This document shows positions 1-64,000 of a stretch of DNA of 64,000 bases, one piece after another. The notes below the pieces were generated by a model, which did no database searches, had not been told where the DNA came from, and saw only the letters and a list, made by a program, of their open reading frames with translations. The translations under genes were made by a program, and so were the position numbers. Position 1 is the stretch's first letter; the number at the start of each line of letters is the position of its first letter. This DNA is from an uncultured Acidobacteriota bacterium (GTDB taxonomy: Bacteria > Acidobacteriota > Terriglobia > Versatilivoradales > Versatilivoraceae), in contig CAYWYX010000001.1 in NCBI GenBank assembly GCA_964462735.1, forward strand, positions 4,539-68,538, in the 5' to 3' direction.

Positions 1-361
1 AAATTTAATTTGTGTTTTGGAAGAAGCCCATAACATCATTGCTGTAGAAAAGACTAGAGAATATAAAGGTCTTTACCATGTGTTATTAGGAGTTCTTTCT
101 CCTTTGAATCGGATTGGTCCTGAACAGTTAAAGATCAAAGAACTATTAGAACGTTTAAAAAACGGAGAAGTAAAAGAAATAATTATTGCTACTAATCCTA
201 GTGTAGAAGGTGAAGCTACGGCTTTATACCTGTCAAGATTGATCAAACCGTTTCAGGTTAGGGTGACTCGAATAGCTATGGGAGTGCCAGTGGGGAGTGA
301 TTTAGATTATGCAGATGCAATTACCATGTCGAAAGCTTTAGAAGGCCGTCGGGATCTTTAA
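1..361 (+). CDS. recR: Recombination protein RecR, C-terminal part (5' end lies outside the window)
   Basis: The translation [21 protein letters not shown]...[14 protein letters not shown]...[16 protein letters not shown] matches the RecR Toprim/C-terminal consensus. The frame is open to the window edge. Confidence 0.8.
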
Positions 362-393
362 TTAGTGATGAAAATGTTCTTTTCGGATTAACA

Positions 394-1134
394 ATGGAAA
401 TCAAGGGACGAATTGCTTGTATTACAGGTACTAAGAGAATTGGTGGTACAGTTGGCTTTGAACTAGCAGAAAAAGGAGCTAAAGTTGCACTCATATATAA
501 TCGTTCTAAACAAGAGGCTGAAACAGTCGCAAAAGAAATTCGTGCAATTGGTAAAGACGCTATCACTATACAGGCTGACCTAGCGCAAGCAATTCAGGTC
601 AAGTTGATGGTAAGTCAGGTGATAAAGATATGGGGAGGAATCGATTTTTTAATTAATTTAGCTTCGATTTATACCTCTAGTCCTTTACTAGAAATAACAG
701 AAGATGACTGGGACAATAACATGAATATTAATCTTCGAAGTGCTTTTTTCTGTGCTCAGGCAGTTGCGCCTGCAATGCGTTTAAGAGGGGGAGGGCGCAT
801 TATTAACTGTACTGATTGGACTGCTGCAAGTAATCGTCCTCGTTACAGAGGTTATATACCTTACTATGTTTCAAAAATAGGGATAATAGGACTTACTGAG
901 TCCCTAGCCTTAGAGATGGCACCTGACAATATTCTTGTTAATGCTATAGCACCAGGCCCAATTGTTCCTCCTCCAGATTTATCTCAAGAAAAAATCAAGA
1001 AAGTACAAGAAAATACTCCGTTAGGCCGTTGGGGAGGAGCTGAAGAAATTGCTAAGGTTGTTCTGAATCTTGTTGAGAGTGATTTTATAACGGGAGAATG
1101 TATTCGAGTGGATGGTGGTCGTCATATCTTTTGA
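394..1134 (+). CDS. Short-chain dehydrogenase/reductase (SDR) family oxidoreductase
   Basis: N-terminal Rossmann motif ITGTKRIGG, catalytic YxxxK (YYVSKIGIIG) and the NAIAPGPI motif. Length 246 aa. Confidence 0.75.
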   Translation: MEIKGRIACITGTKRIGGTVGFELAEKGAKVALIYNRSKQEAETVAKEIRAIGKDAITIQADLAQAIQVKLMVSQVIKIWGGIDFLINLASIYTSSPLLEITEDDWDNNMNINLRSAFFCAQAVAPAMRLRGGGRIINCTDWTAASNRPRYRGYIPYYVSKIGIIGLTESLALEMAPDNILVNAIAPGPIVPPPDLSQEKIKKVQENTPLGRWGGAEEIAKVVLNLVESDFITGECIRVDGGRHIF

Positions 1135-1224
1135 TACGTCCTAGCAATAACTGAAAGCATAACTACTCAGGAACAACGAATAGATTTGTTACCTAAATTC
1201 CCCATTAATCGCTAGTATTCATTT

Positions 1225-2091
1225 ATGATCCTATTTAACAAAACTTTTTCTTGGTTAGTATTAAACAAGTTAATTCTATGGCCCGTCGCACTCAGGATTG
1301 GATTTCTAGTTAGCTTGACATCAAGCAGCATTTGCCTGCAAGTAATAGGTACGACATTAAAGATCTCAAAAACTGAAAAGTCTACACCTCCTTTGGAGCA
1401 ACAGACGAATACCAATGTTGATATAAGACCTTTTAAATTAGGTGAAAAACTGGTTTATCGTATTTCTTATTTAGAAACAATCGAGGCTGGTACTGCACAT
1501 CTAGATGTGAGTTCAGGAGGATCAAAGCATTCCAATTTTTTTCGTTTGCGGTTAAAAGCCAGAACTAGTTCAGCAATTAATTCAATATATCAATTAAATT
1601 TGGAGTATTTATCTATTTTCGACCTACAATCAGGATCAAGTCGAGAATATCGTAAATATTTAAGAGAAACAAAAAAAATTGTTAGGGAAAGCATGACCTT
1701 TAATCCTCAACAAGGTGTAGCAACACTTGTGAACAAAAAAAAGGAATTAAAAAGAATTCCTGTTGAACTAGGCACACAAGACCCAATATCGGCACTATAT
1801 TTTCTTCGAACGCTCCAATTGAAACCTGGATTGCGTATCATTATCCCGGTTATTGAGGGGGAAAGAATATATCAAGTTCACATCAAGGTACTTGAAAATG
1901 AGTTAATCTCGAATAGTATTGGTGGGTTTTTAGCCCATAGGGTCGAAGCAGTAATCAAACTAGGCCAAAAGTTTTTAGATAATAAAAAAATGACTTTCTG
2001 GTTTACCCGAGATCACCGAAAAATTCCTATTCTAGCATCTGTCTCTCTTCCATTCGGATCGGTACTCATAGAATTGGTTGCAATGACCTAA
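1225..2091 (+). CDS. Hypothetical secreted/envelope protein (DUF3108-like, tentative)
   Basis: Hydrophobic N-terminus. No catalytic motifs. The pattern resembles DUF3108-type proteins from memory only. Confidence 0.4.
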   Translation: MILFNKTFSWLVLNKLILWPVALRIGFLVSLTSSSICLQVIGTTLKISKTEKSTPPLEQQTNTNVDIRPFKLGEKLVYRISYLETIEAGTAHLDVSSGGSKHSNFFRLRLKARTSSAINSIYQLNLEYLSIFDLQSGSSREYRKYLRETKKIVRESMTFNPQQGVATLVNKKKELKRIPVELGTQDPISALYFLRTLQLKPGLRIIIPVIEGERIYQVHIKVLENELISNSIGGFLAHRVEAVIKLGQKFLDNKKMTFWFTRDHRKIPILASVSLPFGSVLIELVAMT

Positions 2092-2134
2092 TCTTTTTTA
2101 TAGTGGTGTTAGAAATACTCTTAAATTTAGGCTA

Positions 2135-3079
2135 ATGAAGCTAATCATACAAATTCCTTGTTTTAATGAAGAAAATGCTCTTCCAATAGCCCTCAGTAAT
2201 TTACCTAAATCTGTAAAAGGTGTAGGAATTATAGAAACTCTTGTAATTGATGACGGCTCTTCCGATAGAACTGTTGAAGTCGCTCGTGATTTTGGAGTAA
2301 ACCATATTGTAGAACTCGGTCACCATCAAGGTTTAGCGGCTGCTTTTCGAGTGGGTCTTGATGAAAGCCTAAGTCTGGGTGCTGACATCATCGTGAACAC
2401 TGATGGAGATAATCAATACTGTGGATCTGATATCGAATCTCTAATTCATCCAATTATTTATAATCAAGTTGATTTGGTAGTAGGTTCCCGAGATATTAGT
2501 AATATCCTTTACTTTTCTTGGACAAAAAAACAGATTCAGAAAATAGGTAGTTGGTTTGTTCGCTCAATGGCTCACTCGACGATTGTCGATACCACTAGTG
2601 GTTTTCGAGCCTATAGTCGAAAGGCGGCAATGCGAACTATTGTACACAGTAGGTTCTCATATACTTTGGAAACTGTAATTCAAGCTGGCTATAGCCAACT
2701 TAGAGTCGCCACTATTCCTGTTAGGACAAATGAGAAACTAAGAGAATCACGTTTAGCTAGTTCAAGTTGGACCTATTTAAAGAAATCAATACCTACCATC
2801 CTTAGAATTTATACGATGTACAATCCCTTGAAGGTTTTCTTTTTTTTGGGACTAACTAGTTTGATGCTGGGATTTCTTTTAGGAATTCGATACTTATATT
2901 TTTTTATTCTAGAAATGTCTAGTGGGCATATTCAATCATTAATCTTAGCTTCAATCATGATAATAATTGGGGTTCAAATTATATTTATTGGCTTAGTCAG
3001 TGACCTCATTGCTGCTAATAGGCGTCTCAATGAGGAAGTCCTATATCGCATTAAAAAGTTAGAGTTAGATAAAAAGTAA
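2135..3079 (+). CDS. Family 2 glycosyltransferase (polyprenyl-phosphate sugar transferase-like, ArnC/GtrB/DPM1 type)
   Basis: IQIPCFNEE...VIDDGSSD...NTDGDNQY matches the GT2 DxD-type fold. A C-terminal pair of TM helices is typical of polyprenyl-P glycosyltransferases. Confidence 0.8.
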   Translation: MKLIIQIPCFNEENALPIALSNLPKSVKGVGIIETLVIDDGSSDRTVEVARDFGVNHIVELGHHQGLAAAFRVGLDESLSLGADIIVNTDGDNQYCGSDIESLIHPIIYNQVDLVVGSRDISNILYFSWTKKQIQKIGSWFVRSMAHSTIVDTTSGFRAYSRKAAMRTIVHSRFSYTLETVIQAGYSQLRVATIPVRTNEKLRESRLASSSWTYLKKSIPTILRIYTMYNPLKVFFFLGLTSLMLGFLLGIRYLYFFILEMSSGHIQSLILASIMIIIGVQIIFIGLVSDLIAANRRLNEEVLYRIKKLELDKK

Positions 3080-3138
3080 AGTCTCAGTTTCAACTATACA
3101 ACGCATATAGATTTCTCACCATTTGAGAATCAAAAATC

Positions 3139-4302
3139 ATGAAAATTTCTGTGATTGGGCCAACCTACCCTTTTCGGGGAGGTATTTCGCAATATACTTC
3201 ACTATTAGTTAAGAATTTACGTCAACAACAAGATGACGTCCAATTTCTTTCGTTCTCAAGGCAATACCCTTCTTGGTTGTACCCTGGCAGTAGTGACAAG
3301 GATCCTAGCTCTAGCATGATCACTTTTGAGGAACCGGATGTTGTTTTTGATGCTATTAATCCCATAGCGTGGTGGAATCTTTCAAAGGCCATTTGGGATC
3401 ACAAGTCAGCCCTAGTAATCCTTCCTTGGACAGTTGCTTATTGGGTACCTTACTATTATATATTCTTGAAGTCCTTACACATTCATGCTGAGACACAATC
3501 TTTATTTATTTGCCACAATGTTTTTGAGCATGAAAGTACATGGTTAAAAAACAGACTTTCAAGACAGGTACTAGCTCTAGGAAATTTCTTTATAACCCAG
3601 TCTCATTGGGACAAGGCTAATCTTCTTAACTGGATTGGTTATCAGCGACAGGAACAGATAAGGGTTTCTCCTCATCCTATATATGACCACTTAACCTCAG
3701 CAGGCGTGGAAAAGGTAAGTGCTCGTGTTAAGTTGAAATTGAAATCAGAGAGAATTTTACTTTTCTTTGGTTTTATCCGAGAGTATAAGGGTCTTCGTTT
3801 TTTGCTTGAGAGTATTCCTCTTATTCTCAAGCACTTCCCTATTCATCTAATTATTGCTGGGGAGGCCTGGGATGATGTTGAGAGGTACAAAAAAATTATT
3901 CAGACTTTAAATCTTAAGGACAAGGTATCTTTCCATAATCATTACATTCCTAATGAGGACGTCTCCAGTTATTTTGTTGCAGCTGATTTGGTGGTTGTTC
4001 CTTATACCAGTGCTTCCCAGAGTGGAATCATTCAGTTAGCCTATGGATTTCAAAGACCCGTAATTGTAAGCAAAGTAGGTGGCCTTCCTGAAGTAGTTTT
4101 ACCTGAAAAAACTGGCTATATAGTGGAACCGGGAAGTCCTTCCCAAATTGCTAATTCAGTGATTCATTTTTTTTCAACTGGACAAGAATCAGTTATGTTA
4201 AAGCATATTGAAGCAAAACAAAAAATTCATTCATGGTTGGAAATGGTTAAAACTATCAAAGAAATTGGCCAGGTTAGTCTGACTAAAAGGCAATTGCCAT
4301 GA
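3139..4302 (+). CDS. Family 1/4 glycosyltransferase (GT-B fold)
   Basis: C-terminal GT4 signature: FGFIREYKG...LIIAGEAWD...VVVPY...SGIIQLAYGFQRPVIVSKVGGLPEVV. Confidence 0.75.
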   Translation: MKISVIGPTYPFRGGISQYTSLLVKNLRQQQDDVQFLSFSRQYPSWLYPGSSDKDPSSSMITFEEPDVVFDAINPIAWWNLSKAIWDHKSALVILPWTVAYWVPYYYIFLKSLHIHAETQSLFICHNVFEHESTWLKNRLSRQVLALGNFFITQSHWDKANLLNWIGYQRQEQIRVSPHPIYDHLTSAGVEKVSARVKLKLKSERILLFFGFIREYKGLRFLLESIPLILKHFPIHLIIAGEAWDDVERYKKIIQTLNLKDKVSFHNHYIPNEDVSSYFVAADLVVVPYTSASQSGIIQLAYGFQRPVIVSKVGGLPEVVLPEKTGYIVEPGSPSQIANSVIHFFSTGQESVMLKHIEAKQKIHSWLEMVKTIKEIGQVSLTKRQLP

Positions 4303-5066
4303 GTGGGACTGATTCATTCCTAAATCGTTTTGACTTTAAGGATGAGTACCTGGCATCTCGAAGTGCCAAAGCAGAAAAAATTCTGAAAGTCCTAAAAAGA
4401 AATTCGGCGTTCATTAATTCCACAGCTCTTTTAGATGTTGGCTGCAGTCAGGGACACATAACTCGAATTGTAGGACAAAGGTTTAAGTTGGCTGTGGGGG
4501 TTGACAGGGAGCAGACAATAGAGCGTCAACCAGAATTTTATTTTGTACGTGCAAATGGTTGTAAACTGCCTCTTAAATCCTGTATGTTTGACGTAGTGTT
4601 ATTGAACCATGTTTTAGAACATGTATCAGATCAAGAAAGTTTACTAAATGAGACCCTTCGTGTGCTTAGACCAGGAGGAATTTGTTACCTTGCGACACCT
4701 AATCGCTACTGTATTATAGAACCCCACTATCGTTTACCTTTCCTTTCCTGGTTGCCGCGACATTTGGCTAATGTTTATGTTCGTCTGACTGGCCATGGTT
4801 CTAGTTATCTTGACTATCTACCTACTCAAAGGGAGTTAAGAAGATTAACTCAGCGTTTCCAAGTTTCAGATCAGACCAATCTGATTTTGTCTGAGCCAGA
4901 ATTCTTTTTTGATTCTGATCCTGATCTTCAAAAATTAACTTGGTTTCTTCGTCTAATTCCTTTCTCATTATTAAAGTTATTGATGCCATTTTTCCCAGTC
5001 TATGTACTAATTCTAAAGAGGAATAGAGCTGGAGGACCTAGTTTGGTTTCTAAAAAGGAGTCTTAG
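4299..5066 (+). CDS. Class I SAM-dependent methyltransferase
   Basis: Motif I LLDVGCSQG and motif post-I/II LNHVLEHV...LRPGGICYL. It overlaps the preceding GT stop by 4 nt. Confidence 0.7.
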   Translation: MSGTDSFLNRFDFKDEYLASRSAKAEKILKVLKRNSAFINSTALLDVGCSQGHITRIVGQRFKLAVGVDREQTIERQPEFYFVRANGCKLPLKSCMFDVVLLNHVLEHVSDQESLLNETLRVLRPGGICYLATPNRYCIIEPHYRLPFLSWLPRHLANVYVRLTGHGSSYLDYLPTQRELRRLTQRFQVSDQTNLILSEPEFFFDSDPDLQKLTWFLRLIPFSLLKLLMPFFPVYVLILKRNRAGGPSLVSKKES

Positions 5067-5071
5067 GATAT

Positions 5072-5866
5072 TTGAGTAATCAATTCAACCCTACTCTTGC
5101 ATACCTTTATCGACGCTGGTTAGTTCGCCAATTAATAAAAGAAATTCCAAAGGGAAGATTTTTAGAAGTTGGGATTGGAAGTGGTAATCTATATATAGAA
5201 CTTTTGGTTAGTGGATCTACAGGACTTTGCGTTGATTTCAACAGAACTTTAGTTGAGGCGCATCAGTGCCAAAAAACTGAATCAGATGAAGTTGAGTTCA
5301 AAGCTATGGATTTCTTTGACTTGAATGGGCTGTTTGATTTGGTGCTAGCTTTTGAGGTTCTGGAACATTATGAAGAAGACCTAAAATGTTTGGAGCGATT
5401 TTGGGAATTATTAAAACCAAACGGCTTACTATTAATTTCAGTCCCAGCTCATGGTCATCGTTGGACTTCTAATGACACTGCAGCTGGTCATGCAAGACGA
5501 TATGAGAAGGTTGAAATAATTAGGAAAATTGAATTATCTGGGTTTAAAGTTAAAAGTTGTTGGTGTTATGGATTTCCCGTTTTAAATTGGACCTATCCTC
5601 TTTCATCTGCACTATTTCCTAACAGGAAAAGGGGAACATTCCCCAAAGGATCTACTCAAGGGGTTAGTATTACTTCTCGAACCTTAATGAATTATGAGAA
5701 GACTTATCAAAGTGGCACCCGTATTTTCGTTAGATTTTCAAAATGGTTGTTAAAAGAGTGGCTTTGGTTACCTTTGTTACAAATGCAATGGCCAACATTA
5801 AATCGAGATATAGGAATTGGTTATATTATTAAATGTCAAAAAATTAATTCAAAGGATTACAGATAA
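5072..5866 (+). CDS. Class I SAM-dependent methyltransferase (second, paralogous to the first)
   Basis: FLEVGIGSGN...AFEVLEHYEED...LKPNGLLLISVP. TTG start with an AAAGGAG RBS 11 nt upstream. Confidence 0.7.
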   Translation: MSNQFNPTLAYLYRRWLVRQLIKEIPKGRFLEVGIGSGNLYIELLVSGSTGLCVDFNRTLVEAHQCQKTESDEVEFKAMDFFDLNGLFDLVLAFEVLEHYEEDLKCLERFWELLKPNGLLLISVPAHGHRWTSNDTAAGHARRYEKVEIIRKIELSGFKVKSCWCYGFPVLNWTYPLSSALFPNRKRGTFPKGSTQGVSITSRTLMNYEKTYQSGTRIFVRFSKWLLKEWLWLPLLQMQWPTLNRDIGIGYIIKCQKINSKDYR

Positions 5867-5997
5867 AAATTAATCTTTGGAAGATTTGTTAATCTAAGGT
5901 GTCTTAAATAACCTTGAAGAGGTTCCCTTTTTTGAATAAATTCAAACTATAAATAAATGTTTGCCTGATATTTTTAACTTTGAAGCAAACTTTTTCA

Positions 5998-6031
5998 TAC
6001 AGAGAAAATCCCTCTGTATTTTACTTTGTTT
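5998..6031 (+). terminator. Putative intrinsic terminator after the glycosyltransferase/methyltransferase operon
   Basis: 7-bp inverted repeat TACAGAG-aaaatcc-CTCTGTA followed by TTTTACTTTGTTT. Confidence 0.4.
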
Positions 6032-6129
6032 CAAGATCACCAGTTTTGATTAGGACTTGTAAAATAAATACCTCAAAAATTTTACTCGGAATCCAAATGT
6101 TATGATGTAGTGTTTGAAGGGAGGTATTA

Positions 6130-6558
6130 TTGAGGAGTATGGGCTTAGACATTGGGGAAGTCAGAATTGGCATTGCACTGAGTGATGAAACGGGTCTTAT
6201 TGCTCAGGGGTTGTCGATGCTTACGCGGAAAGGTTGGGAAAAAGATTTACAGTATTTGGTTGAATCATCAAATAAATATGAGGTAAATCAGTTTGTAATT
6301 GGATATCCACTAAACCTAGATGGATTGCCTGGGAAGCAGGCCCAAAAAGTCTCAGATTTTGCCTCCTGTCTAAAAGAGGTGACTCCTCTGACAGTTATTC
6401 TATGGGATGAAAGATTTACTTCTCTTTCAGCTGAAAGAATTCTTATTGAGGGAGGCGTGCGCAGAGCTAAGCGAAAGAAAGTTATCGATCAAATGTCTGC
6501 AAGCATAATGTTACAAAGTTATCTCGATTCTCAAAACATTAACGATTTAAATAGCTAA
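6130..6558 (+). CDS. ruvX: Putative pre-16S rRNA nuclease / Holliday-junction resolvase-like YqgF (RuvX)
   Basis: GLDIGEVRIGIALSDETG...VIGYPLNLDG...SAERIL is the RNase H-like YqgF signature. GGGAGG RBS lies upstream of a TTG start; an ATG at 6139 is an alternative start. Confidence 0.8.
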   Translation: MRSMGLDIGEVRIGIALSDETGLIAQGLSMLTRKGWEKDLQYLVESSNKYEVNQFVIGYPLNLDGLPGKQAQKVSDFASCLKEVTPLTVILWDERFTSLSAERILIEGGVRRAKRKKVIDQMSASIMLQSYLDSQNINDLNS

Positions 6559-6587
6559 TTAACTAGTTTTAAAGAGAAAACTCAATA

Positions 6588-7595
6588 ATGAAACCGTGGA
6601 TTGGTTTTGTTCTTTTACTTGCCATTGCCTTAACTGGATTTATTGTCTCTACTTGGATAAATCCATATAAAAACTATTCAGAGATGGAGAAGATTGTATT
6701 AATTAATCCTGGCACCTCTAGTCTTGAAATTGCTCATCAATTGGAAAAAGCTGGTGTAATTAGCCACCGATTCCATTTCCTGACTTATTTCAAAACCATG
6801 AGGTGGTCTAGACCGCTACAGGCTGGAGAGTACTTGTTTAAAAATCCTCTAACTATATATGAAGTAGCTGATCATCTTATTGAAGGAAGGGTTAACTATC
6901 ACGAACTAACTATTCCTGAAGGCTTGTCTTTGTTTGAAATCCCAGGTCTATTAGAGAAAGCTGGGTTCCCTAAAGCTAAGAATATTTGTGGGATACTTAA
7001 CAATACAGGTTTAATAGCTGACTTGGTGCCTAATGCTAAGAATTTAGAAGGATTCTTGTTTCCGGATACCTATCGGTGGACTAGGAGTACCTCAGCTGAG
7101 GATCTAATTATTAAAATGATAAAACGTTTTCGCCAGGTACTCTCAACCCACCTGTTGGCTCAAATCCCTCAGTCCTCTTTGAATTTAATGCAGATTGTGA
7201 CTTTAGCCTCACTAATTGAGACAGAGGCTTCCTTAAATTTTGAACGGCCAATAGTATCTGCAGTGTTCCATAACCGTTTGAATAAAGTCATCCGATTACA
7301 GTCAGATCCTACGGTGATTTATGCAGCTAAACAAAGGGGTATATTCCGAGGAAGAATTTTTCAGTCTGACTTAGACTTTAAATCTCCTTACAATACCTAT
7401 AGTACAATGGGCCTTCCACCAGGACCTATTGCTAGTCCTGGTCTTGAGTCTTTAAAAGCTGCTTTAAACCCTGCTGATGTCAATTACCTCTATTTTGTTA
7501 GTAACAACCAAGGAGGTCATATTTTTTCCCGGACTTTTCGTGAACACCAAAAAGCAGTGATAACTTATCGTCGTGGGCGACAAAAGAAAAAGTAA
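6588..7595 (+). CDS. mltG: Endolytic murein transglycosylase MltG (YceG family)
   Basis: N-terminal TM helix, then the YceG-like domain (LTIPEGLSLFEI, FLFPDTYRW). Conserved ruvX-mltG pairing. Confidence 0.8.
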   Translation: MKPWIGFVLLLAIALTGFIVSTWINPYKNYSEMEKIVLINPGTSSLEIAHQLEKAGVISHRFHFLTYFKTMRWSRPLQAGEYLFKNPLTIYEVADHLIEGRVNYHELTIPEGLSLFEIPGLLEKAGFPKAKNICGILNNTGLIADLVPNAKNLEGFLFPDTYRWTRSTSAEDLIIKMIKRFRQVLSTHLLAQIPQSSLNLMQIVTLASLIETEASLNFERPIVSAVFHNRLNKVIRLQSDPTVIYAAKQRGIFRGRIFQSDLDFKSPYNTYSTMGLPPGPIASPGLESLKAALNPADVNYLYFVSNNQGGHIFSRTFREHQKAVITYRRGRQKKK

Positions 7596-7655
7596 TCCGC
7601 ACAAATTAAAATAGTTAGATTCTGTAACTTCTCATAGTTTCATGCAAAAAAGTAA

Positions 7656-10622
7656 ATGCCCTTAACTAAAAACTGCAAGAAGATGATTCTGCTATATTTT
7701 TGGACAATAATTCTATCGGTGCTGTCAGTGATGGGAGTGGTTCATTTGTCAGTGGATTCTAGTTTTTTAGCTAATCAGTTGGAGGTGAACCTTCCGATAA
7801 TAAATAAGCAGTTTAAGGACATGAAACTAAATGTTGTGGAAACCTATTTAGAGAACGGTTTAAAGATTATATTAAAGGAGGACCATTCGCTACCTCTAGT
7901 AACTGTAGGGTGTTGGTACCGCATTGGATCTCAAGTGGCAGGTAGAAGATCTACAGGTATATCCCATTTTGTAGAACACATGACTTTCAAAGGTTCTGAA
8001 CAATTATTACGGAAAAATAAACAAGGGATTTCTGAATACAGTGCCATATATCCAAACGGCTATACCTTTCTTGATCAGACAGGTTATTTTTCAACAATCG
8101 TAAATAGTAAGTTAGAAAGTGTCCTTAAGTTGGAAGCCTACCGGATGCAACTTGGCAAGTTCGACCACTTACAGGTTAATAATGAACGTCGCCTTATAAT
8201 GTCTGAACTGAGGGCAAGTGACCGAAATCCCAAAATTGCTTTAGACCAGAATGTTGTTGCAGCTGCTTTTAAATTGCATCCATATCGTTGGCCTATTTTG
8301 GGTTGGCCACAAGATGTTCAGCAGTTAGATACCATTAAGATTTCTAAACATTATTCTGATTACTACTCTCCAAACAATGCGATTCTTGTAATAGTTGGTG
8401 ATTTTAAAACTAAAGATGTTTTGTCTTTAATTAATCAGTTTTTTGGTCCGATATCTAGGAAATTGTTACCTTCTTTAACACCTGTTTTCGAGCCGGAGCA
8501 AGAGGGAGAAAAAAGACTTAGAATTACTCGTCCAGGAAAAGTTTCATACATCCAACTTGCCTATCATAGTCCTGATATTCTAAATGACGATTTTTATGTT
8601 TTGTTGGTTATTGATGCGTTGCTTTGTGGTGCAAAAGGGTTAAATGTATGGTCTGGTCCATGGAATGATAATGCTCTCAGAACCTCCCGTCTATACCAAT
8701 CATTAATAGATACCCAATTGGTTACCCATGTAAACTCTAGTCTTGTGCCCACTCGAGAACCATATCTCTATAAATTGTCATTGACCCTTCCTGATTCGTC
8801 TCACTTGAGGCTAACTGAGGACACAGTGGACTTTGAATTAGAAAACATGAAGAATGTAGCAGTATCTGATAGTGACTTATATCGTTCTAAGAATCAGTTG
8901 TGGACACGTTTTTATTTAGACCAAAATAGTTTTTATAAGATTGCCCATCAACTTGGTTATTTCGAATCTATTGCTAGCTTTACAATATTGGAAAACTTTG
9001 CTGAAAAAATTAAGAGAGTAACTAAGTTAGATATCCAACGTGTGGCAAGAAAGGTTTTCAAAAAAAAATCTCGAACCATTGGTTGGTTTGTACCAGAGTT
9101 TCCAAAGAATAATGTTGAAGTAGAGGATTTGTCAGCATGGAGAAATAAATTTGATCCGAAGAAGTTAAGTTCTGACAATGAACTAGTGTCTTCAAAGGTT
9201 TTTGAAAGTCTGGACAAAAGGAGCTTGAAACATCACCCTCAAGTTGCTGGATGGTCTTTTTCAGGTGAAGGGGTTCATAACAATTCAGCAGATGCCCATC
9301 CTACATCTGAGATCAGTAATGACAAAATAATGGATCCCGCACAATCTATAGCTTCTTCTTGGAATGCTAAGCGTCAAGTTTTTCCAAATGGTGTTGTTGT
9401 TTTAACCTCCCATAATCCAGCATATAATTCTTTTAGTTTAAAGTTGGTTGTTAAGGGTGGAGCTTTTAGGGATCCAGATAACCAAGCTGGTTTAGCTAAT
9501 TTGACTGGTCGAATGGTTCCGAGTGGTTCAAAAAATTCCTTTTTGCCAGTTCATAAGATGGAGTCATTAGGCTTATTCCTACAAACAAAAACCAATTATT
9601 TTTCAACAACTTTTGAGCTTCAAGGGCTTAAGGAAAATCTCCCAAAAGCTATAGAGTTAATAGCCTTGATGGTTCGGAATGCGAATTTTTCTACGGAAGA
9701 ATTTGATAAAGAAAAAGAAATAGTTCTTAATGAACTGCTTCAAGAAAATGTGAATGATAAGCAGATAGTGGAACTATTGCTCCGGCAGAACATTTTTCCA
9801 AGAGGACATACCTTTAGACGATCTTTTAAAGGAAATACTGAAAGTGTTGGAATTCTTTTAAAATCAGATCTTGATCATTTTTATCGAAAGTTTTATCAGC
9901 CAGATCAGTTAATTCTTGCCATTTCTTCTGGTTACCAAGTTGATAGAATAATGTTATTAACTCAAAAGTATTTTGGTGATTGGAAAAATGATGGACTAGT
10001 TGAGCCTGTGGTAATTAACTCAGTAACAACGGGTCTTAAACATGCTCCTCAATTTATCCCAGTTAAAAACAAATCCTTGTGCAAACTTGTATACGGTTTT
10101 CCTGGAGTGTTAAGGAATGAGTCTGACTATTTTCCCCTGTTGCTCCTTTCTCATATCCTCAATCTTGAAGGTAGAGAGGGAGGTCGAATTCGAGGTCAGA
10201 ATGAATTTATTTCTAGTGGCTTTCTATCATTAGAGACTGTTTTGAGAAATGGACTATTTATGATCCAGATTGGTATTGTTCCTGATCAAATAGAGTCATC
10301 ATTGAAATTTCTGAAAGAAAGAATTGAAATTATAAAAGACCAAGGATTTACTCCAAAAGAACTGGAATTTTCAAAAAATGTTCTTCTCAACTCCTTGTTA
10401 ATTAAGCTTAGTTCAAATGTCGGAATTACTGATTCCATGATTGATGCTGAATGGATGGGGTTAGAGAAGAATAGTTTAGAGAAATTAATTCAGCTTATTA
10501 GAAGTATTACTCTAGAACAGTTAATCGATATTGCACGTACCCGCCTTTTTTTTGATCAGGCTAGTTTAGTCAGAGTAGGATCTTCTTGTTCATCAATTAG
10601 TACTGATCTTAAGGTGAACTAA
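7656..10622 (+). CDS. M16 family zinc metallopeptidase (insulinase-like, duplicated M16 halves, ~988 aa), secreted
   Basis: Inverted zinc motif HFVEHMTFKGSE (HxxEH). Two M16 + M16_C repeats. N-terminal signal/TM. Confidence 0.8.
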   Translation: MPLTKNCKKMILLYFWTIILSVLSVMGVVHLSVDSSFLANQLEVNLPIINKQFKDMKLNVVETYLENGLKIILKEDHSLPLVTVGCWYRIGSQVAGRRSTGISHFVEHMTFKGSEQLLRKNKQGISEYSAIYPNGYTFLDQTGYFSTIVNSKLESVLKLEAYRMQLGKFDHLQVNNERRLIMSELRASDRNPKIALDQNVVAAAFKLHPYRWPILGWPQDVQQLDTIKISKHYSDYYSPNNAILVIVGDFKTKDVLSLINQFFGPISRKLLPSLTPVFEPEQEGEKRLRITRPGKVSYIQLAYHSPDILNDDFYVLLVIDALLCGAKGLNVWSGPWNDNALRTSRLYQSLIDTQLVTHVNSSLVPTREPYLYKLSLTLPDSSHLRLTEDTVDFELENMKNVAVSDSDLYRSKNQLWTRFYLDQNSFYKIAHQLGYFESIASFTILENFAEKIKRVTKLDIQRVARKVFKKKSRTIGWFVPEFPKNNVEVEDLSAWRNKFDPKKLSSDNELVSSKVFESLDKRSLKHHPQVAGWSFSGEGVHNNSADAHPTSEISNDKIMDPAQSIASSWNAKRQVFPNGVVVLTSHNPAYNSFSLKLVVKGGAFRDPDNQAGLANLTGRMVPSGSKNSFLPVHKMESLGLFLQTKTNYFSTTFELQGLKENLPKAIELIALMVRNANFSTEEFDKEKEIVLNELLQENVNDKQIVELLLRQNIFPRGHTFRRSFKGNTESVGILLKSDLDHFYRKFYQPDQLILAISSGYQVDRIMLLTQKYFGDWKNDGLVEPVVINSVTTGLKHAPQFIPVKNKSLCKLVYGFPGVLRNESDYFPLLLLSHILNLEGREGGRIRGQNEFISSGFLSLETVLRNGLFMIQIGIVPDQIESSLKFLKERIEIIKDQGFTPKELEFSKNVLLNSLLIKLSSNVGITDSMIDAEWMGLEKNSLEKLIQLIRSITLEQLIDIARTRLFFDQASLVRVGSSCSSISTDLKVN

Positions 10623-11815
10623 TGAAGATTAACCAAATAGATTCAATCATCAAAGAATTAAAGTACTTGGAGTTGGTTGACCAACATCGTTTTCTTAGAC
10701 AGGTTTCAATTTGTGGACCACATCAACTGCAATTCAAGGGTAAAAAAATTGTTAACTTTTCCAGCAATGATTATCTTGGACTTTCTCAGCATGATTCTAT
10801 TAAAAGTGCAGCTAAACAAGCTATACAAGACTCAGGTGTTTCAGTAGCAAGCTCTCGACTTATAAGCGGGAACTTATGTTTACATGAAAAACTAGAGGAA
10901 GCTTTAGCTTCAACAAAAGAAAAAGAAGCAAGTTTAATTTTTTCTTCAGGATTTATGGCTAATATTGGTTTACTTTCTAGTTTATTAGGAAAAGGCGACT
11001 TTATTTTTAGTGATGAACTTAACCATGCTTCTATAGTTGACGCTTGTCGGTTAAGCCAAGCAAGAACTGTAGTTTTTAAACATAAAAATCTGGATCATCT
11101 TGAGACTCTGCTCAAAGATTTTAAGTCTTCTGGTCGAAGGTTAATTGTTTCCGATTCAGTTTTCAGTATGGATGGTGACATTGCAAACCTGCCGGACTTA
11201 GTAATTCTCTCCGAAAAATATGAATGCTGGCTGATGCTTGATGAAGCTCATGCAACTGGGGTTCTAGGATCACATGGAGGTGGTCTAGTGGAACATTATA
11301 AGGATCTTGGCCAGATCTTACCCAAAAAAGTGCCTCTCCTAATGGGAACACTGAGCAAATCCTTGGGATCTTTTGGTGGTTTTGTGGCTTCTAGTAAAGA
11401 AATTCGTGATTATCTCATTAACAAATGCCGACCTTTCATTTTTTCAACTGCTCTACCGCCCAGTGCTGTTGGAGCTGCACTAGCAAGTCTTAATTTAATC
11501 AAACATGATGATAGTTTAAGAAAGAAGCTTTGGGACAATGTTCACCATTTGAGTGCAGAACTGAAAAAACATGGAGTGATTTCGGGATTGGGCCAAACAC
11601 CTATCTTTCCAGTTTTGTTTAAAACTGAATCTCAGGCATTAAAAATGAGTGAAGAACTAATTGGTCATGGTTTTTTTGTAGTAGCTATTCGACCCCCTGC
11701 TGTCCCGATAGGAACGAGTCGGTTAAGAATTACTGTGACTGCGGATCATACTAGTTCCCAGATTGAAGAATTAGTTCGTATTTTGAATAAACTGCAGAAG
11801 AAATTAGTGGATTAA
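10622..11815 (+). CDS. bioF: 8-amino-7-oxononanoate synthase (BioF; alpha-oxoamine synthase family)
   Basis: PLP class I/II aminotransferase fold, FSMDGDIA with the PLP Lys region (GTLSKSLGSFGG). Followed by bioD. Its ATG overlaps the M16 stop (TAATG). Confidence 0.75.
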   Translation: MKINQIDSIIKELKYLELVDQHRFLRQVSICGPHQLQFKGKKIVNFSSNDYLGLSQHDSIKSAAKQAIQDSGVSVASSRLISGNLCLHEKLEEALASTKEKEASLIFSSGFMANIGLLSSLLGKGDFIFSDELNHASIVDACRLSQARTVVFKHKNLDHLETLLKDFKSSGRRLIVSDSVFSMDGDIANLPDLVILSEKYECWLMLDEAHATGVLGSHGGGLVEHYKDLGQILPKKVPLLMGTLSKSLGSFGGFVASSKEIRDYLINKCRPFIFSTALPPSAVGAALASLNLIKHDDSLRKKLWDNVHHLSAELKKHGVISGLGQTPIFPVLFKTESQALKMSEELIGHGFFVVAIRPPAVPIGTSRLRITVTADHTSSQIEELVRILNKLQKKLVD

Positions 11816-11873
11816 TAATGAAGAGGCCTCGAATCATGATCAAAATTAACTGAGACTCATTTTATTCTTTACT

Positions 11874-12620
11874 ATGAAAAATGGAAATTTAAAATATCGA
11901 GGTATTTTTGTTACTGCAACAGATACAGATGTTGGGAAGACTACAATAGCAGTGGGTTTAGTTAGTTTTTTGAGTCGATTAGGTTTTAATGTTGGTGTTA
12001 TGAAACCTGTTGCAAGTGGAGCAGTAAGAGGTAATTCAGGTCAGTTGATTTCTACAGATGTTACTAGATTAGTGGAAGCTTCCTTGTCAACTGACCCCAT
12101 ATCATGGGTCAATCCCTACTGTTTTAGGGCTGCTGTTGCCCCTTCACTTGCTGCTGAAATGGAGAACGTGCAAATAAAAATGGAGAGAATTTTGGATTGC
12201 TTTCAAAAAATCTCCGTCCATCACGACATAATTGTAGTGGAAGGGGCTGGTGGTATTCTCACACCGATTTTTAAAAATCTCCTCGTTGTTGATGTCATAA
12301 AGGCTCTGCAACTTCCGACAGTAATTGTTTCTAAAGCTGGATTGGGGGCAATTAACCATACTACTATGACTTATGAATGTCTAAAAAGTAGGGAACTTGA
12401 ATGTCTGGGGTTTTTTTTAAATCGGTATCCTAAATCCCCTAATTTACCTGAAAAAACTAATGCCAGAATTATTACGGCACTTACAAAAGTTCCATATTTA
12501 GGATCTATTCCTGATGTTGGAGATCAGTTTTCCTTTAAGGATTTAAGTGAAAAATTTATCAATTCAGTTAACAAAAAGTTACTCTGTCAGGTTTTGTGCC
12601 GAGAAGAAATTTTAAGTTAG
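11874..12620 (+). CDS. bioD: Dethiobiotin synthetase
   Basis: P-loop TDTDVGKTT near the N-terminus, MKPVASG, EGAGG. Confidence 0.8.
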   Translation: MKNGNLKYRGIFVTATDTDVGKTTIAVGLVSFLSRLGFNVGVMKPVASGAVRGNSGQLISTDVTRLVEASLSTDPISWVNPYCFRAAVAPSLAAEMENVQIKMERILDCFQKISVHHDIIVVEGAGGILTPIFKNLLVVDVIKALQLPTVIVSKAGLGAINHTTMTYECLKSRELECLGFFLNRYPKSPNLPEKTNARIITALTKVPYLGSIPDVGDQFSFKDLSEKFINSVNKKLLCQVLCREEILS

Positions 12621-12692
12621 AACTTAACAAAATAGGTAGGGTAAGGTTAGAGTCTTAATCTTTCTTTACAAAGTTTTTTTTAAGGACATTTC

Positions 12693-13532
12693 ATGATTCT
12701 TGGTGCTCATGTTTCTATTGCTGGGGGGTTACAGAATGCCCCTCGAAATGGCAAAAGCCTTGGGTGTGAATCTATTCAGATCTTTACCCGGAATCAACGA
12801 CAATGGAAGGTTAAGTCATTGGAAACACATGAAATTCAGAGTTTTAGGAATGCAATGGATGTGTCTAATATTCAAATTGCAACCGCTCACGCATCATACT
12901 TAATCAATCTTGGTAGTCCAGAGGAATCAATTTTGATTCGGTCACGTGAGGCTTTTTGCCAAGAGTTTAGACGTTGTGAAGAACTTGGCATTACTTACCT
13001 TATTGTTCATCCTGGGGCGCACGTTGGTTCAGGAGAAAAGTCTGGTCTTAAGACTATTGCTGAGAGTCTCAATTTTATTCTTGAAAGAGAACAGGATTAT
13101 CAAACCCAAATTTTGTTAGAAACTACTGCTGGACAGGGCAGTCAATTGGGACATAGGTTTGAACATTTTGCAGAGATTCTTCTCCAGCTAAAAGAACCAA
13201 ATCAAGTAGGTATCTGCATTGATACTTGCCATATTTTTGCAGCTGGCTATGATTTCCGCACAAGGCAAGGATTTTTTCATACGCTAGAAGAATTAGAAAA
13301 AGTCATAGGATTAGCTAAGGTAAAGGCTTTCCATTTAAATGATTCGAAGCGTGAATTAGGTAGTCGGGTTGATCGTCATGATCATATAGGAGAAGGGTGT
13401 ATCGGTTTAGAGGCATTTCGATTATTGGTTAATGAAAAATGCTTTGATGAGTTACCAATGATTCTTGAGACTCCTGGTGGGGAAGAGCACTATCGGGATA
13501 ATCTAGAAAACATAAGGAATCTGATTAAGTAA
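12693..13532 (+). CDS. nfo: Endonuclease IV (AP endonuclease, Nfo)
   Basis: GAHVSIAGG...HPGAH...ETTAGQGSQLG...HLNDSK...DRHDHIG. All Nfo metal-binding blocks are present. Confidence 0.85.
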   Translation: MILGAHVSIAGGLQNAPRNGKSLGCESIQIFTRNQRQWKVKSLETHEIQSFRNAMDVSNIQIATAHASYLINLGSPEESILIRSREAFCQEFRRCEELGITYLIVHPGAHVGSGEKSGLKTIAESLNFILEREQDYQTQILLETTAGQGSQLGHRFEHFAEILLQLKEPNQVGICIDTCHIFAAGYDFRTRQGFFHTLEELEKVIGLAKVKAFHLNDSKRELGSRVDRHDHIGEGCIGLEAFRLLVNEKCFDELPMILETPGGEEHYRDNLENIRNLIK

Positions 13533-13564
13533 ACAAAAGAGTTTTTTAAACTTGGTTCCATACT

Positions 13565-14167
13565 TTGAATACTTTCATCTATCTGGTCCGCCATGGGCAA
13601 TCATTTCATAATCTTCGTGGTCTCGTAGCTGGGCAATCACCTTCTTCCCTTACCCAGCAAGGCCAAGAAGATGCCAGAATTGTCGGTCAAAGTCTCAAAA
13701 AAATAAGGTTTGACCTAATTTATTCAAGTGATCTTTTAAGAGCTCAACAAACTGCAGAGACCATAAAAAATATACTATTTTTAAAGTGCCCATTACATGT
13801 TTCAGTTCTCCTTAGAGAACTTGATTTTGGTGAATATACTAATCGACCAGTCAGTGAAGCCTTTGCCTTTTTAAATTATAGAGAAATCCGTAATAAAAGG
13901 TATCCAGGAGGTGAGGGTTTTGAAGATTTGAAGCAGAGAATCTCTCTTTTTATTAAAAAATTGTCTAATGAATTTCTTGGATTGAATATTTTAGTAACCG
14001 CTCATGCAGGGTCGATCCGAATGCTGTTGGGTTTATTGGATCTATCTGGTCAAGATAAGTGGTTCAAGCAAGTAATCAGCAACCAATTTGTTGCCAAGGT
14101 GACTCTAGATAGAAATGGGGACTTTAATGAATGTTCAGTTTTCGAAAAGGGAGAAAATGTTTCTTAG
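13565..14167 (+). CDS. Histidine phosphatase family protein (phosphoglycerate mutase-like)
   Basis: Catalytic RHG motif (LVRHGQS) at the N-terminus. TTG start. Confidence 0.7.
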   Translation: MNTFIYLVRHGQSFHNLRGLVAGQSPSSLTQQGQEDARIVGQSLKKIRFDLIYSSDLLRAQQTAETIKNILFLKCPLHVSVLLRELDFGEYTNRPVSEAFAFLNYREIRNKRYPGGEGFEDLKQRISLFIKKLSNEFLGLNILVTAHAGSIRMLLGLLDLSGQDKWFKQVISNQFVAKVTLDRNGDFNECSVFEKGENVS

Positions 14168-16509
14168 AAAGATTTCCGGGATAAACTTTGAGTGGGGCTG
14201 AGCGGAGGCTGGTCAATTTGAACTAATTTATCAAATGAGAGTACGTCCATAGGACAAGTAGTAACACAAATCCCACATGCTATACAGGAACTATTCTGAT
14301 TATCTAAGACTTCTTGTTTAAGGGCAAAATTCATTACGTCAATTCCTACCTGACAATTTCGTGAGCACTCATCACAGCCGATGCATTTGTCATTAGCAAT
14401 GATCTTAAAACGGGCCCACTTCAACTTCGAGAAAAGTTGGGCTTGTAATTCCATAAGTTTTGCAAGTGGACACCAATATCGGCACCAGATTTTTCCCCCA
14501 AGGAATGGATATAGAGTTACTGGTAGTATTCCCACCAGCCAAACGTCAGCATAGATCCGATAAACCTGGATGCCGATATCTGCACCTTGGGAAAATAGAC
14601 CATATATGTCTTTGATTAGTACTAAGATGGTTACAAGTGTTGCAAAAATTAACACTGCTAAATTCATCCATTCCCACCGAACAGAATTTTTTCCTTTTGG
14701 GGCTAGATGCCGCCACCTGTCACCTAACGTTTCTGCCAGACCACCACAGCCACATATCCAAGAGCAATATCGTTTTCCTTGGAATAGAACAAAGATTGGA
14801 AGTATTATGAAAGTAAGAAATACCCCCCAAACCACCCAGATTTGATGGGGATCATAGAAGAAAGTATAGAAGAAAAGTGGCCAAGCATAAATAATCCCAT
14901 AACTTCTCCAAGCCTGTTCAGCGAAAGCAGGATCACTAGCAAGCCTTTCGCCCATCCATTGGTGATTTACAGCTGTTTGAAAAAGGTATTCAGGGATTAG
15001 GAAAAAAAAAGTCCACTGAAAACTTAATAGGCATATATAACGCCAAATCTGGTAGTTATCTTTATGGTCTATTCCCCAGCGTTTAAGGGCTTGCAGTCCG
15101 AAGATTGTCATTAAAGTGGTGAAAAGGACGGTATACCAGAAGGCCCAAGGTCGGTCAAAGAAAGATAGGAACTCATAGCCCCAATTTGTGTAAGGCCAAA
15201 GCTCTTCTCCTTTTCCTACCTTAACACCATAAATGGAGTACCAAACAAAAAATGAAATACCCAACCAAGAGAAACGGTCGCCCTTAATCCCATAACGAGT
15301 GAGCAAAGTGAGACTTATTAACCAGATAGAAACAGCCGTCCAGGTCGGAATGAATGATAAGTCTACTGGTAATGAAAAATCTCCTCCTTGTTTAACTCCA
15401 AATAACCAGGCCCCAAAAAATCCTAGAACAGTCAATCCTATAGATCTCAGAAGGTTACCTTCCCAATCGTTTTCCATTTTGAGGCCAAGGGATTTTAGAA
15501 AATCTCTTGGCACATCTGAGCCTACCAATACAAAAGCATGATCAAATGGAAGTTGCTGTTTTTCAATCAAATTATTTTTTTGTATTTCAAGAGTAGCTTG
15601 ATTTTTTTTAAACTCAGTAATCGAAGAACTGAGTACAGTCTTAACCTTATTTGTTTGAATTGAATCTTGCAATTTCCGCTTATTATCGTTAAAGACCCGC
15701 CTGAAATCAGTTCCTCGGTAAGAGAGAGTAACATTGTTGTTTTGGCTTAGGATAATGGCTGCTTCTACTGCAGAATTGCCACCTCCTATAACTAAAATAT
15801 TTTCGTTATGATATTTTCTTGGGGAATAAAGACGATGATATACATGTTCTTGGTCTTCACCAGAAACCTCTAGTTTTTTAGGATTACCTCGTTGTCCCGA
15901 TGCGAGCACTACATATTTAGCTAGATAGGTGCTTTTGGGAGTTGAAATATGAAAGATTCCATTTATTTTTTCACATCCAGTGACCGGTTCCTTAGTGTGT
16001 AGCTTTAGTTCATTCTCAGTTATGATTTGATGCCATCGCTGAACTAAGTGTTCTTTAGTTGAACCATCTAACCAAAGTTTTCCCTTAGGTGGTTGTTTGT
16101 CGGGTTCAGCATATACCCACTTACCTTCAGGGAAATTTTCAATCGTATTTGCAATAACCTCTTTTTCTAGTAAAAGATATTGCATGCCACTCTCACTAGC
16201 CTGAAGAGCAGCATTCAGTCCTGCAGCGCCACCCCCAATGACAAGAACATCTAACAATTTGGGATCCTGCTTATCAGATTTTTTTAGTAAAGAAGAGATA
16301 TGTTCAATTACCTGGAAACCTTGTTCCATGGCATGTTTGATGACAACTGCTCCAGCTAAGTCACCAATAATAAAAAATCCAGGGATGTTGCTTTCATTAT
16401 GATTTTTTAAATACGGACGTTCATTCGATCCACTACCGGAACCCAAGATAGAAATAATCTGAGTTTTAGCTTTACTTAAGAAACTTCCAGAAAATTGTTT
16501 TTTAATCAT
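14164..16509 (-). CDS. Fusion protein: FAD/NAD(P)-binding pyridine nucleotide-disulfide oxidoreductase-like domain + polytopic Trp-rich membrane domain + NapH/COG0348-type polyferredoxin with two 4Fe-4S motifs
   Basis: Two dinucleotide-binding motifs (VLVIGGGAAG and ILVIGGGNSAVE). Then more than 8 hydrophobic segments. Then CSWICGCGG and CRYWCPLAK (CxxxCP NapH-like), followed by CIGCDECSRNC and CIACGICVTTCP ferredoxin motifs. Confidence 0.65.
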   Translation of the reverse strand: MIKKQFSGSFLSKAKTQIISILGSGSGSNERPYLKNHNESNIPGFFIIGDLAGAVVIKHAMEQGFQVIEHISSLLKKSDKQDPKLLDVLVIGGGAAGLNAALQASESGMQYLLLEKEVIANTIENFPEGKWVYAEPDKQPPKGKLWLDGSTKEHLVQRWHQIITENELKLHTKEPVTGCEKINGIFHISTPKSTYLAKYVVLASGQRGNPKKLEVSGEDQEHVYHRLYSPRKYHNENILVIGGGNSAVEAAIILSQNNNVTLSYRGTDFRRVFNDNKRKLQDSIQTNKVKTVLSSSITEFKKNQATLEIQKNNLIEKQQLPFDHAFVLVGSDVPRDFLKSLGLKMENDWEGNLLRSIGLTVLGFFGAWLFGVKQGGDFSLPVDLSFIPTWTAVSIWLISLTLLTRYGIKGDRFSWLGISFFVWYSIYGVKVGKGEELWPYTNWGYEFLSFFDRPWAFWYTVLFTTLMTIFGLQALKRWGIDHKDNYQIWRYICLLSFQWTFFFLIPEYLFQTAVNHQWMGERLASDPAFAEQAWRSYGIIYAWPLFFYTFFYDPHQIWVVWGVFLTFIILPIFVLFQGKRYCSWICGCGGLAETLGDRWRHLAPKGKNSVRWEWMNLAVLIFATLVTILVLIKDIYGLFSQGADIGIQVYRIYADVWLVGILPVTLYPFLGGKIWCRYWCPLAKLMELQAQLFSKLKWARFKIIANDKCIGCDECSRNCQVGIDVMNFALKQEVLDNQNSSCIACGICVTTCPMDVLSFDKLVQIDQPPLSPTQSLSRKSF

Positions 16510-16730
16510 AGTGTTAAGACTTCATTTTCTTAAATCGTGTTTACTTCAGATTTCTGGGAAGCCTACCGAAATCTTGCACCTGACCAGCATATCTGAGTGC
16601 TGGGGTGATTAAAACTATTCCTAGTTATGCAGGATGCCAGAACAATAGATTGATTTACCACATTTCCAATATCTTTTAAAAACAAACTTGAAATAAGATT
16701 GTCCTCTTGACTTGCAGAAATTCACTCAGT

Positions 16731-18488
16731 CTATTCTAGAGCTACAGAAATCAACTTGCTAAGTCGGGCTAGCCCCTCTGCAAGATCAGAAAAAATATGT
16801 ACTCTTAAAATACGGCGATTGCGTGCACTTAGAACCTCAAAATCTCCTTGAGCTTGGCTTGCCTCAATAAATCCAAATGTACAATTTTGAGATGGTATCT
16901 TCAGGTCAATTTTTGTTTGACAGGTGATTTGGAGAAAAACACCATTATTAGGTCCTCCTTTGTAGAGCTGACCAATAGAATGTAAAAAACGAGGGCCAAA
17001 ACTGAGACAAGTGGCAACTTGTAGTTGGTTTCTGACAACGTGACGAATAGTTTGAAGGTGTTTTTGATGAGTGTCGTTCATATTAAGATAAGCTAGGATT
17101 GCAAAATAATCACCAGACTGGAGTCTGTTAAGGTGCGCTCTAATCAGATCTACCATGGAACAACTAGGTCCTGTCATTTGGCACAAAAAATCCCGATTTT
17201 GTTGAGTAGCAAATAGACCAAACCCATTTTCACAAAGGATTGGATTTTCTAGGGGTAATAAACCGGTTTTTTTGTGCTGAGCAACTAGTTTGTTTGTTGC
17301 AAACTTGCTAACTTCAACGTCTGGTTGGTTAAATGGATTTATTTGCAGGATAGATCCAGCTACCGCTATAGCAATTTCCCAACGAAAAAACTCTTGGCTG
17401 AGGTTATAGAGATCATCAACTACAATACGGATAACAGGATGACCAGCTTTTTGAATCTTTTCAACAGCCTTATCTAATTTAAGTTGTTTTGTCTGAATTA
17501 ATCGTAAGTAAATAAAAATACGATCAGAACTATATACTTCTGGTGGCCCCATTTGCTCGCCTTCGATTGGTATGAAGCCCTTACCCTTTTTCCCAGTAGA
17601 TTCAGCTAATAGTTGTTCTAACCAAGAGGATATTCCTGAAATTTCAGGAGAAACAATAAAAGTCACTTTGTTTTTCTGTTGGTACCCTAAGATAGCTAAA
17701 ATGGTGCCTAGAATGAGACCCGGATTATTGATTTCCTCAGCAGATGCATTACAAGCCTTTACCATATAATTCGCGCGATTAATAAATTTAGCTATGTCCA
17801 TGCCCATTAAAACTCCCGGAACCTTTCCGAAAATGGATAAAGCTGAAAAACGTCCTCCAATGGAGGGATCTCCAAGTAAAATAGAACGAAAGTGATGAGT
17901 TTCAGCTATTTTTTTCAGTTTCGATTTAGGGTCAGTAATGGCAAGGAAATGATGTCCAGCTTGCATCTCTCCAAAGAGCCCCCTAAGCTTTTCAAAGAAG
18001 TATTGTCTCAGAAGGTCAGTTTCTAGAGTGCTTCCAGATTTACTTGAAACAATAAATAATGTCCGAGTAAGATCAAGTTTAGATTCTACTGCTTTGATCT
18101 GATTAGGATTAATCGAGTCTAAAACATAGAGTTCTGGAAAGCCTCCTAACTTGCCAAAAGTCTTCTTCAGAACTTCAGCAAAAAGGCTAGCCCCACCCAT
18201 ACCAATCAGTAAAATTTGAGAAAATCCTTCATGCTTAATTTCTTGAGAGAACTTTAAAAGACTTTGTGTGTCAGAAGATTCTCCTAAAGTTGTAGTTAAC
18301 CAACCAAGCCAGTTATGCTCCCCTGAGTTAGTCCAGAGGGTAGCATCATTTTTCCATAAACGGAGGACCTTATTTCTATTCTTCCAGTCATCAATGCTAA
18401 TTGAGAAAGCTTTGAGTGATTTTTCCCCAATAGAATAGGTTAGCTGGTTTAGAGTTACATTTTCTTGTTCGTTAAACTGATTGTTCAA
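16731..18488 (-). CDS. pgi: Glucose-6-phosphate isomerase (PGI/SIS family)
   Basis: PGI signature SKSGSTLET and the conserved ...ISSWLEQL.. / E..G..G region. 585 aa. Confidence 0.8.
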   Translation of the reverse strand: MNNQFNEQENVTLNQLTYSIGEKSLKAFSISIDDWKNRNKVLRLWKNDATLWTNSGEHNWLGWLTTTLGESSDTQSLLKFSQEIKHEGFSQILLIGMGGASLFAEVLKKTFGKLGGFPELYVLDSINPNQIKAVESKLDLTRTLFIVSSKSGSTLETDLLRQYFFEKLRGLFGEMQAGHHFLAITDPKSKLKKIAETHHFRSILLGDPSIGGRFSALSIFGKVPGVLMGMDIAKFINRANYMVKACNASAEEINNPGLILGTILAILGYQQKNKVTFIVSPEISGISSWLEQLLAESTGKKGKGFIPIEGEQMGPPEVYSSDRIFIYLRLIQTKQLKLDKAVEKIQKAGHPVIRIVVDDLYNLSQEFFRWEIAIAVAGSILQINPFNQPDVEVSKFATNKLVAQHKKTGLLPLENPILCENGFGLFATQQNRDFLCQMTGPSCSMVDLIRAHLNRLQSGDYFAILAYLNMNDTHQKHLQTIRHVVRNQLQVATCLSFGPRFLHSIGQLYKGGPNNGVFLQITCQTKIDLKIPSQNCTFGFIEASQAQGDFEVLSARNRRILRVHIFSDLAEGLARLSKLISVALE

Positions 18489-18535
18489 GGCAATTTATCC
18501 AATCTCAAAAAATCCAGTATTTAACTTTTCAGCAA

Positions 18536-18985
18536 CTAACTATAACGACTCTCGATCCTTTTGATTTTTTCTAGACGCCTTCTATGGCGATCCTCATCTG
18601 TGAACTTAGCACTTAAATAGGTTTGTATTAATTCACGAGCTAATTCCAATCCAATTATCCGTGCTCCAAGAACCAGCACATTCATGTCATCGTGTTCTAC
18701 ACCTTGGTGGGCAGAATAAGTGTCGTGACAAAGTCCTGCACGGATTCCAGGTAACTTGTTGATAGCTATAGAAGCACCTACACCACTGCCACATATTACA
18801 ATTCCACGATCAGCCTCTGATTTTCCTAGGGCAACACCTACTTTTTCAGCAAAGTCGGGATAATCAACTGAGGCTGAACCATAAGTTCCATAGTCTTTGA
18901 TTGTATGACCTTGGGCCTCAATAAACTCCTTAACGCTTTCTTTGAGAGGAAAACCCGCATGATCAGAACCCAGTGCAACTCGCAT
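18536..18985 (-). CDS. rpiB: Ribose-5-phosphate isomerase B
   Basis: MRVALGSDHAGF...ICGSGVGASIAINK..GIRAGLCHD. 149 aa. Confidence 0.85.
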   Translation of the reverse strand: MRVALGSDHAGFPLKESVKEFIEAQGHTIKDYGTYGSASVDYPDFAEKVGVALGKSEADRGIVICGSGVGASIAINKLPGIRAGLCHDTYSAHQGVEHDDMNVLVLGARIIGLELARELIQTYLSAKFTDEDRHRRRLEKIKRIESRYS

Positions 18986-19514
18986 GGTCTTTTTACCTTT
19001 CTTTTTATCCTATAAAATTAAGATAGTCAGCGTGATTGGAATTAATGGGTTATGTGATTAATAGTGACCAAAAATTACTTTTTTCACTAATCTTTCAATG
19101 TGAAAACCAGTTTTAAAATTGGGAATTACATTTCTAGCTTAACCCAAAAACATAAATGCTGGAAGAGTTCACTAGACATCCTCATGGGTAAATTAAAGTG
19201 TTTCTTTGACTTCGCGGTTTACTAAAGGAAAAATTCTTAGTGACATATTAATTATCTAGTCTAACTGTGAACCTATTTCTTTAGAAAAAAGTTTTTCAGT
19301 TAAGGTATATTAATTAATCGTGTTCATCCTTTTTTATTAAAGTCTATATGTTTAATCGATTAGAAAAACGCCTTTACTAGGAATCAGATCTAGGTAGACT
19401 TAAACAGTTAAAATCAACTATTTTGCTTGCCTTAATCCTTTTCAATCGAGTCTATTAAGGATAATCAAAGGAGCTTTGTTCAAATAAAGAGTTTAAATTA
19501 AAGGGTGAAGAACT

Positions 19515-21233
19515 ATGAATATATTAACTCAACTTCCTCATCAGTTTGATCGTTGTTATTTGCCAGGGGAGCTTGATTATTCCGATTGGAAAAAGATAGA
19601 ACCGTTCTTTAAGACTTTACAGGAGAGAAATGTTGATTCTGTCAAGGCTCTGGAGAAATGGTTGTTAGACTGGAGTGAACTAAACGATGTTCTTAATGAA
19701 GAAGGTTCTCTACGTTACATTAAAATGACGTGCAATACTGCTGACAAAAATCTTGAGAACTCTTATTTTGAGTTTTTGGAAAAGATTGGAGAAAATGTCA
19801 AGACGGCTAATGATTGTCTTAAGCATAAGTTTCTTGATTCTGTTTCCCGACAGAGCTTAGATCCTAAGAAATATTTTGTTTTTGATAGAAGCATTCAAAA
19901 CGATGTTGAACTTTTCTGTGAAGCTAACGTTGGTTTAGAAACTGAAGAGTCAAAATTAACTCAAGGTTATCAAAAAATTATAGGTGCATTAACTGTTAAG
20001 TTTGAAGGTAGAGAACAGACTCTCCAACAGATGAAAAGTTATCTAGAATATCCGTCTAGAAACCAGCGAAAGTTAGCATGGCAGGCTGTGACAGAAAGGC
20101 GATTGAAAGAGCAAGAACATTTAGAAAAAGTCTTTGAGCAGTTACTACAAATACGAGAAAAAATAGCAATCAATGCAGGCTTTTCTTCCTATAGAAATTT
20201 TAGTTTTCTTCGTCTAGAACGATTTGATTACAAACCTCAGGATTGTTTTAGTTTTCATGAAGGAGTAGAGGCCAATGTAGTTCCATTGGCTAGAAAATTA
20301 CAACGATTAAGAGCAAAAGAGTTGAATTTGAAACAGTTAAGACCTTGGGATTTAAATGTTGATCCAAAAAATCGTCAGCCTCTAAAGCCTTTTAAAGACA
20401 CTAGCTCTTTAGTGAATGGTTGCATTGAGATGGTTGGCAGGGTTGATTCTCGCTTTAGCAGTTTTCTTGAAATAATGCAGGATTCAAAGTTGCTTAATCT
20501 TGAAAGTAGAAAAAATAAAGCGCCTGGAGGATATCAATCCACTTTGAGCGAGGCAAGATTACCATTTATTTTTATGAACTCTGTTGGTATAGATGATGAC
20601 CTTAGAACTCTCCTCCATGAATCTGGACACGCTCTTCATGTTTTTGCTACCCGCCAACAACCTCTTGGACATTACCGTCATGCCCCAATGGAATTTTGTG
20701 AAGTTGCCTCAATGAGTATGGAATTATTAGCTGGTAAACACTTGAATGTTTTTTATAGTAATGAAGAAGATTTGAATCGGTCTTACAAAAAACATTTAGA
20801 AGGTATAGTGGAAATTTTGCCTTGGATTGCTCAAGTAGATGCATTTCAGCACTGGATATATACCAATCCAGGGCACACGGCACTAGATAGAAGAGAAAAA
20901 TGGGTGTCATTACACCAGCGATTTGGTGGTATTGAAATTTGGGATGGATTGGATGAAGCACTGCAGTGTCAGTGGCATCGACAATTACATATTTTCGAAT
21001 TACCTTTTTACTACATTGAATATGGAATTGCCCAACTAGGAGCACTCCAGGTCTGGTTTAATTCTAAGAACAATCTCAGCAGTGCAGTTAGCGATTATTG
21101 GTCAGCTCTTCAACTAGGTGGAAGTAGACCTCTTCCTGAATTATTTTCTAAGGCTGGAATTAAATTTAATTTCGGCCCAGAGACGATACAGCCTCTGATG
21201 CAGATGTTGGAAGAAGAGTTGGACCGGCTATGA
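19515..21233 (+). CDS. pepF: M3 family oligoendopeptidase (PepF-like)
   Basis: HExxH zinc motif LHESGHALH with a downstream E (EFCEVASM). About 570 aa, typical of M3B. Confidence 0.8.
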   Translation: MNILTQLPHQFDRCYLPGELDYSDWKKIEPFFKTLQERNVDSVKALEKWLLDWSELNDVLNEEGSLRYIKMTCNTADKNLENSYFEFLEKIGENVKTANDCLKHKFLDSVSRQSLDPKKYFVFDRSIQNDVELFCEANVGLETEESKLTQGYQKIIGALTVKFEGREQTLQQMKSYLEYPSRNQRKLAWQAVTERRLKEQEHLEKVFEQLLQIREKIAINAGFSSYRNFSFLRLERFDYKPQDCFSFHEGVEANVVPLARKLQRLRAKELNLKQLRPWDLNVDPKNRQPLKPFKDTSSLVNGCIEMVGRVDSRFSSFLEIMQDSKLLNLESRKNKAPGGYQSTLSEARLPFIFMNSVGIDDDLRTLLHESGHALHVFATRQQPLGHYRHAPMEFCEVASMSMELLAGKHLNVFYSNEEDLNRSYKKHLEGIVEILPWIAQVDAFQHWIYTNPGHTALDRREKWVSLHQRFGGIEIWDGLDEALQCQWHRQLHIFELPFYYIEYGIAQLGALQVWFNSKNNLSSAVSDYWSALQLGGSRPLPELFSKAGIKFNFGPETIQPLMQMLEEELDRL

Positions 21234-21396
21234 CTCATAAGAGACGAACAAATACAAGTAACTTGGACTGATTAAATGTTTGAGGTTATAGTTGAAAATA
21301 GTTTTCTTTGAAAAGAATATTTTTTGTATTAGACCAGTAAAAGTCTCTATTTCGATTAGGTGATAGTAAGGTAAGGTAAATTTAAAGGCATCCTAT

Positions 21397-22209
21397 ATGA
21401 AAGGTGATAAATTTCCAAATTTAGTTAGACTTGTTGATCAACTGAGGGGTCCAGACGGGTGTCCTTGGGACCGTCAACAATCGTTTGATACTTTAAAACC
21501 AATGCTGTTAGAGGAAGCTTATGAAGTTCTTGAGGCTATGGATACCAATGACAATGAAGCTCTCTGTGATGAGCTAGGAGACTTACTTTTTCAAATTGTG
21601 TTTCTTTCTCAGATGGCTGAAACCGAAGGTATTTTTGATATTGAGGATGTCATCAGTGAGGTGCTTAATAAAATGATTCGTCGTCATCCTCATGTTTTTG
21701 GCAAAGATAAGGCCATAAATTCCGATCAGGTTCTTGAAAGCTGGGAAGCTATCAAACGAAAAGAGAAAATAAACAAGGTAAAAACTGGAAATTCAAAACT
21801 CCAAGTTGATTCAATTTTGGAACATTTGCCAGCTCTGCCTGCATTATTGATGGCTCACAAGCTTACCAGTAAGGTGTCAAGAGTAGGTTTTGACTGGAAT
21901 AAATTTGATGAAATCCTTTTAAAGTTGCAGGAGGAAATTAATGAGTTAAAGGAAGCCGTTGAGTGTTCTAGTGATTCTGAGCAACGTGTTAAGGTTGAAG
22001 AAGAAATTGGCGATTTATTTTTTGTAATGGTCAATATAGCAAGGTTTTTAAAAGTTGATCCAGAAACAGCCTTACGTAAGACAAATTATAAGTTTGTCCA
22101 GCGATTTCAGTTTGTTGAAGAGTCTTTGAGAAAAGCCGGTAAGAATTTCAAGGACAGCTCAATCAAAGAAATGGAACAGTTTTGGCAAGAAGCCAAGAGA
22201 GCTAAGTAA
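21397..22209 (+). CDS. mazG: Nucleoside triphosphate pyrophosphohydrolase MazG (tandem MazG domains)
   Basis: LRGPDGCPWDRQQS...EEAYEV..A...ELGDLLFQIV, and a second EIGDLFF repeat. Confidence 0.85.
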   Translation: MKGDKFPNLVRLVDQLRGPDGCPWDRQQSFDTLKPMLLEEAYEVLEAMDTNDNEALCDELGDLLFQIVFLSQMAETEGIFDIEDVISEVLNKMIRRHPHVFGKDKAINSDQVLESWEAIKRKEKINKVKTGNSKLQVDSILEHLPALPALLMAHKLTSKVSRVGFDWNKFDEILLKLQEEINELKEAVECSSDSEQRVKVEEEIGDLFFVMVNIARFLKVDPETALRKTNYKFVQRFQFVEESLRKAGKNFKDSSIKEMEQFWQEAKRAK

Positions 22210-22277
22210 AGGTGTTAACAGTTCCTGATTCTTTTAAATAAATTCCACCAAATTCAGGATAATTATTGGTGCTGAAT

Positions 22278-22300
22278 CTTGATTAAATCAAGTTTTTTTT
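22278..22300. terminator. Putative bidirectional intrinsic terminator between convergent mazG and the sulfur-carrier operon
   Basis: CTTGAT-taa-ATCAAG hairpin followed by T8. Confidence 0.4.
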
Positions 22301-22320
22301 ACCTGCTACTAATTATTCTC

Positions 22321-22596
22321 CTATCCTCCTGCAATGGCAGGAATTATAGATAGTTCGTCTTCATCACTAATGGATGTTTGTAAATTTTCTAGGAAACGAA
22401 TATCTTCTTCATTCACGAAGATATTGACAAAACGGCGGACTTTACCATCCGTTTCACAAATTCTATCTTTAAGACCAGGATAATTTTTGTCAAGGTCCTC
22501 AATAATTTCTAAAACGGACCGTCCAGTTCCGGTAACAACTTCTTCTCCATTGGTAAGAGTTCTTAATTGAACAGGAATACGGACTGAAATGGGCAT
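22321..22596 (-). CDS. MoaD/ThiS/CysO-family ubiquitin-like sulfur carrier protein (C-terminal Gly-Gly)
   Basis: 91 aa ending ...IIPAIAGG. It is the last gene of a SAM-riboswitch-controlled operon that also has an E1-like enzyme and a cysteine desulfurase. Confidence 0.65.
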   Translation of the reverse strand: MPISVRIPVQLRTLTNGEEVVTGTGRSVLEIIEDLDKNYPGLKDRICETDGKVRRFVNIFVNEEDIRFLENLQTSISDEDELSIIPAIAGG

Positions 22597-22667
22597 AAAC
22601 CCTCCTCTTTAATTTAAAAAATCTAAATCTAATGTTACTAAACTCTGGCGAACTCCTCAAATTTGTT

Positions 22668-23726
22668 CTAGCCTTTTTGCCGTGCTATCAACAATTTTTT
22701 CTTGTAAAGGAGTTCAGCATTTAAAACAGCAGCTCCAGCTGCCCCACGGATAGTATTGTGACAGAGTAATTCAAACTTATAGTCAAAAACAGAGCAAGGA
22801 CGAATTCGCCCCACAGCTACAGACATTCCACTTCCTAGATTTCGGTCCAATCTTGGTTGGGGTCTGTCCGGGGATTCAAGATAAATCACAGGTTTTCTAG
22901 GTGCACTAGGTAAATCCACAGACGGACAATTGGAAAGAACCTCAATCAGCTGGCTTTTAGATGGAGTTTGGTTGAATTTTACTGAGACAGCTTCCAAATG
23001 TCCGTCTTGTACATTAACTCGGTGGCACTGTGCACTAATCTTAAAATCTGAATAAATTATTTTTCCAGATTGGTATTTTCCTAAAATCTTGAGCGGTTCT
23101 TGCTCAACCTTTTCTTCTTCTCCTTCGATATAGGGCAAAACATTGTCTATCATGTCTAGACTGGGTACACCAGGATAACCAGCGCCAGACAATGCTTGCA
23201 TTGTGACAACACTAACCTCTTTCAGTCCAAATACTTTAGCAAGTGGAGCTAGGACTATAATTAGGGCGATAGTAGTACAGTTTGGATTTGTAATAACAAA
23301 ACCAGATCCAAATCCTCGTTTTTTTTGCTGAATGGGAATAAGTTCTAGGTGCTTGGGATTAACTTCAGGGACCAACAAAGGAACATCTTCAGCCATACGA
23401 TGGTTTTTAGAGTTGCTTACTACTGGGTAACCGGCCCTAGCAAAACTAAGCTCAGTTTGACCAGCGATTGATGAAGGTAATACAGAAAATATTAGATCGA
23501 CTCCAAATGGGGGTCGACAGTTTCTTAAGGGTAATTCTTGAATAAATTCAGGCATTGATTCCGAAACTCTCCAGTGACAGGCTTCCCTGTACTTTTGTCC
23601 AATAGAGTGATCAGATGCTCCAAGTTCTTTCACCTTAAACCACGGATGGTTCTCTAGTAACTGAATTAATCGTTGGCCTACTGTTCCAGTTGCTCCTAGG
23701 ATACCTACTTGCAACTTTTTATTCAT
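22668..23726 (-). CDS. asd: Aspartate-semialdehyde dehydrogenase
   Basis: N-terminal GILGATGTVGQ Rossmann motif. Conserved Asd blocks including the active-site Cys region (ITNPNCTT) and HRV. Confidence 0.85.
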   Translation of the reverse strand: MNKKLQVGILGATGTVGQRLIQLLENHPWFKVKELGASDHSIGQKYREACHWRVSESMPEFIQELPLRNCRPPFGVDLIFSVLPSSIAGQTELSFARAGYPVVSNSKNHRMAEDVPLLVPEVNPKHLELIPIQQKKRGFGSGFVITNPNCTTIALIIVLAPLAKVFGLKEVSVVTMQALSGAGYPGVPSLDMIDNVLPYIEGEEEKVEQEPLKILGKYQSGKIIYSDFKISAQCHRVNVQDGHLEAVSVKFNQTPSKSQLIEVLSNCPSVDLPSAPRKPVIYLESPDRPQPRLDRNLGSGMSVAVGRIRPCSVFDYKFELLCHNTIRGAAGAAVLNAELLYKKKLLIARQKG

Positions 23727-23814
23727 CAGGGCCTTTCTTTGAATCTTAGATCAACGGGTGGTATTCTTTCTTTTAACTTGTTCTTCCAACTAACACCTCA
23801 ATGATAGTCAATTT

Positions 23815-24948
23815 TTAAAGCTGATCTAAAGCTTCACAGCATTCATAGATATCTTCCATGGTATTAAAATAACCAGGACTAATCCTGATGAGGCCCTCAG
23901 GAGCTGTTTTCAAGGATCTATGAACATAAGGAGCACAATGAAGTCCGGATCGAACAGCGATCTGGAATGATTCGTCTAAAATAGCCCCGACTTCAGAGGA
24001 AGTATAATTTTTCCAGTTAACAGCTAGTGAACCAACACGCAGGTCAATATCAAGACTACCATAAAGTTGACATTGTTTTTTCTCGCGAAGCATTGTAATG
24101 AGTTGAGAAAGTAATTTCTGATCATGAGACCGAATTTTGTCAAATCCCTCTCTAATTACAAATTGCATACCTGCCCGTAGGCCTGCAATTCCTAATGTGT
24201 TAGGTGTGCCACTCTCCAATAGATATGGAAGTTCTTTGGGTTGTCGCGGATTTTCTGAGTTCGTCCCAGTTCCACCTTCTCTCCAGGGAGAGAGTGAAGC
24301 TCGGTCCCCGATTAGTAATAATCCAATACCCGTAGGTCCTAATAGTGATTTATGTCCGGGACAAGCTAGTAGGTCGATGTGTGAAGTTGACATATCTATG
24401 GGTATTATTCCTGCTGTCTGGGCTGCATCGACCAGAAAAATCAAGTTGTTTTCTCTACAAATTTTTCCTACTTCAGTTATTGGTTGAATAGTTCCTAGAA
24501 CGTTGGAAGCATGAAGAAGACTGATTAATCGAGTTCTAGATGTTATTGCTTTACGGAAGTCATTGGGATCAACAAACCCTTCAGTTGAAAAGGGAATCTG
24601 GGTAAGAGTAATTACTTGATTTTCCTCAAGTTGTTTTAAAGGTCGTGAAACTGAATTATGTTCAAGTAAACTGGTAATGACATGGTCTCCAGGTTGGACT
24701 ATACCCTTTATAGCAATGTTAAGTGAATCCGTTCCATTCAGAGTGAAGATCACTCTGTGATGATCAGACATTCCAAAAAAATGACCAGCTAGAAGTCGAG
24801 TATCCTCAATAGTTTTTTCTGTTTGGTATGCGAATTGATAATTACCTCTGCCAGGATTGGCTCCTTCCCTTTGCAGGTAACCATCAAGTTCTTTGTAAAC
24901 AGATTCTGGTTTTGGATAGCTAGTTGCTGCATTGTCTAAATAAAGCAT
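23815..24948 (-). CDS. Cysteine desulfurase / class V aminotransferase (group II, SufS/CsdA-like)
   Basis: PLP-Lys region (CPGHKSLLGPTGIG) and the persulfide Cys motif RSGLHCAPY. Confidence 0.75.
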   Translation of the reverse strand: MLYLDNAATSYPKPESVYKELDGYLQREGANPGRGNYQFAYQTEKTIEDTRLLAGHFFGMSDHHRVIFTLNGTDSLNIAIKGIVQPGDHVITSLLEHNSVSRPLKQLEENQVITLTQIPFSTEGFVDPNDFRKAITSRTRLISLLHASNVLGTIQPITEVGKICRENNLIFLVDAAQTAGIIPIDMSTSHIDLLACPGHKSLLGPTGIGLLLIGDRASLSPWREGGTGTNSENPRQPKELPYLLESGTPNTLGIAGLRAGMQFVIREGFDKIRSHDQKLLSQLITMLREKKQCQLYGSLDIDLRVGSLAVNWKNYTSSEVGAILDESFQIAVRSGLHCAPYVHRSLKTAPEGLIRISPGYFNTMEDIYECCEALDQL

Positions 24949-25031
24949 GTTAGAAGATAATTAATAGAGACAGTATTTTAATTGAAAAGCTAATCCTTGT
25001 TTTGTGGAAAATCTCTGCAAAGATTGCCCAG

Positions 25032-26075
25032 TTAATTTCCAATGTAACGGGAATACAGCGACCGAGCCAGTTGATGATTGCTAGTCCCTTTAACAATGCT
25101 TCGACCATCAAGAAAGACTATAATTTCTGCATCTTTACACTTGAATCGAAGGAGAAAACGATTAAAAGATACACTACCAAGAAGTTGTAGCCGACGACCT
25201 AGTTCTGGTAAATTTACTTTCTTTCCTTTAGGTTGAAATATTTGTACAGAATCTCGTCCACAAAGAGTTGTTGTTGAAGTTGAGTGATCACCCTTAAGAA
25301 ACTCTAACTTACCAGAATGACAAACAGGACAGTCATGGCTTTCGCTGCTACTAGCTATTTCTAACCACTGCCAGCTATTTTTCCAGATGTCCAAACACAA
25401 TAGTTTAGAGTTAAGTTGTTTTGTTTTTCCGGTTAGAATTTTAATTGCTTCAGTAACCTGTAAAGAACTGACTATACTTGCAATAGGTGAAAGAATTCCA
25501 GCCGTATCGCAAGTCGGGGTGCTGCCAGGTAAAGGGGGTGACTCCATAATACAACGAAAACAGGGTGTCTGCCTTGGAATAATTGTCATAGTAAGACCAC
25601 TACTGCCAACTGCTGCCCCATAGATCCAAGGGATCCTCTTTTTGTATGAAACGTCATTTAGTAGAAACCTAGTTTCAAAATTATCTGTACCATCAAGAAT
25701 ACAATCAATTCCTTCCATTAAAGATTCAGCATTTCGGTAGTTGAGATCTACAACGTGAGCTTCTATATTGACTAATGAGTTTATTTTATTCAGGTGTTGT
25801 TTCACAGCAATAGCTTTAGGTAGAGATTTTTCTGCATCTTCTTCATTAAAAAGAGTTTGTCTTTGCAAGTTGCTCTTTTCCACAAAGTCTCTGTCAATCA
25901 GTGTGAGATGCCCTATTCCTGCTCGACAGAGAGTTTCAGCTTGAACAGTTCCGAGGGCCCCGCATCCTACAATTGCTACTCGACTTTCAATTAGGTGCTG
26001 TTGACCTTGACTTCCTACTCCTGGAAATAATATTTGACGGGAATATCTTTCTAAGTTGTCTGACACCGATTTCAC
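25032..26075 (-). CDS. ThiF/MoeB-family E1-like adenylyltransferase with an extra C-terminal domain
   Basis: VAIVGCGALG Rossmann motif, RQ..F, zinc tetrad CFRC...CPVC. The ~90-aa C-terminal extension has no rhodanese Cys motif. Confidence 0.8.
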   Translation of the reverse strand: MKSVSDNLERYSRQILFPGVGSQGQQHLIESRVAIVGCGALGTVQAETLCRAGIGHLTLIDRDFVEKSNLQRQTLFNEEDAEKSLPKAIAVKQHLNKINSLVNIEAHVVDLNYRNAESLMEGIDCILDGTDNFETRFLLNDVSYKKRIPWIYGAAVGSSGLTMTIIPRQTPCFRCIMESPPLPGSTPTCDTAGILSPIASIVSSLQVTEAIKILTGKTKQLNSKLLCLDIWKNSWQWLEIASSSESHDCPVCHSGKLEFLKGDHSTSTTTLCGRDSVQIFQPKGKKVNLPELGRRLQLLGSVSFNRFLLRFKCKDAEIIVFLDGRSIVKGTSNHQLARSLYSRYIGN

Positions 26076-26145
26076 TATAAAAAAACTCCCTTAGGGAAGA
26101 GCAGAATAGGTAATTTAAAACTATAAATGGGATCTGTCATCAATT

Positions 26146-27387
26146 TTAAGCTACATTTTGAACAGTATTGACTGTTTTTTCAAACTCACTTAACTTAGCG
26201 TTAATGACTAAAGGTTTAGTAAGGTGATTTTCTATGGCTTCCTGTGTTTTTAGACCATTTCCGGTTATAGAAATTACGGTTAGATCGTTCTTTTTTATCC
26301 TACCCTGTTGGATAAGTTTTTGAGTTACAGCTACGGTAACGCCTCCAGCTGTCTCAGTAAAGATTCCTTCATCTTCGGCTAAAACTTTGATCCCAGTTAC
26401 AATTTCATCATCAGTAACATCTTCTCCCCACCCCTTAGTTTCTCGCATAGTCTGAATAGCATAGTAACCATCAGCTGGATTTCCAATGGAAATCGATTTT
26501 GCAATAGTTTGAGGTTTTACAGGTTTTATGAAATCTTGACTGGACTTAAGGGCCGTGGTAATTGGTGAACAGCCGGTGGCCTGTGCTCCGTAGATACGAC
26601 AATGATTATTGGAAATGAGACCAAGGCGTTCCATTTCTCCAAAGGCTTTACCTATTTTAGTAATCAAAGATCCACCAGCCATGGGAACCACAATACAATC
26701 AGGGGCACGCCATTTAAGTTGTTCTGCAATTTCGAAACCGTGACTCTTAGACCCTTCTGCATAAAAAGGACGAAGATTAATATTTACGAATCCCCAGTGA
26801 TGTCTCCCAGCGATTTCACTGCAGAGTCTATTAACGTCATCATAATTACCATTAATTCCGATAACTTCTGTTTTATAAATTAAACTACCTATTACTTTTC
26901 CCGTTTCAAGATCAGATGGAATGAAGACATAGCTTTTTAGGCCTACACTGGCTGAATTTGCAGCTACAGAATTAGCCAGATTTCCAGTAGAAGCACAGCC
27001 TACTGTTTTAAATCCAAATTCGAGAGCTTTGGAAAGTGCAACTGACACTACCCGATCCTTAAAAGAGAGAGTAGGGTAACATACGCTATCATTTTTTATG
27101 AAGAGCTCCTCTAAACCAAGACGTTTAGCTAAATTATCTGCCTTGATTAAGGGAGTAAACCCCACATCTAAGCCTACCTGAGGGGCTTTATCCAATGGAA
27201 GAAGCTCTGAATATCGCCACATGTTTGGTTTTCTCTTTTCAAGTACGCCCCTATCTACTACTTTTTTAATAGCTTGATAGTCGTAAATCACCTCTAATGG
27301 ACCAAAACAAAACTCACAAACCGACAGAGGTTCTTTAGGGTAGGTCTTTCCACATTCTTTACATTGTAGTCCAGTTACAAACTGCAT
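26146..27387 (-). CDS. Threonine-synthase-like PLP enzyme (ThrC fold); context suggests an O-phosphohomoserine-dependent homocysteine synthase (MetM-like) rather than a canonical ThrC
   Basis: PLP-Lys motif PTLSFKDR. N-terminal Cys4 ribbon CKECG...CEFC. First gene behind the SAM-I riboswitch and co-operonic with the sulfur carrier, E1 and cysteine desulfurase. Confidence 0.8.
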   Translation of the reverse strand: MQFVTGLQCKECGKTYPKEPLSVCEFCFGPLEVIYDYQAIKKVVDRGVLEKRKPNMWRYSELLPLDKAPQVGLDVGFTPLIKADNLAKRLGLEELFIKNDSVCYPTLSFKDRVVSVALSKALEFGFKTVGCASTGNLANSVAANSASVGLKSYVFIPSDLETGKVIGSLIYKTEVIGINGNYDDVNRLCSEIAGRHHWGFVNINLRPFYAEGSKSHGFEIAEQLKWRAPDCIVVPMAGGSLITKIGKAFGEMERLGLISNNHCRIYGAQATGCSPITTALKSSQDFIKPVKPQTIAKSISIGNPADGYYAIQTMRETKGWGEDVTDDEIVTGIKVLAEDEGIFTETAGGVTVAVTQKLIQQGRIKKNDLTVISITGNGLKTQEAIENHLTKPLVINAKLSEFEKTVNTVQNVA

Positions 27388-27430
27388 ATTCTCCTCACGT
27401 TAGAAAGAATCAAGATGATGTTTAAAAGAC

Positions 27431-27464
27431 AAAAAAAAACCTCTTCGACAAGATGAGAAGAGGT
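27431..27464 (-). terminator. Riboswitch expression-platform intrinsic terminator
   Basis: Minus-strand RNA ACCUCUUC-ucaucuugucg-GAAGAGG followed by U9. Sits 44 nt upstream of the thrC-like start, which has a GAGGAG RBS. Confidence 0.75.
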
Positions 27465-27587
27465 ATATATCTACATTCCCATTCTTATCTTTCAGAAACC
27501 TTGTTCTGTCGGAGTTGGCACCTTCCCTCAATAGGAGGTTGCCGTGGCTTCTAAGGGCCAGTCCCTCAGCCACTCTGGATAAGAACG
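27431..27587 (-). promoter_or_regulatory. SAM-I (S-box) riboswitch, aptamer plus terminator
   Basis: Minus-strand RNA CUCUUAUCCAGAGUGGCUGAGGGACUGGCCCUUAGAAGCCACGGCAACC...AAGGUGCCAACUCCGACAGAAC...CUGAAAGAUAAGA matches the S-box consensus almost base for base. Confidence 0.85.
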
Positions 27588-27607
27588 TTATTTAATTGTA
27601 AAAAGTG

Positions 27608-27635
27608 ATTATATTCACAACACCGGAAATGTCAA
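27608..27635 (-). promoter_or_regulatory. Near-consensus sigma70 promoter driving the riboswitch/operon
   Basis: Minus strand TTGACA-16 nt-TATAAT. The predicted TSS is about 10 nt upstream of the aptamer 5' end. Confidence 0.6.
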
Positions 27636-27897
27636 GAGACAATTCACAAGGATACAAAATCAGAAAAACATTTGGATTTATTGGATTCATAGAGTATAGA
27701 GAAGAATAGTTGGTTTATTGGGTCAACGAGGTATAGGGTTTCAGTTTAACCTCTAAGGTCAAGAAAAGACTAAAATTAGAAATTTGATATAAACAATAGA
27801 TTCAACAAGTCTAAATCATCTAAATATGAAAGTACAATCGGCGAAATTAGGCTTCAAAAAGATTCTTTTGAAATTATATTTGTTTGATTTATTGCAA

Positions 27898-28860
27898 TTA
27901 ATGATTTAATAAACGTCCTATCACACGCCTTAAAAACTCTTCTTTATTAATCGCAATCCCAACTTTAGCATTTGACAACGGATTCTCCTTAATGATTGTT
28001 AATCCTTCGTTGGTAACATGAATTTGAGCAGGCTGGGTGACAAAGAGTTCCGGCCATAATACCATGCCTATTGGGACTACATCATAGAGTATCGGTGTCT
28101 CTTTTCCCCATAATTGATAGAGAGAACGTAATGAGTTTGTCAATGGTGAATTAACTTCCCAAAGGTCTTGTCGTGCTTCTTTTTTTAATTTTAGAGATGC
28201 TGTAATATCAAGACCTGCATAGGTTATAGGTAATAAAGAGTTTGTCAGCCTGATAGCAGATGGAATGTCAGCCCGAACATTCCATTCTACTGAAGGAGTC
28301 GGTTTGTCGTCATATCCTCTATAAAACGAGCCCAACATAGAATAAATTCCTTTTGCTAGGGTTAAAACTTCGGGATCTTTTTGAAGGACCTCTGCTACAT
28401 TTGAGACTGGGCCTGTTGTAATCAGAATTACCTGTTTTGGGTAAAGCCGTAGTTGGTTAGCTATAAATGTTGCTGCTGGAGTTTCAATTGGCTTTATTTT
28501 TGAAAAATCCTTTGCCCATGAAAACTGCCTAAAAGTTGGTTCGTTGAATGTCAGATTACCCACAATTGAGGCTGTTTTTCTTCCTACTCCCACGGGGATA
28601 TGATCCATCTCGGTTTCATAGAGAAACCGACAGGCTAGTTTTGATCTTTCTTTAGTTTGTCCGTGACCCACTGTAATGCCTAGGATTTCGAGTTCTGGGC
28701 TGTTTAATAGTAAAGCAAGTGCAAAAGCGTCATCAATGTCACTGCCGAGGTCAGAATCTAGAATAATTTTTTGGCCTTTAGCAAGAATATTGTTCTGAGC
28801 AGTCATCACTAGAAGGAAAATAAAGATTTTTCCAATGACATGAAAAAATTTAAGTTCCAT
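27898..28860 (-). CDS. Secreted nucleoside hydrolase (inosine-uridine preferring family)
   Basis: N-terminal signal peptide. IU-NH aspartate cluster DSDLGSDIDDAFAL. Confidence 0.75.
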   Translation of the reverse strand: MELKFFHVIGKIFIFLLVMTAQNNILAKGQKIILDSDLGSDIDDAFALALLLNSPELEILGITVGHGQTKERSKLACRFLYETEMDHIPVGVGRKTASIVGNLTFNEPTFRQFSWAKDFSKIKPIETPAATFIANQLRLYPKQVILITTGPVSNVAEVLQKDPEVLTLAKGIYSMLGSFYRGYDDKPTPSVEWNVRADIPSAIRLTNSLLPITYAGLDITASLKLKKEARQDLWEVNSPLTNSLRSLYQLWGKETPILYDVVPIGMVLWPELFVTQPAQIHVTNEGLTIIKENPLSNAKVGIAINKEEFLRRVIGRLLNH

Positions 28861-28908
28861 TGTTTATTTGTTTGCCTTAAAAGAAAAGCTGGTCTACTCC
28901 ATAATTTT

Positions 28909-30699
28909 TCAATGAAAAGGCCAGATTATGGGTATTAATAAAGTAGTGATTACCCAGTTTAGAAGACTGAGAACCAAACCTGCCCTGAGATAATCTTTAA
29001 ATCGGTAACCTCCCGGACCATATACCATCGTATTCGTCTGATATCCGATGGGGGTCAGGAAGCTACAGGATGCAGCAAAGGCTATACAAAAGGCGAAAGG
29101 GCGTGGATCCCAGGTACCTTGACTTGCAATTGAGATAGCAATAGGTGTTAAAAGAGTAGCGGTGGCATTATTAGAGATAAATGCACTTAGGGTCATTGTA
29201 ATGAGATATAGCCCGCCAAGTACGGCAGAAGGTCCAAAGGGCTTAAGCCACTGAAGAATACTGTCAGCAATTAAAATAGCTGTTCCTGTTTCTTCCATTG
29301 CTTTCCCCAGAGAAAGAGTGGCACCAATGAGAATTATAATTCTCCAATCTACTGCTTGATAGGCTTCTTGTGGGGTAAGACATCTAGTCAACACCATTAA
29401 GAGAGCTCCTGACATAGCTGCAACCATAAGAGGGTGAGGAAGAGGTAGAAGATTAGTGGTGGCCACAAAGATTACTCCTACAAAGATACAAATTGAAATA
29501 GGTGTTTTACTCAGTTTAAAATTATGTTTGTCCGCTTTGTCTATAACGATCAAAAAATCTTGATTTTGCCTTAAGTTATTAAGGATGTTCTTCCGTACCA
29601 ACATCAGCAATAAATCCCCTGCACGTAAACGTACTCTACCTAGTTTTTCTAGAATAGGGCCTCCGTGACGCCTAATTGCCAAGGTAGTGGCTTGGAATCG
29701 TTGTTGAAAATTGAGTTCCTCTAGGGTTTTGCCTGCTAGACTGGATTCACTTGAAACAACAGCCTCTGCTAAGAGAACATCGTCTGATTGAAGATCAGCA
29801 TCACCGAGCTTAACTTCAGGTAAGATACCCACTCCTTCAGAATCGCGAAGTTTTAAAATGTTTGGTAAACCACCTTTAACAATAAGAATGTCATTTACTT
29901 TGAGATGAATTTCGTCTAGTAGTATTTGGAATTTGTCTTCTCCCCTTCTAATTTCAAGGACTTCAATGTCGAGGGTATCATTAAAATTTGTCTCTTTAAG
30001 AGTTTTGTTTATTAACTGAGAATTCTTTTGAATTACTAATTCAGTTAGATAATCTCTTAATAAATACGAGTCAGTCAAACTAGTCTTGTCAGGTCTACTA
30101 GGAAGAGAGTACTGCCCGATAGTGAGCATGTACAAGCCACCCACTACTAACAACAATGCCCCCAAACTGGTGAACTCAAACATATGAAAGGTTTCTGAAG
30201 TATGACTAGTAAAAATTGATCCCACAATGATGTTTGTAGAGCTACCTATATAAGTACAAACTCCACCCATAATTGCTGCATAGGACAAAGGAATAAGTAG
30301 CTTAGAGGATCGTAGTTTCTTCTCTCTAGCAATACCAAGTATCATAGGTAGGAAAATAGCCACTGCTGCTGTATTACTGATGAAAGCAGAGAAAATTGCA
30401 ATCATAGGGATGATTATAGATAGGAGTCGTCCTTCAGATGACCCTCCAACTTTGGAAAGACTATTTCCTAGTTTAAATACAACCCCTGTTCTGATTAGTC
30501 CATGTCCCAGAATGAGCATCGCTGCAACTGTAATTGGAGCTGGATTACTAAAACCACCTAGAGCTTCCGTTGGACTCAATACCTGCGTCACTATTAAGAG
30601 GCCCACAGCTGAGAGAGCTGTAATTTCGATTGGGATGATCTCAGTAAAGAAGAGAACAAGCGTTATCAATAAAACTGCACAAACTATTAGAACTTCCAC
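28909..30699 (-). CDS. SLC13/DASS-family anion permease with two central TrkA-C regulatory domains
   Basis: Polytopic, 596 aa. Duplicated transporter halves flank two TrkA_C-like soluble domains (…ILIVKGG…, …LLLMLVRK…). Confidence 0.8.
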   Translation of the reverse strand: MEVLIVCAVLLITLVLFFTEIIPIEITALSAVGLLIVTQVLSPTEALGGFSNPAPITVAAMLILGHGLIRTGVVFKLGNSLSKVGGSSEGRLLSIIIPMIAIFSAFISNTAAVAIFLPMILGIAREKKLRSSKLLIPLSYAAIMGGVCTYIGSSTNIIVGSIFTSHTSETFHMFEFTSLGALLLVVGGLYMLTIGQYSLPSRPDKTSLTDSYLLRDYLTELVIQKNSQLINKTLKETNFNDTLDIEVLEIRRGEDKFQILLDEIHLKVNDILIVKGGLPNILKLRDSEGVGILPEVKLGDADLQSDDVLLAEAVVSSESSLAGKTLEELNFQQRFQATTLAIRRHGGPILEKLGRVRLRAGDLLLMLVRKNILNNLRQNQDFLIVIDKADKHNFKLSKTPISICIFVGVIFVATTNLLPLPHPLMVAAMSGALLMVLTRCLTPQEAYQAVDWRIIILIGATLSLGKAMEETGTAILIADSILQWLKPFGPSAVLGGLYLITMTLSAFISNNATATLLTPIAISIASQGTWDPRPFAFCIAFAASCSFLTPIGYQTNTMVYGPGGYRFKDYLRAGLVLSLLNWVITTLLIPIIWPFH

Positions 30700-31233
30700 T
30701 TAAGACTGCCTTTCAAAGGTTATTGATTAATCATCTTGGAATATTGTTGATTTATTTAGTTTTACAAAAATTAGAGCTAACTAAATTGTACTTTAATTAT
30801 ATTGTGACTAATTATCGTTTCAATTCTTAATACCTTACAACGTTACTTCAGTACATTTAATTCTAAAGTTAAGCCTATCTCCAAGCCTCGATAGAAGTTT
30901 GTAATTACTTTTTTCCCCGATTAAAGGGGTTTGCGGTTTATTCAAATGAGCAGTACAGTAAAATTAGTAATTCAATTCAGGACTCTCTTAAAAACCTCCT
31001 AATGCCTAAAGCTAGAATTGATTTAGCTGGAGTTTATTCAAATTGGGTCATAGGTGAAGCATTGGAGGTAAATGGGCTTTCAATTTTTGAGCAAATCGGC
31101 TGGAAAAAATATTTTTACCCCCATGATTGGGGTAGCCAATGGTTTTTTTATGAACTAGCTTTATTTATGAAGTAAGACTGGAACTTAAACAAAGCTACTC
31201 ACTTCCAGAAACAAGCATTATAATGCCATTACG

Positions 31234-32106
31234 ATGAATAAATTACTACTTTCTATTTTGGGAGTCTTCACCTTTGGTGTGATAAATCTTATTGGGGAAG
31301 AAGGTGGAATAATCTCTAGTAAGATGCCCAGTCTTTTGCAAAGGGTTATTTCAAAACAACTGAACAATAATAAGTTATGGTACAGATACATTTGTGAGGA
31401 ACGAGAGATCATTGATAAATTAACTAATTCAGGAAAGGTTGTGAATTCAGAGTCTGAAACCTATACGTGGATTCATACAAAGTTACAATCCTTTAGTAAG
31501 TTAATTGCAATTAATGGGGCACGGTATGACAATAGGTTTTTAGAGGCACAAGACAAGAAAATTAATCAATTAATTGCTAATGTTGAAGCAATGTCTGAAC
31601 AAAAACAAAATAAATTGTTCCATGGAACTCAACTAAAAAGGGAAAGAGGCGTGCTGCCCACATTGTTTAAAAATTTTCTAATGGCATTTATTTTTTCGCA
31701 TCAGGGTGAACAGGAAATAAATGGCATAAAGACACTGGTTATAGGATTTTCCCCTCAAGATAGCTTTAAAACTTCTAGTCGAGAAAGTTTGTTTCTGACT
31801 AAAATGGAAGGGCAGCTTTGGGTTACAAAACAAACCAATCAGATAATTCGCTTTACTGCTATTTTAAATGACGATGTTCAATACCTAGCGGGGATTCTTG
31901 GTAGTATAAAAAAAGGTGCTACTATCACCTTCGAGCAAGCTAATATTGGTAATGGGCTTTGGTTCCCAACATTTAAAACATTAACTTATCGTAAGGACAT
32001 AATTTTTAAAAGTTCTCATTTAAGAAGGACTAACCTATATCGGAATTATCGTTTAAACCCACTATTTAAAAAGCAAAGTCTTGTTCAAGTAGAGAACCTT
32101 CAGTAG
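31234..32106 (+). CDS. Hypothetical secreted protein
   Basis: N-terminal signal/TM (LLLSILGVFTFGVINLIG). No recognisable catalytic motif. Confidence 0.4.
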   Translation: MNKLLLSILGVFTFGVINLIGEEGGIISSKMPSLLQRVISKQLNNNKLWYRYICEEREIIDKLTNSGKVVNSESETYTWIHTKLQSFSKLIAINGARYDNRFLEAQDKKINQLIANVEAMSEQKQNKLFHGTQLKRERGVLPTLFKNFLMAFIFSHQGEQEINGIKTLVIGFSPQDSFKTSSRESLFLTKMEGQLWVTKQTNQIIRFTAILNDDVQYLAGILGSIKKGATITFEQANIGNGLWFPTFKTLTYRKDIIFKSSHLRRTNLYRNYRLNPLFKKQSLVQVENLQ

Positions 32107-32332
32107 GAAGTGGCCCGTTATTTACCTTTTTATCAAGTAGTAGGTCTGTGAGGTTTTTCTATCAGTTAGGGTCAAAGAACTTAGGGTTAAAGATATCGGG
32201 TTATTAACAGTCTGAACGGGAGCCAAATGTCTAATTGTAGAATGAGTTTGACTCTTGACACTTGTCTGAACAACCACATATTCTTCTAGCAGAGAATCGT
32301 ATTAAAAGATGACTAACCTATGAGGAGAGATA

Positions 32333-35029
32333 GTGAGGCATAATTTATTCAATTCATTTCAAACTTTTGAACTTGGGAATGGAAAGATAGGCAATTTTTA
32401 TTCGCTACCACAGTTGGAGAAGATAGGAATTGGGCCCATTTCAAGACTGCCCTTGAGTATTCGTATTGTTTTAGAATCAGTACTTCGTAATGTAGATGGC
32501 AGAAGAATTCAGGAACAAGATGTACATGACCTTGCTAACTGGAAACCGCGTAGTGATCGTACTAAAGAAATCCCTTTTCTTGTAGCAAGAATTGTACTTC
32601 AAGATTTTACCGGTGTTCCCTTGTTAGTTGATTTAGCAGCAATGAGATCTGCTGTTTCCCGACTTGGTCATAAGGTGAAACTTATCGAGCCATTAGTACC
32701 GGTTGATTTGGTGGTTGACCACTCTATTCAGGTAGACCACTCTGGAAATAGTGAAGCACTTCAACTTAATATGGAAATGGAATTCCTTCGAAATTCAGCT
32801 CGTTATCAGTTTCTAAAGTGGGGTATGCAGGCTTTTGACCAATTTAAAGTTATTCCTCCTGGTATTGGTATTGTTCATCAGGTTAACCTCGAGTATTTGG
32901 CCAAAGGGGTTCTGAATCAGCAGGAGGTCTATTATCCAGACACCTTAGTTGGAACTGATTCACATACTACAATGATTAATGGTCTTGGTATTTTAGGTTG
33001 GGGTGTTGGTGGCATTGAGGCAGAAGCAGGAATGTTGGGTCAGCCCGTTTACTTTCTAACACCTGATGTAGTTGGGGTTAACTTGAAAGGTCGTTTGGGA
33101 GAAGGTTTGACTGCCACAGATTTAGTGCTTCGATGTACTGAAATCCTTCGTAAGGCTAATGTAGTAGGAAAGTTTGTGGAGTATTTTGGAGAAGGAGTTG
33201 TGGATTTACCAGTCACTGATCGAGCGACAATCGCCAATATGGCTCCTGAGTATGGAGCAACAATAGGGTTTTTCCCAATCGATAAGAAGACCTGTGATTA
33301 TCTTGAAGCGACTGGAAGACATCCCCAACAGGTTGAGATTTTTCGCAACTACTTTAAAGCACAAGGACTTTTTGGAGTTCCCAGTTTAGGAGACTGTGAT
33401 TATAGTGAGATTTTAGAAATTGATTTGGAAGAAATTAGACCTTCAGTTGCTGGTCCAAAACGCCCTCAGGATCGCCTTGAATTAACCCAGCTTAAGCCTC
33501 GTTTTTTGGAACTGTTGGAAAAACCGGTTGAGGAAAATGGATTCGGTTTGGGATCTAATGGATTTAAAAATCGTTCCACAACAGATGTTTCTTTTAACGG
33601 TGGGGAAATTAGTAATGGGAGTGTTGTGATTGCAGCTATTACCTCGTGTACAAATACTTCAAACCCTGGGGTTATGCTAGCTGCTGGATTACTAGCAAAA
33701 AAGGCTGTGGAAAAAGGATTAAAAGTTTGTTCAACAGTTAAGACCTCATTAGCTCCAGGGTCACGAGTAGTGTCAAACTATTTAGAGAAAACAGGATTAC
33801 AGACCTATTTAGATCAACTGGGGTTCAACGTAGTTGGTTATGGATGTACAACATGCATCGGCAACTCAGGACCCCTCGAACCAAATCTTGAGGAGAGAAT
33901 AATAAAAAACGATTTAGTTGTAGCTAGTGTTTTAAGTGGCAACCGTAATTTCGAGGCCAGGGTACATCCCAATATAAAAGCTAATTTCTTAATGAGTCCC
34001 CCGTTGGTTGTAGCTTTTGCATTGGCTGGTCGGATTGATGTTGATCTTACCCTTGATCCAATTCAGCAGGGCAAATATGGAGAGAATGTTTACCTTAAGG
34101 ACCTGTGGCCTACTTTGAAAGAGATCAGTGAGTTGATGGATACAGCATTTGAACCTGAAACCTTTCGGGATTTGTACAGTCAGCTTGAAGGAAAAAATAC
34201 TAGGTGGGAAGACATCAATAGTAGTAAAGGTGATCTTTTCGATTGGGATTCCAAATCAGATTATATACAAGAGCCTCCTTTTTTCGATGATTTTTCAATT
34301 GGTATTGAACAGCCAAAGGATATTTTCAGTGCTCGCCCATTGGCAATTTTTGGAGATTCAGTTACAACTGATCACATAAGTCCTGCAGGAGCTATTAGTC
34401 AGACATCACCGGCAGGGAAATACTTGCTGGAGAGAGGTATTTCCAGTGAAGATTTCAATAGCTATGGTTCACGTCGTGGAAATGATAGTGTCATGACAAG
34501 GGGAACTTTCGCTAATGTTAGGATAAAAAATCTTATGATGCGAGGTCTTGAGGGTGGTCTAACCCAACATCAACCTTCTGGCACTAAATTGACTATTTAT
34601 GAAGCTTCTCTTAGATATAGAGACGAAGAGACACCACTTATTGTCTTTGGTGGTAAGGAATATGGTACTGGAAGCTCACGTGATTGGGCTGCCAAGGGAA
34701 CTAGACTTTTAGGAGTTAAGGCTGTCATATGTGAGAGCTTCGAACGGATCCACCGAAGTAATCTTGTGGGAATGGGGATTTTGCCTTGCGAATTTTTACT
34801 TGGAACTAATGTGGATTCTCTACACCTAAATGGTACTGAAATATTTGATATTATTGGGCTTGAGCAGGGTGTCTGCCCCCAACAAAGGTTAACTTTAGTC
34901 ATCCATCGACAAAATGGAGATAACGAACACGTCATTTTGACTGCCCGGCTGGATACCCCTGTAGAAGTAGATTATTATCGAAATGATGGTATCTTACCTT
35001 ATGTTCTTCGGGGCTTATTGAAATCCTAG
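32333..35029 (+). CDS. acnA: Aconitate hydratase A
   Basis: 898 aa. Aconitase Fe-S ligand regions ([20 protein letters not shown]) and the C-terminal swivel domain. GTG start with a GGAGAG RBS. Confidence 0.9.
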
Positions 35030-35288
35030 TTTGAATTCAACTACTAAATTCCTTAAGTTGACATGGAGATTAGGGTTTCTTAAGTATGATTATTCCCAAA
35101 ACCCAAGTACTTTAAACAGATCTGCTGTTAATTTTTTAACTAGCATAAGTGTAGTTAGATCATTAATGCCAAGATTTAAAGTAGAACAAGGAAAAATACA
35201 ACATTAAAAAGTGTTATTTCCCTGAATAATTAGATGATCGTAATTATTTAAAAAAATAAATATTTTAATTTATAGAAATTTTGGTTAC

Positions 35289-36005
35289 CTATTTTGAAGA
35301 AGACAGTCTTTGTTGTATTCGATCATAGTCTGGGGGAACTTTCATTCTAAAGATTTTTTCAGAAAGTTTGGGGTTAATCTTAATGTTGGTCAAAGAGGTT
35401 GTTAAATGGTCTTGACTAGCTTCAATTAATTGAATTTTGATGGGAATCCAATCCTGATGATCAATCCACAAGTTAATTTTTGAAAACATGGACTTAATTT
35501 TTTCTGATTTTGGAAGTAGTTCAAGGAGAGAAGTCAATTTCTCTTTAATAACCTCTTCTCTGATTAGGGTAACGTAATAGTCTTTCTGAATTTCCTTGGT
35601 TGATTGGCCAAACCAAAAAAGTTGAAATGCAGAACTGTTTCCCATATTTTTAGTATCAAATTCTTGGTAACGTTTGATAGTAGGTTCAAGAATTCGAATC
35701 CTGCTTTTTTCCAATAATAACGTCCTTTTAAGGGGATGTTCATATTCTAGTTTTAATGCTCTTTTATTACTATGGTTCTTGAAAAAGAGCCTGCCACTTT
35801 TTTCTGAAATATCATTTACTATTACGGTCACTTTCGTCTGTTTGATGTCAGCACTAATTGCCTTTAGTGCACTAGAGGCACGGTCCATTTGAGTTAAAAC
35901 CTGCTTTGTTGCAGGAGATATTTTAGCTTGACCCACTAAATTGACTGATGTCCCAAAACAGATTATCAGAAGAGACAAGGACTGTTGGAGGAGTCTCCTA
36001 TTCAT
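35289..36005 (-). CDS. Hypothetical periplasmic protein, LolA-like lipoprotein-carrier fold (tentative)
   Basis: Signal peptide. Size and pattern resemble LolA/LppX-type proteins. Last gene of an ABC/FtsX cluster. Confidence 0.4.
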   Translation of the reverse strand: MNRRLLQQSLSLLIICFGTSVNLVGQAKISPATKQVLTQMDRASSALKAISADIKQTKVTVIVNDISEKSGRLFFKNHSNKRALKLEYEHPLKRTLLLEKSRIRILEPTIKRYQEFDTKNMGNSSAFQLFWFGQSTKEIQKDYYVTLIREEVIKEKLTSLLELLPKSEKIKSMFSKINLWIDHQDWIPIKIQLIEASQDHLTTSLTNIKINPKLSEKIFRMKVPPDYDRIQQRLSSSK

Positions 36006-36054
36006 AATTTAATCTCTTGGCGCGTTCCACACTAATTTGTCAAATGACCTATCT

Positions 36055-36471
36055 TTATTTTATCCACACTAAGTAAGTAATCGTTTTTCCATTTTCATCT
36101 GTGACAGGTTCAACATTGGAGATAACAATTGATTTTTTTAAAACTTTTTCGACATGATCTTGAATGGACTTTTTTAAGGAATTGTTGTCTTGGTTTACTG
36201 AAAGTAATTCTGAATTAATGCTTAGTAATGAGTTTTCTTCTGCATCATGAATCCAATGTATTCCTTCTTTACTATCGTTCAATTTTTGATCAAGACCTGG
36301 GTTGTCGTAAAAAAAATTAGCTGGAATAAGAAAGATAAACATTAAAATAGTCAGGCACATTATGTCGTAGGGTAGAGTTCCCCTGTCATAAGACCAAAAA
36401 AGTATCCTGTATGCTTTTTGAAAAAGCTGACTGGTTAACTTTAATTTGTTGTCACTGGTCCGGCTAGTCAT
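36055..36471 (-). CDS. Hypothetical single-pass membrane protein
   Basis: One TM helix (CLTILMFIFLIPANFF). Lies between the ABC ATPase and the LolA-like gene. Confidence 0.35.
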   Translation of the reverse strand: MTSRTSDNKLKLTSQLFQKAYRILFWSYDRGTLPYDIMCLTILMFIFLIPANFFYDNPGLDQKLNDSKEGIHWIHDAEENSLLSINSELLSVNQDNNSLKKSIQDHVEKVLKKSIVISNVEPVTDENGKTITYLVWIK

Positions 36472-36538
36472 CTACTGTACTCCTAAAAGATTCTGAGATT
36501 CTCTTTGACAGAAACATTGTTTTACAAGTTACCATTCT

Positions 36539-37222
36539 CTAGGCGATATCAGGGGAGATAATTTTCCCATCTCTCATTTCAATTACGCGGTTAGCCATAG
36601 CAGCAGCTTCTGGATTATGAGTAATCATTAGGATTGTTTGATTAAAAGTTTGGTTTAATTCTTGCATCATATTCAAGACTGTTTTGGAACTGGAACTGTC
36701 TAGGTTGCCTGTTGGTTCATCAGCTAGCAGAATAGAAGGTTTATTTATAATCGCCCTGCCAATTGCCAAACGTTGCTGCTCTCCTCCAGACAATTCGGAA
36801 GGTTTATGATGGATTTTCTCTCCCAAACCTAATAATTCTAGAATTTGGTGAATATCTTCTTGGTCTGAATTGGTATTTCCATGAATTTCTTGGGCAATCT
36901 TTAAATTTGCCATCGCACTTAATGTAGGTAGTAAATTAAACCGTTGAAACACAAAACCAATTTTCCTTCGACGAATATCAGTTCGAACGGAGTCCTTGCC
37001 TGTGGAAATTTCCTCTCCGTCAATAAGCACTTGTCCACCCGTAGGAGTAGCAAGGCCTCCTAATAGGTGCAAAAGTGTAGACTTACCACATCCTGAGGGT
37101 CCCATTATTGCAATGAATTCTTCTTCGTTTACTTTTAATGAAAGTCCTCTGAGAGCAGGCACTTCGATTTTTCCACTTTTGAAGGTTTTTGTAAGATTGA
37201 TAGCTTGTAAAATTATTTTCAT
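36539..37222 (-). CDS. ABC transporter ATP-binding protein (LolD/MacB-type)
   Basis: Walker [10 protein letters not shown], signature LSGGEQQR, Walker [12 protein letters not shown]. Confidence 0.85.
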
Positions 37223-37329
37223 TAGAAATCAAGTTAGTTGTAGGCAGTATAATAGCTTAATAACCCAGTGAATTGGGAGTTCTAAAATTTATAGAAGAAG
37301 ATTGTCGTTTAACTGCCCTAAAGACTCAT

Positions 37330-38439
37330 TTAGTTATTGTAAGCAAGAGCCTCTAGCGGGTCTTGGCATCCAGCTCGAAACGCAGGGTAGAGAGCTCCAA
37401 GAGAAGCACTAAGTAAAGCTAGACAGCCAGTTCCCACAATCCATCCTATAGATAAATCATGATAAAGAGTTGGAGAAATAGCACTAAATAGTAGTCGTCC
37501 TGTAAAGGTTAATCCAATCCCAACTAGAAAACCAATTCCACCTAAAGTAAGGGCTTCCTTAAGGAAAACGAACGAAACATATAGCTGGTTTGCTCCTAAT
37601 GATCTTAAAATCCCAATTTCATGTGTTCTTTCAGTAACTGTAGTGTACATCGATAAAAATATAATGAAGAAGCCAATAAGAGTGGCAACTGATATTACCA
37701 ACTTTGTGAAAAATCTCAGCGGGCCAAAATCTTTGTTGGCATCTGTCATTTGAGCAATAAAGTCGTTCATATCAAATGTTGGGTAGGATTTTAAACTTTT
37801 ACTAAGTTTGGCGACTACAGAGGAAATTTTGTTATTAGCTCTACATTTTATTAACATTAAAGTAGCTTTACCAGGACTGCCTACCAGTGCTTGCATTTTT
37901 GTAATTGGGATAAACACCCTAGACCCTTTACCATTTTCAACAATGCCGCAAACTCGAAAGGAATGATTCATTAAAATTAGTTGATCTCCAATTTTGAGAT
38001 TGTTAGCACTTGCATATATATCATCTATGATAACGTCGTCTAGTTCCTTAAAATTGGAACCAGATAAAAAAATGAAACCTTGGCTTACCCGGTTGAAACT
38101 TTTTAGATCAATTCCCCAGATTAGTCCCATTCCACCGCTAGTATTAAACTGAAGAAAAATAGGTGTTACAGCATCTACTCCTTCTATATTTTGAATTAAT
38201 TTAGAGATTTTTACTGACATAGCTGCTGTACTGGCAGCAAGTAAAACGCTAGAGTTTGGAGGTTGGAGGGCAATATCAGCACCGACACCTGCCATTCTTT
38301 TACTTGTTTCCTCAATCATTCCGTGGGATAAGCCAACTATTAACAAAATTAGTGCTACTTCTAATCCAATTGCTAATGCTGTTGTCATTGACCTTAGAGG
38401 ACGGGAAAAAATATTTGAAAATACTAGGCCAGAACTCAA
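37330..38439 (-). CDS. ABC transporter permease, FtsX/MacB-PCD family (LolC/E-like)
   Basis: N-terminal TM, periplasmic MacB_PCD-like domain, and the C-terminal FtsX 3-TM bundle. Confidence 0.75.
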   Translation of the reverse strand: MSSGLVFSNIFSRPLRSMTTALAIGLEVALILLIVGLSHGMIEETSKRMAGVGADIALQPPNSSVLLAASTAAMSVKISKLIQNIEGVDAVTPIFLQFNTSGGMGLIWGIDLKSFNRVSQGFIFLSGSNFKELDDVIIDDIYASANNLKIGDQLILMNHSFRVCGIVENGKGSRVFIPITKMQALVGSPGKATLMLIKCRANNKISSVVAKLSKSLKSYPTFDMNDFIAQMTDANKDFGPLRFFTKLVISVATLIGFFIIFLSMYTTVTERTHEIGILRSLGANQLYVSFVFLKEALTLGGIGFLVGIGLTFTGRLLFSAISPTLYHDLSIGWIVGTGCLALLSASLGALYPAFRAGCQDPLEALAYNN

Positions 38440-38469
38440 TCTAAAACTCCTTTATTTAAGTAAGGTAAA

Positions 38470-39351
38470 TTAGATTTCCTTTGTAAGATCAATTTCCTTA
38501 GCACTCGGAAATTTGTCTAAAATGAACACTCTATTTTCTAGGAAACCATTGATTTGAATTGTCTCCGAATGGATTATTAGGGAATAGGAATCATTGGGTC
38601 TACGGATGTGAATTACCTTAGGATAAATCTGAGTATTCATCTTCTGAAAATCGTTGTATGCAATCTCGGTTTCTAGTTTTCCTTCATGGCTAAATTTTTT
38701 TTGTTTTGCAATATTGAGATTTAGTCGATTAAACCAAATCTTTCGCTTCAAACTAAGTCTTCCTTCCGATTGCCATTCATGCAAAGAAAGGACATAAAAT
38801 TTTTTTCTTCCTTCTTGATTTTCCTCCAGTGAAATGAGGGGGAAGGATTTTTTTTCAATTGGTAAAGGTGCAAGAGCCTCAAAAATATGCCGAGGTCGGA
38901 TGTTAACTGGCAGATCTTTTCGAGGAGCGATGACTTGATTATTTAGTCCCCGAATCAATTTATTCTTAGGGGGAACCACAATTAAAAACTGGGTTTTATC
39001 AGAGACCATATCAAGCACCTTCACTTGAAAAGCTTGTACAATAATTCGAATGTCAAAAGGTTTTCTGAGGATGATGAAACCCTCACTCTCACGCCATCGC
39101 TGGATCTCTCCTGCTTCAAGACTACCGCCAGTGAGTTCGTAAGAAACCTTTAATTGTAGAGTCTTAATAGATTTACTGAATTGATTAAATTTATTGATCA
39201 GATCTATTCGACTTGCTGTTTTAGCTGGGAAAGGGATCAGGGAATTAGGAACTCTTTCTATTTGCTTAGTTCGAAGAGAACTACAACTTATAATTACTAT
39301 CCAAAGGCAAGAGCTGCCTAAGATGATTAGAAAGAATCGAGAAAATTGCAA
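38470..39351 (-). CDS. Hypothetical lipoprotein (LolB/DUF4292-like, tentative)
   Basis: Signal peptide with lipobox VIISC. First gene of the FtsX/ABC/LolA-like cluster. Confidence 0.4.
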   Translation of the reverse strand: MQFSRFFLIILGSSCLWIVIISCSSLRTKQIERVPNSLIPFPAKTASRIDLINKFNQFSKSIKTLQLKVSYELTGGSLEAGEIQRWRESEGFIILRKPFDIRIIVQAFQVKVLDMVSDKTQFLIVVPPKNKLIRGLNNQVIAPRKDLPVNIRPRHIFEALAPLPIEKKSFPLISLEENQEGRKKFYVLSLHEWQSEGRLSLKRKIWFNRLNLNIAKQKKFSHEGKLETEIAYNDFQKMNTQIYPKVIHIRRPNDSYSLIIHSETIQINGFLENRVFILDKFPSAKEIDLTKEI

Positions 39352-39473
39352 TAGCTTTTCTAACCCGTTAAAAACAACTACGTTATCAGTTGGCCAGTCT
39401 AGTAGTCAACTCAATTAGAGATTAACTCCGGTATATGTTGGAGTTCAACCATTAATCTATAGGATCAAAAATT

Positions 39474-40136
39474 CTATGAATTAGTCTTTTGACGTAATGA
39501 ATGGTATTTTCTGTATAATAAGAATGTTAGTAAGGCCACTATGCCTAAGGCAAGAATTATCCAAGCAAAACTTAGATAATTATCTCTCAAGTGGTTAAGA
39601 GTTTTTTCTCCGTATTTAACTGCAAGATATCCTTCTAAAAAGTATCGAATGCTTCGTCCAAGAGCCACTGACAGAATAAATTTCCTAGGACTCATTTTTA
39701 AAACACCAGCACTAAGAACAAAGATTTTAAAGGGTGTTGGCGGGGGCAGGATTGCTGGAATCATAATGGAAAGAAATTCAAACCGCTGGTGCCAGCTGAT
39801 AACAGTTTTTAGATGTCGGGCAGCGTATTTTTTTTGAATTAAAACCTTACCACCCCTGTGTCCAACGTAAAAAAGAGCAAGACACCCTAAAACTGAACCT
39901 ATTGTAGTCATGGCGCAGTAATAGAACATAAGTTCTGGATTTTTTATCGAAAGACTTATAATTAGAATGTCACTAACTTCTGGGAGGGAAAGAAAGGAAG
40001 AATCAAAAAAGGCAATTAGTAGAAGTGCCCATCCTCCTAATGGATCGGTAAGTCCTAAAAAAAACTGTTGAATGTTAAGAGCGATTTGTTTCAATGGTTT
40101 ATACAGGGTAGATTCAGTTGCTGATAAACTATACAC
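39474..40136 (-). CDS. YqaA/DedA-superfamily membrane protein
   Basis: About 220 aa with 4-5 TM helices and a DedA-like core (ALLLIAFFDSSFLSLPEVSDILI). Confidence 0.6.
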   Translation of the reverse strand: MYSLSATESTLYKPLKQIALNIQQFFLGLTDPLGGWALLLIAFFDSSFLSLPEVSDILIISLSIKNPELMFYYCAMTTIGSVLGCLALFYVGHRGGKVLIQKKYAARHLKTVISWHQRFEFLSIMIPAILPPPTPFKIFVLSAGVLKMSPRKFILSVALGRSIRYFLEGYLAVKYGEKTLNHLRDNYLSFAWIILALGIVALLTFLLYRKYHSLRQKTNS

Positions 40137-40370
40137 TAAATCTAAACTTCATTTTAATGATGACTGTTCATTGAGTTAATTAAAAGCCTGTTGATCAACA
40201 AAAGATAAGTAATTCATTGCTGTAGTGTGTCCAGAATGTCAAAAGGACCTTGACAGAAGAATTTTTAAAAACTTTGTGCATTATCTTAGTTAGCCTGAAG
40301 ATTAATAATTTTTCAGGAGGATATTTTGCAATTTATTAGACTATTGCCTACTACATGAGGAGGCTAATTT

Positions 40371-40742
40371 ATGAGAAAACATATTGGTTTGCTATCATTG
40401 TTTTGGATAATTTTTTTGGCCTTTTTCTGTCCCTTTTTCTTGAAAGTTTATTCTCAGAAGAAAGTTTATCCTCGAAAAATCCAAGATTTTTCCTCTTCGA
40501 GTTCAAATTTTTCTAAACTCACTGCTGATCAAAGAGCGAGATTAGCAAACCAGAGATTGAATCATGTCTTTCAGAAGTTTAAAGATGACTCAAAAAAACT
40601 ATCTGAAGAATCTAGTCAATTGAACGAATTGATTCAAAAATCCAGTCCCCATACTTATTCCATTGTAATTGTAAAAAAAGCTGAGAAGGTAGAAAAACTT
40701 GCAAAAAGAATCAAAAAAAGAGCCAAGAGGGGTTTTCGTTAA
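40371..40742 (+). CDS. Hypothetical secreted basic protein
   Basis: Signal peptide, helical and Lys-rich C-terminus. Confidence 0.35.
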   Translation: MRKHIGLLSLFWIIFLAFFCPFFLKVYSQKKVYPRKIQDFSSSSSNFSKLTADQRARLANQRLNHVFQKFKDDSKKLSEESSQLNELIQKSSPHTYSIVIVKKAEKVEKLAKRIKKRAKRGFR

Positions 40743-40854
40743 TTTACTATCTCAGTATTCTCACATTTTTTAGGGAATTCTAGGAAATATTTCAAAGACT
40801 GTTTCATCAAAGTGCTTAACATTCAGAGGAATCTCAAGCGGTAAAGATTAATCT

Positions 40855-41940
40855 CTATTTCGTATGGTAATTCCATTCCATTGCAAGTTCAATTAATTTA
40901 TCAATTAATCGTGAATAAGGCATTCCGCTTGCTTCCCATAGTTTAGGATACATACTAATTGGAGTGAAACCTGGAATAGTGTTAATTTCATTTAGGTAAA
41001 TTTTGTTTGTTAATTTTTCTAAAAAAAAGTCAACCCTAGCCATCCCCCTACAGTCAATTAATTGGAAAGATCTTTTTGAAAAGTCCTGTATCTGTTTCAC
41101 TTTGTCTGATTCTAAAGGAGCTGGGATTACCAACTTGGCATTATCATTTAAGTACTTTGATTTATAGTCATAAAAGTCTGAATTTGTAATAATTTCACCT
41201 GGAATTGAGACCTGAGGATTTCTATTACCCAGTACTGAACATTCAATTTCTCTAGCTTCTACAGCCTTTTCGATTAAGATTTTATTATCAAACTGGGCTG
41301 CTAAGTCCAAGGCTCTTGAAAGACTTTCACTTCTTGTTACCCTACTAATGCCTATTGAAGAACCTAGGTTAGCAGGTTTAATGAAACAGGGATATCCGAA
41401 GGTTTTAGCAATTTTTTGTTCTATTTTTTTTTTATCCTGATTCCATTCCTCTAGAAACATAGAGATAAATGGTACTGTTGGTAGCTGTGCTTGCTGAAAT
41501 AAAGTTTTCGTCATGCATTTGTCGATGGCAATTGCAGAGCTAAGCACTCCAGCACCGACATAAGGTACATTAGCCATTTCAAATAGACCCTGGATTTTTC
41601 CATCTTCACCAAAAGGGCCATGGAGAACTGGAAAACAAACGTCGATTTTTATTTTTTGACCTACCCAATCTGAGGATGGATCGAATTGTATTAGATGCCC
41701 TGAACCTTCAGAATTGCTAGCTAGAAATACTGGTATTCCTTCATCAAGAATTTTTGACAACTGCCCTAATGAAAAATTTGGATCAGAGCGCCACTGACCT
41801 TCCTTTGTAATTCCAATAAGAACGAGGTTGTACTTGGTTTGATCAATAGCAGCAAGGATTGAAGCCGCTGACTGTAACGAGACTTCATGCTCACTAGATT
41901 TGCCTCCAAATAAAAGCCCTACTGTTGTTTTTTCCCTCAA
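40855..41940 (-). CDS. ddl: D-alanine--D-alanine ligase
   Basis: VGLLFGGKSSEHEVSL N-terminus. ATP-grasp blocks and the C-terminal EINTIPG. Confidence 0.85.
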   Translation of the reverse strand: MREKTTVGLLFGGKSSEHEVSLQSAASILAAIDQTKYNLVLIGITKEGQWRSDPNFSLGQLSKILDEGIPVFLASNSEGSGHLIQFDPSSDWVGQKIKIDVCFPVLHGPFGEDGKIQGLFEMANVPYVGAGVLSSAIAIDKCMTKTLFQQAQLPTVPFISMFLEEWNQDKKKIEQKIAKTFGYPCFIKPANLGSSIGISRVTRSESLSRALDLAAQFDNKILIEKAVEAREIECSVLGNRNPQVSIPGEIITNSDFYDYKSKYLNDNAKLVIPAPLESDKVKQIQDFSKRSFQLIDCRGMARVDFFLEKLTNKIYLNEINTIPGFTPISMYPKLWEASGMPYSRLIDKLIELAMEWNYHTK

Positions 41941-42087
41941 CTGTTTGTTCCTCCATCAAATCTAGCAGATATACTACAAAATCTTATTTATTGTACATTC
42001 CTTTTTGCTTTTCAGTAATGAAGTGTTTTTCCTTCTAATCAAGAGTTTTTCTCTAGCTATTTAGGGAAAACTTTTTAACACTTAGTT

Positions 42088-43404
42088 TTAGGGTTTTATA
42101 CGATAAATAGTTCTGGGAAATGGAATAGCTTCCCTAACATGTTCAATACCACAGATCCAGGCTACCACTCGCTCAAGTCCCATACCAAAGCCAGAATGAG
42201 AGAAAGTCCCGTATCTACGAAGATCTAGGTACCATTGAAAAGTCTCAATAGGTAGTTGGTGCTTTTCAATGCGTTGGTAAAGGAGTTCTAGGTTTGTTGT
42301 ACGTTGGCCACCTCCGATGATTTCACCATAACCTTCAGGAGCTAGAACATCAACACAAAGGGCTAATTCAGGAGAAATTGGGTCAGGTTCCATGTAGAAA
42401 GCCTTAGTTTCTATTGGATAACGATGAACTATCAGAGGTTGGTTGAACTGTTGAGCAAGAACGGTTTCATCTGTTCCACTGAGATCCTGTCCCCACACAA
42501 CCCTTGAACCTAGGGACTGTAGAGTTTTTATTGCTTCTTCGTACGTTATTCTTGGAAAGGGAGTCCTAATTCCTTCTAAATATTCCATGTTTCGCTGTAG
42601 GGTTTTTAATTCAAGACGGCAGTGTTGGGTAACGTGTTTAATTATGTTGATAATCAAATCTTCTGCTAAAATCAAAATGTCATCTAACGTGGCGTAGGCT
42701 ACTTCTGGTTCTACCATCCAAAATTCAGTAAGATGACGCCTTGTTTTAGATTTTTCAGCACGAAAAGTGGGGCCAAAGGAATAAACTTTTCCAAAAGCAG
42801 CAGCAGCAGCTTCATTATAAAGCTGTCCAGATTGAGTTAAATAAGCCTTTTCATCAAAATAATCCACCTCAAATAAATTAGTAGTTCCTTCGCAGGCAGC
42901 TGGAGTAAAGATAGGTGTGTCAATTAAGGTGAAATCTTTTTTGTCAAAGAACTCTCGAATAGACCGAATAATCTGGTGTCTGATTCGTAAAATAGCATGC
43001 TGTCGAGATGATCGCAGCCAAAGGTGACGGTGATCTAATAGGAATTCAATGCCGTGTTCCTTAGGACTAATCGGAAAGGGTTTTTTGGGATCAACGTGCT
43101 GGATAGTTTTTAGGTCAGTGACTTCCATTTCATAACCCCCAGGTGCTTTTTTCCCCTCTGGGACTTTTTGGATAGTCCCGGTAATCTCGATGGAAGATTC
43201 CTGAGTTAGCTCAGTAACTCCTTGAAAAATAGAAGTTGAAACTGAATCTCTCAATACTATTGCTTGTAATAATCCAGTCCCGTCTCGAACAATCAGAAAA
43301 ACTATTCTTCCACTGGATCGGTGGTGGTAAAGCCAACCGTGGATTGTTACAGATTTTCCATTAAAGTTTTTGACTTGATTAATACATATACTAGGCATTG
43401 CCAT
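42088..43404 (-). CDS. asnS: Class IIb aminoacyl-tRNA synthetase, most likely asparagine--tRNA ligase (type-2 AspRS not excluded)
   Basis: OB-fold N-domain ([26 protein letters not shown]). Class II motifs [21 protein letters not shown] and GFGMGLERV. 438 aa. Confidence 0.7.
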
Positions 43405-43733
43405 CTCCAGATTTATTAAATTTTGAATCTAATTTTTTAGGTGTTTTCTATGAATATCTTCTAGTTTTTTTAACTGATTGAGACATTAAGGAAAGATGCT
43501 AGAGCTCTCCGATGTTTTTAGTGAGATCCAATAGCCTGAATTTTGACCAATTAACTAGAAGAATGACTAGTTAGCGGTTTAACTATAATCAATAATTACT
43601 AGGAAGAAAGGAGATTTGTAGAGTCGCAGCATCTATGTTAACCTCCTAATAATAGCACTTTTATTGCTATCATTAGGACTAATTTTAACTAGCTAATTTT
43701 CAAGCATTCTTCTACCTAACGAGGTTGTAACTA

Positions 43734-44018
43734 TTGAATAGGAAGAATCGGTGGCGGCTTCCTTCAAAAAAATCACAGAATGACATTGATAAGGTTATTC
43801 TGCGCTCCAACCAAGTTGAAGAAGAAACTTTTGCTGAAACAACTTATCTTAAAGGCCTAATCCGAGAAAAGAGCCAGGTTATAGTTAAATTACTTGATAA
43901 TCAGGAAATAAAAGGACGAATAGAATGCTATGACAAAAACTTTATTCGAATGACCTGTAAACCATTACCAAATCTGTTTATTTATAAAAAACAGATCAAA
44001 TATATTTTGGAAGCTTGA
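43734..44018 (+). CDS. hfq: Hfq-like Sm-fold RNA chaperone with an ~30-aa N-terminal extension
   Basis: Sm1/Sm2-like core ETFAETTYLKGLIREKSQVIVKLLDNQEIKGRIECYDKNFIRM...IYKKQIKYI. TTG start; the true start is uncertain. Confidence 0.55.
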   Translation: MNRKNRWRLPSKKSQNDIDKVILRSNQVEEETFAETTYLKGLIREKSQVIVKLLDNQEIKGRIECYDKNFIRMTCKPLPNLFIYKKQIKYILEA

Positions 44019-44252
44019 ATTTGAGACTTGAATAAATCTATCTATTGAGTTTAATTAGTATTTTCTTTCTATTTCTTGATGTTACAAAGAATATAAACCC
44101 AAATCGTTACACTAAGACTTTCTGAGTCAAGACGAAATTAGCATTGAAGCGTTAATGAATTTTTTGTTTATCTTTTTTGATCCATCTTAATGATTTTTGC
44201 ATTAAAAAGGGGAACTACTAAACAAAGCAGAGCTACTTTTGGATGGAGTATT

Positions 44253-44633
44253 CTACTCAAAATCAGCACTGAAACTTTTTTTCTTTAGTATATTGGCTAG
44301 TAGGTGGGAAAAGGTTGAACGTGGGATGATCCACGTTGCTCCTGCTTCGTGTGCTTTTTTTTGTAGGTCTGTCTGGACATGAGAGTAATAGGCTAAAATT
44401 GGTATCTCAGACGTAGCAGCCAAGGTTTTTAGTTGCCTAATCGTTTCTAGTGACTGGGTATGTCGACCATTAAGATCAATAATTATCAATTTAGGTTTCT
44501 CTTTTTTAGCATTTTGCGTTAAAGCTTCTTGAGTCGCTAAAATTCGTATAGGTACGCTACAAAAATTTGCAGTCGAAGAGATTTTACTTGAGAAAAAAAG
44601 ATCATCGGTCAAGGCAAGTACTTGAGTGGCCAT
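44253..44633 (-). CDS. Single-domain receiver (REC)-like protein, probably a pseudo-receiver
   Basis: DD pair (LTDDLFF) and a central Asp (LIIIDLNG), but the conserved Lys/Thr positions are atypical. Confidence 0.4.
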   Translation of the reverse strand: MATQVLALTDDLFFSSKISSTANFCSVPIRILATQEALTQNAKKEKPKLIIIDLNGRHTQSLETIRQLKTLAATSEIPILAYYSHVQTDLQKKAHEAGATWIIPRSTFSHLLANILKKKSFSADFE

Positions 44634-44732
44634 AGTGCTCTCTTGAATTTATGTGGTACAGATTGGTTGGTTATTCATTAATTTTAAAGGTTTCTATTGG
44701 TCAGAGAAATTATTTGATAAACTGAATCTAGA

Positions 44733-45821
44733 TTAAGCGCTATGACGAAAATTTATGGTGTCGCCATCTTGAACTGTATAATTTTTCCCCTCGAGTTTCA
44801 TTAACCCTTTTTGGCGAGCAACAAAAAGAGACCTTGTTTCTAAAAGAACATTCCAGCGAATTACTTCAGCCCGGATAAAACACCGTTCTATGTCAGAGTG
44901 AATAGTACCCGCAGCCTTTAAAGCAGAAGTGCTGTGTTGAATTGTCCAAGCACGACATTCATCCTCACCCACAGTAAAAAAGGAAATCATTCCAAGTAAC
45001 TGATAAGTTTTTTTGATTATTCGGATCAAGCCAGATTCTGATAGTCCAAAATTTGACAAAAAAGCGGTAACCTCCTGGTCAGGGAGTTCAGTCATTTCCG
45101 CTTCTAATTCCCCACAAACACCTGATATTTCAACATTTGCTTGCTCGGTAATTTCTTGGAGTTGGTAAGTTTCATTTAGGTGATTTAGTTGAGAGGACGA
45201 TTCATCCGGTAAATTTAAAACATGTAGGATAGGTTTTTGAGAGAGGAAGGTGAACCCTCGTAACCTTTTTTGCTCCAGTTGAGTAAAATCAAGAGATCGA
45301 AGCGGCTTTTCTTCCTCTAACCAAACACGACATTTCTGGAGTAAAGTTTCTTCCATTTGTAGATCTGGATTCTTTAACTTTTTTAATTCTTTGCCTAATT
45401 TTTCCAATCGTTTTTCGGTTATAGACAGATCACATAGAATCAACTCTAACTCAAAATCAGTTATTTCATTCCTAAGAAATTTGCTTACGTAATTAGCTGC
45501 AGACAAATCAATGTTAAAAGTCCCAATAACATGGATCAAAACATCGACATTTCTAAGATTTTCAAGATCCAGATCTTGGTTCTTTTTTATACCTTTATTA
45601 ATTGCTGGAATGTCAATATATTCAACTGTGGCATAGGTTGTCTTTTTGGGTTTAAAAAGAGTTGAAAGTTCATCAAGACGCCGGTCAGGGACAGAGGCAA
45701 TCCCGATTGGTGCTTTATCTTTTTTTCTAGAAAATTTTGAGGAGCTTATGTCTGTCTTGGTTAGAATTTTGAATAATGTCGTTTTACCTACTCCTGAAAA
45801 ACCAATAATGCCTGCTTTCAA
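44733..45821 (-). CDS. ychF: Ribosome-binding ATPase YchF (Obg-family GTPase fold with C-terminal TGS domain)
   Basis: G1 GFSGVGKTTLF. 362 aa. C-terminal TGS-like YTVQDGDTINFRHS. Confidence 0.85.
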   Translation of the reverse strand: MKAGIIGFSGVGKTTLFKILTKTDISSSKFSRKKDKAPIGIASVPDRRLDELSTLFKPKKTTYATVEYIDIPAINKGIKKNQDLDLENLRNVDVLIHVIGTFNIDLSAANYVSKFLRNEITDFELELILCDLSITEKRLEKLGKELKKLKNPDLQMEETLLQKCRVWLEEEKPLRSLDFTQLEQKRLRGFTFLSQKPILHVLNLPDESSSQLNHLNETYQLQEITEQANVEISGVCGELEAEMTELPDQEVTAFLSNFGLSESGLIRIIKKTYQLLGMISFFTVGEDECRAWTIQHSTSALKAAGTIHSDIERCFIRAEVIRWNVLLETRSLFVARQKGLMKLEGKNYTVQDGDTINFRHSA

Positions 45822-46025
45822 TAGTTTACTCCTTTCACCCTGAACAAAACTGGGAAGAAAATCACGATAAGATTCTACCTTTTGAGAACATTATAGTTAA
45901 TGTTGATTTCTCCAGACCAATTGTTTAGCTTGAAGTTTAATTGAACTTAGGTGTGTTAACAAATTAAAGACACATAAAAAGTTTTTGTTGTACGTGAAAA
46001 AGCTACCTAGACGAAATAGTGCAAT

Positions 46026-46862
46026 TTACACTATCCCAAAGGTTAATATTTTAAGTAGTTTTCTAAGAAAGGAAATAACCTTTCCTTTCTGGGAGAATTT
46101 GCCAGAATTTTGAACTGCAGAAGACAGCTTTTCACTGTCAATGGACTGTATTGTATTCTTACAGACACAATTTTCCGGTCCTCTAAAAGAAGGGGTTTCA
46201 CCAGGCCGAATGGTAATTCCGGAACCAGCGGATATGTCAAACATACTAGATTGATCCTGCGTTTCCACAACAAGTGGTCCCTTTTCAGATGTTATACAGA
46301 TTGTTCCATCCTGGTCTACTTGTATTCTTCCCTTGTAGTGAGTTCTAGAATCTAAATTGGGTTTGATCTTGATGAGGAAATCAGGGGTAAAAAATATGTC
46401 TCCTGCCGAGTTTGGAAGGTCAAAGATAATAGAACCATGCTGGAGAGTAAAAAGATAAGGAGAGTGAATTTCTTGAACTGTTAAATTAGATTCTTCACAG
46501 AGTTCGATGCTTCCTCCCATTAATAGTTCTAGGGTTGCGGTGCCATTCTGAAGATAGATGCTTGTGCCATTATAGATGATGGGGAGTTCAGATTGTCCAT
46601 GAGTTCCCCATGCTACATTTCCATCGATTCGAAGTTTTCCATTAAAGCTTAAGATTCCAACTGCAGATTGGGTAGGTTCTCGAGTTTGGGAGTACCCTTG
46701 TATTAAAGAATTTGCAGCTAGAATTAATGAAAACAAACCAATGGCTAGTACTCCAAATATTCTAAAACCATTGGTTGGGATTTTTAGAAAAGGAGTCAAT
46801 ACCCTCATGAATGTCAACCTTGCCTTAAATAAAAGATTCATTGGTTTCACAAAATCTATCAA
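46026..46862 (-). CDS. Hypothetical secreted/membrane-anchored protein
   Basis: N-terminal TM (IFGVLAIGLFSLILAANSL). Beta-rich; no recognised motif. Confidence 0.4.
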   Translation of the reverse strand: MIDFVKPMNLLFKARLTFMRVLTPFLKIPTNGFRIFGVLAIGLFSLILAANSLIQGYSQTREPTQSAVGILSFNGKLRIDGNVAWGTHGQSELPIIYNGTSIYLQNGTATLELLMGGSIELCEESNLTVQEIHSPYLFTLQHGSIIFDLPNSAGDIFFTPDFLIKIKPNLDSRTHYKGRIQVDQDGTICITSEKGPLVVETQDQSSMFDISAGSGITIRPGETPSFRGPENCVCKNTIQSIDSEKLSSAVQNSGKFSQKGKVISFLRKLLKILTFGIV

Positions 46863-46922
46863 ATTATCTATTCCGACTTAGCTCATAAAATATCTTTCAG
46901 TTCATATTTATAAAGAAAGTAC

Positions 46923-46951
46923 TTGACTAAAATAAAAGAATCGGTAGACTT
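46923..46951 (+). promoter_or_regulatory. Putative Pmra (dcw) sigma70 promoter
   Basis: TTGACT-17 nt-TAGACT, about 95 nt upstream of the mraZ ATG. Confidence 0.35.
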
Positions 46952-46997
46952 TTGTGGACTAAAGTGGAGTAAAATAGATAAAAGTGGCCGAAAGTGT
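46951..46997 (+). promoter_or_regulatory. Putative MraZ operator: phased array of [A/T]AAGTG[G/T] boxes
   Basis: TTTGTGG (46951), AAAGTGG (46961), AAAGTGG (46981), AAAGTGT (46991) sit on a 10-bp register. A fifth TAAGTGG lies at 47023. Confidence 0.45.
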
Positions 46998-47045
46998 TTT
47001 TTATAGTAGTTATTCAGCACTGTAAGTGGATTTTGGAGAGTTTTC

Positions 47046-47498
47046 ATGTTGCAACTAAGGGGTAGCTTGACAGTTAAGCTCGATGAAAAAGGTCGAATTA
47101 AGCTGCCATCAGGTTTTCGTTCAGAAATTAGTCAGCAACATGGAAATGAATTCTATATTACCAGTCTTACAGGGGAATGTGTTCGACTTTATCCTTTCGC
47201 AGTATGGGATGAGCTTGAGAAAAAAATATCCGCTCTTCCTTCAAAAAAACCGGTAGTTAAGAAGTTTCTTAGAGCAACTAATTATTTCGGTCAAAAGAGT
47301 TCAATGGATAGTCAGGGACGCATCCTTATTCCCCAACAGCTCAGAGAATCTGCAGTCCTCAAAGACGATGTTAGGGTTGTTGGTTCAATGGATTATTTAG
47401 AGATCTGGCAAGCCCAGACCCTTAAGCAGGCAGTCGAGAACAACCCTTGGAATGAGGATGATGACTCGGCATTAGCTGATATTGGAATTACGGGATAA
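47046..47498 (+). CDS. mraZ: Transcriptional regulator MraZ
   Basis: Tandem SpoVT/AbrB-like halves (LDEKGRIKLP ... DSQGRILIP). First gene of the dcw cluster. Confidence 0.9.
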   Translation: MLQLRGSLTVKLDEKGRIKLPSGFRSEISQQHGNEFYITSLTGECVRLYPFAVWDELEKKISALPSKKPVVKKFLRATNYFGQKSSMDSQGRILIPQQLRESAVLKDDVRVVGSMDYLEIWQAQTLKQAVENNPWNEDDDSALADIGITG

Positions 47499-47536
47499 TT
47501 CTGACCCGCTCTTTAAACGGTTTTATTCTCCTCTAA

Positions 47537-48499
47537 ATGACTTTGATCAGTCAAGAAAAAGGAAGCGCTAAAGTTACAGATAGTATTCACCAGTCCGTGT
47601 TGGTAGAGCAAGTTATGGAATATCTTCAACCCCAAAAGTTAGGTTCTTATATTGATGCAACCGTAGGATTAGGGGGCCATGCCAAGACCATATTAGATCA
47701 ATCTAGCCCAACTGGGAAGATACTAGCAATTGACCAAGATCAGGAGGCTTTAAAACAGAGTGTTCAAAGACTTTCAGGGTATGAAAAACGGATGATCTTT
47801 CATCACGGTAATTTTTCGGAACTAAAAACCATAGCAACTCTTAATGGTTTTGAATCCTGTGACGGTATTTTGGCGGATCTTGGAGTTTCATCTATGCAAT
47901 TATCCGAAGCTTCACGAGGCTTTAGCTTTCAAAATGAGGGTCCACTTGATATGAGGATGGATTGCAGTTCCAGATTAAAGGCAAACGAAGTAGTAAATTA
48001 TTATACAGAAAATGAATTGGCCTCACTCATTTATAAATATGGAGAAGAAACTCATTCTCGCCGAATAGCTAGAGAAATAGTAAAAGCTCGTCCACTGAAT
48101 AGCACCAAAGGTTTAGCTAATACAGTGGTAAGGGCAATTCAAGGAAAAAAGAGAGGGAGAATTCATCCAGCCACTCAAACTTTTCAAGCAATTAGGATCA
48201 TTGTTAACGATGAATTAAATGTCTTGAAGAAATTTCTTAAGAATGCGGTCGAACTTTTAAAACCAGGTGGCAGACTGGCAGTTATTAGTTTTCACTCGTT
48301 AGAGGATCGTATTGTAAAAACTACATTTAAGACTATGGCGGGTCATTGTACTTGTCCTCCTAAGTTACCAGAGTGCCTCTGCGGTCAGGTGAAAATAGTT
48401 AAGTTATTAACCCGAAAGCCAGTTATCGCAAAGGACATCGAAAAGAATAAAAATCCTAGATCCAGAAGTGCCAAATTGAGGGTTGCTGAGAGGTTATAG
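47537..48499 (+). CDS. rsmH: 16S rRNA (cytosine1402-N4)-methyltransferase RsmH (MraW)
   Basis: H.SVL..E....L......YIDATVGLGGH, DLGVSS, and SFHSLEDR. Confidence 0.9.
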   Translation: MTLISQEKGSAKVTDSIHQSVLVEQVMEYLQPQKLGSYIDATVGLGGHAKTILDQSSPTGKILAIDQDQEALKQSVQRLSGYEKRMIFHHGNFSELKTIATLNGFESCDGILADLGVSSMQLSEASRGFSFQNEGPLDMRMDCSSRLKANEVVNYYTENELASLIYKYGEETHSRRIAREIVKARPLNSTKGLANTVVRAIQGKKRGRIHPATQTFQAIRIIVNDELNVLKKFLKNAVELLKPGGRLAVISFHSLEDRIVKTTFKTMAGHCTCPPKLPECLCGQVKIVKLLTRKPVIAKDIEKNKNPRSRSAKLRVAERL

Positions 48500-48522
48500 T
48501 TAGCTGTCTTAGCAATAGTTAA

Positions 48523-48978
48523 TTGACTTTATTAACTCGAGGAGAAAACGTCATGACTGAAATTCATATTGTCAAGCATATTGACAATTCACGACTGGTC
48601 AAGGAACTAGATTACCAGCAGACAAAAGAATGTCTTTTGCTAATGGTCTTGGGGGTATTGTGTTTGTTGACCCTCCTTTTCCTAGCATGGCAACAGTTCG
48701 AGGTTGTTCGTCGAGGTTATGAACACGAGGATTTACGTATGGAATTAAATCTTCTAACAGAGGCTAACCATATCTACAAAGTAGAATGTGCACAGTTAAA
48801 AGAACCAGAACGAATTGAAATTTATGCTCGGAAGCACTTGGGCCTACAATTTCCTTCTTATCAACAAGTTCTGATTTTTGAAGAACCGGTTTCTACTAAG
48901 TCTCGTGAAGTTCTCTTGGCCAGCGGAGAAAAGGATGGATTTGATTCGGGTCTAACCAATTTTGGAGCAGTCCAATAA
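48523..48978 (+). CDS. ftsL: Cell division protein FtsL-like (bitopic, coiled coil)
   Basis: Position between rsmH and ftsI. Single TM (LLLMVLGVLCLLTLLFLAW) followed by a helical region. The true start may be the internal Met. Confidence 0.6.
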   Translation: MTLLTRGENVMTEIHIVKHIDNSRLVKELDYQQTKECLLLMVLGVLCLLTLLFLAWQQFEVVRRGYEHEDLRMELNLLTEANHIYKVECAQLKEPERIEIYARKHLGLQFPSYQQVLIFEEPVSTKSREVLLASGEKDGFDSGLTNFGAVQ

Positions 48979-49101
48979 AGGGGTTTCATTCTATTACAAA
49001 TTTCTTAAGGTTTTAAGTTGAGATTTAGTTGGAGTTTAAAGTACGCAGTCATTGCTTTAGAAGTCTACAGATGCATTCTCTAAACCTGATACGGGTGGCT
49101 T

Positions 49102-51186
49102 TTGATGCCCACCGCAACAAAAAAATCTCTGAAATTTAGACTCTTCTTTCTAGTATTTTGCTTTGTCGTTTGGTCCTGTCTGATTGTCTTCCAATTAGTA
49201 AATTTACAAGTTGTCAAATACCGCGAGATGACTAACCGTTCTCGAAACCAACAAGAACGTGCATTTGATATCAGTCCGAGAAGAGGAACAATTTATGACA
49301 GAAATCAGAGGGCTCTTGCTGTTAGCGTTGAAGTTGATTCTATGTTTGCTGTACCGTCAGAAATTTCTGATAAAGAAAAAATGGCTGAACTCCTTGAAGG
49401 TATTTTGCATATTAATGGCAAACAACTTCTCAAGAATATGAAAAGAGCTAAAAGTTTTTGTTGGGTAAAGAGAAAACTAGATCCATCAGAACGGAAGAAA
49501 GTCCAAGTACTAAATTTGCCTGGAATTTATTTTCAAGAGGAGAATAAACGGTTTTACCCCAAACGAAAACTTGCTGCCCAGGTACTCGGATATGTTGGCA
49601 TGGACAATAATGGACTAGGAGGTCTTGAGTATTTTTATGACAAACGAGTAAGGGGTACAGCAGGGAGAGGTGTACGGATGGCCGATGGTAAGCAACGATC
49701 CTTCAGCAGATTAGAAAAACCTCCAACTGCTGGAGACGATTTAATTTTGACCGTTGATGAATCGATCCAATATTTCGTAGAGACAGAAATTGAAGCCCAA
49801 GTAAAAAAAAGTAATGCAAGGGGAGGTACAGCAATTGTCATGAATCCCAAGACAGGTGAAATTCTGGCCATGGCTAACTACCCTAACTTCAATCCAAACC
49901 AATATAGAGAGTATTCTTCAACCACACTAAAAAATCATGCCATAGTTAGTGGTTATGATCCGGGATCCACATTCAAGATTTTTACAGTAGCAACAGCCAT
50001 TGAAGAAGGACTGACAACAGCAGAAGAGGAGATCGATTGTGAGAATGGTGCAATCCAAATTGGCAGAAATCGAATCCATGATTACAAACCCTTTGGTTTG
50101 TTATCAGTTCGGGATGTGTTAGCACGTTCTAGTAATGTAGGAGTTGTTAAACTTGGTTTCCGTATTGGTAAGGATCGGTTAGAGAAACAAATCCGATTAT
50201 TTGGTTTTGGTGGATCTACAGATATTGATTTACCAGGAGAGGCACGTGGTTTGCTCAGGCCAGCTTCTGATTGGGTTCCCATAGACTTAGGGAATGTGTC
50301 AATAGGACAGGGAATTACTGTAACTCCGCTTCAGCTAGTAACAGCTGTCAGCACAATTGCCAATGGAGGACTATTAGTCAAGCCTAGAGTTGTTGACAAA
50401 ATCCGTGTGGGAGGGGTTCCTGTGAATCCCTCAAAAATTGAGGTGTCAAACACCAGAATTTTACGAAAAGAGACCTCCAAAAGTCTGAAAGAAATGATGA
50501 GCGAGGTAGTTGAACAAGGAACTGGTCGATTAGCTAAATTAAGAGGGTTTTCCTCAGCCGGGAAAACAGGGACAGCTCAGAAGGTGAAAGATGGCAGGTA
50601 TTCGAAGAAAGATTTTATCGCTAACTTTGTTGGTTTTGCACCCAAGGATGATCCAGCTATTTCAATCGTGGTTTTGATTGATGAACCCAGGGGACAATAC
50701 TACGGGGGACAGGTGGCGGCTCCAGTATTTAAGAAAATTGCTGAAAAGACATTAACTTATCTTTCAATTACTCCAGATAGGCCTCAGGATGAAATTGGAT
50801 CCCTCAATGTTAGAGATAAGGAGTTATTTGTTAAAGATAATAAAGAGGAAAAAACTAGTCAATTAGCGGAAGTCTTGTTTGATGACTGGATGTGGATGGA
50901 CAAATCAAAGTCATCTACGAGTGTCGAGCCAGATTCTAACTCTTCAGGTTTTTCTAATCGTGAAGGTGCTGAAGAAATTGTGGTAGAGGGGACAGAACGT
51001 GTCGAGGTTCCAAGCTTTCTAGGAAAATCATTTCGGACTGTATTGTCAGAAGGTTCCAGAGCAGGATTGCGGATACAAGCTCGTGGATCTGGAGTTGTGT
51101 TTAGGCAAAATCCATTGCCAAATGAGAAAGTTGTTCCAGGTTCAATTGTTAAGGTCCAACTTCAAAGAAATAAAAGAGATAGTTAA
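49102..51186 (+). CDS. ftsI: Peptidoglycan D,D-transpeptidase FtsI (class B PBP) with C-terminal PASTA domain
   Basis: N-terminal TM. SxxK (STFK), SxN (SSN), KTG(T) (KTGTA). C-terminal PASTA-like fold. Confidence 0.85.
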   Translation: MMPTATKKSLKFRLFFLVFCFVVWSCLIVFQLVNLQVVKYREMTNRSRNQQERAFDISPRRGTIYDRNQRALAVSVEVDSMFAVPSEISDKEKMAELLEGILHINGKQLLKNMKRAKSFCWVKRKLDPSERKKVQVLNLPGIYFQEENKRFYPKRKLAAQVLGYVGMDNNGLGGLEYFYDKRVRGTAGRGVRMADGKQRSFSRLEKPPTAGDDLILTVDESIQYFVETEIEAQVKKSNARGGTAIVMNPKTGEILAMANYPNFNPNQYREYSSTTLKNHAIVSGYDPGSTFKIFTVATAIEEGLTTAEEEIDCENGAIQIGRNRIHDYKPFGLLSVRDVLARSSNVGVVKLGFRIGKDRLEKQIRLFGFGGSTDIDLPGEARGLLRPASDWVPIDLGNVSIGQGITVTPLQLVTAVSTIANGGLLVKPRVVDKIRVGGVPVNPSKIEVSNTRILRKETSKSLKEMMSEVVEQGTGRLAKLRGFSSAGKTGTAQKVKDGRYSKKDFIANFVGFAPKDDPAISIVVLIDEPRGQYYGGQVAAPVFKKIAEKTLTYLSITPDRPQDEIGSLNVRDKELFVKDNKEEKTSQLAEVLFDDWMWMDKSKSSTSVEPDSNSSGFSNREGAEEIVVEGTERVEVPSFLGKSFRTVLSEGSRAGLRIQARGSGVVFRQNPLPNEKVVPGSIVKVQLQRNKRDS

Positions 51187-51232
51187 ACAGCAGACTTAAA
51201 AAATATATTCATAAAGAATCCACGGGTAGATT

Positions 51233-52726
51233 TTGCTAAAAAGTATGAAGCTTAGGAATGTAATTAAGAATATCGAGCTTAGAGGTGACCCACAAATTTC
51301 AGACATAGAAGTTTCTGGTGTTGCATACGATTCTCGAAAAGTTAAATCAGAAGAACTCTTTGTTGCAATTAAGGGAGAAGAAACTGATGGAAATCGTTAT
51401 GTTGGTCAAGCAATAGATCTTGGAGCAAAAGCAGTTCTTTCGGAGAATCAAAGGCCTTTGGGTTTTAAAATACCTTGGATTCAAGTTGACCAAGACCGTC
51501 GTGCTCTAGCCCAAGCAGCAGATAATTTTTATTCTCATCCCACCCTAGATTTACGGTTGATAGGAATTACCGGTACTAATGGGAAGACTTCCACTTCATA
51601 CCTGATAGAGTCTATGCTAAAGGAGGCGGGAATGAGGGTTGGATTATTAGGGACTGTTGGTCACAGAGGACCAGAATGGGAAGCTTCTGCTGTTCGAACT
51701 ACTCCTGAAAGCTCTGACCTTCAAAGATTTTTTAGAAATTTTGTTGAAATGAAATGTAGTGATGTAGTTGTGGAGGTGTCTTCACACGCTTTGATGATGG
51801 AACGAGTTTATGCTTGTCGATTCCGAACAGCTGTTTTCATGAATCTGACACCGGATCACTTAGATTATCACAATTCCATGCACCATTATTTTAATGCAAA
51901 GAGGCGTTTGTTTTTCGATACGGGATATGGTCCTCCTGATCTTTCCATCATTAATCTGGATGATCCTTGGGGCAAGAGCTTGTCAATGACTGTTCCAGGA
52001 CTACATACTACTTTCTCCCTGAGTGAAGAAGCTGATTTTCAAGTTTTAGAATATCATTTGGGGTGGACTGGAACTAGGGTTAATCTAAAAATTCCAGATG
52101 GAGAACTAGAAGTCACCACTTGTTTAGTGGGACGATTTAATCTTTCAAATCTACTAGCTGCAGTTGCTGTTGCCAGTAGTTTAGGATTGGATAGAAGGGC
52201 TTTAAAAAAGGGAATTGAAAAATGCAGATTAATTCCTGGACGTTTTGAAAGGATTAACTGTGGTCAAGAGTTTCATGTGATTGTAGACTATGCTCACACT
52301 CCTGATGCTCTAGAAAATGTTCTCAAAACAGCCCGTCAACTCCAGCCTAGAAAATTATTGATTCTTTTTGGTTGTGGTGGTGATAGAGATCAGTCAAAAA
52401 GATCTTTGATGGGATCGATTGCTGAAAAGTGGAGTGATTTTGTAATGGTTACTTCCGATAATCCTCGAAGTGAAAACCCTTTGGAAATCATTTTAGAGAT
52501 TCAGAAAGGTTTTCATTCAAACAATCATAATGTGCATCTTGATCGGCTACAAGCAATTAGGCACATTATTAAGCTAGCTCGTAAGAAAGATGTGGTTATT
52601 CTTGCTGGAAAGGGACATGAGTCTGAGCAACAAGTAGAAGGTCAATTCCGATATTTTGATGACCGTCAGGCAGCTAGAATGGTTTTACAGGAAATGGGAT
52701 ATGGTGATTCGGCTAACGTCCAATGA
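51233..52726 (+). CDS. murE: UDP-N-acetylmuramoyl-L-alanyl-D-glutamate--2,6-diaminopimelate ligase
   Basis: Mur ligase P-loop GITGTNGKTST. The DNPR motif (TSDNPRSENP) indicates meso-DAP specificity. Confidence 0.9.
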   Translation: MLKSMKLRNVIKNIELRGDPQISDIEVSGVAYDSRKVKSEELFVAIKGEETDGNRYVGQAIDLGAKAVLSENQRPLGFKIPWIQVDQDRRALAQAADNFYSHPTLDLRLIGITGTNGKTSTSYLIESMLKEAGMRVGLLGTVGHRGPEWEASAVRTTPESSDLQRFFRNFVEMKCSDVVVEVSSHALMMERVYACRFRTAVFMNLTPDHLDYHNSMHHYFNAKRRLFFDTGYGPPDLSIINLDDPWGKSLSMTVPGLHTTFSLSEEADFQVLEYHLGWTGTRVNLKIPDGELEVTTCLVGRFNLSNLLAAVAVASSLGLDRRALKKGIEKCRLIPGRFERINCGQEFHVIVDYAHTPDALENVLKTARQLQPRKLLILFGCGGDRDQSKRSLMGSIAEKWSDFVMVTSDNPRSENPLEIILEIQKGFHSNNHNVHLDRLQAIRHIIKLARKKDVVILAGKGHESEQQVEGQFRYFDDRQAARMVLQEMGYGDSANVQ

Positions 52727-54104
52727 AATATTGCAAACACTTGGTTCTGACCAATATCGCAATAAGTGTGCAGTAGTTCCTTTGGGATACTCGATTGATT
52801 CTAGGAGTCTTCGAAAGGGTGATTGTTTTATTGCAATTAAAGGTCGAAAATTTGATGGTCATCAATTCATTGAAGAGGCTATCCAAAAAGGTGCATGCCT
52901 ACTAATAGTAAGCAGGGATTCATTGATCCCAAAGAGTTCAAACATCCCATATATTGTAGTTCAGGATACTTTGCTAGCACTCCAACAATTAGCTAGAAGG
53001 GTTCGTCATAAGTGGGGTAGAACTATTATTGGGGTTACGGGCAGTACCGGAAAGACAACAACTAAAGAAATCATAGGTCATTTGCTATCGAGCCGATTTA
53101 AAGTTTTTCAGAGCATGGGGAACTTCAATAATGATTATGGATTGCCACTTTCTCTTCTCAAATTAGAAAAAACTCATGAAATAGCTGTTCTAGAGCTGGG
53201 GATGTCTGCCCCAGGCGAAATTGCTAGATTGAGTAAGATTGCTAAGCCTGATTTAGGAATTGTTACTAATGTTGGACCTGTTCATTTAGAATTTTTTCCT
53301 TCAATTCATGCAATAGCAAAAGCTAAACGTGAGCTGATAGATGAGTTGCCTTCTAATGGGGCAGCATTCCTTAATAATGACGATGTCCATGTCAGAAGAT
53401 TTAGCCGGTTTTATGATGGAGAAATTGTAACTTTTGGAATTAAAAGAATTGCTAGCTATCGGATTGATACTGTAAACCTCAAAGAGCTTCGAGGTAGTGA
53501 TTTTATAGTTAATCACCGTGGTAAGAAGTATAGACTTTCTCTACCGTTATTGGGGTATCACAACATAAGTAACTGTTTACCTGGAATAGCTTTAGCCCAT
53601 CGTTGGAAGTTAGGGTTTGATACTATTGCTACTCAACTTCAGACTCTTAAACCAAAATTTGGCCGAGGACTAACCCTGCGTTTTTGCTCTGGATTCTCTG
53701 TAATCGATGACAGCTACAATTCTAACCCTACAGCTTTGATGATGATGATGAAATTGTTTAAGAAAATTTCTGGCTACAGTAGAAAAATCTTAGTGGTTGG
53801 GGAAATGTTGGAGATGGGAGAAAATGGTTCTCGGTTTCACTGGATCTGTGGAAAAACTGCTGCCCAGTTGAAATTTGATTTTATCATTGGTATCCAAGGA
53901 ATGGCAGATCAAATTGTGAGGTCAGCACGTAATCATGGTTATCCTTCAAATCAAGCTATTTTTTTTGAAGATGCTTATCAGGCAGGAGAATGGATGACAT
54001 CTTTAATTAAACCAAGGGATCTAGTATTAGTAAAGGGATCTCGGGGAGTAGGTACTGAAAGAGTAATCCAAATATTAATGGAAAAGTTTGCCCTATCTAC
54101 CTAG
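52701..54104 (+). CDS. murF: UDP-N-acetylmuramoyl-tripeptide--D-alanyl-D-alanine ligase
   Basis: GVTGSTGKTTTKE P-loop. Start taken at the in-frame ATG at 52701, overlapping the murE 3' end by 26 nt (the ORF track begins at 52656). Confidence 0.85.
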   Translation: MVIRLTSNEILQTLGSDQYRNKCAVVPLGYSIDSRSLRKGDCFIAIKGRKFDGHQFIEEAIQKGACLLIVSRDSLIPKSSNIPYIVVQDTLLALQQLARRVRHKWGRTIIGVTGSTGKTTTKEIIGHLLSSRFKVFQSMGNFNNDYGLPLSLLKLEKTHEIAVLELGMSAPGEIARLSKIAKPDLGIVTNVGPVHLEFFPSIHAIAKAKRELIDELPSNGAAFLNNDDVHVRRFSRFYDGEIVTFGIKRIASYRIDTVNLKELRGSDFIVNHRGKKYRLSLPLLGYHNISNCLPGIALAHRWKLGFDTIATQLQTLKPKFGRGLTLRFCSGFSVIDDSYNSNPTALMMMMKLFKKISGYSRKILVVGEMLEMGENGSRFHWICGKTAAQLKFDFIIGIQGMADQIVRSARNHGYPSNQAIFFEDAYQAGEWMTSLIKPRDLVLVKGSRGVGTERVIQILMEKFALST

Positions 54105-54215
54105 AAGCAGTCAATTTATAGACTTATTGCTAATTAGCTTGTAGTTTTTGTTTTTAACTTCCACTGTATGAATTAGATGAAATTTTTTTGAACAGTAGAA
54201 ATTGATCTTAAGCCA

Positions 54216-55355
54216 ATGTTCTATTACATACTTTATGAGTGTCTTTTTCCCAACTATCCGGATTTTTCTTTTCTTAATGTTTTTCGGTACATCACATTTA
54301 GAACTACATGTGCAAGTTTAACAGCTTTGTTGATTGCCCTGATTTTAGGCCCGTGGCTAATTCGACAGTTGAAGGAATTCCAAGTAGGACAGCATATCAG
54401 AGAAGAAGGTCCCCCTCATCATCACCATAAGTCAGGGACACCCACTATGGGTGGTATTTTGATAGTGATTAGTTCTGTAATACCTGTGTTACTTTGGGCA
54501 AATCTTAAAAATCCTTTTGTATGGATTGCATTGTTCTCAATTATAGGTTTTGGTGCCATAGGTTTTACTGACGACTACATCAAGATTAAAAAACGTCGAA
54601 ATTTAGGATTAACAGCCCGGTACAAAATAGGATTACAGTTGATTCTTAGTCTTTGTATAGCAGGTGGGCTTCTGTTACTAGTATTTCAGGGCAGTTATGA
54701 AACTGACCTAACGGTTCCATTCTTAAAAAACCTTCAACCCAACCTAGTCTTAGATATTTTTAGCAATTCTGAGTTCCATTTCTTAGATTTTTTACCCTTC
54801 TTAATTTTTTTATTACTAATCCTGGTCGGATCTTCTAATGCCGTTAATCTTACTGATGGACTTGATGGGTTAGCTATAGGCTGTGTTGTGGTAGCTACAG
54901 GGGCATTAACAGTTCTAACCTACGTTACTAGCCATGCAAACTTTGCTTATTATCTAGGTATTCCTCACCAGCCAGAGGTTGGAGAGCTCACCATATTCTG
55001 TGGAGCCTTAGTAGGCGCAGCCTTAGGCTTTCTTTGGTACAACTGTTATCCAGCGGAATTATTTATGGGAGATGTTGGATCACTGGCACTTGGCGGTGCT
55101 ATTGGGACAATAGCTGTGGTAATCAAACACGAAATATTACTAATAGCAATTGCTGGAGTATTTGTGCTGGAAGTGCTTTCAGTAATAGTTCAGGTTTTTT
55201 CATTTAAGTTAAGAAGAAAAAGAATTTTTTTAATGGCGCCCCTACACCACCATTTTGAGTTGTTAGGCTGGAAAGAAAGTAAGGTTGTGGTTAGGTTCTG
55301 GATAGCAGCTTTGATTTTTGCATTGTTTAGTCTAACTACACTTAAGCTCAGATAA
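54216..55355 (+). CDS. mraY: Phospho-N-acetylmuramoyl-pentapeptide transferase
   Basis: About 10 TM helices. Conserved MraY blocks NAVNLTDGLDGLA and HHH (APLHHHFEL). Confidence 0.9.
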   Translation: MFYYILYECLFPNYPDFSFLNVFRYITFRTTCASLTALLIALILGPWLIRQLKEFQVGQHIREEGPPHHHHKSGTPTMGGILIVISSVIPVLLWANLKNPFVWIALFSIIGFGAIGFTDDYIKIKKRRNLGLTARYKIGLQLILSLCIAGGLLLLVFQGSYETDLTVPFLKNLQPNLVLDIFSNSEFHFLDFLPFLIFLLLILVGSSNAVNLTDGLDGLAIGCVVVATGALTVLTYVTSHANFAYYLGIPHQPEVGELTIFCGALVGAALGFLWYNCYPAELFMGDVGSLALGGAIGTIAVVIKHEILLIAIAGVFVLEVLSVIVQVFSFKLRRKRIFLMAPLHHHFELLGWKESKVVVRFWIAALIFALFSLTTLKLR

Positions 55356-55428
55356 GAAGCTATAGAATAAAGTGTATAGAAGTGAAACTTTACCCTTCTA
55401 AAGCTTTCCTGAAACCCTGGAGTAAATT

Positions 55429-56787
55429 TTGGGAGTCAGAGTGTTCAAAGGAAAGAAGATACTAGTAGTAGGGATGGGACTTAGTGGTTTGGCTTCAGCC
55501 AAATATCTCCAGTCAAAAGGTAGCATTGTAACTGTATCAGAACAGCGGCCCAAACAGGAACTGGAGTCAGAGATTCAGAGTCTTAAAATTCAAGGGATCA
55601 GTTATGAAGTTGGTGGTCATCAGATAGAAACGTTCTTAGAAACTGATTGTATTGTGGTTAGTCCGGGTGTTCCCTTAAATTTGTTTCCTATTAAAAAGGC
55701 CTTTAACCAAGGGATTGAAGTTATTAGTGAAGTCGAATTAGCTTATCGTGTTATTTCTGGGAAAATCATTGGTATAACCGGATCTAATGGTAAGACAACA
55801 ACAACAACCTTGGTTGGAAAAATTCTCAAGTCTGCTGGTTTTCGCGTTCAAGTTGGGGGCAATATTGGAGTGCCCTTGATATCTTTGGTGCAAAGTTCAA
55901 CAAGGGACACAATTAATGTTGTTGAACTAAGTAGCTTTCAGTTAGAAGCAATTCCATCTTTTCGACCAGATATAGCTGTTATTCTTAATATTACTCCTGA
56001 TCATATGGACCGATATGATTCTTTAGAAAACTATTCAAGAGCAAAATTTAATATTCTTAGTAATCAGATCCCACAAGATTTCTCAGTGTTTAATTATGAT
56101 GATCCTTTATTAAGGCAGTTTTGTGACAAAAGTATTGCAAAACGCTATTGGTTTAGTGCTGATTCTCTAGTTTGTCGAGGAAGTTACATCAAAAAGGGAC
56201 AGATGGTATTCTACGATCAGAAAAGATTGGAGTCTGTAATTGATCTTAATATTGTTAGGGTAAAAGGTGTTCATAATTTAGAAAATATTGCTGCAGCAGT
56301 AACAGTCTCTAGCCTTTTGAAGTGTAATATCTTAGCAATTCGTGAGACAGTGCGTTCCTTTCGTGGTATTCCTCACCGCTTGGAGAAGGTTAGAGAACTG
56401 AATGGAGTCGAGTTCTACAATGATTCTAAAGCTACTAATCTAGCTTCTACGCAAACAGCTATAAGAGCTTTTCGAGAAGGGATAGTCCTTATTCTTGGAG
56501 GTCGTGACAAAGGTAGTGATTTTTCGATCCTTCGTCCGTTGATTCTTCAACGTGTCAAAAGCCTAGTTTTACTAGGAGAAGCCAGCCAAAAAATTAAATC
56601 TCAGTTAGATGGAACGGTTCCTGTAAACCAAGTCTCAACTATGCGTGATGCAGTTAATACCGCCTTTCGCTGCTCTCACCCAGGAGATGTTGTGCTATTG
56701 GCTCCTGCTTGTTCTAGTTTTGACATGTTCGATAATTATAATGATAGAGGTAATACATTTAGAGAATTAGTTAATCAACTCCAATGA
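55429..56787 (+). CDS. murD: UDP-N-acetylmuramoylalanine--D-glutamate ligase
   Basis: ILVVGMGLSG Rossmann motif and GITGSNGKTTTT P-loop. Start may instead be the GTG at 55441 (GGGAG RBS 5 nt upstream). Confidence 0.9.
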   Translation: MGVRVFKGKKILVVGMGLSGLASAKYLQSKGSIVTVSEQRPKQELESEIQSLKIQGISYEVGGHQIETFLETDCIVVSPGVPLNLFPIKKAFNQGIEVISEVELAYRVISGKIIGITGSNGKTTTTTLVGKILKSAGFRVQVGGNIGVPLISLVQSSTRDTINVVELSSFQLEAIPSFRPDIAVILNITPDHMDRYDSLENYSRAKFNILSNQIPQDFSVFNYDDPLLRQFCDKSIAKRYWFSADSLVCRGSYIKKGQMVFYDQKRLESVIDLNIVRVKGVHNLENIAAAVTVSSLLKCNILAIRETVRSFRGIPHRLEKVRELNGVEFYNDSKATNLASTQTAIRAFREGIVLILGGRDKGSDFSILRPLILQRVKSLVLLGEASQKIKSQLDGTVPVNQVSTMRDAVNTAFRCSHPGDVVLLAPACSSFDMFDNYNDRGNTFRELVNQLQ

Positions 56788-56852
56788 TGATTCGTAAATA
56801 TACCATTAATATTTTAATTTCCATCATTTGAAAGAAATGACTAGTTAATTAT

Positions 56853-57944
56853 ATGGCAAGAAAGCTCTCACCAGATAAGATACTATTTGCAGTAACCGTG
56901 GCCTTAGTTTTGGTCGGTGTGGTTATGGTGTTCAGTGCTTCTGCTTTAGTAGCTAAAGAAAAATTTGACGATCCCTATTACTTTCTCTATAGACAATTTG
57001 GTTGGGCTCTCATTGGTCTTGTCGCTATGTCGGTAATGATGCACATTGATTATCGTAAGTATCGCCATCCAGTTTGCATTTATGGATTGTTATTAGTGTC
57101 CGGCATATTTTTGGCAGCTCTTTTCTTTCTTGACCAATTTCATAATACTAATCGGTGGATTAGATGGGGACCTCTATCGTTTCAACCATCAGAACTTTCT
57201 AAGTTAGCTCTCGTAATTTTTTTAGCATCCCTATTAGAAAAACGATTGAATCGGATCAATGATTGGCGCCATACATTTTTGCCTTGCATTATCATTTTAG
57301 GGGTGTTTCTAGCTTTAATTATTTTTGAGCCAGATCTCGGAACCGCCGTTTCTATTGTCATTGTTGCTTTCATGCTATTGATTTGTGCGGGTCTTCGGAT
57401 TAAATACCTATTGTATGGTTGTTTAACGGCGATAATATTAGGATTTCCTTTAATTTATTTCTATCAATACCGAGTTCAAAGGATTTTAACTTTTCTTAAT
57501 CCTTGGGATGATCCACAGGGATCTGGCTTTCAGATTATCCAATCTTTAATCGCAGTAGGAAGTGGTGGGCTCACCGGTCTGGGATTAATGGAAGGGATAC
57601 AAAAAAGATTCTATCTTCCAGAGCCGCACACCGATTTTATTTTTGCAGTAATTGGAGAGGAATGGGGGCTGGTTGGAACCTTATTAGTTCTTGGCTTGTT
57701 TGGGATTTTTTTGTTGCGTGGAGTTCGTTTGTCCTTGAAAGCTCCAGATTCATTTGGCTGGTTTTTAGGTATTGGTCTGACAATGATGATAGTTTGCCAG
57801 GCATTTATCAATATGAGTGTGACTTTGAGTTTGTTACCAACCAAGGGGATTCCACTTCCTTTTATTAGTTCAGGTGGATCATCTCTACTAGTTAGTCTTT
57901 TGAGTGTAGGTATATTACTCAATATTTCTCAACATTCTAATTAG
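56853..57944 (+). CDS. ftsW: Peptidoglycan glycosyltransferase FtsW (SEDS family)
   Basis: 10 TM helices. SEDS blocks (RWI..G...FQPSE, TDFIF, GLLP.KG.PLPF.S.GGSS). Confidence 0.85.
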   Translation: MARKLSPDKILFAVTVALVLVGVVMVFSASALVAKEKFDDPYYFLYRQFGWALIGLVAMSVMMHIDYRKYRHPVCIYGLLLVSGIFLAALFFLDQFHNTNRWIRWGPLSFQPSELSKLALVIFLASLLEKRLNRINDWRHTFLPCIIILGVFLALIIFEPDLGTAVSIVIVAFMLLICAGLRIKYLLYGCLTAIILGFPLIYFYQYRVQRILTFLNPWDDPQGSGFQIIQSLIAVGSGGLTGLGLMEGIQKRFYLPEPHTDFIFAVIGEEWGLVGTLLVLGLFGIFLLRGVRLSLKAPDSFGWFLGIGLTMMIVCQAFINMSVTLSLLPTKGIPLPFISSGGSSLLVSLLSVGILLNISQHSN

Positions 57945-58015
57945 GCTAATGCTTCTAAGGTGAGTTAGTCTCGATCCATAAATCAATTTTCTGGACTAAT
58001 TGTTTTAGGTAGAAC

Positions 58016-59182
58016 ATGAACCCAGTTAATACAATGAATAGAGTTGTTATCAAAACCAGAGCAGGAAAAAAAAGTTCAAGGTTGCATAAAAGACATGTCG
58101 GCGGTACCTCCAATGTTTTTATTGCAGGTGGTGGAACAGGAGGACATATTTTTCCAGGGCTAGAAATAGCTAGAGAAATTAAGAAAAGACATCCCAAGGT
58201 AGAGATTAGATTTGTAGGGACTGGACGTGATCTAGAAAAAACTATCCTAGGAGATGCTGGCTACAATTTGAGTTTTCTACCCATTTCTGGATTAAGAGGC
58301 GCAAAAGGACTTAATCTAATAAAGGGGTTTTTAAGGATACCAGCAAGTATATGGGTGGCGTGGCGATTAATTGTCCAATTTCAACCTAGTATTGTTATCG
58401 GTGTAGGTGGTTACTCTTCTGGACCTACTGTGCTAGTAGCTTCACTTTCAGGTATCCCAGTGATTCTGCAGGAGCCAAATGTCTATCCTGGAATTACTAA
58501 TAGGTTATTAGTCCGTTTTAGCCAAAAAATAGCTATCGCTTTTCCAGAATGTACAAAATTCTTTAAAGAAAAGGCTGTTCTAACAGGAAATCCAGTCCGA
58601 ATGGAATTCTCCAGTCTAGCAGAGACCATGCCTCCTCCACCTTTAGTTGTTCTTATTTTTGGTGGTAGCCAAGGATCGCAGCCGATTAATGAAGCTGTTA
58701 TGTCAGCCTTGGAATTTCTTCAATCTGATCTGACCCATTTGCGCTTTATTCACCAAACTGGGAAAAAAGACTACCAAAAAGTGCTTAGTTACTACACGAC
58801 TGCTGGCGTCCAAGCACAAGTCCAACCTTTTTTTTCAGATATGCCTTGCCAATTTAAAAAAGCACATTTGATTCTTTGTCGTTCTGGAGCGACAACCTTG
58901 GCAGAACTTGCGGCAGCGGGAAAGGCTTCATTGCTTGTACCATTTATGGAAGCAGCTGATAACCATCAGCAACTTAATGCTGAATCGCTTGCTGCAAATG
59001 GAGCTGCTGAAGTAATTTGTCAAAACCATTTAGAGGGGGCTTTTCTTGCTGAGCGAATTAAGTACTACCTTCACAATCCAGATAAGATTACGAAAATGGA
59101 AGCAAAAAGTCGTCAGTTGGGCCAGCCTGAAGCAGCGAAAAAGATTGTTGATCTAATTGACGATTTAGTGATTTTGAAATAA
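58016..59182 (+). CDS. murG: Undecaprenyldiphospho-muramoylpentapeptide beta-N-acetylglucosaminyltransferase
   Basis: IAGGGTGGHIFPG and C-terminal GT-B blocks. There is an ~30-aa basic N-terminal extension; an alternative TTG start at 58082 would remove most of it. Confidence 0.85.
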   Translation: MNPVNTMNRVVIKTRAGKKSSRLHKRHVGGTSNVFIAGGGTGGHIFPGLEIAREIKKRHPKVEIRFVGTGRDLEKTILGDAGYNLSFLPISGLRGAKGLNLIKGFLRIPASIWVAWRLIVQFQPSIVIGVGGYSSGPTVLVASLSGIPVILQEPNVYPGITNRLLVRFSQKIAIAFPECTKFFKEKAVLTGNPVRMEFSSLAETMPPPPLVVLIFGGSQGSQPINEAVMSALEFLQSDLTHLRFIHQTGKKDYQKVLSYYTTAGVQAQVQPFFSDMPCQFKKAHLILCRSGATTLAELAAAGKASLLVPFMEAADNHQQLNAESLAANGAAEVICQNHLEGAFLAERIKYYLHNPDKITKMEAKSRQLGQPEAAKKIVDLIDDLVILK

Positions 59183-59273
59183 CTGAAGTTGAGTTAGAGG
59201 GGACTCTATTAGTGGAGATGGTTTGTGCTAATAGTGTGGCAACTAAAATTAATGATTAAATAAAGCTAGCTTT

Positions 59274-60650
59274 ATGTTTAAGAAAATCCAAAGAATTCAC
59301 ATGGTTGGTATCGGTGGCTCTGGAATGAGTGGAATTGCGGAAGTCCTACTAAACAGAGGCTATTTAGTCACAGGATCAGACATTAAGTTATCACCTATTA
59401 CTGCGAGGTTAGTTTCGTTGGGAGCTCGAATTAGTGAGGGTCACTCCAAAGATCAACTAGATAACGCCGATTTGCTTGTATTTTCTTCAGCCGTAAAGAG
59501 AAATAATCCAGAGGTAAGTGAGGCTCAGCGTAGAAAAATTCCAACTATTCCCCGTGCTGAAATGCTTGCAGAATTAATGAGAATGAAATATGGAATTACC
59601 ATAGCAGGAACTCATGGCAAAACAACTACTACCTCAATAGTAGCTACAGTTCTTGGAAATGGAGGATTAGATCCTACTGTTGTATTAGGAGGGAGACTAG
59701 ATACTTTCGGTAGTAATGCCAAACTAGGAACGGGAGAGTTTATGATAGTAGAAGCAGATGAGAGTGACCGTTCTTTTTTGCTTCTATCACCTACAGTTGC
59801 AATCGTAACGAATATTGACGAAGACCACATGGAGAGTTATTCCAGTATAGAAGATCTAAAAAATACTTTTCTACAATTTGTCAATAAGGTTCCTTTTTAT
59901 GGAGTCGTAGTACTTTGCCTAGATGATATCGTAACCAAATCAATCGTACCAAAAATCAAAAGACGGATAATTACCTATGGTTTTTGTAAAGAAGCCGATT
60001 TACATATCAGTAATGCTACCTTCAAAGGGTCAAAATCACAGTTCTCTTTGCATGATCGTGGAACTTTGGTTGGAAAATTTGAACTTAACATTCCAGGTAG
60101 ACACAATATCTTGAATGCTGTAGCTGCAATTGCTGTTGGTTTAGACTTAGGTATCTCTGTTAAATCTCTATGTTCTTCCTTAACTAGTTTCTCAGGAGTG
60201 GATAGGAGATTTCAATTAAAGGGTGCCATTAATGGGATAACATTAATAGATGACTATGCCCACCATCCCACTGAAATTGCTGTTACCTTAGAAGCAGCTA
60301 AGTATTTGGAACACAATCGACTGGTTGTGGTTTTCCAGCCCCATCGTTACACCAGAACACAGTATTGCTTTGGAGGATTCGTTCGGGTTCTTCAAGAAGC
60401 TGATCTAATCTTTCTGACTGATATCTATGCAGCAGGGGAGGAACCTATAAAAGGTTTGACTTCCAATAAACTTGTCAGTGCTATCCAAAAGGATGGCCAT
60501 CAACACACCCATTATCTGAATGATTTAAACCAGATGTCTCAACTAGTTAGTTATTTGAAAGATGGAGATCTTGTGATTACCATGGGGGCTGGCAATGTTT
60601 GGACTGTGGCAAATTCCCTATTAGAAGAGCTTATGAGAAAGACTCATTAG
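59274..60650 (+). CDS. murC: UDP-N-acetylmuramate--L-alanine ligase
   Basis: IHMVGIGGSGMSGIAE N-terminus and GTHGKTTTT P-loop. Confidence 0.9.
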   Translation: MFKKIQRIHMVGIGGSGMSGIAEVLLNRGYLVTGSDIKLSPITARLVSLGARISEGHSKDQLDNADLLVFSSAVKRNNPEVSEAQRRKIPTIPRAEMLAELMRMKYGITIAGTHGKTTTTSIVATVLGNGGLDPTVVLGGRLDTFGSNAKLGTGEFMIVEADESDRSFLLLSPTVAIVTNIDEDHMESYSSIEDLKNTFLQFVNKVPFYGVVVLCLDDIVTKSIVPKIKRRIITYGFCKEADLHISNATFKGSKSQFSLHDRGTLVGKFELNIPGRHNILNAVAAIAVGLDLGISVKSLCSSLTSFSGVDRRFQLKGAINGITLIDDYAHHPTEIAVTLEAAKYLEHNRLVVVFQPHRYTRTQYCFGGFVRVLQEADLIFLTDIYAAGEEPIKGLTSNKLVSAIQKDGHQHTHYLNDLNQMSQLVSYLKDGDLVITMGAGNVWTVANSLLEELMRKTH

Positions 60651-60732
60651 AGAGTAATCTCATAGAAATTAAACAGAGTAGCTAATAATGAGATGATGAA
60701 AAACCATTAACTAGCAAAACAGGGTAAGAATA

Positions 60733-61599
60733 ATGAATCTTCTACAAGAAAAGACCACTGCGATCTTGGGAAAACAACAAAAACAAAAATTACGAAAAAA
60801 CAAAAGTGTTATAAATCGTTTATTCTGGGCACTCAAGTTTTCTTTTGGTGTACTAACAATAGTCCTTGTAAGCTTGAGTTTCTACTGGATTAAGGAACGT
60901 TTATACCATTCTCCTCGATTTGACATAGCATTTAAGGAAATTAATGGTTTGGAGCATATTTCTCAGAGTTTGGTTTTACTGAAGATTAACGAATTGGAAG
61001 AGCAAAGCCAAAATATTCTTACCTTCGATTTAAGTAAACTTAGAAGTAACCTTAAATTACTTCCTTGGGTTAAAGAAGCTGCTGTCAGAAGAATTTTTCC
61101 AGACAAATTGGTCATAGACATTGAAGAAAGAGTGCCAATAGCTTTTGCCAGGATTGATCGTGACACTGTTCTAATTGACGAAGGCTGTGTTATCCTCCAG
61201 ACCAACCCAGAAACTCTTCCTCAGTTTGATTTTCCTGTTATTCTCGGTATTGAATATACTTTTGAAGCGGATGGTTTGAGTAGAAATAAAGGGCGTATAA
61301 TCTTGTATCGGCGCTTGTTAGACTCTTTAGATGGGGGTGGAGCTCAATTTTCCCAAGACCTGTCAGAAGTCCACTTAGAGGATTTGGGAAATGTCTCAGT
61401 AATCTTAGATGGGGATACCGTTTTAGTACATTTAGGTAACAATAATTTTCAAGAAAAATTTCGAAAATACCTAGCTACTAGTCGAGAACTTAAACGTAAA
61501 TATAAACACTTGGACTCGGTAGATCTCCGGTACAAAAATCAAATGGTTATTCGCACGTTGAAAGGTAAATCTCCAAGGAAAGAATTTGGTAACAGCTAA
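60733..61599 (+). CDS. ftsQ: Cell division protein FtsQ/DivIB (POTRA domain)
   Basis: Position between murC and ftsA. Single TM (FGVLTIVLVSLSFYWI), then POTRA-like beta-alpha repeats. Confidence 0.7.
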   Translation: MNLLQEKTTAILGKQQKQKLRKNKSVINRLFWALKFSFGVLTIVLVSLSFYWIKERLYHSPRFDIAFKEINGLEHISQSLVLLKINELEEQSQNILTFDLSKLRSNLKLLPWVKEAAVRRIFPDKLVIDIEERVPIAFARIDRDTVLIDEGCVILQTNPETLPQFDFPVILGIEYTFEADGLSRNKGRIILYRRLLDSLDGGGAQFSQDLSEVHLEDLGNVSVILDGDTVLVHLGNNNFQEKFRKYLATSRELKRKYKHLDSVDLRYKNQMVIRTLKGKSPRKEFGNS

Positions 61600-61662
61600 G
61601 TTTTAGACAATTTTATTTACTATTTGTTAGTTAACAGGGTTTAACCTCTTATTCTAAGAAAG

Positions 61663-62904
61663 TTGGAGAGTCTTTTGGCTGAAAAAATTAAATATGTAGT
61701 TGGCCTTGATCTAGGAAGCTCAAAAATTTGTGCTGTGATCTGTGAGATCAATGAAACAGAAGGTCTGGATCTTGTTGGGTTTGGATCCACTGAATCGAAA
61801 GGATTGAGCAGAGGCGTGGTGGTCAATTTAGATGCAGCAGCAGCAGTTATTAAGCAGTCCGTTGAGGAAGCAGAAAGAGCTGCTGAGACCGTAGTAGAGT
61901 CTGTTTTTGTTGGTGTTTCTGGAGAACACGTTAAGAGTTTTAATAGTCGGGGAGCCGTATCGATAAGTACTGATAATCGAGAAATTAGTGTGGAAGATGT
62001 TGAGCTAGTCATAGATAGAGCAAAGGAAGCAATCTCATTACCATCTGATGTAAAAATTGTTCATATGATACCCCAGGCATTTGTTGTCGATGGACAAGAG
62101 GGAATTAAAGAACCGTTGGGCCTTTTAGGTGGCCATTTAGAAGTAGGTTGTCATGTTATTACAGCTTCAAATCTTGCTCATCAAAATGTTGTAACTGCTG
62201 TTAATCGAGCTGGCGTCGTAGTGAATGATACTATTCTACAACAATTAGCTTCAGCTGAAAGTACCCTAAGTAATGACGATAAAGAGTTAGGTGTTGCTGT
62301 CATTGATATTGGAGGTGGAACAACAGACCTTGCCATTTTTACTCAAGGAGCACTTCGACACACTTTTATTTTACCCCTTGCAGGTGACCAAATTACCAAC
62401 GACATAGCAGTCGGTCTGAGAACAACTATTCCTGAAGCAGAAAGGATTAAGCGTAAATATGGATGTGCCCTACCTAAGCTTATACCTGAAGAAGTAAGTT
62501 TTTCTGTATCTAGTGTTGGTGGCCGTAAACCTAAATCTATTGATAAAAGAATTCTGTGCGAAATTGTACAAGCTAGAATGGAGGAAATATTATTACTAAT
62601 TCAAGAGGAAATTAAACATGTTGGGTTTGACAGAAAACTGGGTGCTGGTCTTGTATTGACTGGAGGAACAGCACAACTGGAAGGAGTTGTTGAACTAGCT
62701 GAAGAAAAAATAGACCTTCCCGTGCGGTTGGGGACTCCAATTGGACTAGATAAAATGGAAGCGGTTTTACAAAGTTCAGCTTATTCAACAGCAATTGGAT
62801 TAGTACTTTATGGTTACCGTACTCATTTCAGAACAATTACTAAAGTAAATACTAATCGCAATCTTTTTTCAAGGATATGGTCATCACTCAAGAATCAGTC
62901 CTAG
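61663..62904 (+). CDS. ftsA: Cell division protein FtsA (actin-like ATPase)
   Basis: VVGLDLGSSKI phosphate-1, DIGGGTTD phosphate-2, and the C-terminal amphipathic tail. TTG start. Confidence 0.85.
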   Translation: MESLLAEKIKYVVGLDLGSSKICAVICEINETEGLDLVGFGSTESKGLSRGVVVNLDAAAAVIKQSVEEAERAAETVVESVFVGVSGEHVKSFNSRGAVSISTDNREISVEDVELVIDRAKEAISLPSDVKIVHMIPQAFVVDGQEGIKEPLGLLGGHLEVGCHVITASNLAHQNVVTAVNRAGVVVNDTILQQLASAESTLSNDDKELGVAVIDIGGGTTDLAIFTQGALRHTFILPLAGDQITNDIAVGLRTTIPEAERIKRKYGCALPKLIPEEVSFSVSSVGGRKPKSIDKRILCEIVQARMEEILLLIQEEIKHVGFDRKLGAGLVLTGGTAQLEGVVELAEEKIDLPVRLGTPIGLDKMEAVLQSSAYSTAIGLVLYGYRTHFRTITKVNTNRNLFSRIWSSLKNQS

Positions 62905-63260
62905 GCTTAACTGAGCAAAGATTAATAAGTTAAAGGATCTAATTCTCAACTTTAAAATCTTTATCTTATTGAAAATAAAATAGTTATATTTTAATAACCC
63001 ACTGTTTAGTCTAGAATTCAGAACAAATAATACTAAATGTAGTATATTTTTTCCTTGAATTCTCTGTTTTGACCCCTTATGTTGTGGATAGAGGTTTCTA
63101 ATTAATCTATGAAACCACTAGAAAATTTTAAACTTAAAGTAGTCCTTTTAAAAGAAATTTTTGTTGAACTGAATTAATCAAGTATAAAAGCAGCAGGAGT
63201 AAACTTAAATAAAACTCATTAATTAGAGATTTCTTCAGTTGGCCGAGGAGGTTATTAATT

Positions 63261-64000
63261 ATGACAAGAAATGCCCTTGGAAAGGGAATTGGTGCACTGC
63301 TAGGAGTCGAAGAAAATTCTGGCGGTACGAATCAGGGAAAAACTGAAACAGCTGTTCCTCCTGTGAAGTTTTTGTTAGATGAGAATATTCCTAAGGGTGC
63401 CGTAATAAAAGTTATTGGTGTTGGAGGTGGTGGTACCAATGCTGTGAATAGAATGATTGCTGCGCAGGTTGAAGGGGTAGAATTTATAGTAGCCAATACT
63501 GACTTGCAAGCGTTAAAAATGTCTGATGCGCCAATCAAGTTACAGATTGGAGCCAAATTAACAAATGGCCTCGGAGCTGGTGCAGACCCTGAAATTGGTA
63601 AACAGGCTGCTCTGGAAGATACAGAAAGAATCATAGATGCTTTAGAAGGAGCTGACATGGTCTTTGTGACAGCTGGTCTTGGAGGGGGTACCGGTACTGG
63701 TTCAGCGCCAGTTATTGCTGACCTAGCTGCACAATTAGGTGCGTTAACTGTGGCTATTGTAACTAAACCGTTTCTTTTTGAAGGAAAAAAAAGAGCTTTA
63801 CAGGCAGATCAAGGGTTAAAAGATTTAAAGGGTTGTGTTGATACTCTAATTTCAATTCCTAATGAACGTTTAGTAAGAACAATGGAAAAGGGCACTAGTC
63901 TTTCAGATGCTTTCAGGGTAGCTGATGATATCCTACGACAGGGAGTTCAAGGAATCTCGGATATTATTCAGGTTCCTGGTGTTATCAATGTGGATTTTGC
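63261..64000 (+). CDS. ftsZ: Cell division GTPase FtsZ (5' part; continues past the window end) with a ~35-aa N-terminal extension
   Basis: Tubulin signature [17 protein letters not shown] and T7-region NTD. Not in the ORF track because there is no stop in the window. ATG at 63261 with a GAGGAGG RBS 9 nt upstream; a canonical-length start would be the GTG at 63364. Confidence 0.85.

Follow-up and report, generated by a model that had tools for sequence, protein, structure and literature searches.

What would an enzyme do that joins a flavoprotein of the disulfide oxidoreductase type, an aromatic-rich membrane domain and a polyferredoxin in a single chain, and is the gene for such a protein real? 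This architecture was proposed in an earlier note for positions 14164..16509 (minus strand) of the window, which is the whole stretch of 64,000 nucleotides analysed here. An open reading frame with an ATG start is present as claimed and encodes 781 aa, which domain matches, homologues and an AF2 model identify as a membrane-integral fusion of a putative NADPH/FAD module with Fe-S domains. All quoted motifs could be placed in this protein: FFIIGDLAG at residues 45-53, VIGGGAAG at 90-97, VIGGGNSAVE at 240-249, CSWICGCGG at 582-590, CRYWCPLAK at 676-684, CIGCDECSRNC at 709-719 and CIACGICVTTCP at 742-753. The domain search that the note had proposed yielded Pyr_redox_3 at residues 89-345 (E 4e-39), Pyr_redox_2, Fer4_5 and Fer4_21 in Pfam, as well as YpdA at residues 87-348 and NapH/MauN at 566-760 in NCBIfam.

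We considered the possibility that separate flavoprotein and NapH-like genes were joined by an assembly, frameshift or gene-fusion artefact. More than 1000 homologues were found, a number far above any chance expectation, the best 120 of which are full length with 61-96% identity, and full-length relatives with 59-72% identity occur in about 284 species-level genomes from about 12 phyla; the best 80 of these relatives are all MAGs. Hundreds of independent assemblies contain the full-length gene as a single open reading frame; complete chromosomes are among them, as are assemblies of cultured Leptospira, in which the identity is about 30%. The 23 sequences of a close-family alignment all share the start methionine, and the gene is under purifying selection (dN/dS 0.18 against locus L001). 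Furthermore, AF2 predicts a single fold with high confidence (pLDDT 92.5, pTM 0.89) from an alignment of 141 sequences, whereas an input of 23 close homologues gave a pLDDT of 58.8, and the confident whole-chain model suggests a compact assembly. The conservation of the full-length fusion across genomes and phyla thus refutes the artefact, for which we found nothing in favour and the probability of which we regard as practically nil. The fusion gene is real and very strongly conserved. It also lacks a family name, as the note had surmised: the database names of the homologues are all generic, and we found no description of the fusion or the permutation in the open-access literature.

Flavoproteins of the tDBDF superfamily carry their motifs in the order FAD DBM, ATG, NAD(P)H DBM, GxxP and GD (PMC1924876). 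These motifs are all there in the fusion protein (GGGAAG at residues 92-97, GGGNSA at 242-247 and GD at 49-50, conserved in 141 sequences), but the GD motif stands before the FAD DBM, contrary to the canonical order. The displaced FAD-binding segment, consisting of a strand, FFIIGDLAG and a helix (residues 22-78; 16276..16446, minus strand), is followed by YpdA/TrxR-like FAD and NAD(P)H domains at residues 85-345 (15475..16257, minus strand), which include the FAD GxGxxG (16219-16236, minus strand) and the NADPH-type motif GGGNSA...LSYRG..F.R (15697-15786, minus strand). G49 and D50 are nearly invariant in both the close-family and the 141-sequence alignments. A sequential structure alignment with YpdA covered only about 261 of 326 residues. 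When residues 19-78 were moved in silico behind residue 352 and the HMMs were re-aligned, coverage was extended from 1-264 to 1-307 of 316 positions for YpdA, from 2-251 to 2-279 of 300 for TRX_reduct and from 2-252 to 2-291 of 291 for Pyr_redox_2. Likewise, a profile built from just the N-terminal segment matched the GD motif and helix that follow the NAD domain in solved flavoproteins from the PDB, namely LipDH (289-331, E 4e-5), GR, TrxR, FNR and AhpF, and the AF2 model has a strand at 45-47 and a helix at 57-74 in this segment, with pLDDT >90. The re-permuted HMM alignments, the segment profile and the AF2 model support the suggestion of the earlier note that the flavodomain is circularly permuted, here as a variant of the tDBDF superfamily fold.

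In both sequence and structure, the flavodomain is nearest to the NADPH-dependent YpdA/Bdr proteins and the TrxR-type ferredoxin-NADP reductases. The YRG...R motif, which YpdA also has, is invariant and the end of beta-2 lacks an acidic residue, which supports a predicted use of NADPH. A TrxR/YpdA-type disulfide reductase tethered to the membrane, acting on a low-molecular-weight disulfide or a thioredoxin-like substrate and with a regulatory Fe-S part, would agree with these best matches and with the automatic JGI names "thioredoxin reductase/polyferredoxin" and "putative YpdA family". However, residues 1-581 contain no CxxC and no Cys that is conserved among the 141 superfamily sequences, which suggests FNR-like rather than disulfide chemistry. 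The scores are far under the cut-offs, with 155-160 bits for YpdA/Bdr (TIGR04018; curated cut-off 339.9, of which this is less than half) and 70-78 bits for TrxR (TIGR01292; 343), and conservation is highest at the 13 invariant Cys and in the membrane core, unlike what is expected of a merely regulatory appendage. The phyla that carry the family are not known as bacillithiol producers. Firmicutes YpdA has a conserved Cys14 within the GxGxxG motif (bioRxiv 10.1101/2020.12.02.408641), whereas this position is an invariant Ala in the close family of the fusion protein (GGGAAG versus GGGPCG), which differs from YpdA/Bdr (PDB 7a7b, 7a76) also by the N-terminal GD segment and the fused membrane and Fe-S module. 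A disulfide reductase is thus largely refuted by the missing redox Cys and very improbable; of the disulfide-oxidoreductase likeness proposed at the outset, the fold stands but the chemistry is not supported.

The TrxR-type ferredoxin-NADP+ reductases (YumC of B. subtilis, 3lzw; C. tepidum, 3ab1; B. cereus FNR, 6gar) are homodimeric soluble enzymes in which a C-terminal sub-domain lies over the flavin and the partner ferredoxin is a separate, diffusible protein, whereas the fusion protein is membrane-integral, has a permuted motif order and carries the ferredoxin in the same chain. The same permuted flavodomain also adjoins 2x[4Fe-4S] domains in fusions of unrelated kinds, which contain multihaem cytochromes, cNMP-binding or FHA domains, and this recurrence points to a module dedicated to the input of electrons from NAD(P)H to Fe-S domains. 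The permuted TrxR-like flavodomain therefore appears to be an adaptor that has been reused in several architectures; we found no description of the permutation or of such an adaptor in the open-access tDBDF literature.

The membrane part is rich in aromatic residues, as had been noted (7.9% W, 11.6% F and 6.0% Y in residues 351-565), but the AF2 model contains 8 TM helices rather than more than 8. TM1-TM4 (353-373, 389-408, 412-430 and 455-480) and an aromatic periplasmic loop at 431-454 make up residues 353-480 (15070..15453, minus strand), an extension without a match to any known family in Pfam, NCBIfam or PDB profiles, and TM1-3 are the most variable part of the protein. TM5-TM8, with a second periplasmic aromatic loop at 516-555, form a distantly NapH-like core at residues 485-695 (14425..15057, minus strand; TIGR02163, Fer4_5). 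Both loops are very highly conserved. The core carries the cytoplasmic motifs C582-x3-C586-x-C588 (14746-14766, minus strand) and C676-x3-C680-P (14467-14484, minus strand), so that the CxxxCP signature claimed for both applies to the second, while the first is CxxxCxC. All 141 sequences retain these five Cys, whose location at the cytoplasmic membrane face of the four-helix core is strongly supported. The two ferredoxin clusters that had been proposed are borne out by Fer4_21, Fer4_9, Fer4_7 and Fer4_10 matches at residues 703-760 (14230..14403, minus strand), about 20 residues before the end of the protein in the AF2 model. The predicted cluster ligands are C709/712/715/752 and C742/745/748/719, and all eight are invariant in the 141-sequence alignment. 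All 13 Cys would be cytoplasmic, judging by hand from the positive-inside rule on the sequence and the AF2 helices. Taken together, a cytoplasmic permuted FAD/NADPH module without redox Cys, 8 TM helices and a cytoplasmic 2x[4Fe-4S] domain are strongly supported.

The best family match for residues 566-760 is NapH/MauN, with a score of 59-61 bits against 213 for TIGR02163 and 41-44 against 234 for PRK09477. The four-TM core, the Cys motifs after TM helices and the cytoplasmic 2x[4Fe-4S] domain that follows are shared. Compared with the NapH layout with two CX3CP motifs, the fusion protein has TM5-8 and 2x[4Fe-4S], with CX3CxC first and CX3CP second, and it differs by four additional TM helices (8 in total) and by the flavoprotein at its N-terminus. 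Neither the window nor the related loci examined contain nap or mau genes. NosR/NirI and PceC/RdhC likewise combine a NapH-like TM core with a C-terminal ferredoxin domain, but they carry an extracytosolic FMN-binding domain, whereas the flavin module described here is predicted to be cytoplasmic and NADPH-dependent, with non-covalent FAD. Pfam detected no FMN_bind domain in the protein, there was no nos or rdh context, and the JGI label "NosR/NirI" given to the family reflects an automatic partial match.

A functional parallel might be sought in CcoG/FixG/RdxA, a cytoplasm-facing membrane polyferredoxin of the NapH-like class that acts as a reductase, with two [4Fe-4S] clusters, two Cu sites and an unknown physiological donor (PMC7558416, PMC8267372). 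The fused NADPH/FAD module would fill this donor gap, and the NapH-like core, in which the five invariant Cys at the membrane face could form a metal site, would then bind Cu(II) or a different metal ion on the cytoplasmic face of the membrane and reduce it. However, of 52 NCBIfam matches (E up to 0.01) the best 25 are headed by NapH/MauN and include no CcoG model, the periplasmic Ig-like domain of CcoG is missing and no cco, cop or other copper genes recurred among the neighbours examined. Neither does the linkage to pentose-phosphate and NAD(P)HX repair genes described below have an obvious tie to metal handling, and we consider a metal reductase distinctly unlikely.

In the window, genes for a PGI-family isomerase (16731-18488, minus strand; Pfam PGI) and RpiB (18536-18985, minus strand; Pfam LacAB_rpiB) are located directly upstream on the same strand, as the earlier note had stated. 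The rpiB-pgi pair and the fusion gene are possibly co-transcribed; a promoter and terminator scan gave the same result as shuffled sequence. The acidobacterial clade shows the synteny RpiB-PGI-[G6PD-6PGL]-[partner]-fusion gene, where the partner is the small gene considered below. Including the rpiB-pgi pair of the window, neighbours related to the pentose-phosphate pathway or NAD(P)H recur in about 8 independent lineages, which extend to other phyla, and the linked genes encode G6PD, 6PGL, 6PGD, glucokinase, PGI, RpiB and the NAD(P)HX epimerase YjeF_N. Among the 62 loci that span at least 10 kb, 19 show linkage to NADPH-producing or NADPH-related genes, whereas by a rough estimate chance would account for about 2% per locus.

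Our preferred hypothesis, held tentatively and at somewhat less than an even chance, is that the protein is a self-contained, membrane-integral NADPH-oxidising Fe-S flavoenzyme that passes electrons from NADPH via FAD, the Fe-S clusters and the five-Cys site to a quinone or another membrane acceptor. NADPH, largely from the oxidative pentose-phosphate pathway, would reduce the FAD, from which electrons would travel one at a time via the two [4Fe-4S] clusters and the five-Cys site, which may hold a third cluster or a metal, to a lipophilic acceptor in the conserved aromatic membrane core. The net reaction would be that of a single-polypeptide NADPH:quinone oxidoreductase, which is also the net reaction of NDH-2, a tDBDF flavoprotein that transfers electrons from NAD(P)H to membrane quinone with no pumping as far as known. 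We infer both the direction of electron flow and the acceptor, most likely a quinone. No His is conserved across the superfamily according to the conservation analysis, which argues against a haem wire across the membrane and thereby favours a membrane-soluble acceptor; the protein has no nameable quinone-binding motif. NapH-type modules are usually regarded as quinol oxidisers or transmembrane relays, and compared with NapH the direction is here probably reversed, towards the membrane. Such an enzyme could serve to re-oxidise pentose-phosphate NADPH for respiration, or to keep the quinone pool reduced for defence against oxidative stress. A difficulty for a quinone reductase is that the pentose-phosphate association is missing from most loci, including those of Leptospira. 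Nor would a simple quinone reductase at the cytoplasmic face explain the conservation of the periplasmic aromatic loops.

The known bacterial routes for NAD(P)H into the membrane are Complex I, NDH-2 and Nqr. It is conceivable, albeit doubtful, that the family represents a class of NAD(P)H dehydrogenase for respiration or redox balance that has so far gone unrecognised, in which a single-polypeptide Fe-S flavoenzyme delivers NADPH from a (cyclic) oxidative pentose-phosphate pathway to the quinone pool. If so, this would be a fourth route, NADPH-specific, Fe-S-containing and single-subunit, which would explain how pentose-phosphate NADPH is re-oxidised, imply that membrane polyferredoxins of the NapH/CcoG type can be driven by pyridine nucleotides from the cytoplasmic side, and alter carbon and energy models for abundant uncultured soil and marine phyla. 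The family is widespread, mostly in uncultured phyla such as the Acidobacteriota, KSB1, Latescibacterota, Calditrichota and Ignavibacteriota, and its conservation across phyla, periplasmic loops included, indicates a tightly constrained function. As a natural "self-powered" module of the NapH/CcoG type, it would make the long-standing questions about the donor and mechanism of this module class directly testable in one polypeptide.

In most genomes the enzyme would work with a small partner protein. A conserved gene for a partner of about 220 aa is located directly upstream in 68 of the 75 loci searched by tblastn, and its product consists of a signal or TM segment, a CxxC domain, 2 TM helices and a zinc ribbon. 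The signal-peptide-like N-terminus and the conserved GE.C.VCG motif suggest that the CxxC domain is apparently exported. No Pfam family was above threshold, with zinc-ribbon matches below it only, and the topology is ambiguous. By eye, the N-terminal domain resembles what we take to be a YHS/TRASH-type metal-binding motif, again with no match in Pfam, a likeness that would suit a metal reductase.

The window itself contains a decayed relic of the 3' end of the partner gene, including the zinc ribbon, at 16539..16658 (minus strand), with a tblastn score of 24.3 bits that none of 100 shuffles reached (median 16.9). The relic has an in-frame stop and retains only the first Cys in each of two C-x-x-C-G pairs, along with the NHPS and SEV landmarks; locus L001 carries the same relic, with a spacer identical at 204 of 221 positions, and the 64-kb window holds no further copy. 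This lineage has lost the partner while the enzyme remains under purifying selection, and the partner therefore looks accessory.

The near-universal partner with its apparently exported CxxC domain is not explained by a simple quinone reductase at the cytoplasmic face, and one could imagine instead that enzyme and partner supply NADPH-derived electrons to MsrP, exported MsrAB and thioredoxin-like proteins in the envelope. The enzyme would then be a functional counterpart of Fre/MsrQ or DsbD that does without haem, with the exported CxxC domain as acceptor or shuttle. The gene msrQ normally comes after msrP, and at locus L013 the partner and the fusion gene follow msrP (432 bits) and occupy this place. 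Furthermore, lipoprotein-type MsrAB adjoins the fusion gene at L043 and L032, as do DsbH/Thioredoxin_7-like genes at L085 and L017, hinting at an envelope-directed role at some loci. The highly conserved periplasmic loops would also fit, and NapH-like modules have been proposed to act, alongside MsrQ-like and DsbD systems, as modular conduits for electrons across the membrane (PMC8238504). Against this, the conserved Cys are all predicted to be cytoplasmic, the periplasmic side has no His, Cys or Met that is conserved throughout the superfamily, and we see no path of cofactors through the membrane. The lineage without a partner and the ambiguous partner topology also speak against electron supply to the envelope, as does the finding of a true MsrP neighbour at one locus only. 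A wider association with MsrP was considered and rejected after the NCBIfam check, by which the Mo-enzymes at L042 and L073 are not MsrP. We therefore regard envelope supply as rather unlikely and retain the quinone reductase as our preferred reading, while the family may offer NADPH electrons a so far unrecognised way into respiration or into redox repair of the envelope.

New observations in this study are the partner gene and its relic, the linkage to pentose-phosphate and NAD(P)H genes and the occurrence of the permuted flavodomain in other Fe-S fusions. As a minor observation, M16-peptidase genes are neighbours of the fusion gene in the window and at L043, L058 and L085, a pattern that we did not judge meaningful.

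The gene at 14164-16509 on the reverse strand is an ATG-started open reading frame of 781 amino acids, and its translation carries all of the motifs quoted in the earlier note, in the places where they had been located. The flavoprotein domain that had been proposed there was recovered with the Pfam models Pyr_redox_3 (E 4e-39) and Pyr_redox_2 (E 2e-28) over residues about 87-347, and the polyferredoxin part with Fer4_5 and several 2x[4Fe-4S] models at residues 656-757. The membrane domain is as rich in aromatic residues as had been suspected (7.9% Trp, 11.6% Phe and 6.0% Tyr in residues 351-565). Among the NCBIfam models, YpdA/Bdr ranked highest for residues 87-348 and NapH/MauN for residues 566-760, both far under their curated cut-offs. 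The suggestion that this is not a named family also held, in that the best 120 homologues bear only generic names such as “NAD(P)-binding domain-containing protein” and “thioredoxin reductase/polyferredoxin” or the automatic label “NosR/NirI”, and full-text searches of the open-access literature turned up no description of either the fusion or the permuted flavodomain. Since the component folds are already known, the protein is not categorically new. What sets it apart is that a membrane polyferredoxin of the NapH-like type is fused to a permuted NADPH/FAD input module, is extended by four further helices and has a dedicated gene for a partner protein.

The canonical motif order in the two-dinucleotide-binding-domain flavoproteins (tDBDF) is the FAD dinucleotide-binding motif, ATG, the NAD(P)H dinucleotide-binding motif, GxxP and the FAD-binding GD motif (PMC1924876), whereas here the GD motif (residues 49-50) lies ahead of the FAD GxGxxG motif (92-97). 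When residues 19-78 were placed after residue 352 in silico, the HMM alignments reached the ends of the profiles and gained 4-6 bits, with coverage extended from 1-264 to 1-307 of 316 for YpdA, from 2-251 to 2-279 of 300 for TRX_reduct and from 2-252 to 2-291 of 291 for Pyr_redox_2. The N-terminal segment was also turned into a profile by itself; across all PDB sequences this matched almost exclusively the GD strand and helix that follow the NAD domain of flavoproteins, including those of dihydrolipoamide dehydrogenase (289-331, E 4e-5), glutathione reductase (297-336), TrxR (300-340 of 343), FNR (275-294 of 342) and AhpF (260-282 of 310). Both results bear out the circular permutation envisaged in the earlier note, and the sequence comparisons thus support a true circular permutation of the tDBDF fold.

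The NAD(P)H domain contains the motif L-S-Y-R-G-x-E-F-x-R, with R265 present in 141 of 141 aligned sequences and R271 in 139, which aligns with the YRG motif of the NADPH-dependent YpdA; the alignment contains no acidic residue after strand beta-2 of this domain. Because of these two features, the protein probably prefers NADPH. This permuted, YpdA-like module is also found on its own, in proteins of about 320 amino acids, and it directly follows 2x[4Fe-4S] domains in larger fusions with multihaem cytochrome c (c7/c3), cNMP-binding, FHA or TPR domains (homologues P0209, P0217, P0226, P0235, P0240 and P0269); the matches start at query residues about 20-38. The permuted flavodomain looks like a dedicated, modular and previously undescribed family of NAD(P)H-to-Fe-S adaptors.

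An AlphaFold2 (AF2) model built from a 141-sequence alignment reached a pLDDT of 92.5 and a pTM of 0.89 (the pLDDT was only 58.8 with a shallower alignment). It places eight transmembrane helices, rather than the more than eight previously counted, at residues 353-373, 389-408, 412-430, 455-480, 485-515, 556-577, 614-636 and 640-670. The positive-inside rule, applied by hand, assigns the loops KGDR (409-412) and KRWGIDHKDNYQIWR (476-490), the Cys loop (578-612) and the stretch after helix 8 to the cytoplasm, so that both Cys motifs, the ferredoxin domain and the flavodomain are all predicted to be cytoplasmic. The same cytoplasm-facing topology has been reported for NapH and CcoG (PMC8267372). 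Both Cys motifs had been correctly recognized, but the first of them reads CxxxCxC and not CxxxCP.

Helices 5-8 and the ferredoxin domain together form a remote NapH-like module, scoring 61 bits with the NapH model, whose cut-off is 213. NapH has a four-helix core which helices 5-8 resemble remotely, but the present protein adds the four-helix extension and the fused permuted NADPH/FAD module. Helices 1-4 and the aromatic periplasmic loops have no counterpart in Pfam, NCBIfam or the PDB (best PDB E 0.37). By region, conservation peaks in helices 4-6, the periplasmic loop 516-555, the Cys loop and the ferredoxin domain and is lowest in helices 1-3; the aromatic periplasmic loops are extremely conserved.

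The 141-sequence superfamily alignment has exactly 13 invariant Cys residues, none of them before residue 582, and no conserved His. A disulfide reductase is very improbable, given that the invariant Cys residues all lie outside the flavodomain. We tentatively propose that NADPH would reduce FAD, that the electrons would pass to the two [4Fe-4S] clusters and from there to an invariant five-Cys site at the membrane face (C582, C586, C588, C676 and C680), which may hold a third cluster or bind a metal, and that this site would pass them on to a membrane-core acceptor. As there are no conserved haem-type ligands or periplasmic Cys residues, a membrane-soluble acceptor, namely a quinone, is the most economical choice; NapH is itself regarded as a quinone-interacting subunit (PMC8238504). 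It is rather improbable that the protein is instead a metal reductase of the CcoG type that carries its own donor. Such a donor would fill a gap in what is known of CcoG, which has no known physiological electron donor (PMC7558416). Neither CcoG nor NosR models were among the 25 best NCBIfam matches.

More than 1000 homologues came to light among 5.8 billion proteins, and the best 120 of them have 685-795 amino acids, are nearly all full length and share 61-96% identity. With full-length homologues across many phyla, there is virtually no chance that the fusion is an assembly or frameshift artefact, and the conservation that the earlier note had wanted checked is real. Relatives are encoded on 284 stretches among GTDB contigs (one genome per species). 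The best 80 of these are all from MAGs, at identities of at least 59%, and span Acidobacteriota, KSB1, Ignavibacteriota, Bacteroidota, Calditrichota, Latescibacterota, Acidimicrobiia, Dadabacteria, Planctomycetota, Spirochaetia, Elusimicrobia and Myxococcota; the nearest relative of the window (L001, 96%) belongs to a Terriglobia MAG of marine origin, from Station ALOHA. When 1.8 billion cluster representatives were scanned exhaustively with HMMER, the same architecture could be traced down to about 27-44% identity, and a profile search extended the family to cultured Leptospira species (identity about 30-35%), where WP_100746172.1 is one of the relatives. Mean column identity in a 23-sequence alignment is 76%, and a dN/dS of 0.18 against L001 indicates purifying selection.

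The co-occurring genes, about which the earlier note had asked, turned out to be the partner gene and recurrent pentose-phosphate/NAD(P)H neighbours. In the window, RpiB-PGI lies immediately upstream. The gene order is RpiB-PGI-(G6PD-6PGL)-partner-target in related acidobacterial chromosomes, GlcK-partner-target-6PGD-G6PD in Latescibacterota, partner-target-MsrAB-G6PD-6PGL in Bacteroidota, G6PD-6PGL-GlcK-partner-target in Acidiferrales and target-6PGD-like in a distant Ignavibacteriaceae member (32% identity). Of the 62 loci that span 10 kb or more, 19 have such a neighbourhood, and these represent about 8 independent lineages; by a rough estimate, chance would produce it at any one locus with a probability of about 2%. 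The gene for YjeF_N, an NAD(P)HX epimerase that repairs damaged NAD(P)H, comes immediately after the target in four loci and lies upstream of it in a fifth (L013 4680-5348, L026 10954-11613, L027 3846-4504, L037 3179-4138 and L047 96-473); in two of the five it is followed by glucokinase. The pentose-phosphate linkage fits an enzyme that re-oxidizes NADPH. The window “pgi” (16731-18488, reverse strand, predicted start TTG) encodes a divergent PGI-family protein of putative activity, with a Pfam PGI match of just 51 bits over residues 90-301 of 585.

The partner gene, which codes for about 220 amino acids, immediately precedes the target on the same strand at 68 of the 75 loci with sufficient flank (in loci L002-L080, for example L034 7164-7838 and L043 7257-7973). 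The N-terminus of its product resembles a signal peptide or is a transmembrane segment, and is followed by a GE.C.VCG domain, two transmembrane helices and a C-terminal Cys4 zinc ribbon, C(P).CG..NHPSA..C..CG..SEV. No Pfam model matched above threshold, the zinc-ribbon matches being sub-threshold only; by eye, we take the N-terminal domain to be similar to the YHS/TRASH metal-binding motif. Its topology is ambiguous from sequence. An envelope-repair theme, weaker than the pentose-phosphate one, comprises MsrP at one locus, MsrAB at two and thioredoxin-like genes at two. The MsrP at L013 83-1075 is a true one (432 bits), upstream of partner and target with no msrQ between, and MsrAB with a lipoprotein signal peptide adjoins the system at L043 10366-11475 and L032 10285-11427. 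The Leptospira loci have neither theme. That the protein supplies NADPH electrons to the envelope via the partner seems to us unlikely.

An intact partner is absent at the target locus in the window and in L001, and the 64-kb window contains no further copy. The 221-nt spacer between pgi and the target, however, carries a relic of its zinc-ribbon C-terminus at 16539-16658 (reverse strand), “CITRNSFNHPSTQICWSGARFR*ASQKSEV”, scoring 24.3 bits, a value reached by 0 of 100 shuffles. The relic, shared with L001, has an in-frame stop, and just the first Cys is left in each of the two C-x-x-C-G pairs. The spacer has diverged between the window and L001 at about the synonymous rate, whereas the target gene is under purifying selection even with the partner lost. 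It is a pseudogene remnant, and the window lineage has recently deleted most of the partner gene. G6PD-6PGL, which three relatives (L006, L007 and L012) hold at the position of the relic spacer, was possibly deleted together with it.

The 3' end of the target overlaps a convergent histidine-phosphatase gene (13565-14167, forward strand) by 4 nt at 14164-14167, leaving no space for a terminator between the two genes. In several phyla, M16 (insulinase-type) peptidases are encoded at a distance of a few kb from the target (window 7656-10622, forward strand; L043 13802-16851; L085 11612-14307; L058), which could be due to chance since genomes may carry several copies. The window M16 is a single, double-length gene of 988 amino acids, whereas elsewhere there are two adjacent genes of about 450-500 amino acids each. 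It is followed by BioF-like (8-amino-7-oxononanoate synthase) and BioD-like genes (10622-12620, forward strand), the bioF start at 10622 overlapping the M16 stop, and the synteny of BioF, endonuclease IV and M16 is common to the window and its acidobacterial relatives L001-L012. A Crp/Fnr-family gene (cNMP_binding and HTH_Crp_2) lies less than 8 kb from the target at L023, L029, L060 and L062, in KSB1, Acidobacteriota and two Latescibacterota, and its product could be a regulator of the system.

Follow-up and report, generated by a model that had tools for sequence, protein, structure and literature searches.

What would a gene named 'threonine synthase' in public records be doing behind a SAM riboswitch, in one operon with a sulfur carrier, an E1 enzyme, a cysteine desulfurase and an aspartate-semialdehyde dehydrogenase (Asd)? 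This question is raised by positions 22321-27635 of the window, the whole 64,000-nucleotide stretch of DNA analysed here. The operon very probably belongs to the methionine regulon and makes homocysteine from O-phosphohomoserine, with the sulfur delivered as a protein thiocarboxylate, by the MetM/MetO route. Five co-directional open reading frames lie on the minus strand, in the order (5' to 3') ThrC-like enzyme, E1, desulfurase, Asd and carrier, with gaps of 70, 83, 88 and 71 nt, much as an earlier note made from the DNA letters had described them (70-90 nt). The gene identities proposed in that note were borne out by Pfam and NCBIfam models (PALP and TIGR00260, ThiF, TIGR01977, TIGR00978, and ThiS). 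The same five-gene order is common to loci L001-L006 from related Acidobacteria, and a four-gene version without the desulfurase occurs in L091.

The leader begins with a sigma-70-type promoter (27608..27635, minus strand), with -35 TTGACA at 27635-27630, a 16-nt spacer and -10 TATAAT at 27613-27608. Its hexamers match the consensus at 12 of 12 positions, the sole perfect match in 22100-27950, and are kept in L001 and L005 despite diverged flanks. A SAM-I (S-box) aptamer follows at 27482..27585 (minus strand), where Rfam model RF00162 scores 98.3 bits at 27585-27482 against a gathering threshold of 44.4 (E 1.5e-22) and aligns over its full length, 1-108. An intrinsic terminator, recognised by sequence and fold (27431..27464, minus strand), consists of an 8-bp stem ACCUCUUC/GAAGAGGU at 27464-27439, a 10-nt loop and a U-run to 27431; a consensus scan missed it because the loop is 10 nt long. 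The terminator 3' arm and T-run are kept in L001 and L005, and orthologous SAM-I aptamers lie upstream of the ThrC-like gene in L001, L004, L005 and L006. These elements are more than chance matches, since both promoter hexamers, the aptamer and the terminator persist in orthologous operons whose remaining intergenic DNA can no longer be aligned. All three were found where the earlier note had put them.

A predicted antiterminator helix (27447..27489, minus strand) pairs the 3' strand of aptamer P1 (GAUAAGA.UGGGAA) with UUCUCAUCUUGUC, which spans the terminator loop and part of the terminator 5' arm. In the ViennaRNA minimum-free-energy structure of 27500-27425 (-16.9 kcal/mol), the antiterminator is present and the terminator absent; when the P1 strand is blocked, the terminator folds (-12.1 kcal/mol). 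These models suggest terminator/antiterminator switching as the expression platform. At low SAM, the leader would adopt the antiterminator and the five genes would be transcribed from the one strong promoter. Binding of SAM to the aptamer would lock P1, so that the terminator forms and transcription halts before the first gene.

The first gene (26146..27387, minus strand; PALP 212 bits) encodes a 413-aa protein that we assign as a MetM-type ThrC paralogue. It carries PTLSFKDR at residues 105-112, with K110 as the PLP lysine, and scores 284 bits against the thrC model TIGR00260 (cutoff 167). With canonical threonine synthase it shares the fold, the SFKDR motif and probably also the substrate and the beta,gamma-elimination chemistry. 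Unlike that enzyme, it is extended at the N-terminus by about 55 residues with a Cys4 ribbon (C9xxC12...C24xxC27), and solved ThrCs align to it only from residue ~57. Its identity is 29-37% to a canonical set of five solved threonine synthases (1UIM, 2D1F, 2ZSJ, 6CGQ, and 1E5X) and three canonical paralogues, versus 55-78% to 83 carrier-linked homologues. Some 24 positions, many of them in ThrC active-site motifs, systematically separate the carrier-linked clade from canonical ThrCs, as in KDR-VV versus KDR-GM, STGN-LA versus STGN-TS, N.R..Y...S versus S.N..R...Q, and A.GSL versus G.AGN. Such differences are seen in the loops for the substrate, the phosphate and the PLP phosphate as well as elsewhere; an Arg (R206) remains close to where canonical ThrCs have the Arg of NPxR. 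The window protein has 24 of 24 clade-specific residues, and canonical ThrCs have none. Judged by its sequence, the protein is a paralogue distinct from the proven threonine synthases, and we predict it to be a carrier-thiocarboxylate-dependent homocysteine synthase. The N-terminal Cys4 ribbon, which the earlier note had offered as a marker, is not usable to identify MetM: a 'thrC' on a haloarchaeal plasmid lacks both active-site signatures, yet its N-terminus resembles the ribbon and keeps three of the four cysteines.

The last gene (22321..22596, minus strand) encodes a 91-aa CysO/MetO-like sulfur carrier of the ThiS/MoaD fold (ThiS 61 bits), which ends in AIAGG with a free Gly-Gly. Its best PDB relatives, both matched at full length, are CysO 4n6e_B (E 6.5e-22) and M. 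tuberculosis CysO 3dwg_C (E 5e-21), and CysO proteins act as thiocarboxylates with a PLP sulfhydrylase (PMC12910592). Among 80 species-level loci spread over many phyla, 75 have a CysO-like carrier gene near the ThrC paralogue, and in 70 of those 75 it lies no more than 1.5 kb downstream. A SAM-I aptamer is directly upstream of the paralogue in at least 38 of these 80 loci, and one is also upstream in L087 and L088; Rfam found no SAM-I in eight loci where our own model was also negative. In a Nitrospirota gene row (L016), the paralogue and its carrier are accompanied by a NIL gene, a canonical ThrC, a homoserine kinase (TIGR02535, 567 bits, cutoff 446) and an aspartate kinase. Because a canonical ThrC stands in the same row, threonine synthesis in that cell is not the paralogue's task, and the homoserine kinase places it beside an enzyme that makes O-phosphohomoserine. 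A canonical ThrC likewise shares the row in L009 and L021. A Nonomuraea row unites SAM-I with a metM-like gene and a GG carrier of 91 aa; the window's ThrC-like protein is 50% identical to the metM-like protein (E 4e-137) and its carrier 49% identical to the adjoining one (E 6e-34). Orthology to the characterised S. albulus MetM is suggested by way of this single actinomycete intermediary. Clade residues, carrier adjacency, recurrent SAM-I, the Nitrospirota coexistence and the Nonomuraea identity thus support the earlier assignment to the MetM/MetO route.

In PMC12172450 and bioRxiv 10.1101/2024.10.14.618325, through which we cite Hasebe et al. 2024 (Appl Environ Microbiol 90:e01247-24), S. 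albulus metM and metO with a SAM riboswitch are reported as a homocysteine synthase system. That system resembles ours in the pairing of a ThrC-homologous PLP enzyme with a small GG-terminated carrier, in O-phosphohomoserine as substrate (predicted for the window), in the SAM riboswitch upstream of the enzyme gene and in routine misannotation as threonine synthase. In S. albulus, MoeZ charges the carrier and the hydrolase Mec matures it; GapMind lists both apart from MetM and MetO. Unlike S. albulus, the window operon has its own E1 with a TBP-like domain and no rhodanese, a SufS-type desulfurase and Asd; its carrier is encoded with GG already at the end, there is no JAMM gene nearby, and the carrier gene stands last, away from the enzyme gene. 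The M. tuberculosis CysM/CysO/MoeZ/Mec system (3DWG; PMC12910592) similarly uses a fold-type II PLP enzyme to combine a phosphorylated hydroxy-amino acid with a carrier thiocarboxylate, as predicted here. However, the window's PLP enzyme lies in the ThrC branch and not in CysK/CysM, its predicted substrate is one carbon longer, and the operon is regulated by a SAM riboswitch and has neither Mec nor a rhodanese-E1.

The ThrC-fold protein is the operon's only candidate for a PLP sulfhydrylase. The Wolinella succinogenes system HcyS/HcyF/HcyD/MetY, which Krishnamoorthy and Begley are said to have described in 2011, reportedly makes homocysteine from a carrier thiocarboxylate charged by a ThiF-like E1, and is said to use O-acetylhomoserine, the fold-type I enzyme MetY, the JAMM protease HcyD and sulfur obtained via sulfite reduction. 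The predicted formation of homocysteine from a carrier-protein thiocarboxylate and the ThiF-like E1 are common to both systems, but the window operon is without MetY, an HcyD-type JAMM or sulfite-reduction genes. In the CysO/CysM and HcyS/MetY precedents, a JAMM/Mec-type hydrolase frees the amino acid from the carrier adduct; such a hydrolase was found neither in the operon nor anywhere in the 64-kb window. Clusters of the L004 type, which hold members of this enzyme clade, include JAB and ThiF genes as well as a sulfite-reductase-like one.

The three remaining genes would supply sulfur and carbon. The second (25032..26075, minus strand; ThiF 255 bits) encodes a 347-aa ThiF/MoeB-type E1 adenylyltransferase with a Zn site formed by C172xxC175 and C249xxC252, and with C189 aligned to the Cys of ThiF's NCRTAG segment; it looks catalytically competent. 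PDB ThiF and MoeB cover residues 8-254 only. The remainder had been singled out in the earlier note as a C-terminal domain lacking rhodanese, and rhodanese is indeed absent from the E1; residues ~255-347 have a TBP-like fold with an invariant L271-C272-G273-R274 (AF2 pLDDT 86 for the whole E1 and 76 for this domain). PRK12475 aligns to residues 9-346 with 397 bits, below the NCBIfam cutoff of 510, and the E1 type also occurs alone (L090), so this E1 is not intrinsically pathway-specific. The third gene (23815..24948, minus strand) encodes a 377-aa SufS-type (class V) cysteine desulfurase (TIGR01977 442 bits, cutoff 377; Aminotran_5) with the motif SGLHCAPY. It aligns over its full length with solved SufS-type enzymes, keeps the GHK lysine motif and the SG(L/H)HCA catalytic cysteine, likewise looks competent, and is the predicted sulfur donor. 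The fourth (22668..23726, minus strand) encodes a 352-aa archaeal-type Asd (NF006416 472 bits, cutoff 232; TIGR00978 426 bits, cutoff 301), whose position is kept in L001-L006 and L091.

From this gene content we infer the following route. The E1 would adenylate the carrier's C-terminal Gly-Gly, the desulfurase would draw sulfur from cysteine as a persulfide, and the persulfide sulfur would turn the carrier acyl-adenylate into a thiocarboxylate. The sulfur may be relayed through an E1 cysteine, the candidates being C189 and, in the TBP-like domain, the invariant C272. MoeZ we take to be a rhodanese-fused E1, from its NCBIfam name ('adenylyltransferase/sulfurtransferase MoeZ') and general knowledge; with C272 as the relay, the TBP-like domain would substitute for the MoeZ rhodanese domain. 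The ThrC paralogue would eliminate phosphate from O-phosphohomoserine, as in threonine synthase, and the carrier thiocarboxylate would then be added at C-gamma, in place of water at C-beta, with homocysteine presumably released from the carrier. Asd, on the same transcript, would provide more aspartate semialdehyde for homoserine and O-phosphohomoserine when methionine is needed. If the operon asd were the only one in the genome, SAM repression would leave the synthesis of lysine, DAP and threonine starved.

The ThrC-like enzyme could instead be bifunctional, forming threonine without charged carrier and homocysteine with it, in which case the operon would partition O-phosphohomoserine and would not be a dedicated methionine pathway. 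A cyanobacterial (Microcystis) member of the clade, which adjoins a metO-like gene and shares 51.6% identity with S. albulus MetM, is reported to have made threonine from O-phosphohomoserine and deaminated threonine in vitro, and not to have raised methionine in vivo (PMC12172450). The conserved PLP lysine and R206 of the window protein are compatible with such activity. Nevertheless, we consider this unlikely, as a SAM-OFF switch makes no regulatory sense for an enzyme that forms threonine, canonical ThrCs occur in the same row in the three loci named above, and the clade-specific residues differ from those of all proven threonine synthases. Somewhat less probable again is a thiocarboxylate route to homocysteine from another carbon substrate, an acyl-homoserine or an intermediate nearer aspartate semialdehyde. 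This would account for the Asd conserved in the acidobacterial operon, and neither homoserine dehydrogenase nor homoserine kinase was found in the operon or window. Methanogens make homocysteine from aspartate semialdehyde with a NIL-domain partner, and 33 of the 80 loci pair the clade with NIL proteins. However, a NIL gene is missing from the window operon; the threonine-synthase fold is retained with its PLP-binding core, O-phosphohomoserine is the substrate of the published family, and the L016 paralogue lies beside a homoserine kinase.

A reading of the first gene as an ordinary threonine synthase, with E1, desulfurase and carrier merely co-located and serving molybdopterin, thiamine or tRNA thiolation, fits its above-cutoff TIGR00260 score, its public name and an E1 of a MoeB/ThiF-like family that can occur solo. 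It is nonetheless very improbable, given one promoter and one SAM riboswitch over all five genes, the absence of moaE, moaA, thiG and thiH near the operon, a carrier that groups with CysO rather than MoaD or ThiS, the pairing of the paralogue with such a carrier in nearly all genomes compared, and the non-canonical active-site signature. We give just as little credence to a thiocarboxylate system for some other sulfur compound (cysteine, a thio-cofactor or a natural product) in which the riboswitch reflects a downstream SAM-dependent step. The nearest solved carrier homologues are CysO proteins serving cysteine and 2-thiosugar synthesis, and a CysM-like gene occurs in many related clusters, but the window operon has no CysM-like enzyme beside its ThrC-fold candidate, and the module is a core-metabolism gene pair across many phyla, beside Thr/Met precursor genes.

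For homocysteine synthesis by the MetM/MetO route, the pathway and SAM riboswitch control of metM are already known (PMC12172450, citing Hasebe 2024; GapMind 2026), so that this part of the earlier note's claim is not new. Its extension with E1, desulfurase and Asd is real and conserved in related Acidobacteria. What is new is the sulfur-supply module, in which a long E1 with the TBP-like LCGR domain and a dedicated desulfurase take the place of MoeZ and Mec, together with Asd as a regulon member. The long E1 and desulfurase also accompany the paralogue in Planctomycetota and in one unclassified bacterium.

The five genes form a single minus-strand transcription unit (27635-22321) with a promoter, a SAM-I aptamer, a hairpin with a U-run, and five ORFs, just as the earlier note had described it, and all the motifs quoted there are found in the operon. 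The window is AT-rich (37.5% G+C), and the names given to close homologs of its proteins trace these to Acidobacteriia/Terriglobia MAGs. The promoter, TTGACA-16 nt-TATAAT (27635-27608, minus strand), matches at 12 of 12 positions and is the sole perfect match in the region. Downstream of it lie the aptamer (27585-27482, minus strand), which reaches 98.3 bits with Rfam RF00162 (gathering score 44.4; E 1.5e-22) and covers model positions 1-108, the full four-helix structure, and a terminator (27464-27431, minus strand) recognized by sequence and folding as an 8-bp GC-rich hairpin followed by a run of U. The ORFs are separated by spacers of 70-88 nt and, by unambiguous matches to family models, encode a threonine-synthase-fold PLP enzyme of 413 aa (26146-27387), a ThiF/MoeB E1 of 347 aa (25032-26075), a TIGR01977 class V desulfurase (23815-24948), an archaeal-type Asd (22668-23726), and a 91-aa ThiS/MoaD-fold protein with a Gly-Gly end (22321-22596).

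The leader was folded from the 3' strand of helix P1 through the U-run. With P1 free, the RNA adopts an antiterminator (-16.9 kcal/mol) that takes up the terminator loop and part of its 5' arm; when the P1 strand is blocked, mimicking the SAM-bound state, the terminator (-12.1 kcal/mol) forms instead. In these folds, the P1 3' strand alternates between aptamer and antiterminator, and the latter competes with an intrinsic terminator, which is the arrangement of a SAM-I expression platform. As modeled, the riboswitch is a transcriptional OFF switch. Two orthologous acidobacterial operons, L001 and L005, whose enzymes are 76-78% identical to that of the window, keep both promoter hexamers, the aptamer, the terminator 3' arm, and the T-run, while their four internal spacers align with those of the window at nothing besides ribosome-binding sites. 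The spacers serve here as an internal control, indicating that the leader is under selection and that they are not; likewise, a search of these 70-88-nt spacers for conserved internal promoters or other elements returned only ribosome-binding sites.

A weak 5-bp hairpin followed by T7 does occur in the 70-nt gap between the ThrC-like and E1 genes (26086-26099, minus strand). As it is absent from L001 and L005 as a conserved element, it is probably non-functional. At the other end of the unit, the only good hairpin plus T-run found in a search for an intrinsic terminator 3' of the carrier gene, CTTGATTAAATCAAG followed by T8 (22278-22300, plus strand), serves the convergent mazG gene as its terminator. 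In the minus-strand direction it has A8 ahead of it and no U-run behind it, so the riboswitch operon lacks an obvious intrinsic terminator past the carrier gene.

By its residues, the first gene of the operon is a distinct paralog and not a threonine synthase. Five solved ThrC enzymes (Aquifex, B. subtilis, T. thermophilus, M. tuberculosis, and Arabidopsis) align with the window protein at 29-37% identity and only from residue ~57 onward. The first ~55 residues form a ribbon, C9xxC12...C24xxC27, that is kept in the family down to ~40% identity. When 83 homologs plus the window protein were aligned with eight canonical ThrCs, about 24 positions differed systematically between the two groups, many of them inside conserved ThrC motifs. 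For instance, the carrier-linked clade has KDR-VV in place of KDR-GM, STGN-LA in place of STGN-TS, N204/R206/Y209/S213 in place of S/N/R/Q, A237/G239/S240/L241 in place of G/A/G/N, K297-S298 in place of T-A, and D306-G307 in place of S-W. The window protein agrees with the clade at every one of the 24 positions and canonical ThrCs at none; it does not show the motifs common to all solved ThrCs (KDRGM, STGNTS, NS.NP.R.EGQK, GNAGN, and TAI.IG.P.SW). Its identity is 55-78% within the clade, as against 29-37% to proven ThrCs.

Family models do not register this difference. TIGR00260 (thrC) scores the window protein at 283.8 bits and the MetM-like protein of L016, a Nitrospirae locus, at 289.5 bits, both above its cutoff of 167.1. 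This blindness explains why proteins of the window type are named 'threonine synthase' in public records, a misannotation of MetM-type proteins already pointed out in GapMind 2026. The N-terminal Cys4 ribbon, offered in the earlier note as a phylogenetic marker, had to be abandoned as undiagnostic: a ribbon-like segment with three of the four cysteines also occurs in the 'thrC' of Haloarcula marismortui plasmid pNG700 (L089:3995-5254), which agrees with the clade and with canonical ThrCs at only 5 of 24 positions each and has no adjacent carrier gene. This protein may represent a third functional class of the fold. Similar genes are found on many haloarchaeal megaplasmids.

The remaining products of the operon can be assigned with similar detail. 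Residues 8-254 of the E1 align with E. coli ThiF and MoeB, with both CxxC zinc pairs kept and C189 aligned to the Cys of the NCRTAG segment of ThiF, which we take to be C184, the residue that forms an acyl-disulfide with ThiS. The nucleotide-binding residues, the zinc-site residues, and C189 are all conserved. Residues 255-347 have no match among solved sequences. The NCBIfam model PRK12475, at 396.7 bits against a cutoff of 510, nevertheless aligns over residues 9-346 of 347, C-terminal domain included. The C-terminal domain is predicted to have a TBP-like fold (AlphaFold pLDDT of 86 for the full-length protein and 76 for this domain alone) and has no rhodanese, which bears out what had been noted from the sequence. 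It contains an invariant L-C-G-R motif (C272) that is kept in long E1s from Acidobacteriota, Planctomycetota, and an unclassified bacterium. The desulfurase scores 442.1 bits against a TIGR01977 cutoff of 377 and aligns full-length with solved SufS-type enzymes, with the PLP-lysine GHK and catalytic-cysteine SGLHCA motifs intact; assignment as SclA was ruled out (326.5 bits vs 525). The Asd scores as the archaeal type over both domains (TIGR00978, 426.2 bits vs 301.2; NF006416, 472 vs 232).

The 91-aa carrier ends in AIAGG and is the last gene of the operon, not adjoining the enzyme gene. Its best solved relatives are CysO proteins, namely 4N6E chain B and M. tuberculosis CysO from its complex with CysM, which match over the full length with E ~1e-21. 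CysO is the thiocarboxylate donor to O-phosphoserine sulfhydrylase (PMC12910592). Since the window carrier already ends in GG, it needs no C-terminal maturation.

With one genome scanned per species, the paralog turned up at 80 loci (L007-L086), from Desulfobacterota, Nitrospirota, Nitrospinota, Planctomycetota, Verrucomicrobiota, Cyanobacteria, Chloroflexota, Aquificota, Acidobacteriota, and others. Seventy-five of these also have a CysO-like carrier gene near the paralog, no more than 1.5 kb downstream in 70. Of the 80, 38 have SAM-I directly ahead of the paralog gene or its operon and on its strand, as found with a covariance model trained on four Rfam-confirmed aptamers. Rfam likewise finds no SAM-I in eight loci negative by the covariance model, cyanobacteria included, in agreement with the lack of the riboswitch in Microcystis described in PMC12172450. 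Taken together, these gene neighborhoods point toward methionine and a carrier thiocarboxylate. One acidobacterial locus without SAM-I, L077, has a weak match to SAM-II (RF00521; L077:5737-5810; 37.5 bits vs a cutoff of 36) about 1.2 kb upstream of its MetM-like gene, which may be controlled by this different riboswitch class.

In the case of L016 (Nitrospirae bacterium MYbin3), six co-directional genes stand in one row (6986-12384): a MetM-like gene, a carrier ending in AIAGG-SC, a 78-aa NIL protein, a canonical 363-aa ThrC, a TIGR02535 'proposed homoserine kinase' (567 bits vs 446), and aspartate kinase. A member of the TIGR02535 family is reported as experimentally validated HomK (GapMind 2026). 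The row shows that the paralog coexists with a real threonine synthase, to which the window enzyme is only 34% identical, and adjoins an enzyme making O-phosphohomoserine. The same MetM-like/carrier/NIL/ThrC order, and with it a canonical ThrC beside the clade enzyme, recurs in L009 and L021. In L016, both enzymes using O-phosphohomoserine sit beside the kinase that produces it.

Among actinomycetes, Nonomuraea gerenzanensis has a SAM-I riboswitch followed by a Zn-ribbon ThrC-like gene, a 24-nt gap, and a 91-aa carrier ending in AVAGG, which is also the layout published for S. albulus. As a stand-in for the S. albulus pair, this one was compared with the window proteins: the Nonomuraea enzyme carries 23 of the 24 clade residues and is 50% identical to that of the window (E 4e-137); the two carriers are 49% identical (E 6e-34). 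A homology search seeded with an actinomycete homolog returned matches from Micromonosporaceae only. In Actinoplanes, the riboswitch and enzyme gene occur without an adjacent carrier, and a 91-aa ORF near the enzyme gene, tried as the carrier, turned out to be otherwise.

The partner genes of the 80 loci split cleanly into types. The long E1 is found in five, four of which also have a TIGR01977-type desulfurase, and near these five loci there is no JAB, TusA, CysM-like, or NIL gene. A short ThiF (~270 aa) is found in 22, accompanied by JAB, CysM-like, TusA/sulfite-reductase-like, and NIL genes. The remaining 53 have the enzyme alone, with or without the carrier, and sometimes with NIL or other partners. 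The window operon belongs to the long-E1 plus desulfurase type. Its order of ThrC-like, E1, desulfurase, Asd, and carrier is kept in six acidobacterial relatives (L001-L006), and L091, more distantly related, keeps it except for the desulfurase, which is missing. Inclusion of Asd in the cluster is, on gene content, specific to the acidobacterial lineage of this operon. The same long E1 also occurs alone (L090), so the family is not restricted to the MetM-type pathway. Four Planctomycetota loci (L033, L039, L052, and L056) have MetM-like/carrier/long-E1/desulfurase clusters broken by unrelated small ORFs, some of which resemble Uma2-family endonuclease-fold proteins; a search of these clusters for extra conserved partners returned only such inserted ORFs.

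The MetM/MetO homocysteine pathway is the best-supported reading of the elements of the operon, their families, their conservation, and their co-occurrence. Like MetM/MetO of S. albulus, the window operon pairs a ThrC-homologous PLP paralog with a co-transcribed Gly-Gly carrier, and here too a SAM riboswitch lies upstream (RF00162, with a terminator platform); control of S. albulus metM by such a riboswitch is reported in PMC12172450. The catalytic steps are all inferred, as are the path that sulfur takes through the E1 and the way homocysteine is released. A bifunctional clade enzyme would accord with the threonine synthase and deaminase activities described in vitro for a cyanobacterial member in PMC12172450; we assign this reading a low probability. 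As for CysM/CysO cysteine synthesis, the window has a CysO-like carrier but no CysM-like ORF, although CysM-like genes are present in clusters of the L004 type; NIL, TusA, sulfite-reductase, a second thrC, and a second asd were also sought throughout the 64 kb and not found.

The MetM/MetO reading does depart from the route in GapMind 2026, where the carrier is charged by MoeZ and processed by the Mec hydrolase: the window E1 has no rhodanese, and a search of the 64-kb window for a JAB/JAMM homolog found none. The missing JAMM hydrolase is the main difficulty of this reading. In the precedents of CysO and HcyS, such a hydrolase has a second task, releasing the amino acid from a carrier adduct. 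Among the 80 loci, 28 carriers have 1-6 extra residues beyond Gly-Gly, and a JAB gene lies within 7 kb of only five of these 28, so in most cases a hydrolase for processing or release either is encoded at another site or is dispensable. In eight loci the carrier is joined to NIL in one ORF (...IIPAIAGG-linker-NIL; L007:8158-8787, L008:8279-8800, L011:8599-9147, L013:3008-3532, L017:6324-6848, L019:8279-8791, L025:6331-6903, and L026:3206-3853). All eight have a JAB/JAMM gene nearby, which suggests that the carrier may be released from these fusions by proteolysis. A separate small NIL gene lies 3' of the carrier in ~25 further loci.

MoeZ, Uba4, and MOCS3 carry a rhodanese domain. A tentative and rather doubtful proposal is that the long E1 would be a new E1-sulfurtransferase fusion, in which Cys272 of the TBP-like domain would take persulfide directly from the dedicated TIGR01977 desulfurase and hand it to the carrier acyl-adenylate, replacing rhodanese in a self-contained, JAMM-free module. 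If so, 'long E1 + desulfurase' would be an alternative to 'short ThiF + JAB + TusA/sulfite-reductase', the module that goes with this MetM-type enzyme in other phyla, and homocysteine would have to leave the carrier in a different way. The non-rhodanese domain with its conserved cysteine makes this a concrete, testable sulfur-relay hypothesis.

For many bacteria, metabolic reconstruction from genomes had a recognized gap at homocysteine synthesis (PMC5764234). MetM/MetO closes it in part, yet is still annotated 'threonine synthase' almost everywhere. Judging from homologs, the route appears widespread, extending to Acidobacteriota, Planctomycetota, Verrucomicrobiota, Nitrospirota, Desulfobacterota, Cyanobacteria, Aquificota, and Actinomycetota, and the ~24 residues could be used in annotation pipelines to tell MetM-type enzymes from true threonine synthases. 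Since the pathway and its substrate, along with control of metM by a SAM riboswitch, have been in print since 2024 (Hasebe et al. 2024, as cited in PMC12172450) and are now in GapMind 2026, the advance is incremental. Our literature search returned no description of the acidobacterial five-gene operon, the long-E1/desulfurase pairing, the TBP-like E1 domain, or Asd in a SAM regulon in such a context. The pathway has at least two alternative sulfur-charging modules, and in soil Acidobacteria the supply of aspartate-semialdehyde would come under predicted SAM control.

Upstream of the operon on the same strand lie genes for a nucleoside hydrolase and a CitMHS/TrkA-C transporter (27898-30699, minus strand), which are syntenic with L001-L003 and outside the riboswitch unit; mazG, downstream, is syntenic too. 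Farther off, a 781-aa protein (14164-16509, minus strand) joins a pyridine-nucleotide-disulfide oxidoreductase module to C-terminal 4Fe-4S ferredoxin domains. A complete dcw cell-division/cell-wall cluster (47046-62904, plus strand), comprising mraZ, mraW, an ftsL-like gene, a PBP gene, murE, murF, mraY, murD, ftsW, murG, murC, ftsQ, and ftsA, provides an ordinary housekeeping context.

Follow-up and report, generated by a model that had tools for sequence, protein, structure and literature searches.

The thiocarboxylate pathway of Streptomyces albulus (Hasebe et al. 2024, Appl Environ Microbiol 90:e01247-24) is a close relative of the system considered here and, as outlined in the available GapMind summary (GapMind 2026), it turns O-phosphohomoserine into homocysteine by means of MetM and the thiocarboxylate of MetO. 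[quoted passage not shown] A SAM riboswitch, the class of which is not named there, has been reported upstream of S. albulus metM (PMC12172450). Cyanobacterial homologues encoded next to a metO-like gene share 51.6% identity with MetM; a homologue from Microcystis acted in vitro as a threonine synthase and a deaminase and had no clear MetM activity, in an assay that was carried out with sulfide and not with a carrier thiocarboxylate (PMC12172450).

Here we describe a locus of this kind in a single window, by which we mean the whole stretch of 64,000 nucleotides (64 kb) that was analysed, from an uncultivated, low-GC, marine Acidobacteriota-like lineage. Five genes, all on the minus strand and separated by gaps of 70-88 nt, make up the putative operon, listed in the order in which they would be transcribed:

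26146..27387, minus strand: ThrC-family PLP enzyme, 413 aa, with an N-terminal CxxC...CxxC segment (PF00291; TIGR00260 283.8 bits, cutoff 167.1)
25032..26075, minus strand: ThiF/MoeB-family E1 adenylyltransferase, 347 aa (PF00899 7.2e-76)
23815..24948, minus strand: cysteine desulfurase of the class-V aminotransferase fold, 377 aa (PF00266 2.2e-88; TIGR01977 442.1 bits, cutoff 377)
22668..23726, minus strand: aspartate-semialdehyde dehydrogenase (Asd) of the archaeal/EA type, 352 aa (TIGR00978 426.2 bits, cutoff 301.2; NF006416 472.1 bits)
22321..22596, minus strand: ThiS/MoaD/SAMP1-like sulfur carrier, 91 aa, ending ...SIIPAIAGG before the stop (PF02597 1.9e-16; NF041918 60 bits)

The E1 also matches NF009123 over its full length with 396.7 bits, under that model's cutoff of 510, and the C-terminal motif of the carrier, SI[IV]PAIAGG, is conserved across loci. 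The interval between genes 1 and 2 contains a weak hairpin followed by T7 and several promoter-like sites that score 9/12, which, like the gaps between the genes, speaks against taking a single transcript for granted; the five genes are putatively co-transcribed. The same gene order recurs in locus L004 and in L014/L015, and L005 has it without a desulfurase hit. When the window was searched for a second ThrC and for thrB, NIL, JAB, CysM and Rrf2 genes none was found, and it holds no hom gene and no other methionine genes. The dcw cluster of the window includes murF.

The likeness to metM-metO, as far as the available accounts of that system describe it, extends to a ThrC homologue paired with a ThiS/MoaD-type carrier, to the same proposed chemistry and to a SAM riboswitch upstream, so that the window operon fits the known MetM/MetO pathway and its known mode of regulation, and the window proteins may be taken as putative orthologues of S. 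albulus MetM and MetO. At the protein level, the window enzyme is 58% identical to the enzyme of one such cyanobacterial pair (locus L007). Unlike the Streptomyces system, which in those accounts uses MoeZ and Mec, the window operon itself encodes the E1, the cysteine desulfurase and Asd; moreover, its carrier ends exactly in Gly-Gly, and the window has no JAB/Mec gene. A carrier that already ends in Gly-Gly is consistent with that absence, and among related loci a JAB gene was present in 3/27 where the carrier ends in Gly-Gly and in 13/39 where it is extended (Fisher p 0.045). The missing hydrolase thus points to a variant of the pathway and does not take the operon out of it.

Two other systems offer a further comparison: CysO-CysM-MoeZ-Mec, which serves cysteine synthesis in Mycobacterium tuberculosis, and HcyS-HcyF-HcyD-MetY, which serves homocysteine synthesis in Wolinella succinogenes. 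In both, as proposed here, the thiocarboxylate of a ThiS-like carrier, made by a ThiF-type E1, gives its sulfur to a PLP enzyme that produces a sulfur amino acid, and related loci in our set hold CysM, JAB and E1 genes beside the ThrC-like module. However, the PLP enzyme of the window belongs to the ThrC branch of fold-type II, being neither a CysM nor a fold-type I MetY, and it probably takes O-phosphohomoserine as acceptor, not O-phosphoserine or O-acetylhomoserine.

Upstream of the first gene lies a leader whose elements are the following:

27608..27635, minus strand: sigma-70-type promoter, 12/12 consensus
27482..27585, minus strand: SAM-I (S-box) aptamer with a P1-P4 four-way junction (RF00162, MFE fold and covariation in 21 leaders)
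27585-27578, minus strand: P1 5' strand, UUCUUAUC
27489-27482, minus strand: P1 3' strand, GAUAAGAA
27447..27489, minus strand: predicted antiterminator of the SAM-free state, 13 bp (constrained folding)
27431..27464, minus strand: intrinsic terminator (direct sequence reading and folding)
27385..27396, minus strand: Shine-Dalgarno GAGGAG (27396-27391) and start codon ATG (27387-27385) (sequence reading)

The element at 27585-27482 is almost certainly a SAM-I riboswitch. In an Rfam covariance-model scan RF00162 matched it on the minus strand with 98.3 bits against a gathering score of 44.4 (E 1.5e-22), the alignment spanning model positions 1-108 of 108, and clan competition left RF00162 standing. 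The first-pass annotation had called this stretch a textbook SAM-I riboswitch with a transcription-termination platform and had named a search with RF00162 as the check; the element passed that search at more than twice the gathering score, and its platform, a terminator with a mutually exclusive antiterminator, is described below. The annotation had recognised no other structured RNA in the window, in agreement with the scan of the 64 kb, which gave no second match at gathering, nor at E<=0.5 with permissive filters. Its reading of the minus-strand RNA as near consensus is borne out for the elements themselves and needs one correction, as the RNA starts with UUCUUAUCC and not with CUCUUAUCC, its first base being U instead of C. 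The 510-nt intergenic region contains no overlapping ORF of at least 60 aa on either strand.

Helices P1-P4 are reproduced by the MFE fold of the leader. The core and kink-turn nucleotides AGAG, GAGGGA...GGCCC, GAA, GCAACC, GGUGCCAA and GAAAGA are all in the Rfam alignment, the sole core departure being UUAGAA where the RF00162 consensus has uaUGAA, and these columns are also conserved across 21 orthologous leaders. The GG of the P2 loop (ACUGG) is complementary to the CC of AACUCC, a candidate pseudoknot between the P2 loop and J3/4; both are invariant in 21/21 leaders, so that covariation speaks neither for nor against the pairing. SAM is the predicted ligand of the RNA.

The promoter consists of a -35 TTGACA (27635-27630) and a -10 TATAAT (27613-27608) on the minus strand, and no other site in the 7 kb scanned (22000-29000) reaches 12/12. 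The description of it as a perfect pair holds for the hexamers and not for the spacer, which is 16 nt and not the optimal 17. Transcription is predicted to start at about 27601, some 16 nt ahead of P1. The terminator, which begins 18 nt past the aptamer, has a G+C-rich stem of 8 bp, ACCUCUUC (27464-27457) with GAAGAGGU (27446-27439), a loop of 10 nt and a U9 tract at 27439-27431, and the hairpin alone is worth -10.3 kcal/mol; a simple terminator scanner skipped it because the loop exceeds the scanner's limit of 8. Its arms CCUCUUC (27463-27457) and GAAGAGG (27446-27440), with the U9 tract and the GAGGAG ribosome-binding site, are on the minus strand where the annotation had placed them. In the predicted antiterminator the P1 3' strand and the linker (GAUAAGA-A-UGGGAA, 27489-27476) form a helix with UUCUCAUCUUGUC (27459-27447), a segment made up of the last part of the terminator 5' arm and the terminator loop.

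For the predicted transcript 27601-27425 the MFE structure consists of P1-P4 plus the terminator, at -55.1 kcal/mol; forcing the P1 5' strand to be unpaired gives the antiterminator fold at -55.0 kcal/mol, which is isoenergetic, and the antiterminator fold is also the MFE structure of the growing transcript as long as the terminator 3' arm has yet to be transcribed. The P1 and antiterminator states are thus mutually exclusive and isoenergetic, and P1 formation would decide whether the terminator forms, which is the classical S-box OFF design. The antiterminator duplex of -12.9 kcal/mol modestly beats composition-matched mononucleotide shuffles (z -1.7), a test that discriminates weakly here because purine-rich and pyrimidine-rich strands remain complementary when shuffled, and for that reason the antiterminator step rests mainly on the constrained-fold energies and on conservation.

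That conservation was followed in loci encoding related ThrC-like enzymes, 80 of which, with 57-78% protein identity, were contributed by a metagenome scan. A SAM-I aptamer lies directly upstream of the orthologous gene in L004 (94% protein identity; RF00162 97.7 bits), L005 (78%; 99.8 bits), L014 (76%; 96.2 bits) and L008 (57%; 64.7 bits), and with 17 others these make 21 loci in all with Rfam-confirmed leaders. By motif scan the SAM-I core was found upstream in 25/78 loci, counted without duplicates and each with over 300 nt of sequence ahead of the gene, and Rfam confirmed 18/18 of the motif-positive loci tested; of 17 motif-negative ThrC-like loci given to Rfam, 0/17 had any SAM riboswitch class or any Rfam family. 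The motif-negative loci often have an Rrf2 regulator at their head, or the gene sits within a larger operon. RNAalifold recovered P2, P3 and P4 from the 21 leaders, with compensatory double changes at 10/19 pairs. It missed P1, the 3' ends of which had been mis-registered by MAFFT, and P1 was scored from the sequence ends instead: pairs 3-7 are kept in the leaders, and pair 5 covaries, being U-A in 12 and C-G in 8. A strong hairpin with a U-tract follows soon after the aptamer in 16/21 leaders (L004, L005, L008, L014 and 12 others). The terminator 5' arm of L005 and that of L008 have changed in step with the P1 3' strand, such that the sequences differ and the complementarity is kept. L004 and L005 retain both promoter hexamers, the spacer sequence of L005 having diverged.

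A pathway for the switch can be put forth from these structures. Transcription would start from the consensus sigma-70 promoter, some 16 nt ahead of P1; at high concentration SAM would bind the four-way-junction aptamer and lock P1, leaving the CCUCUUC/GAAGAGG hairpin and U9 free to form, and the polymerase would terminate roughly 170 nt into the transcript (OFF). At low SAM, GAUAAGA of the P1 3' strand together with UGGGAA would pair with the terminator 5' arm and loop, blocking the terminator and allowing the polymerase to enter the five-gene operon. As an RNA element the riboswitch is nothing new, being a high-scoring case of a very well-studied class with the classical terminator/antiterminator design. 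It shares with the S-box leaders of Firmicutes methionine genes the full model match, the P1-P4 core, the OFF design built from P1, antiterminator and terminator, and the position at the head of a methionine-pathway operon, but its host is an uncultivated Acidobacteriota-like bacterium. The genes that it would regulate are not known as classical members of the S-box regulon, such as metK, metE or metIC.

What the operon makes is suggested by its SAM control in combination with its genes for a ThrC paralogue, an E1, a desulfurase and a carrier ending in Gly-Gly: together they point to methionine/homocysteine synthesis and away from the "threonine synthase" of the databases. It had been claimed that the riboswitch fixes the physiological assignment of the downstream operon; this holds jointly with the gene content and not from the riboswitch alone. 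Read from its gene content, the operon probably carries out homocysteine synthesis by a thiocarboxylate route of the MetM/MetO type. The cysteine desulfurase would mobilise sulfur from cysteine, the ThiF/MoeB E1 would adenylate the Gly-Gly C-terminus of the ThiS-like carrier on the way to the thiocarboxylate, and the ThrC-like, MetM-type PLP enzyme would use that carrier in displacing the phosphate of O-phosphohomoserine, with homocysteine as the product; Asd would raise the supply of precursor toward homoserine. The support for the proposed use of O-phosphohomoserine and carrier-COSH by the ThrC-like enzyme is contextual: the window operon has Asd, and the gene under riboswitch control in L008 has downstream of it a bona fide homoserine kinase (TIGR00191 215.9 bits, cutoff 168), which produces O-phosphohomoserine.

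The neighbourhood of the clade tells a similar story. A ThiS-like carrier is encoded in the same locus as the ThrC-like gene, usually immediately downstream, in 66/69 loci with enough downstream sequence; the same 69 loci have an E1 in 34/69 and a NIL-domain gene in 50/69, unlike the window operon, which is without a NIL protein, and TusA/DsrE, JAB and CysM genes are also frequent in related loci. Six loci have a second, canonical ThrC of 353-366 aa in the same gene string as the ThrC-like gene. Between the ThrC-like clade and canonical ThrC, 28 alignment columns are fixed and different, several of them within active-site motifs (PTLSFKD for PTGSFKD, STGNL for STGNT, RPxY for NPxR, GSK for GQK and GNPADG for GNPxSW). 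The motifs PTLSFKD, STGNL, RPxYxEGSK and GNPADG are invariant across 11 members of the window enzyme's clade, and the canonical PTGSFKD, STGNT, NPxRxEGQK and GNPxSW are not found there. The PLP-lysine motif SFKDR and the CASTGN loop are retained in the ThrC-like enzyme, which we take, from ThrC structures, to mean that a phosphorylated amino-acid substrate is still used. The carrier neighbourhood, the coexistence with canonical ThrC, the fixed differences and the link to O-phosphohomoserine thus argue for an enzyme different from threonine synthase, and the "threonine synthase" of the operon is probably a sulfur-carrier-dependent homocysteine enzyme of the recently described type.

Three other readings have to be weighed against this one, concerning the output of the switch and the product of the operon. 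In the first, a genuine aptamer would work chiefly at the level of translation, by occlusion of the ribosome-binding site. In its favour, 5/21 leaders (L027, L054, L055, L059, L067) have no recognisable hairpin with a U-tract, so that the family includes other platforms, and a small hairpin of -4.3 kcal/mol covers the GAGGAG of the window. However, the window has a G+C-rich 8-bp stem with U9 placed 18 nt after the aptamer, its switching helices include the terminator, and the terminator is kept in L004, L005, L008 and L014. The GAGGAG site, on the other hand, lies 35 nt past the U-tract, outside the switching helices, and is unpaired with aptamer or antiterminator in every computed fold. This makes transcription termination the likeliest output; the leader very likely works in that way, and we give translational control only a slim chance.

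In the second, the first gene would be an ordinary threonine synthase, with the riboswitch balancing the threonine and methionine branches. In favour of this, TIGR00260 (thrC) scores above its cutoff, all named database homologues of the window enzyme are called threonine synthases (8000 homologues scored), the closest solved structures are threonine synthases (PDB 2zsj, 1uim, 6cgq and 2d1f; E 5.8e-53, ~184 bits), SFKDR and CASTGN are conserved, and a cyanobacterial homologue has weak threonine synthase activity (PMC12172450). The window enzyme does share the fold family of those structures, with SFKDR, CASTGN, GNP and TGxGLK aligning, but it differs from them in an extra N-terminal Cys4 segment and in its sulfur-carrier neighbourhood as well as in the RPxY and GSK motifs, and against the full-length model NF006050 it scores 288.6 bits, under the cutoff of 303. 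Moreover, the clade shares operons with canonical ThrC, and one of these co-operonic proteins matches the PDB threonine synthases at 4.6e-153 (513 bits), 100 orders of magnitude better than the window protein. The logic of the regulation is also the wrong way around: if SAM switched off a true ThrC, less threonine would be made at high SAM, the opposite of what is expected at a branch point; plant threonine synthase is activated by SAM. Together with the Gly-Gly sulfur carrier beside the clade and the 28 fixed differences, this makes a true threonine synthase very unlikely. It is a little less likely still that the operon serves another thiocarboxylate process (cysteine synthesis of the CysO/CysM type, thiamin, molybdopterin, tRNA thiolation or SAMP conjugation), its SAM control being incidental. 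The carrier does match SAMP1/MoaD/ThiS models and the E1 ThiF/MoeB/UbaA models, and CysM, JAB and TusA/DsrE genes often occur in related loci, but the PLP enzyme is ThrC-like and not CysM-like, and the loci that have both enzymes (L006, L025, L026, L092) give each its own carrier, which implies two separate products. The window has no thiG/thiH/moaE-type genes, and thiamin and molybdopterin genes are typically under TPP and Moco riboswitches, not SAM. Asd in the window and the homoserine kinase of L008 tie the system to the aspartate/homoserine pathway instead. On these grounds all three readings were rejected, and we hold it highly probable that the leader is a SAM-I OFF switch acting by termination over an operon that most likely makes homocysteine by a protein-thiocarboxylate route.

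Whether the Acidobacteriota arrangement amounts to a self-contained variant of that route is a finely balanced matter, the odds being about even: such a variant would have its own desulfurase and E1, a carrier that can do without proteolytic maturation, a Zn-ribbon MetM-type enzyme and a co-regulated Asd, all under one SAM-I switch. If true, it would mean protein-mediated transsulfuration in marine Acidobacteriota and a large ThrC-like clade that has been mis-assigned. The riboswitch is useful here as a functional label, since it marks a database "threonine synthase" gene as SAM-repressed, and with the near-obligate carrier neighbour it supports the re-annotation of a broad "threonine synthase" clade, spanning Acidobacteriota, Thermodesulfobacteriota/Deltaproteobacteria, Nitrospinota and cyanobacteria, as MetM-type homocysteine synthases. 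That re-annotation bears on the metabolic reconstruction of uncultivated bacteria, whose methionine pathways often look incomplete in gap analyses of the GapMind type, and the five-gene arrangement, as a compact variant of the pathway, would be a handy set for reconstitution in vitro. A protein identical to the ThrC-like enzyme of the window is found on marine metagenome contigs, and its nearest genome match, at 94% identity, is in the Station ALOHA MAG JAKUNG01, labelled Terriglobia/Acidobacteriae.

Among the loci that encode a homologue of the window's ThrC-like protein (designated by L numbers), L006, L025, L026 and L092, and also L010, L011 and L013, each hold two parallel thiocarboxylate modules. 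One consists of CysM with its own carrier, JAB hydrolase and E1 (the CysM of L010 scores 394.5 bits against TIGR01138), and in the other a second carrier accompanies the ThrC-like enzyme. The presence of both modules in one locus suggests separate branches for cysteine and for homocysteine. A pairing of another kind is seen in L036, L039, L040, L041, L056 and L091, where the gene order is ThrC-like, carrier, NIL and canonical ThrC, and which co-encode the two paralogues predicted to consume O-phosphohomoserine. L008 also has a second ThrC paralogue (10742-12052), in which a Zn-ribbon-like N-terminus is combined with the canonical ThrC motifs PTGSFKD, STGNT, NPFR and GQK. Therefore, the N-terminal Cys4 segment alone is no marker of the MetM-like clade.

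The carrier itself varies among these loci. In L022, L030, L032, L033, L037 and L045, the carrier ORF directly 3' of the ThrC-like gene continues in frame for ~80 aa beyond the AIAGG motif, into a NIL domain, making the product a carrier-NIL fusion (e.g., L030 7278-7790). Such a fusion would require proteolytic release of the carrier. At the head of most of these six loci is an Rrf2-family regulator, not a SAM riboswitch. L005 (CAVVYL010000062.1), with 78% protein identity, has an Acidobacteriota-type gene order and a SAM-I leader scoring 99.8 bits, but its contig is labelled Acidimicrobiia (Actinomycetota), a conflict that suggests either mis-binning or horizontal transfer.

In the window, three further small sequence elements lie in or near the riboswitch operon:

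27410-27389, minus strand: small hairpin UUCUUUCU...GAGGAGAA, -4.3 kcal/mol
26099-26086, minus strand: weak 5-bp hairpin followed by T7, within the intergenic region between the ThrC-like and E1 genes (26075-26146)
22277-22308, read on the minus strand: A8 run, then the hairpin CTTGAT-TTA-ATCAAG

The first of these is separate from the riboswitch helices, covers the Shine-Dalgarno sequence of the ThrC-like first gene and is found again in L004. The ThrC-like/E1 gap also contains, on the minus strand, several promoter-like sites matching at 9/12 positions, and may carry transcription signals internal to the operon. No strong terminator of the operon was seen beyond the carrier gene; read on the plus strand, the element at 22277-22308 is a hairpin followed by T8, likely the terminator of the convergent mazG gene.

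Other genes in the window include the following:

27898-30699, minus strand: nucleoside hydrolase and a DASS/CitMHS transporter that bears two TrkA_C domains, both upstream of the riboswitch operon
47046-62904, plus strand: complete dcw cell-division/cell-wall cluster
14164-16509, minus strand: 781-aa protein with pyridine-nucleotide-disulphide oxidoreductase and C-terminal 4Fe-4S dicluster domains

The transporter and nucleoside hydrolase genes, the latter with an apparent signal peptide, keep their synteny with the riboswitch operon in L004, and no tie of either gene to SAM metabolism was found. The dcw cluster comprises mraZ, rsmH, ftsL-like, ftsI, murE, murF, mraY, murD, ftsW, murG, murC, ftsQ and ftsA; murF (52656-54104) shares 71 nt with the end of murE.
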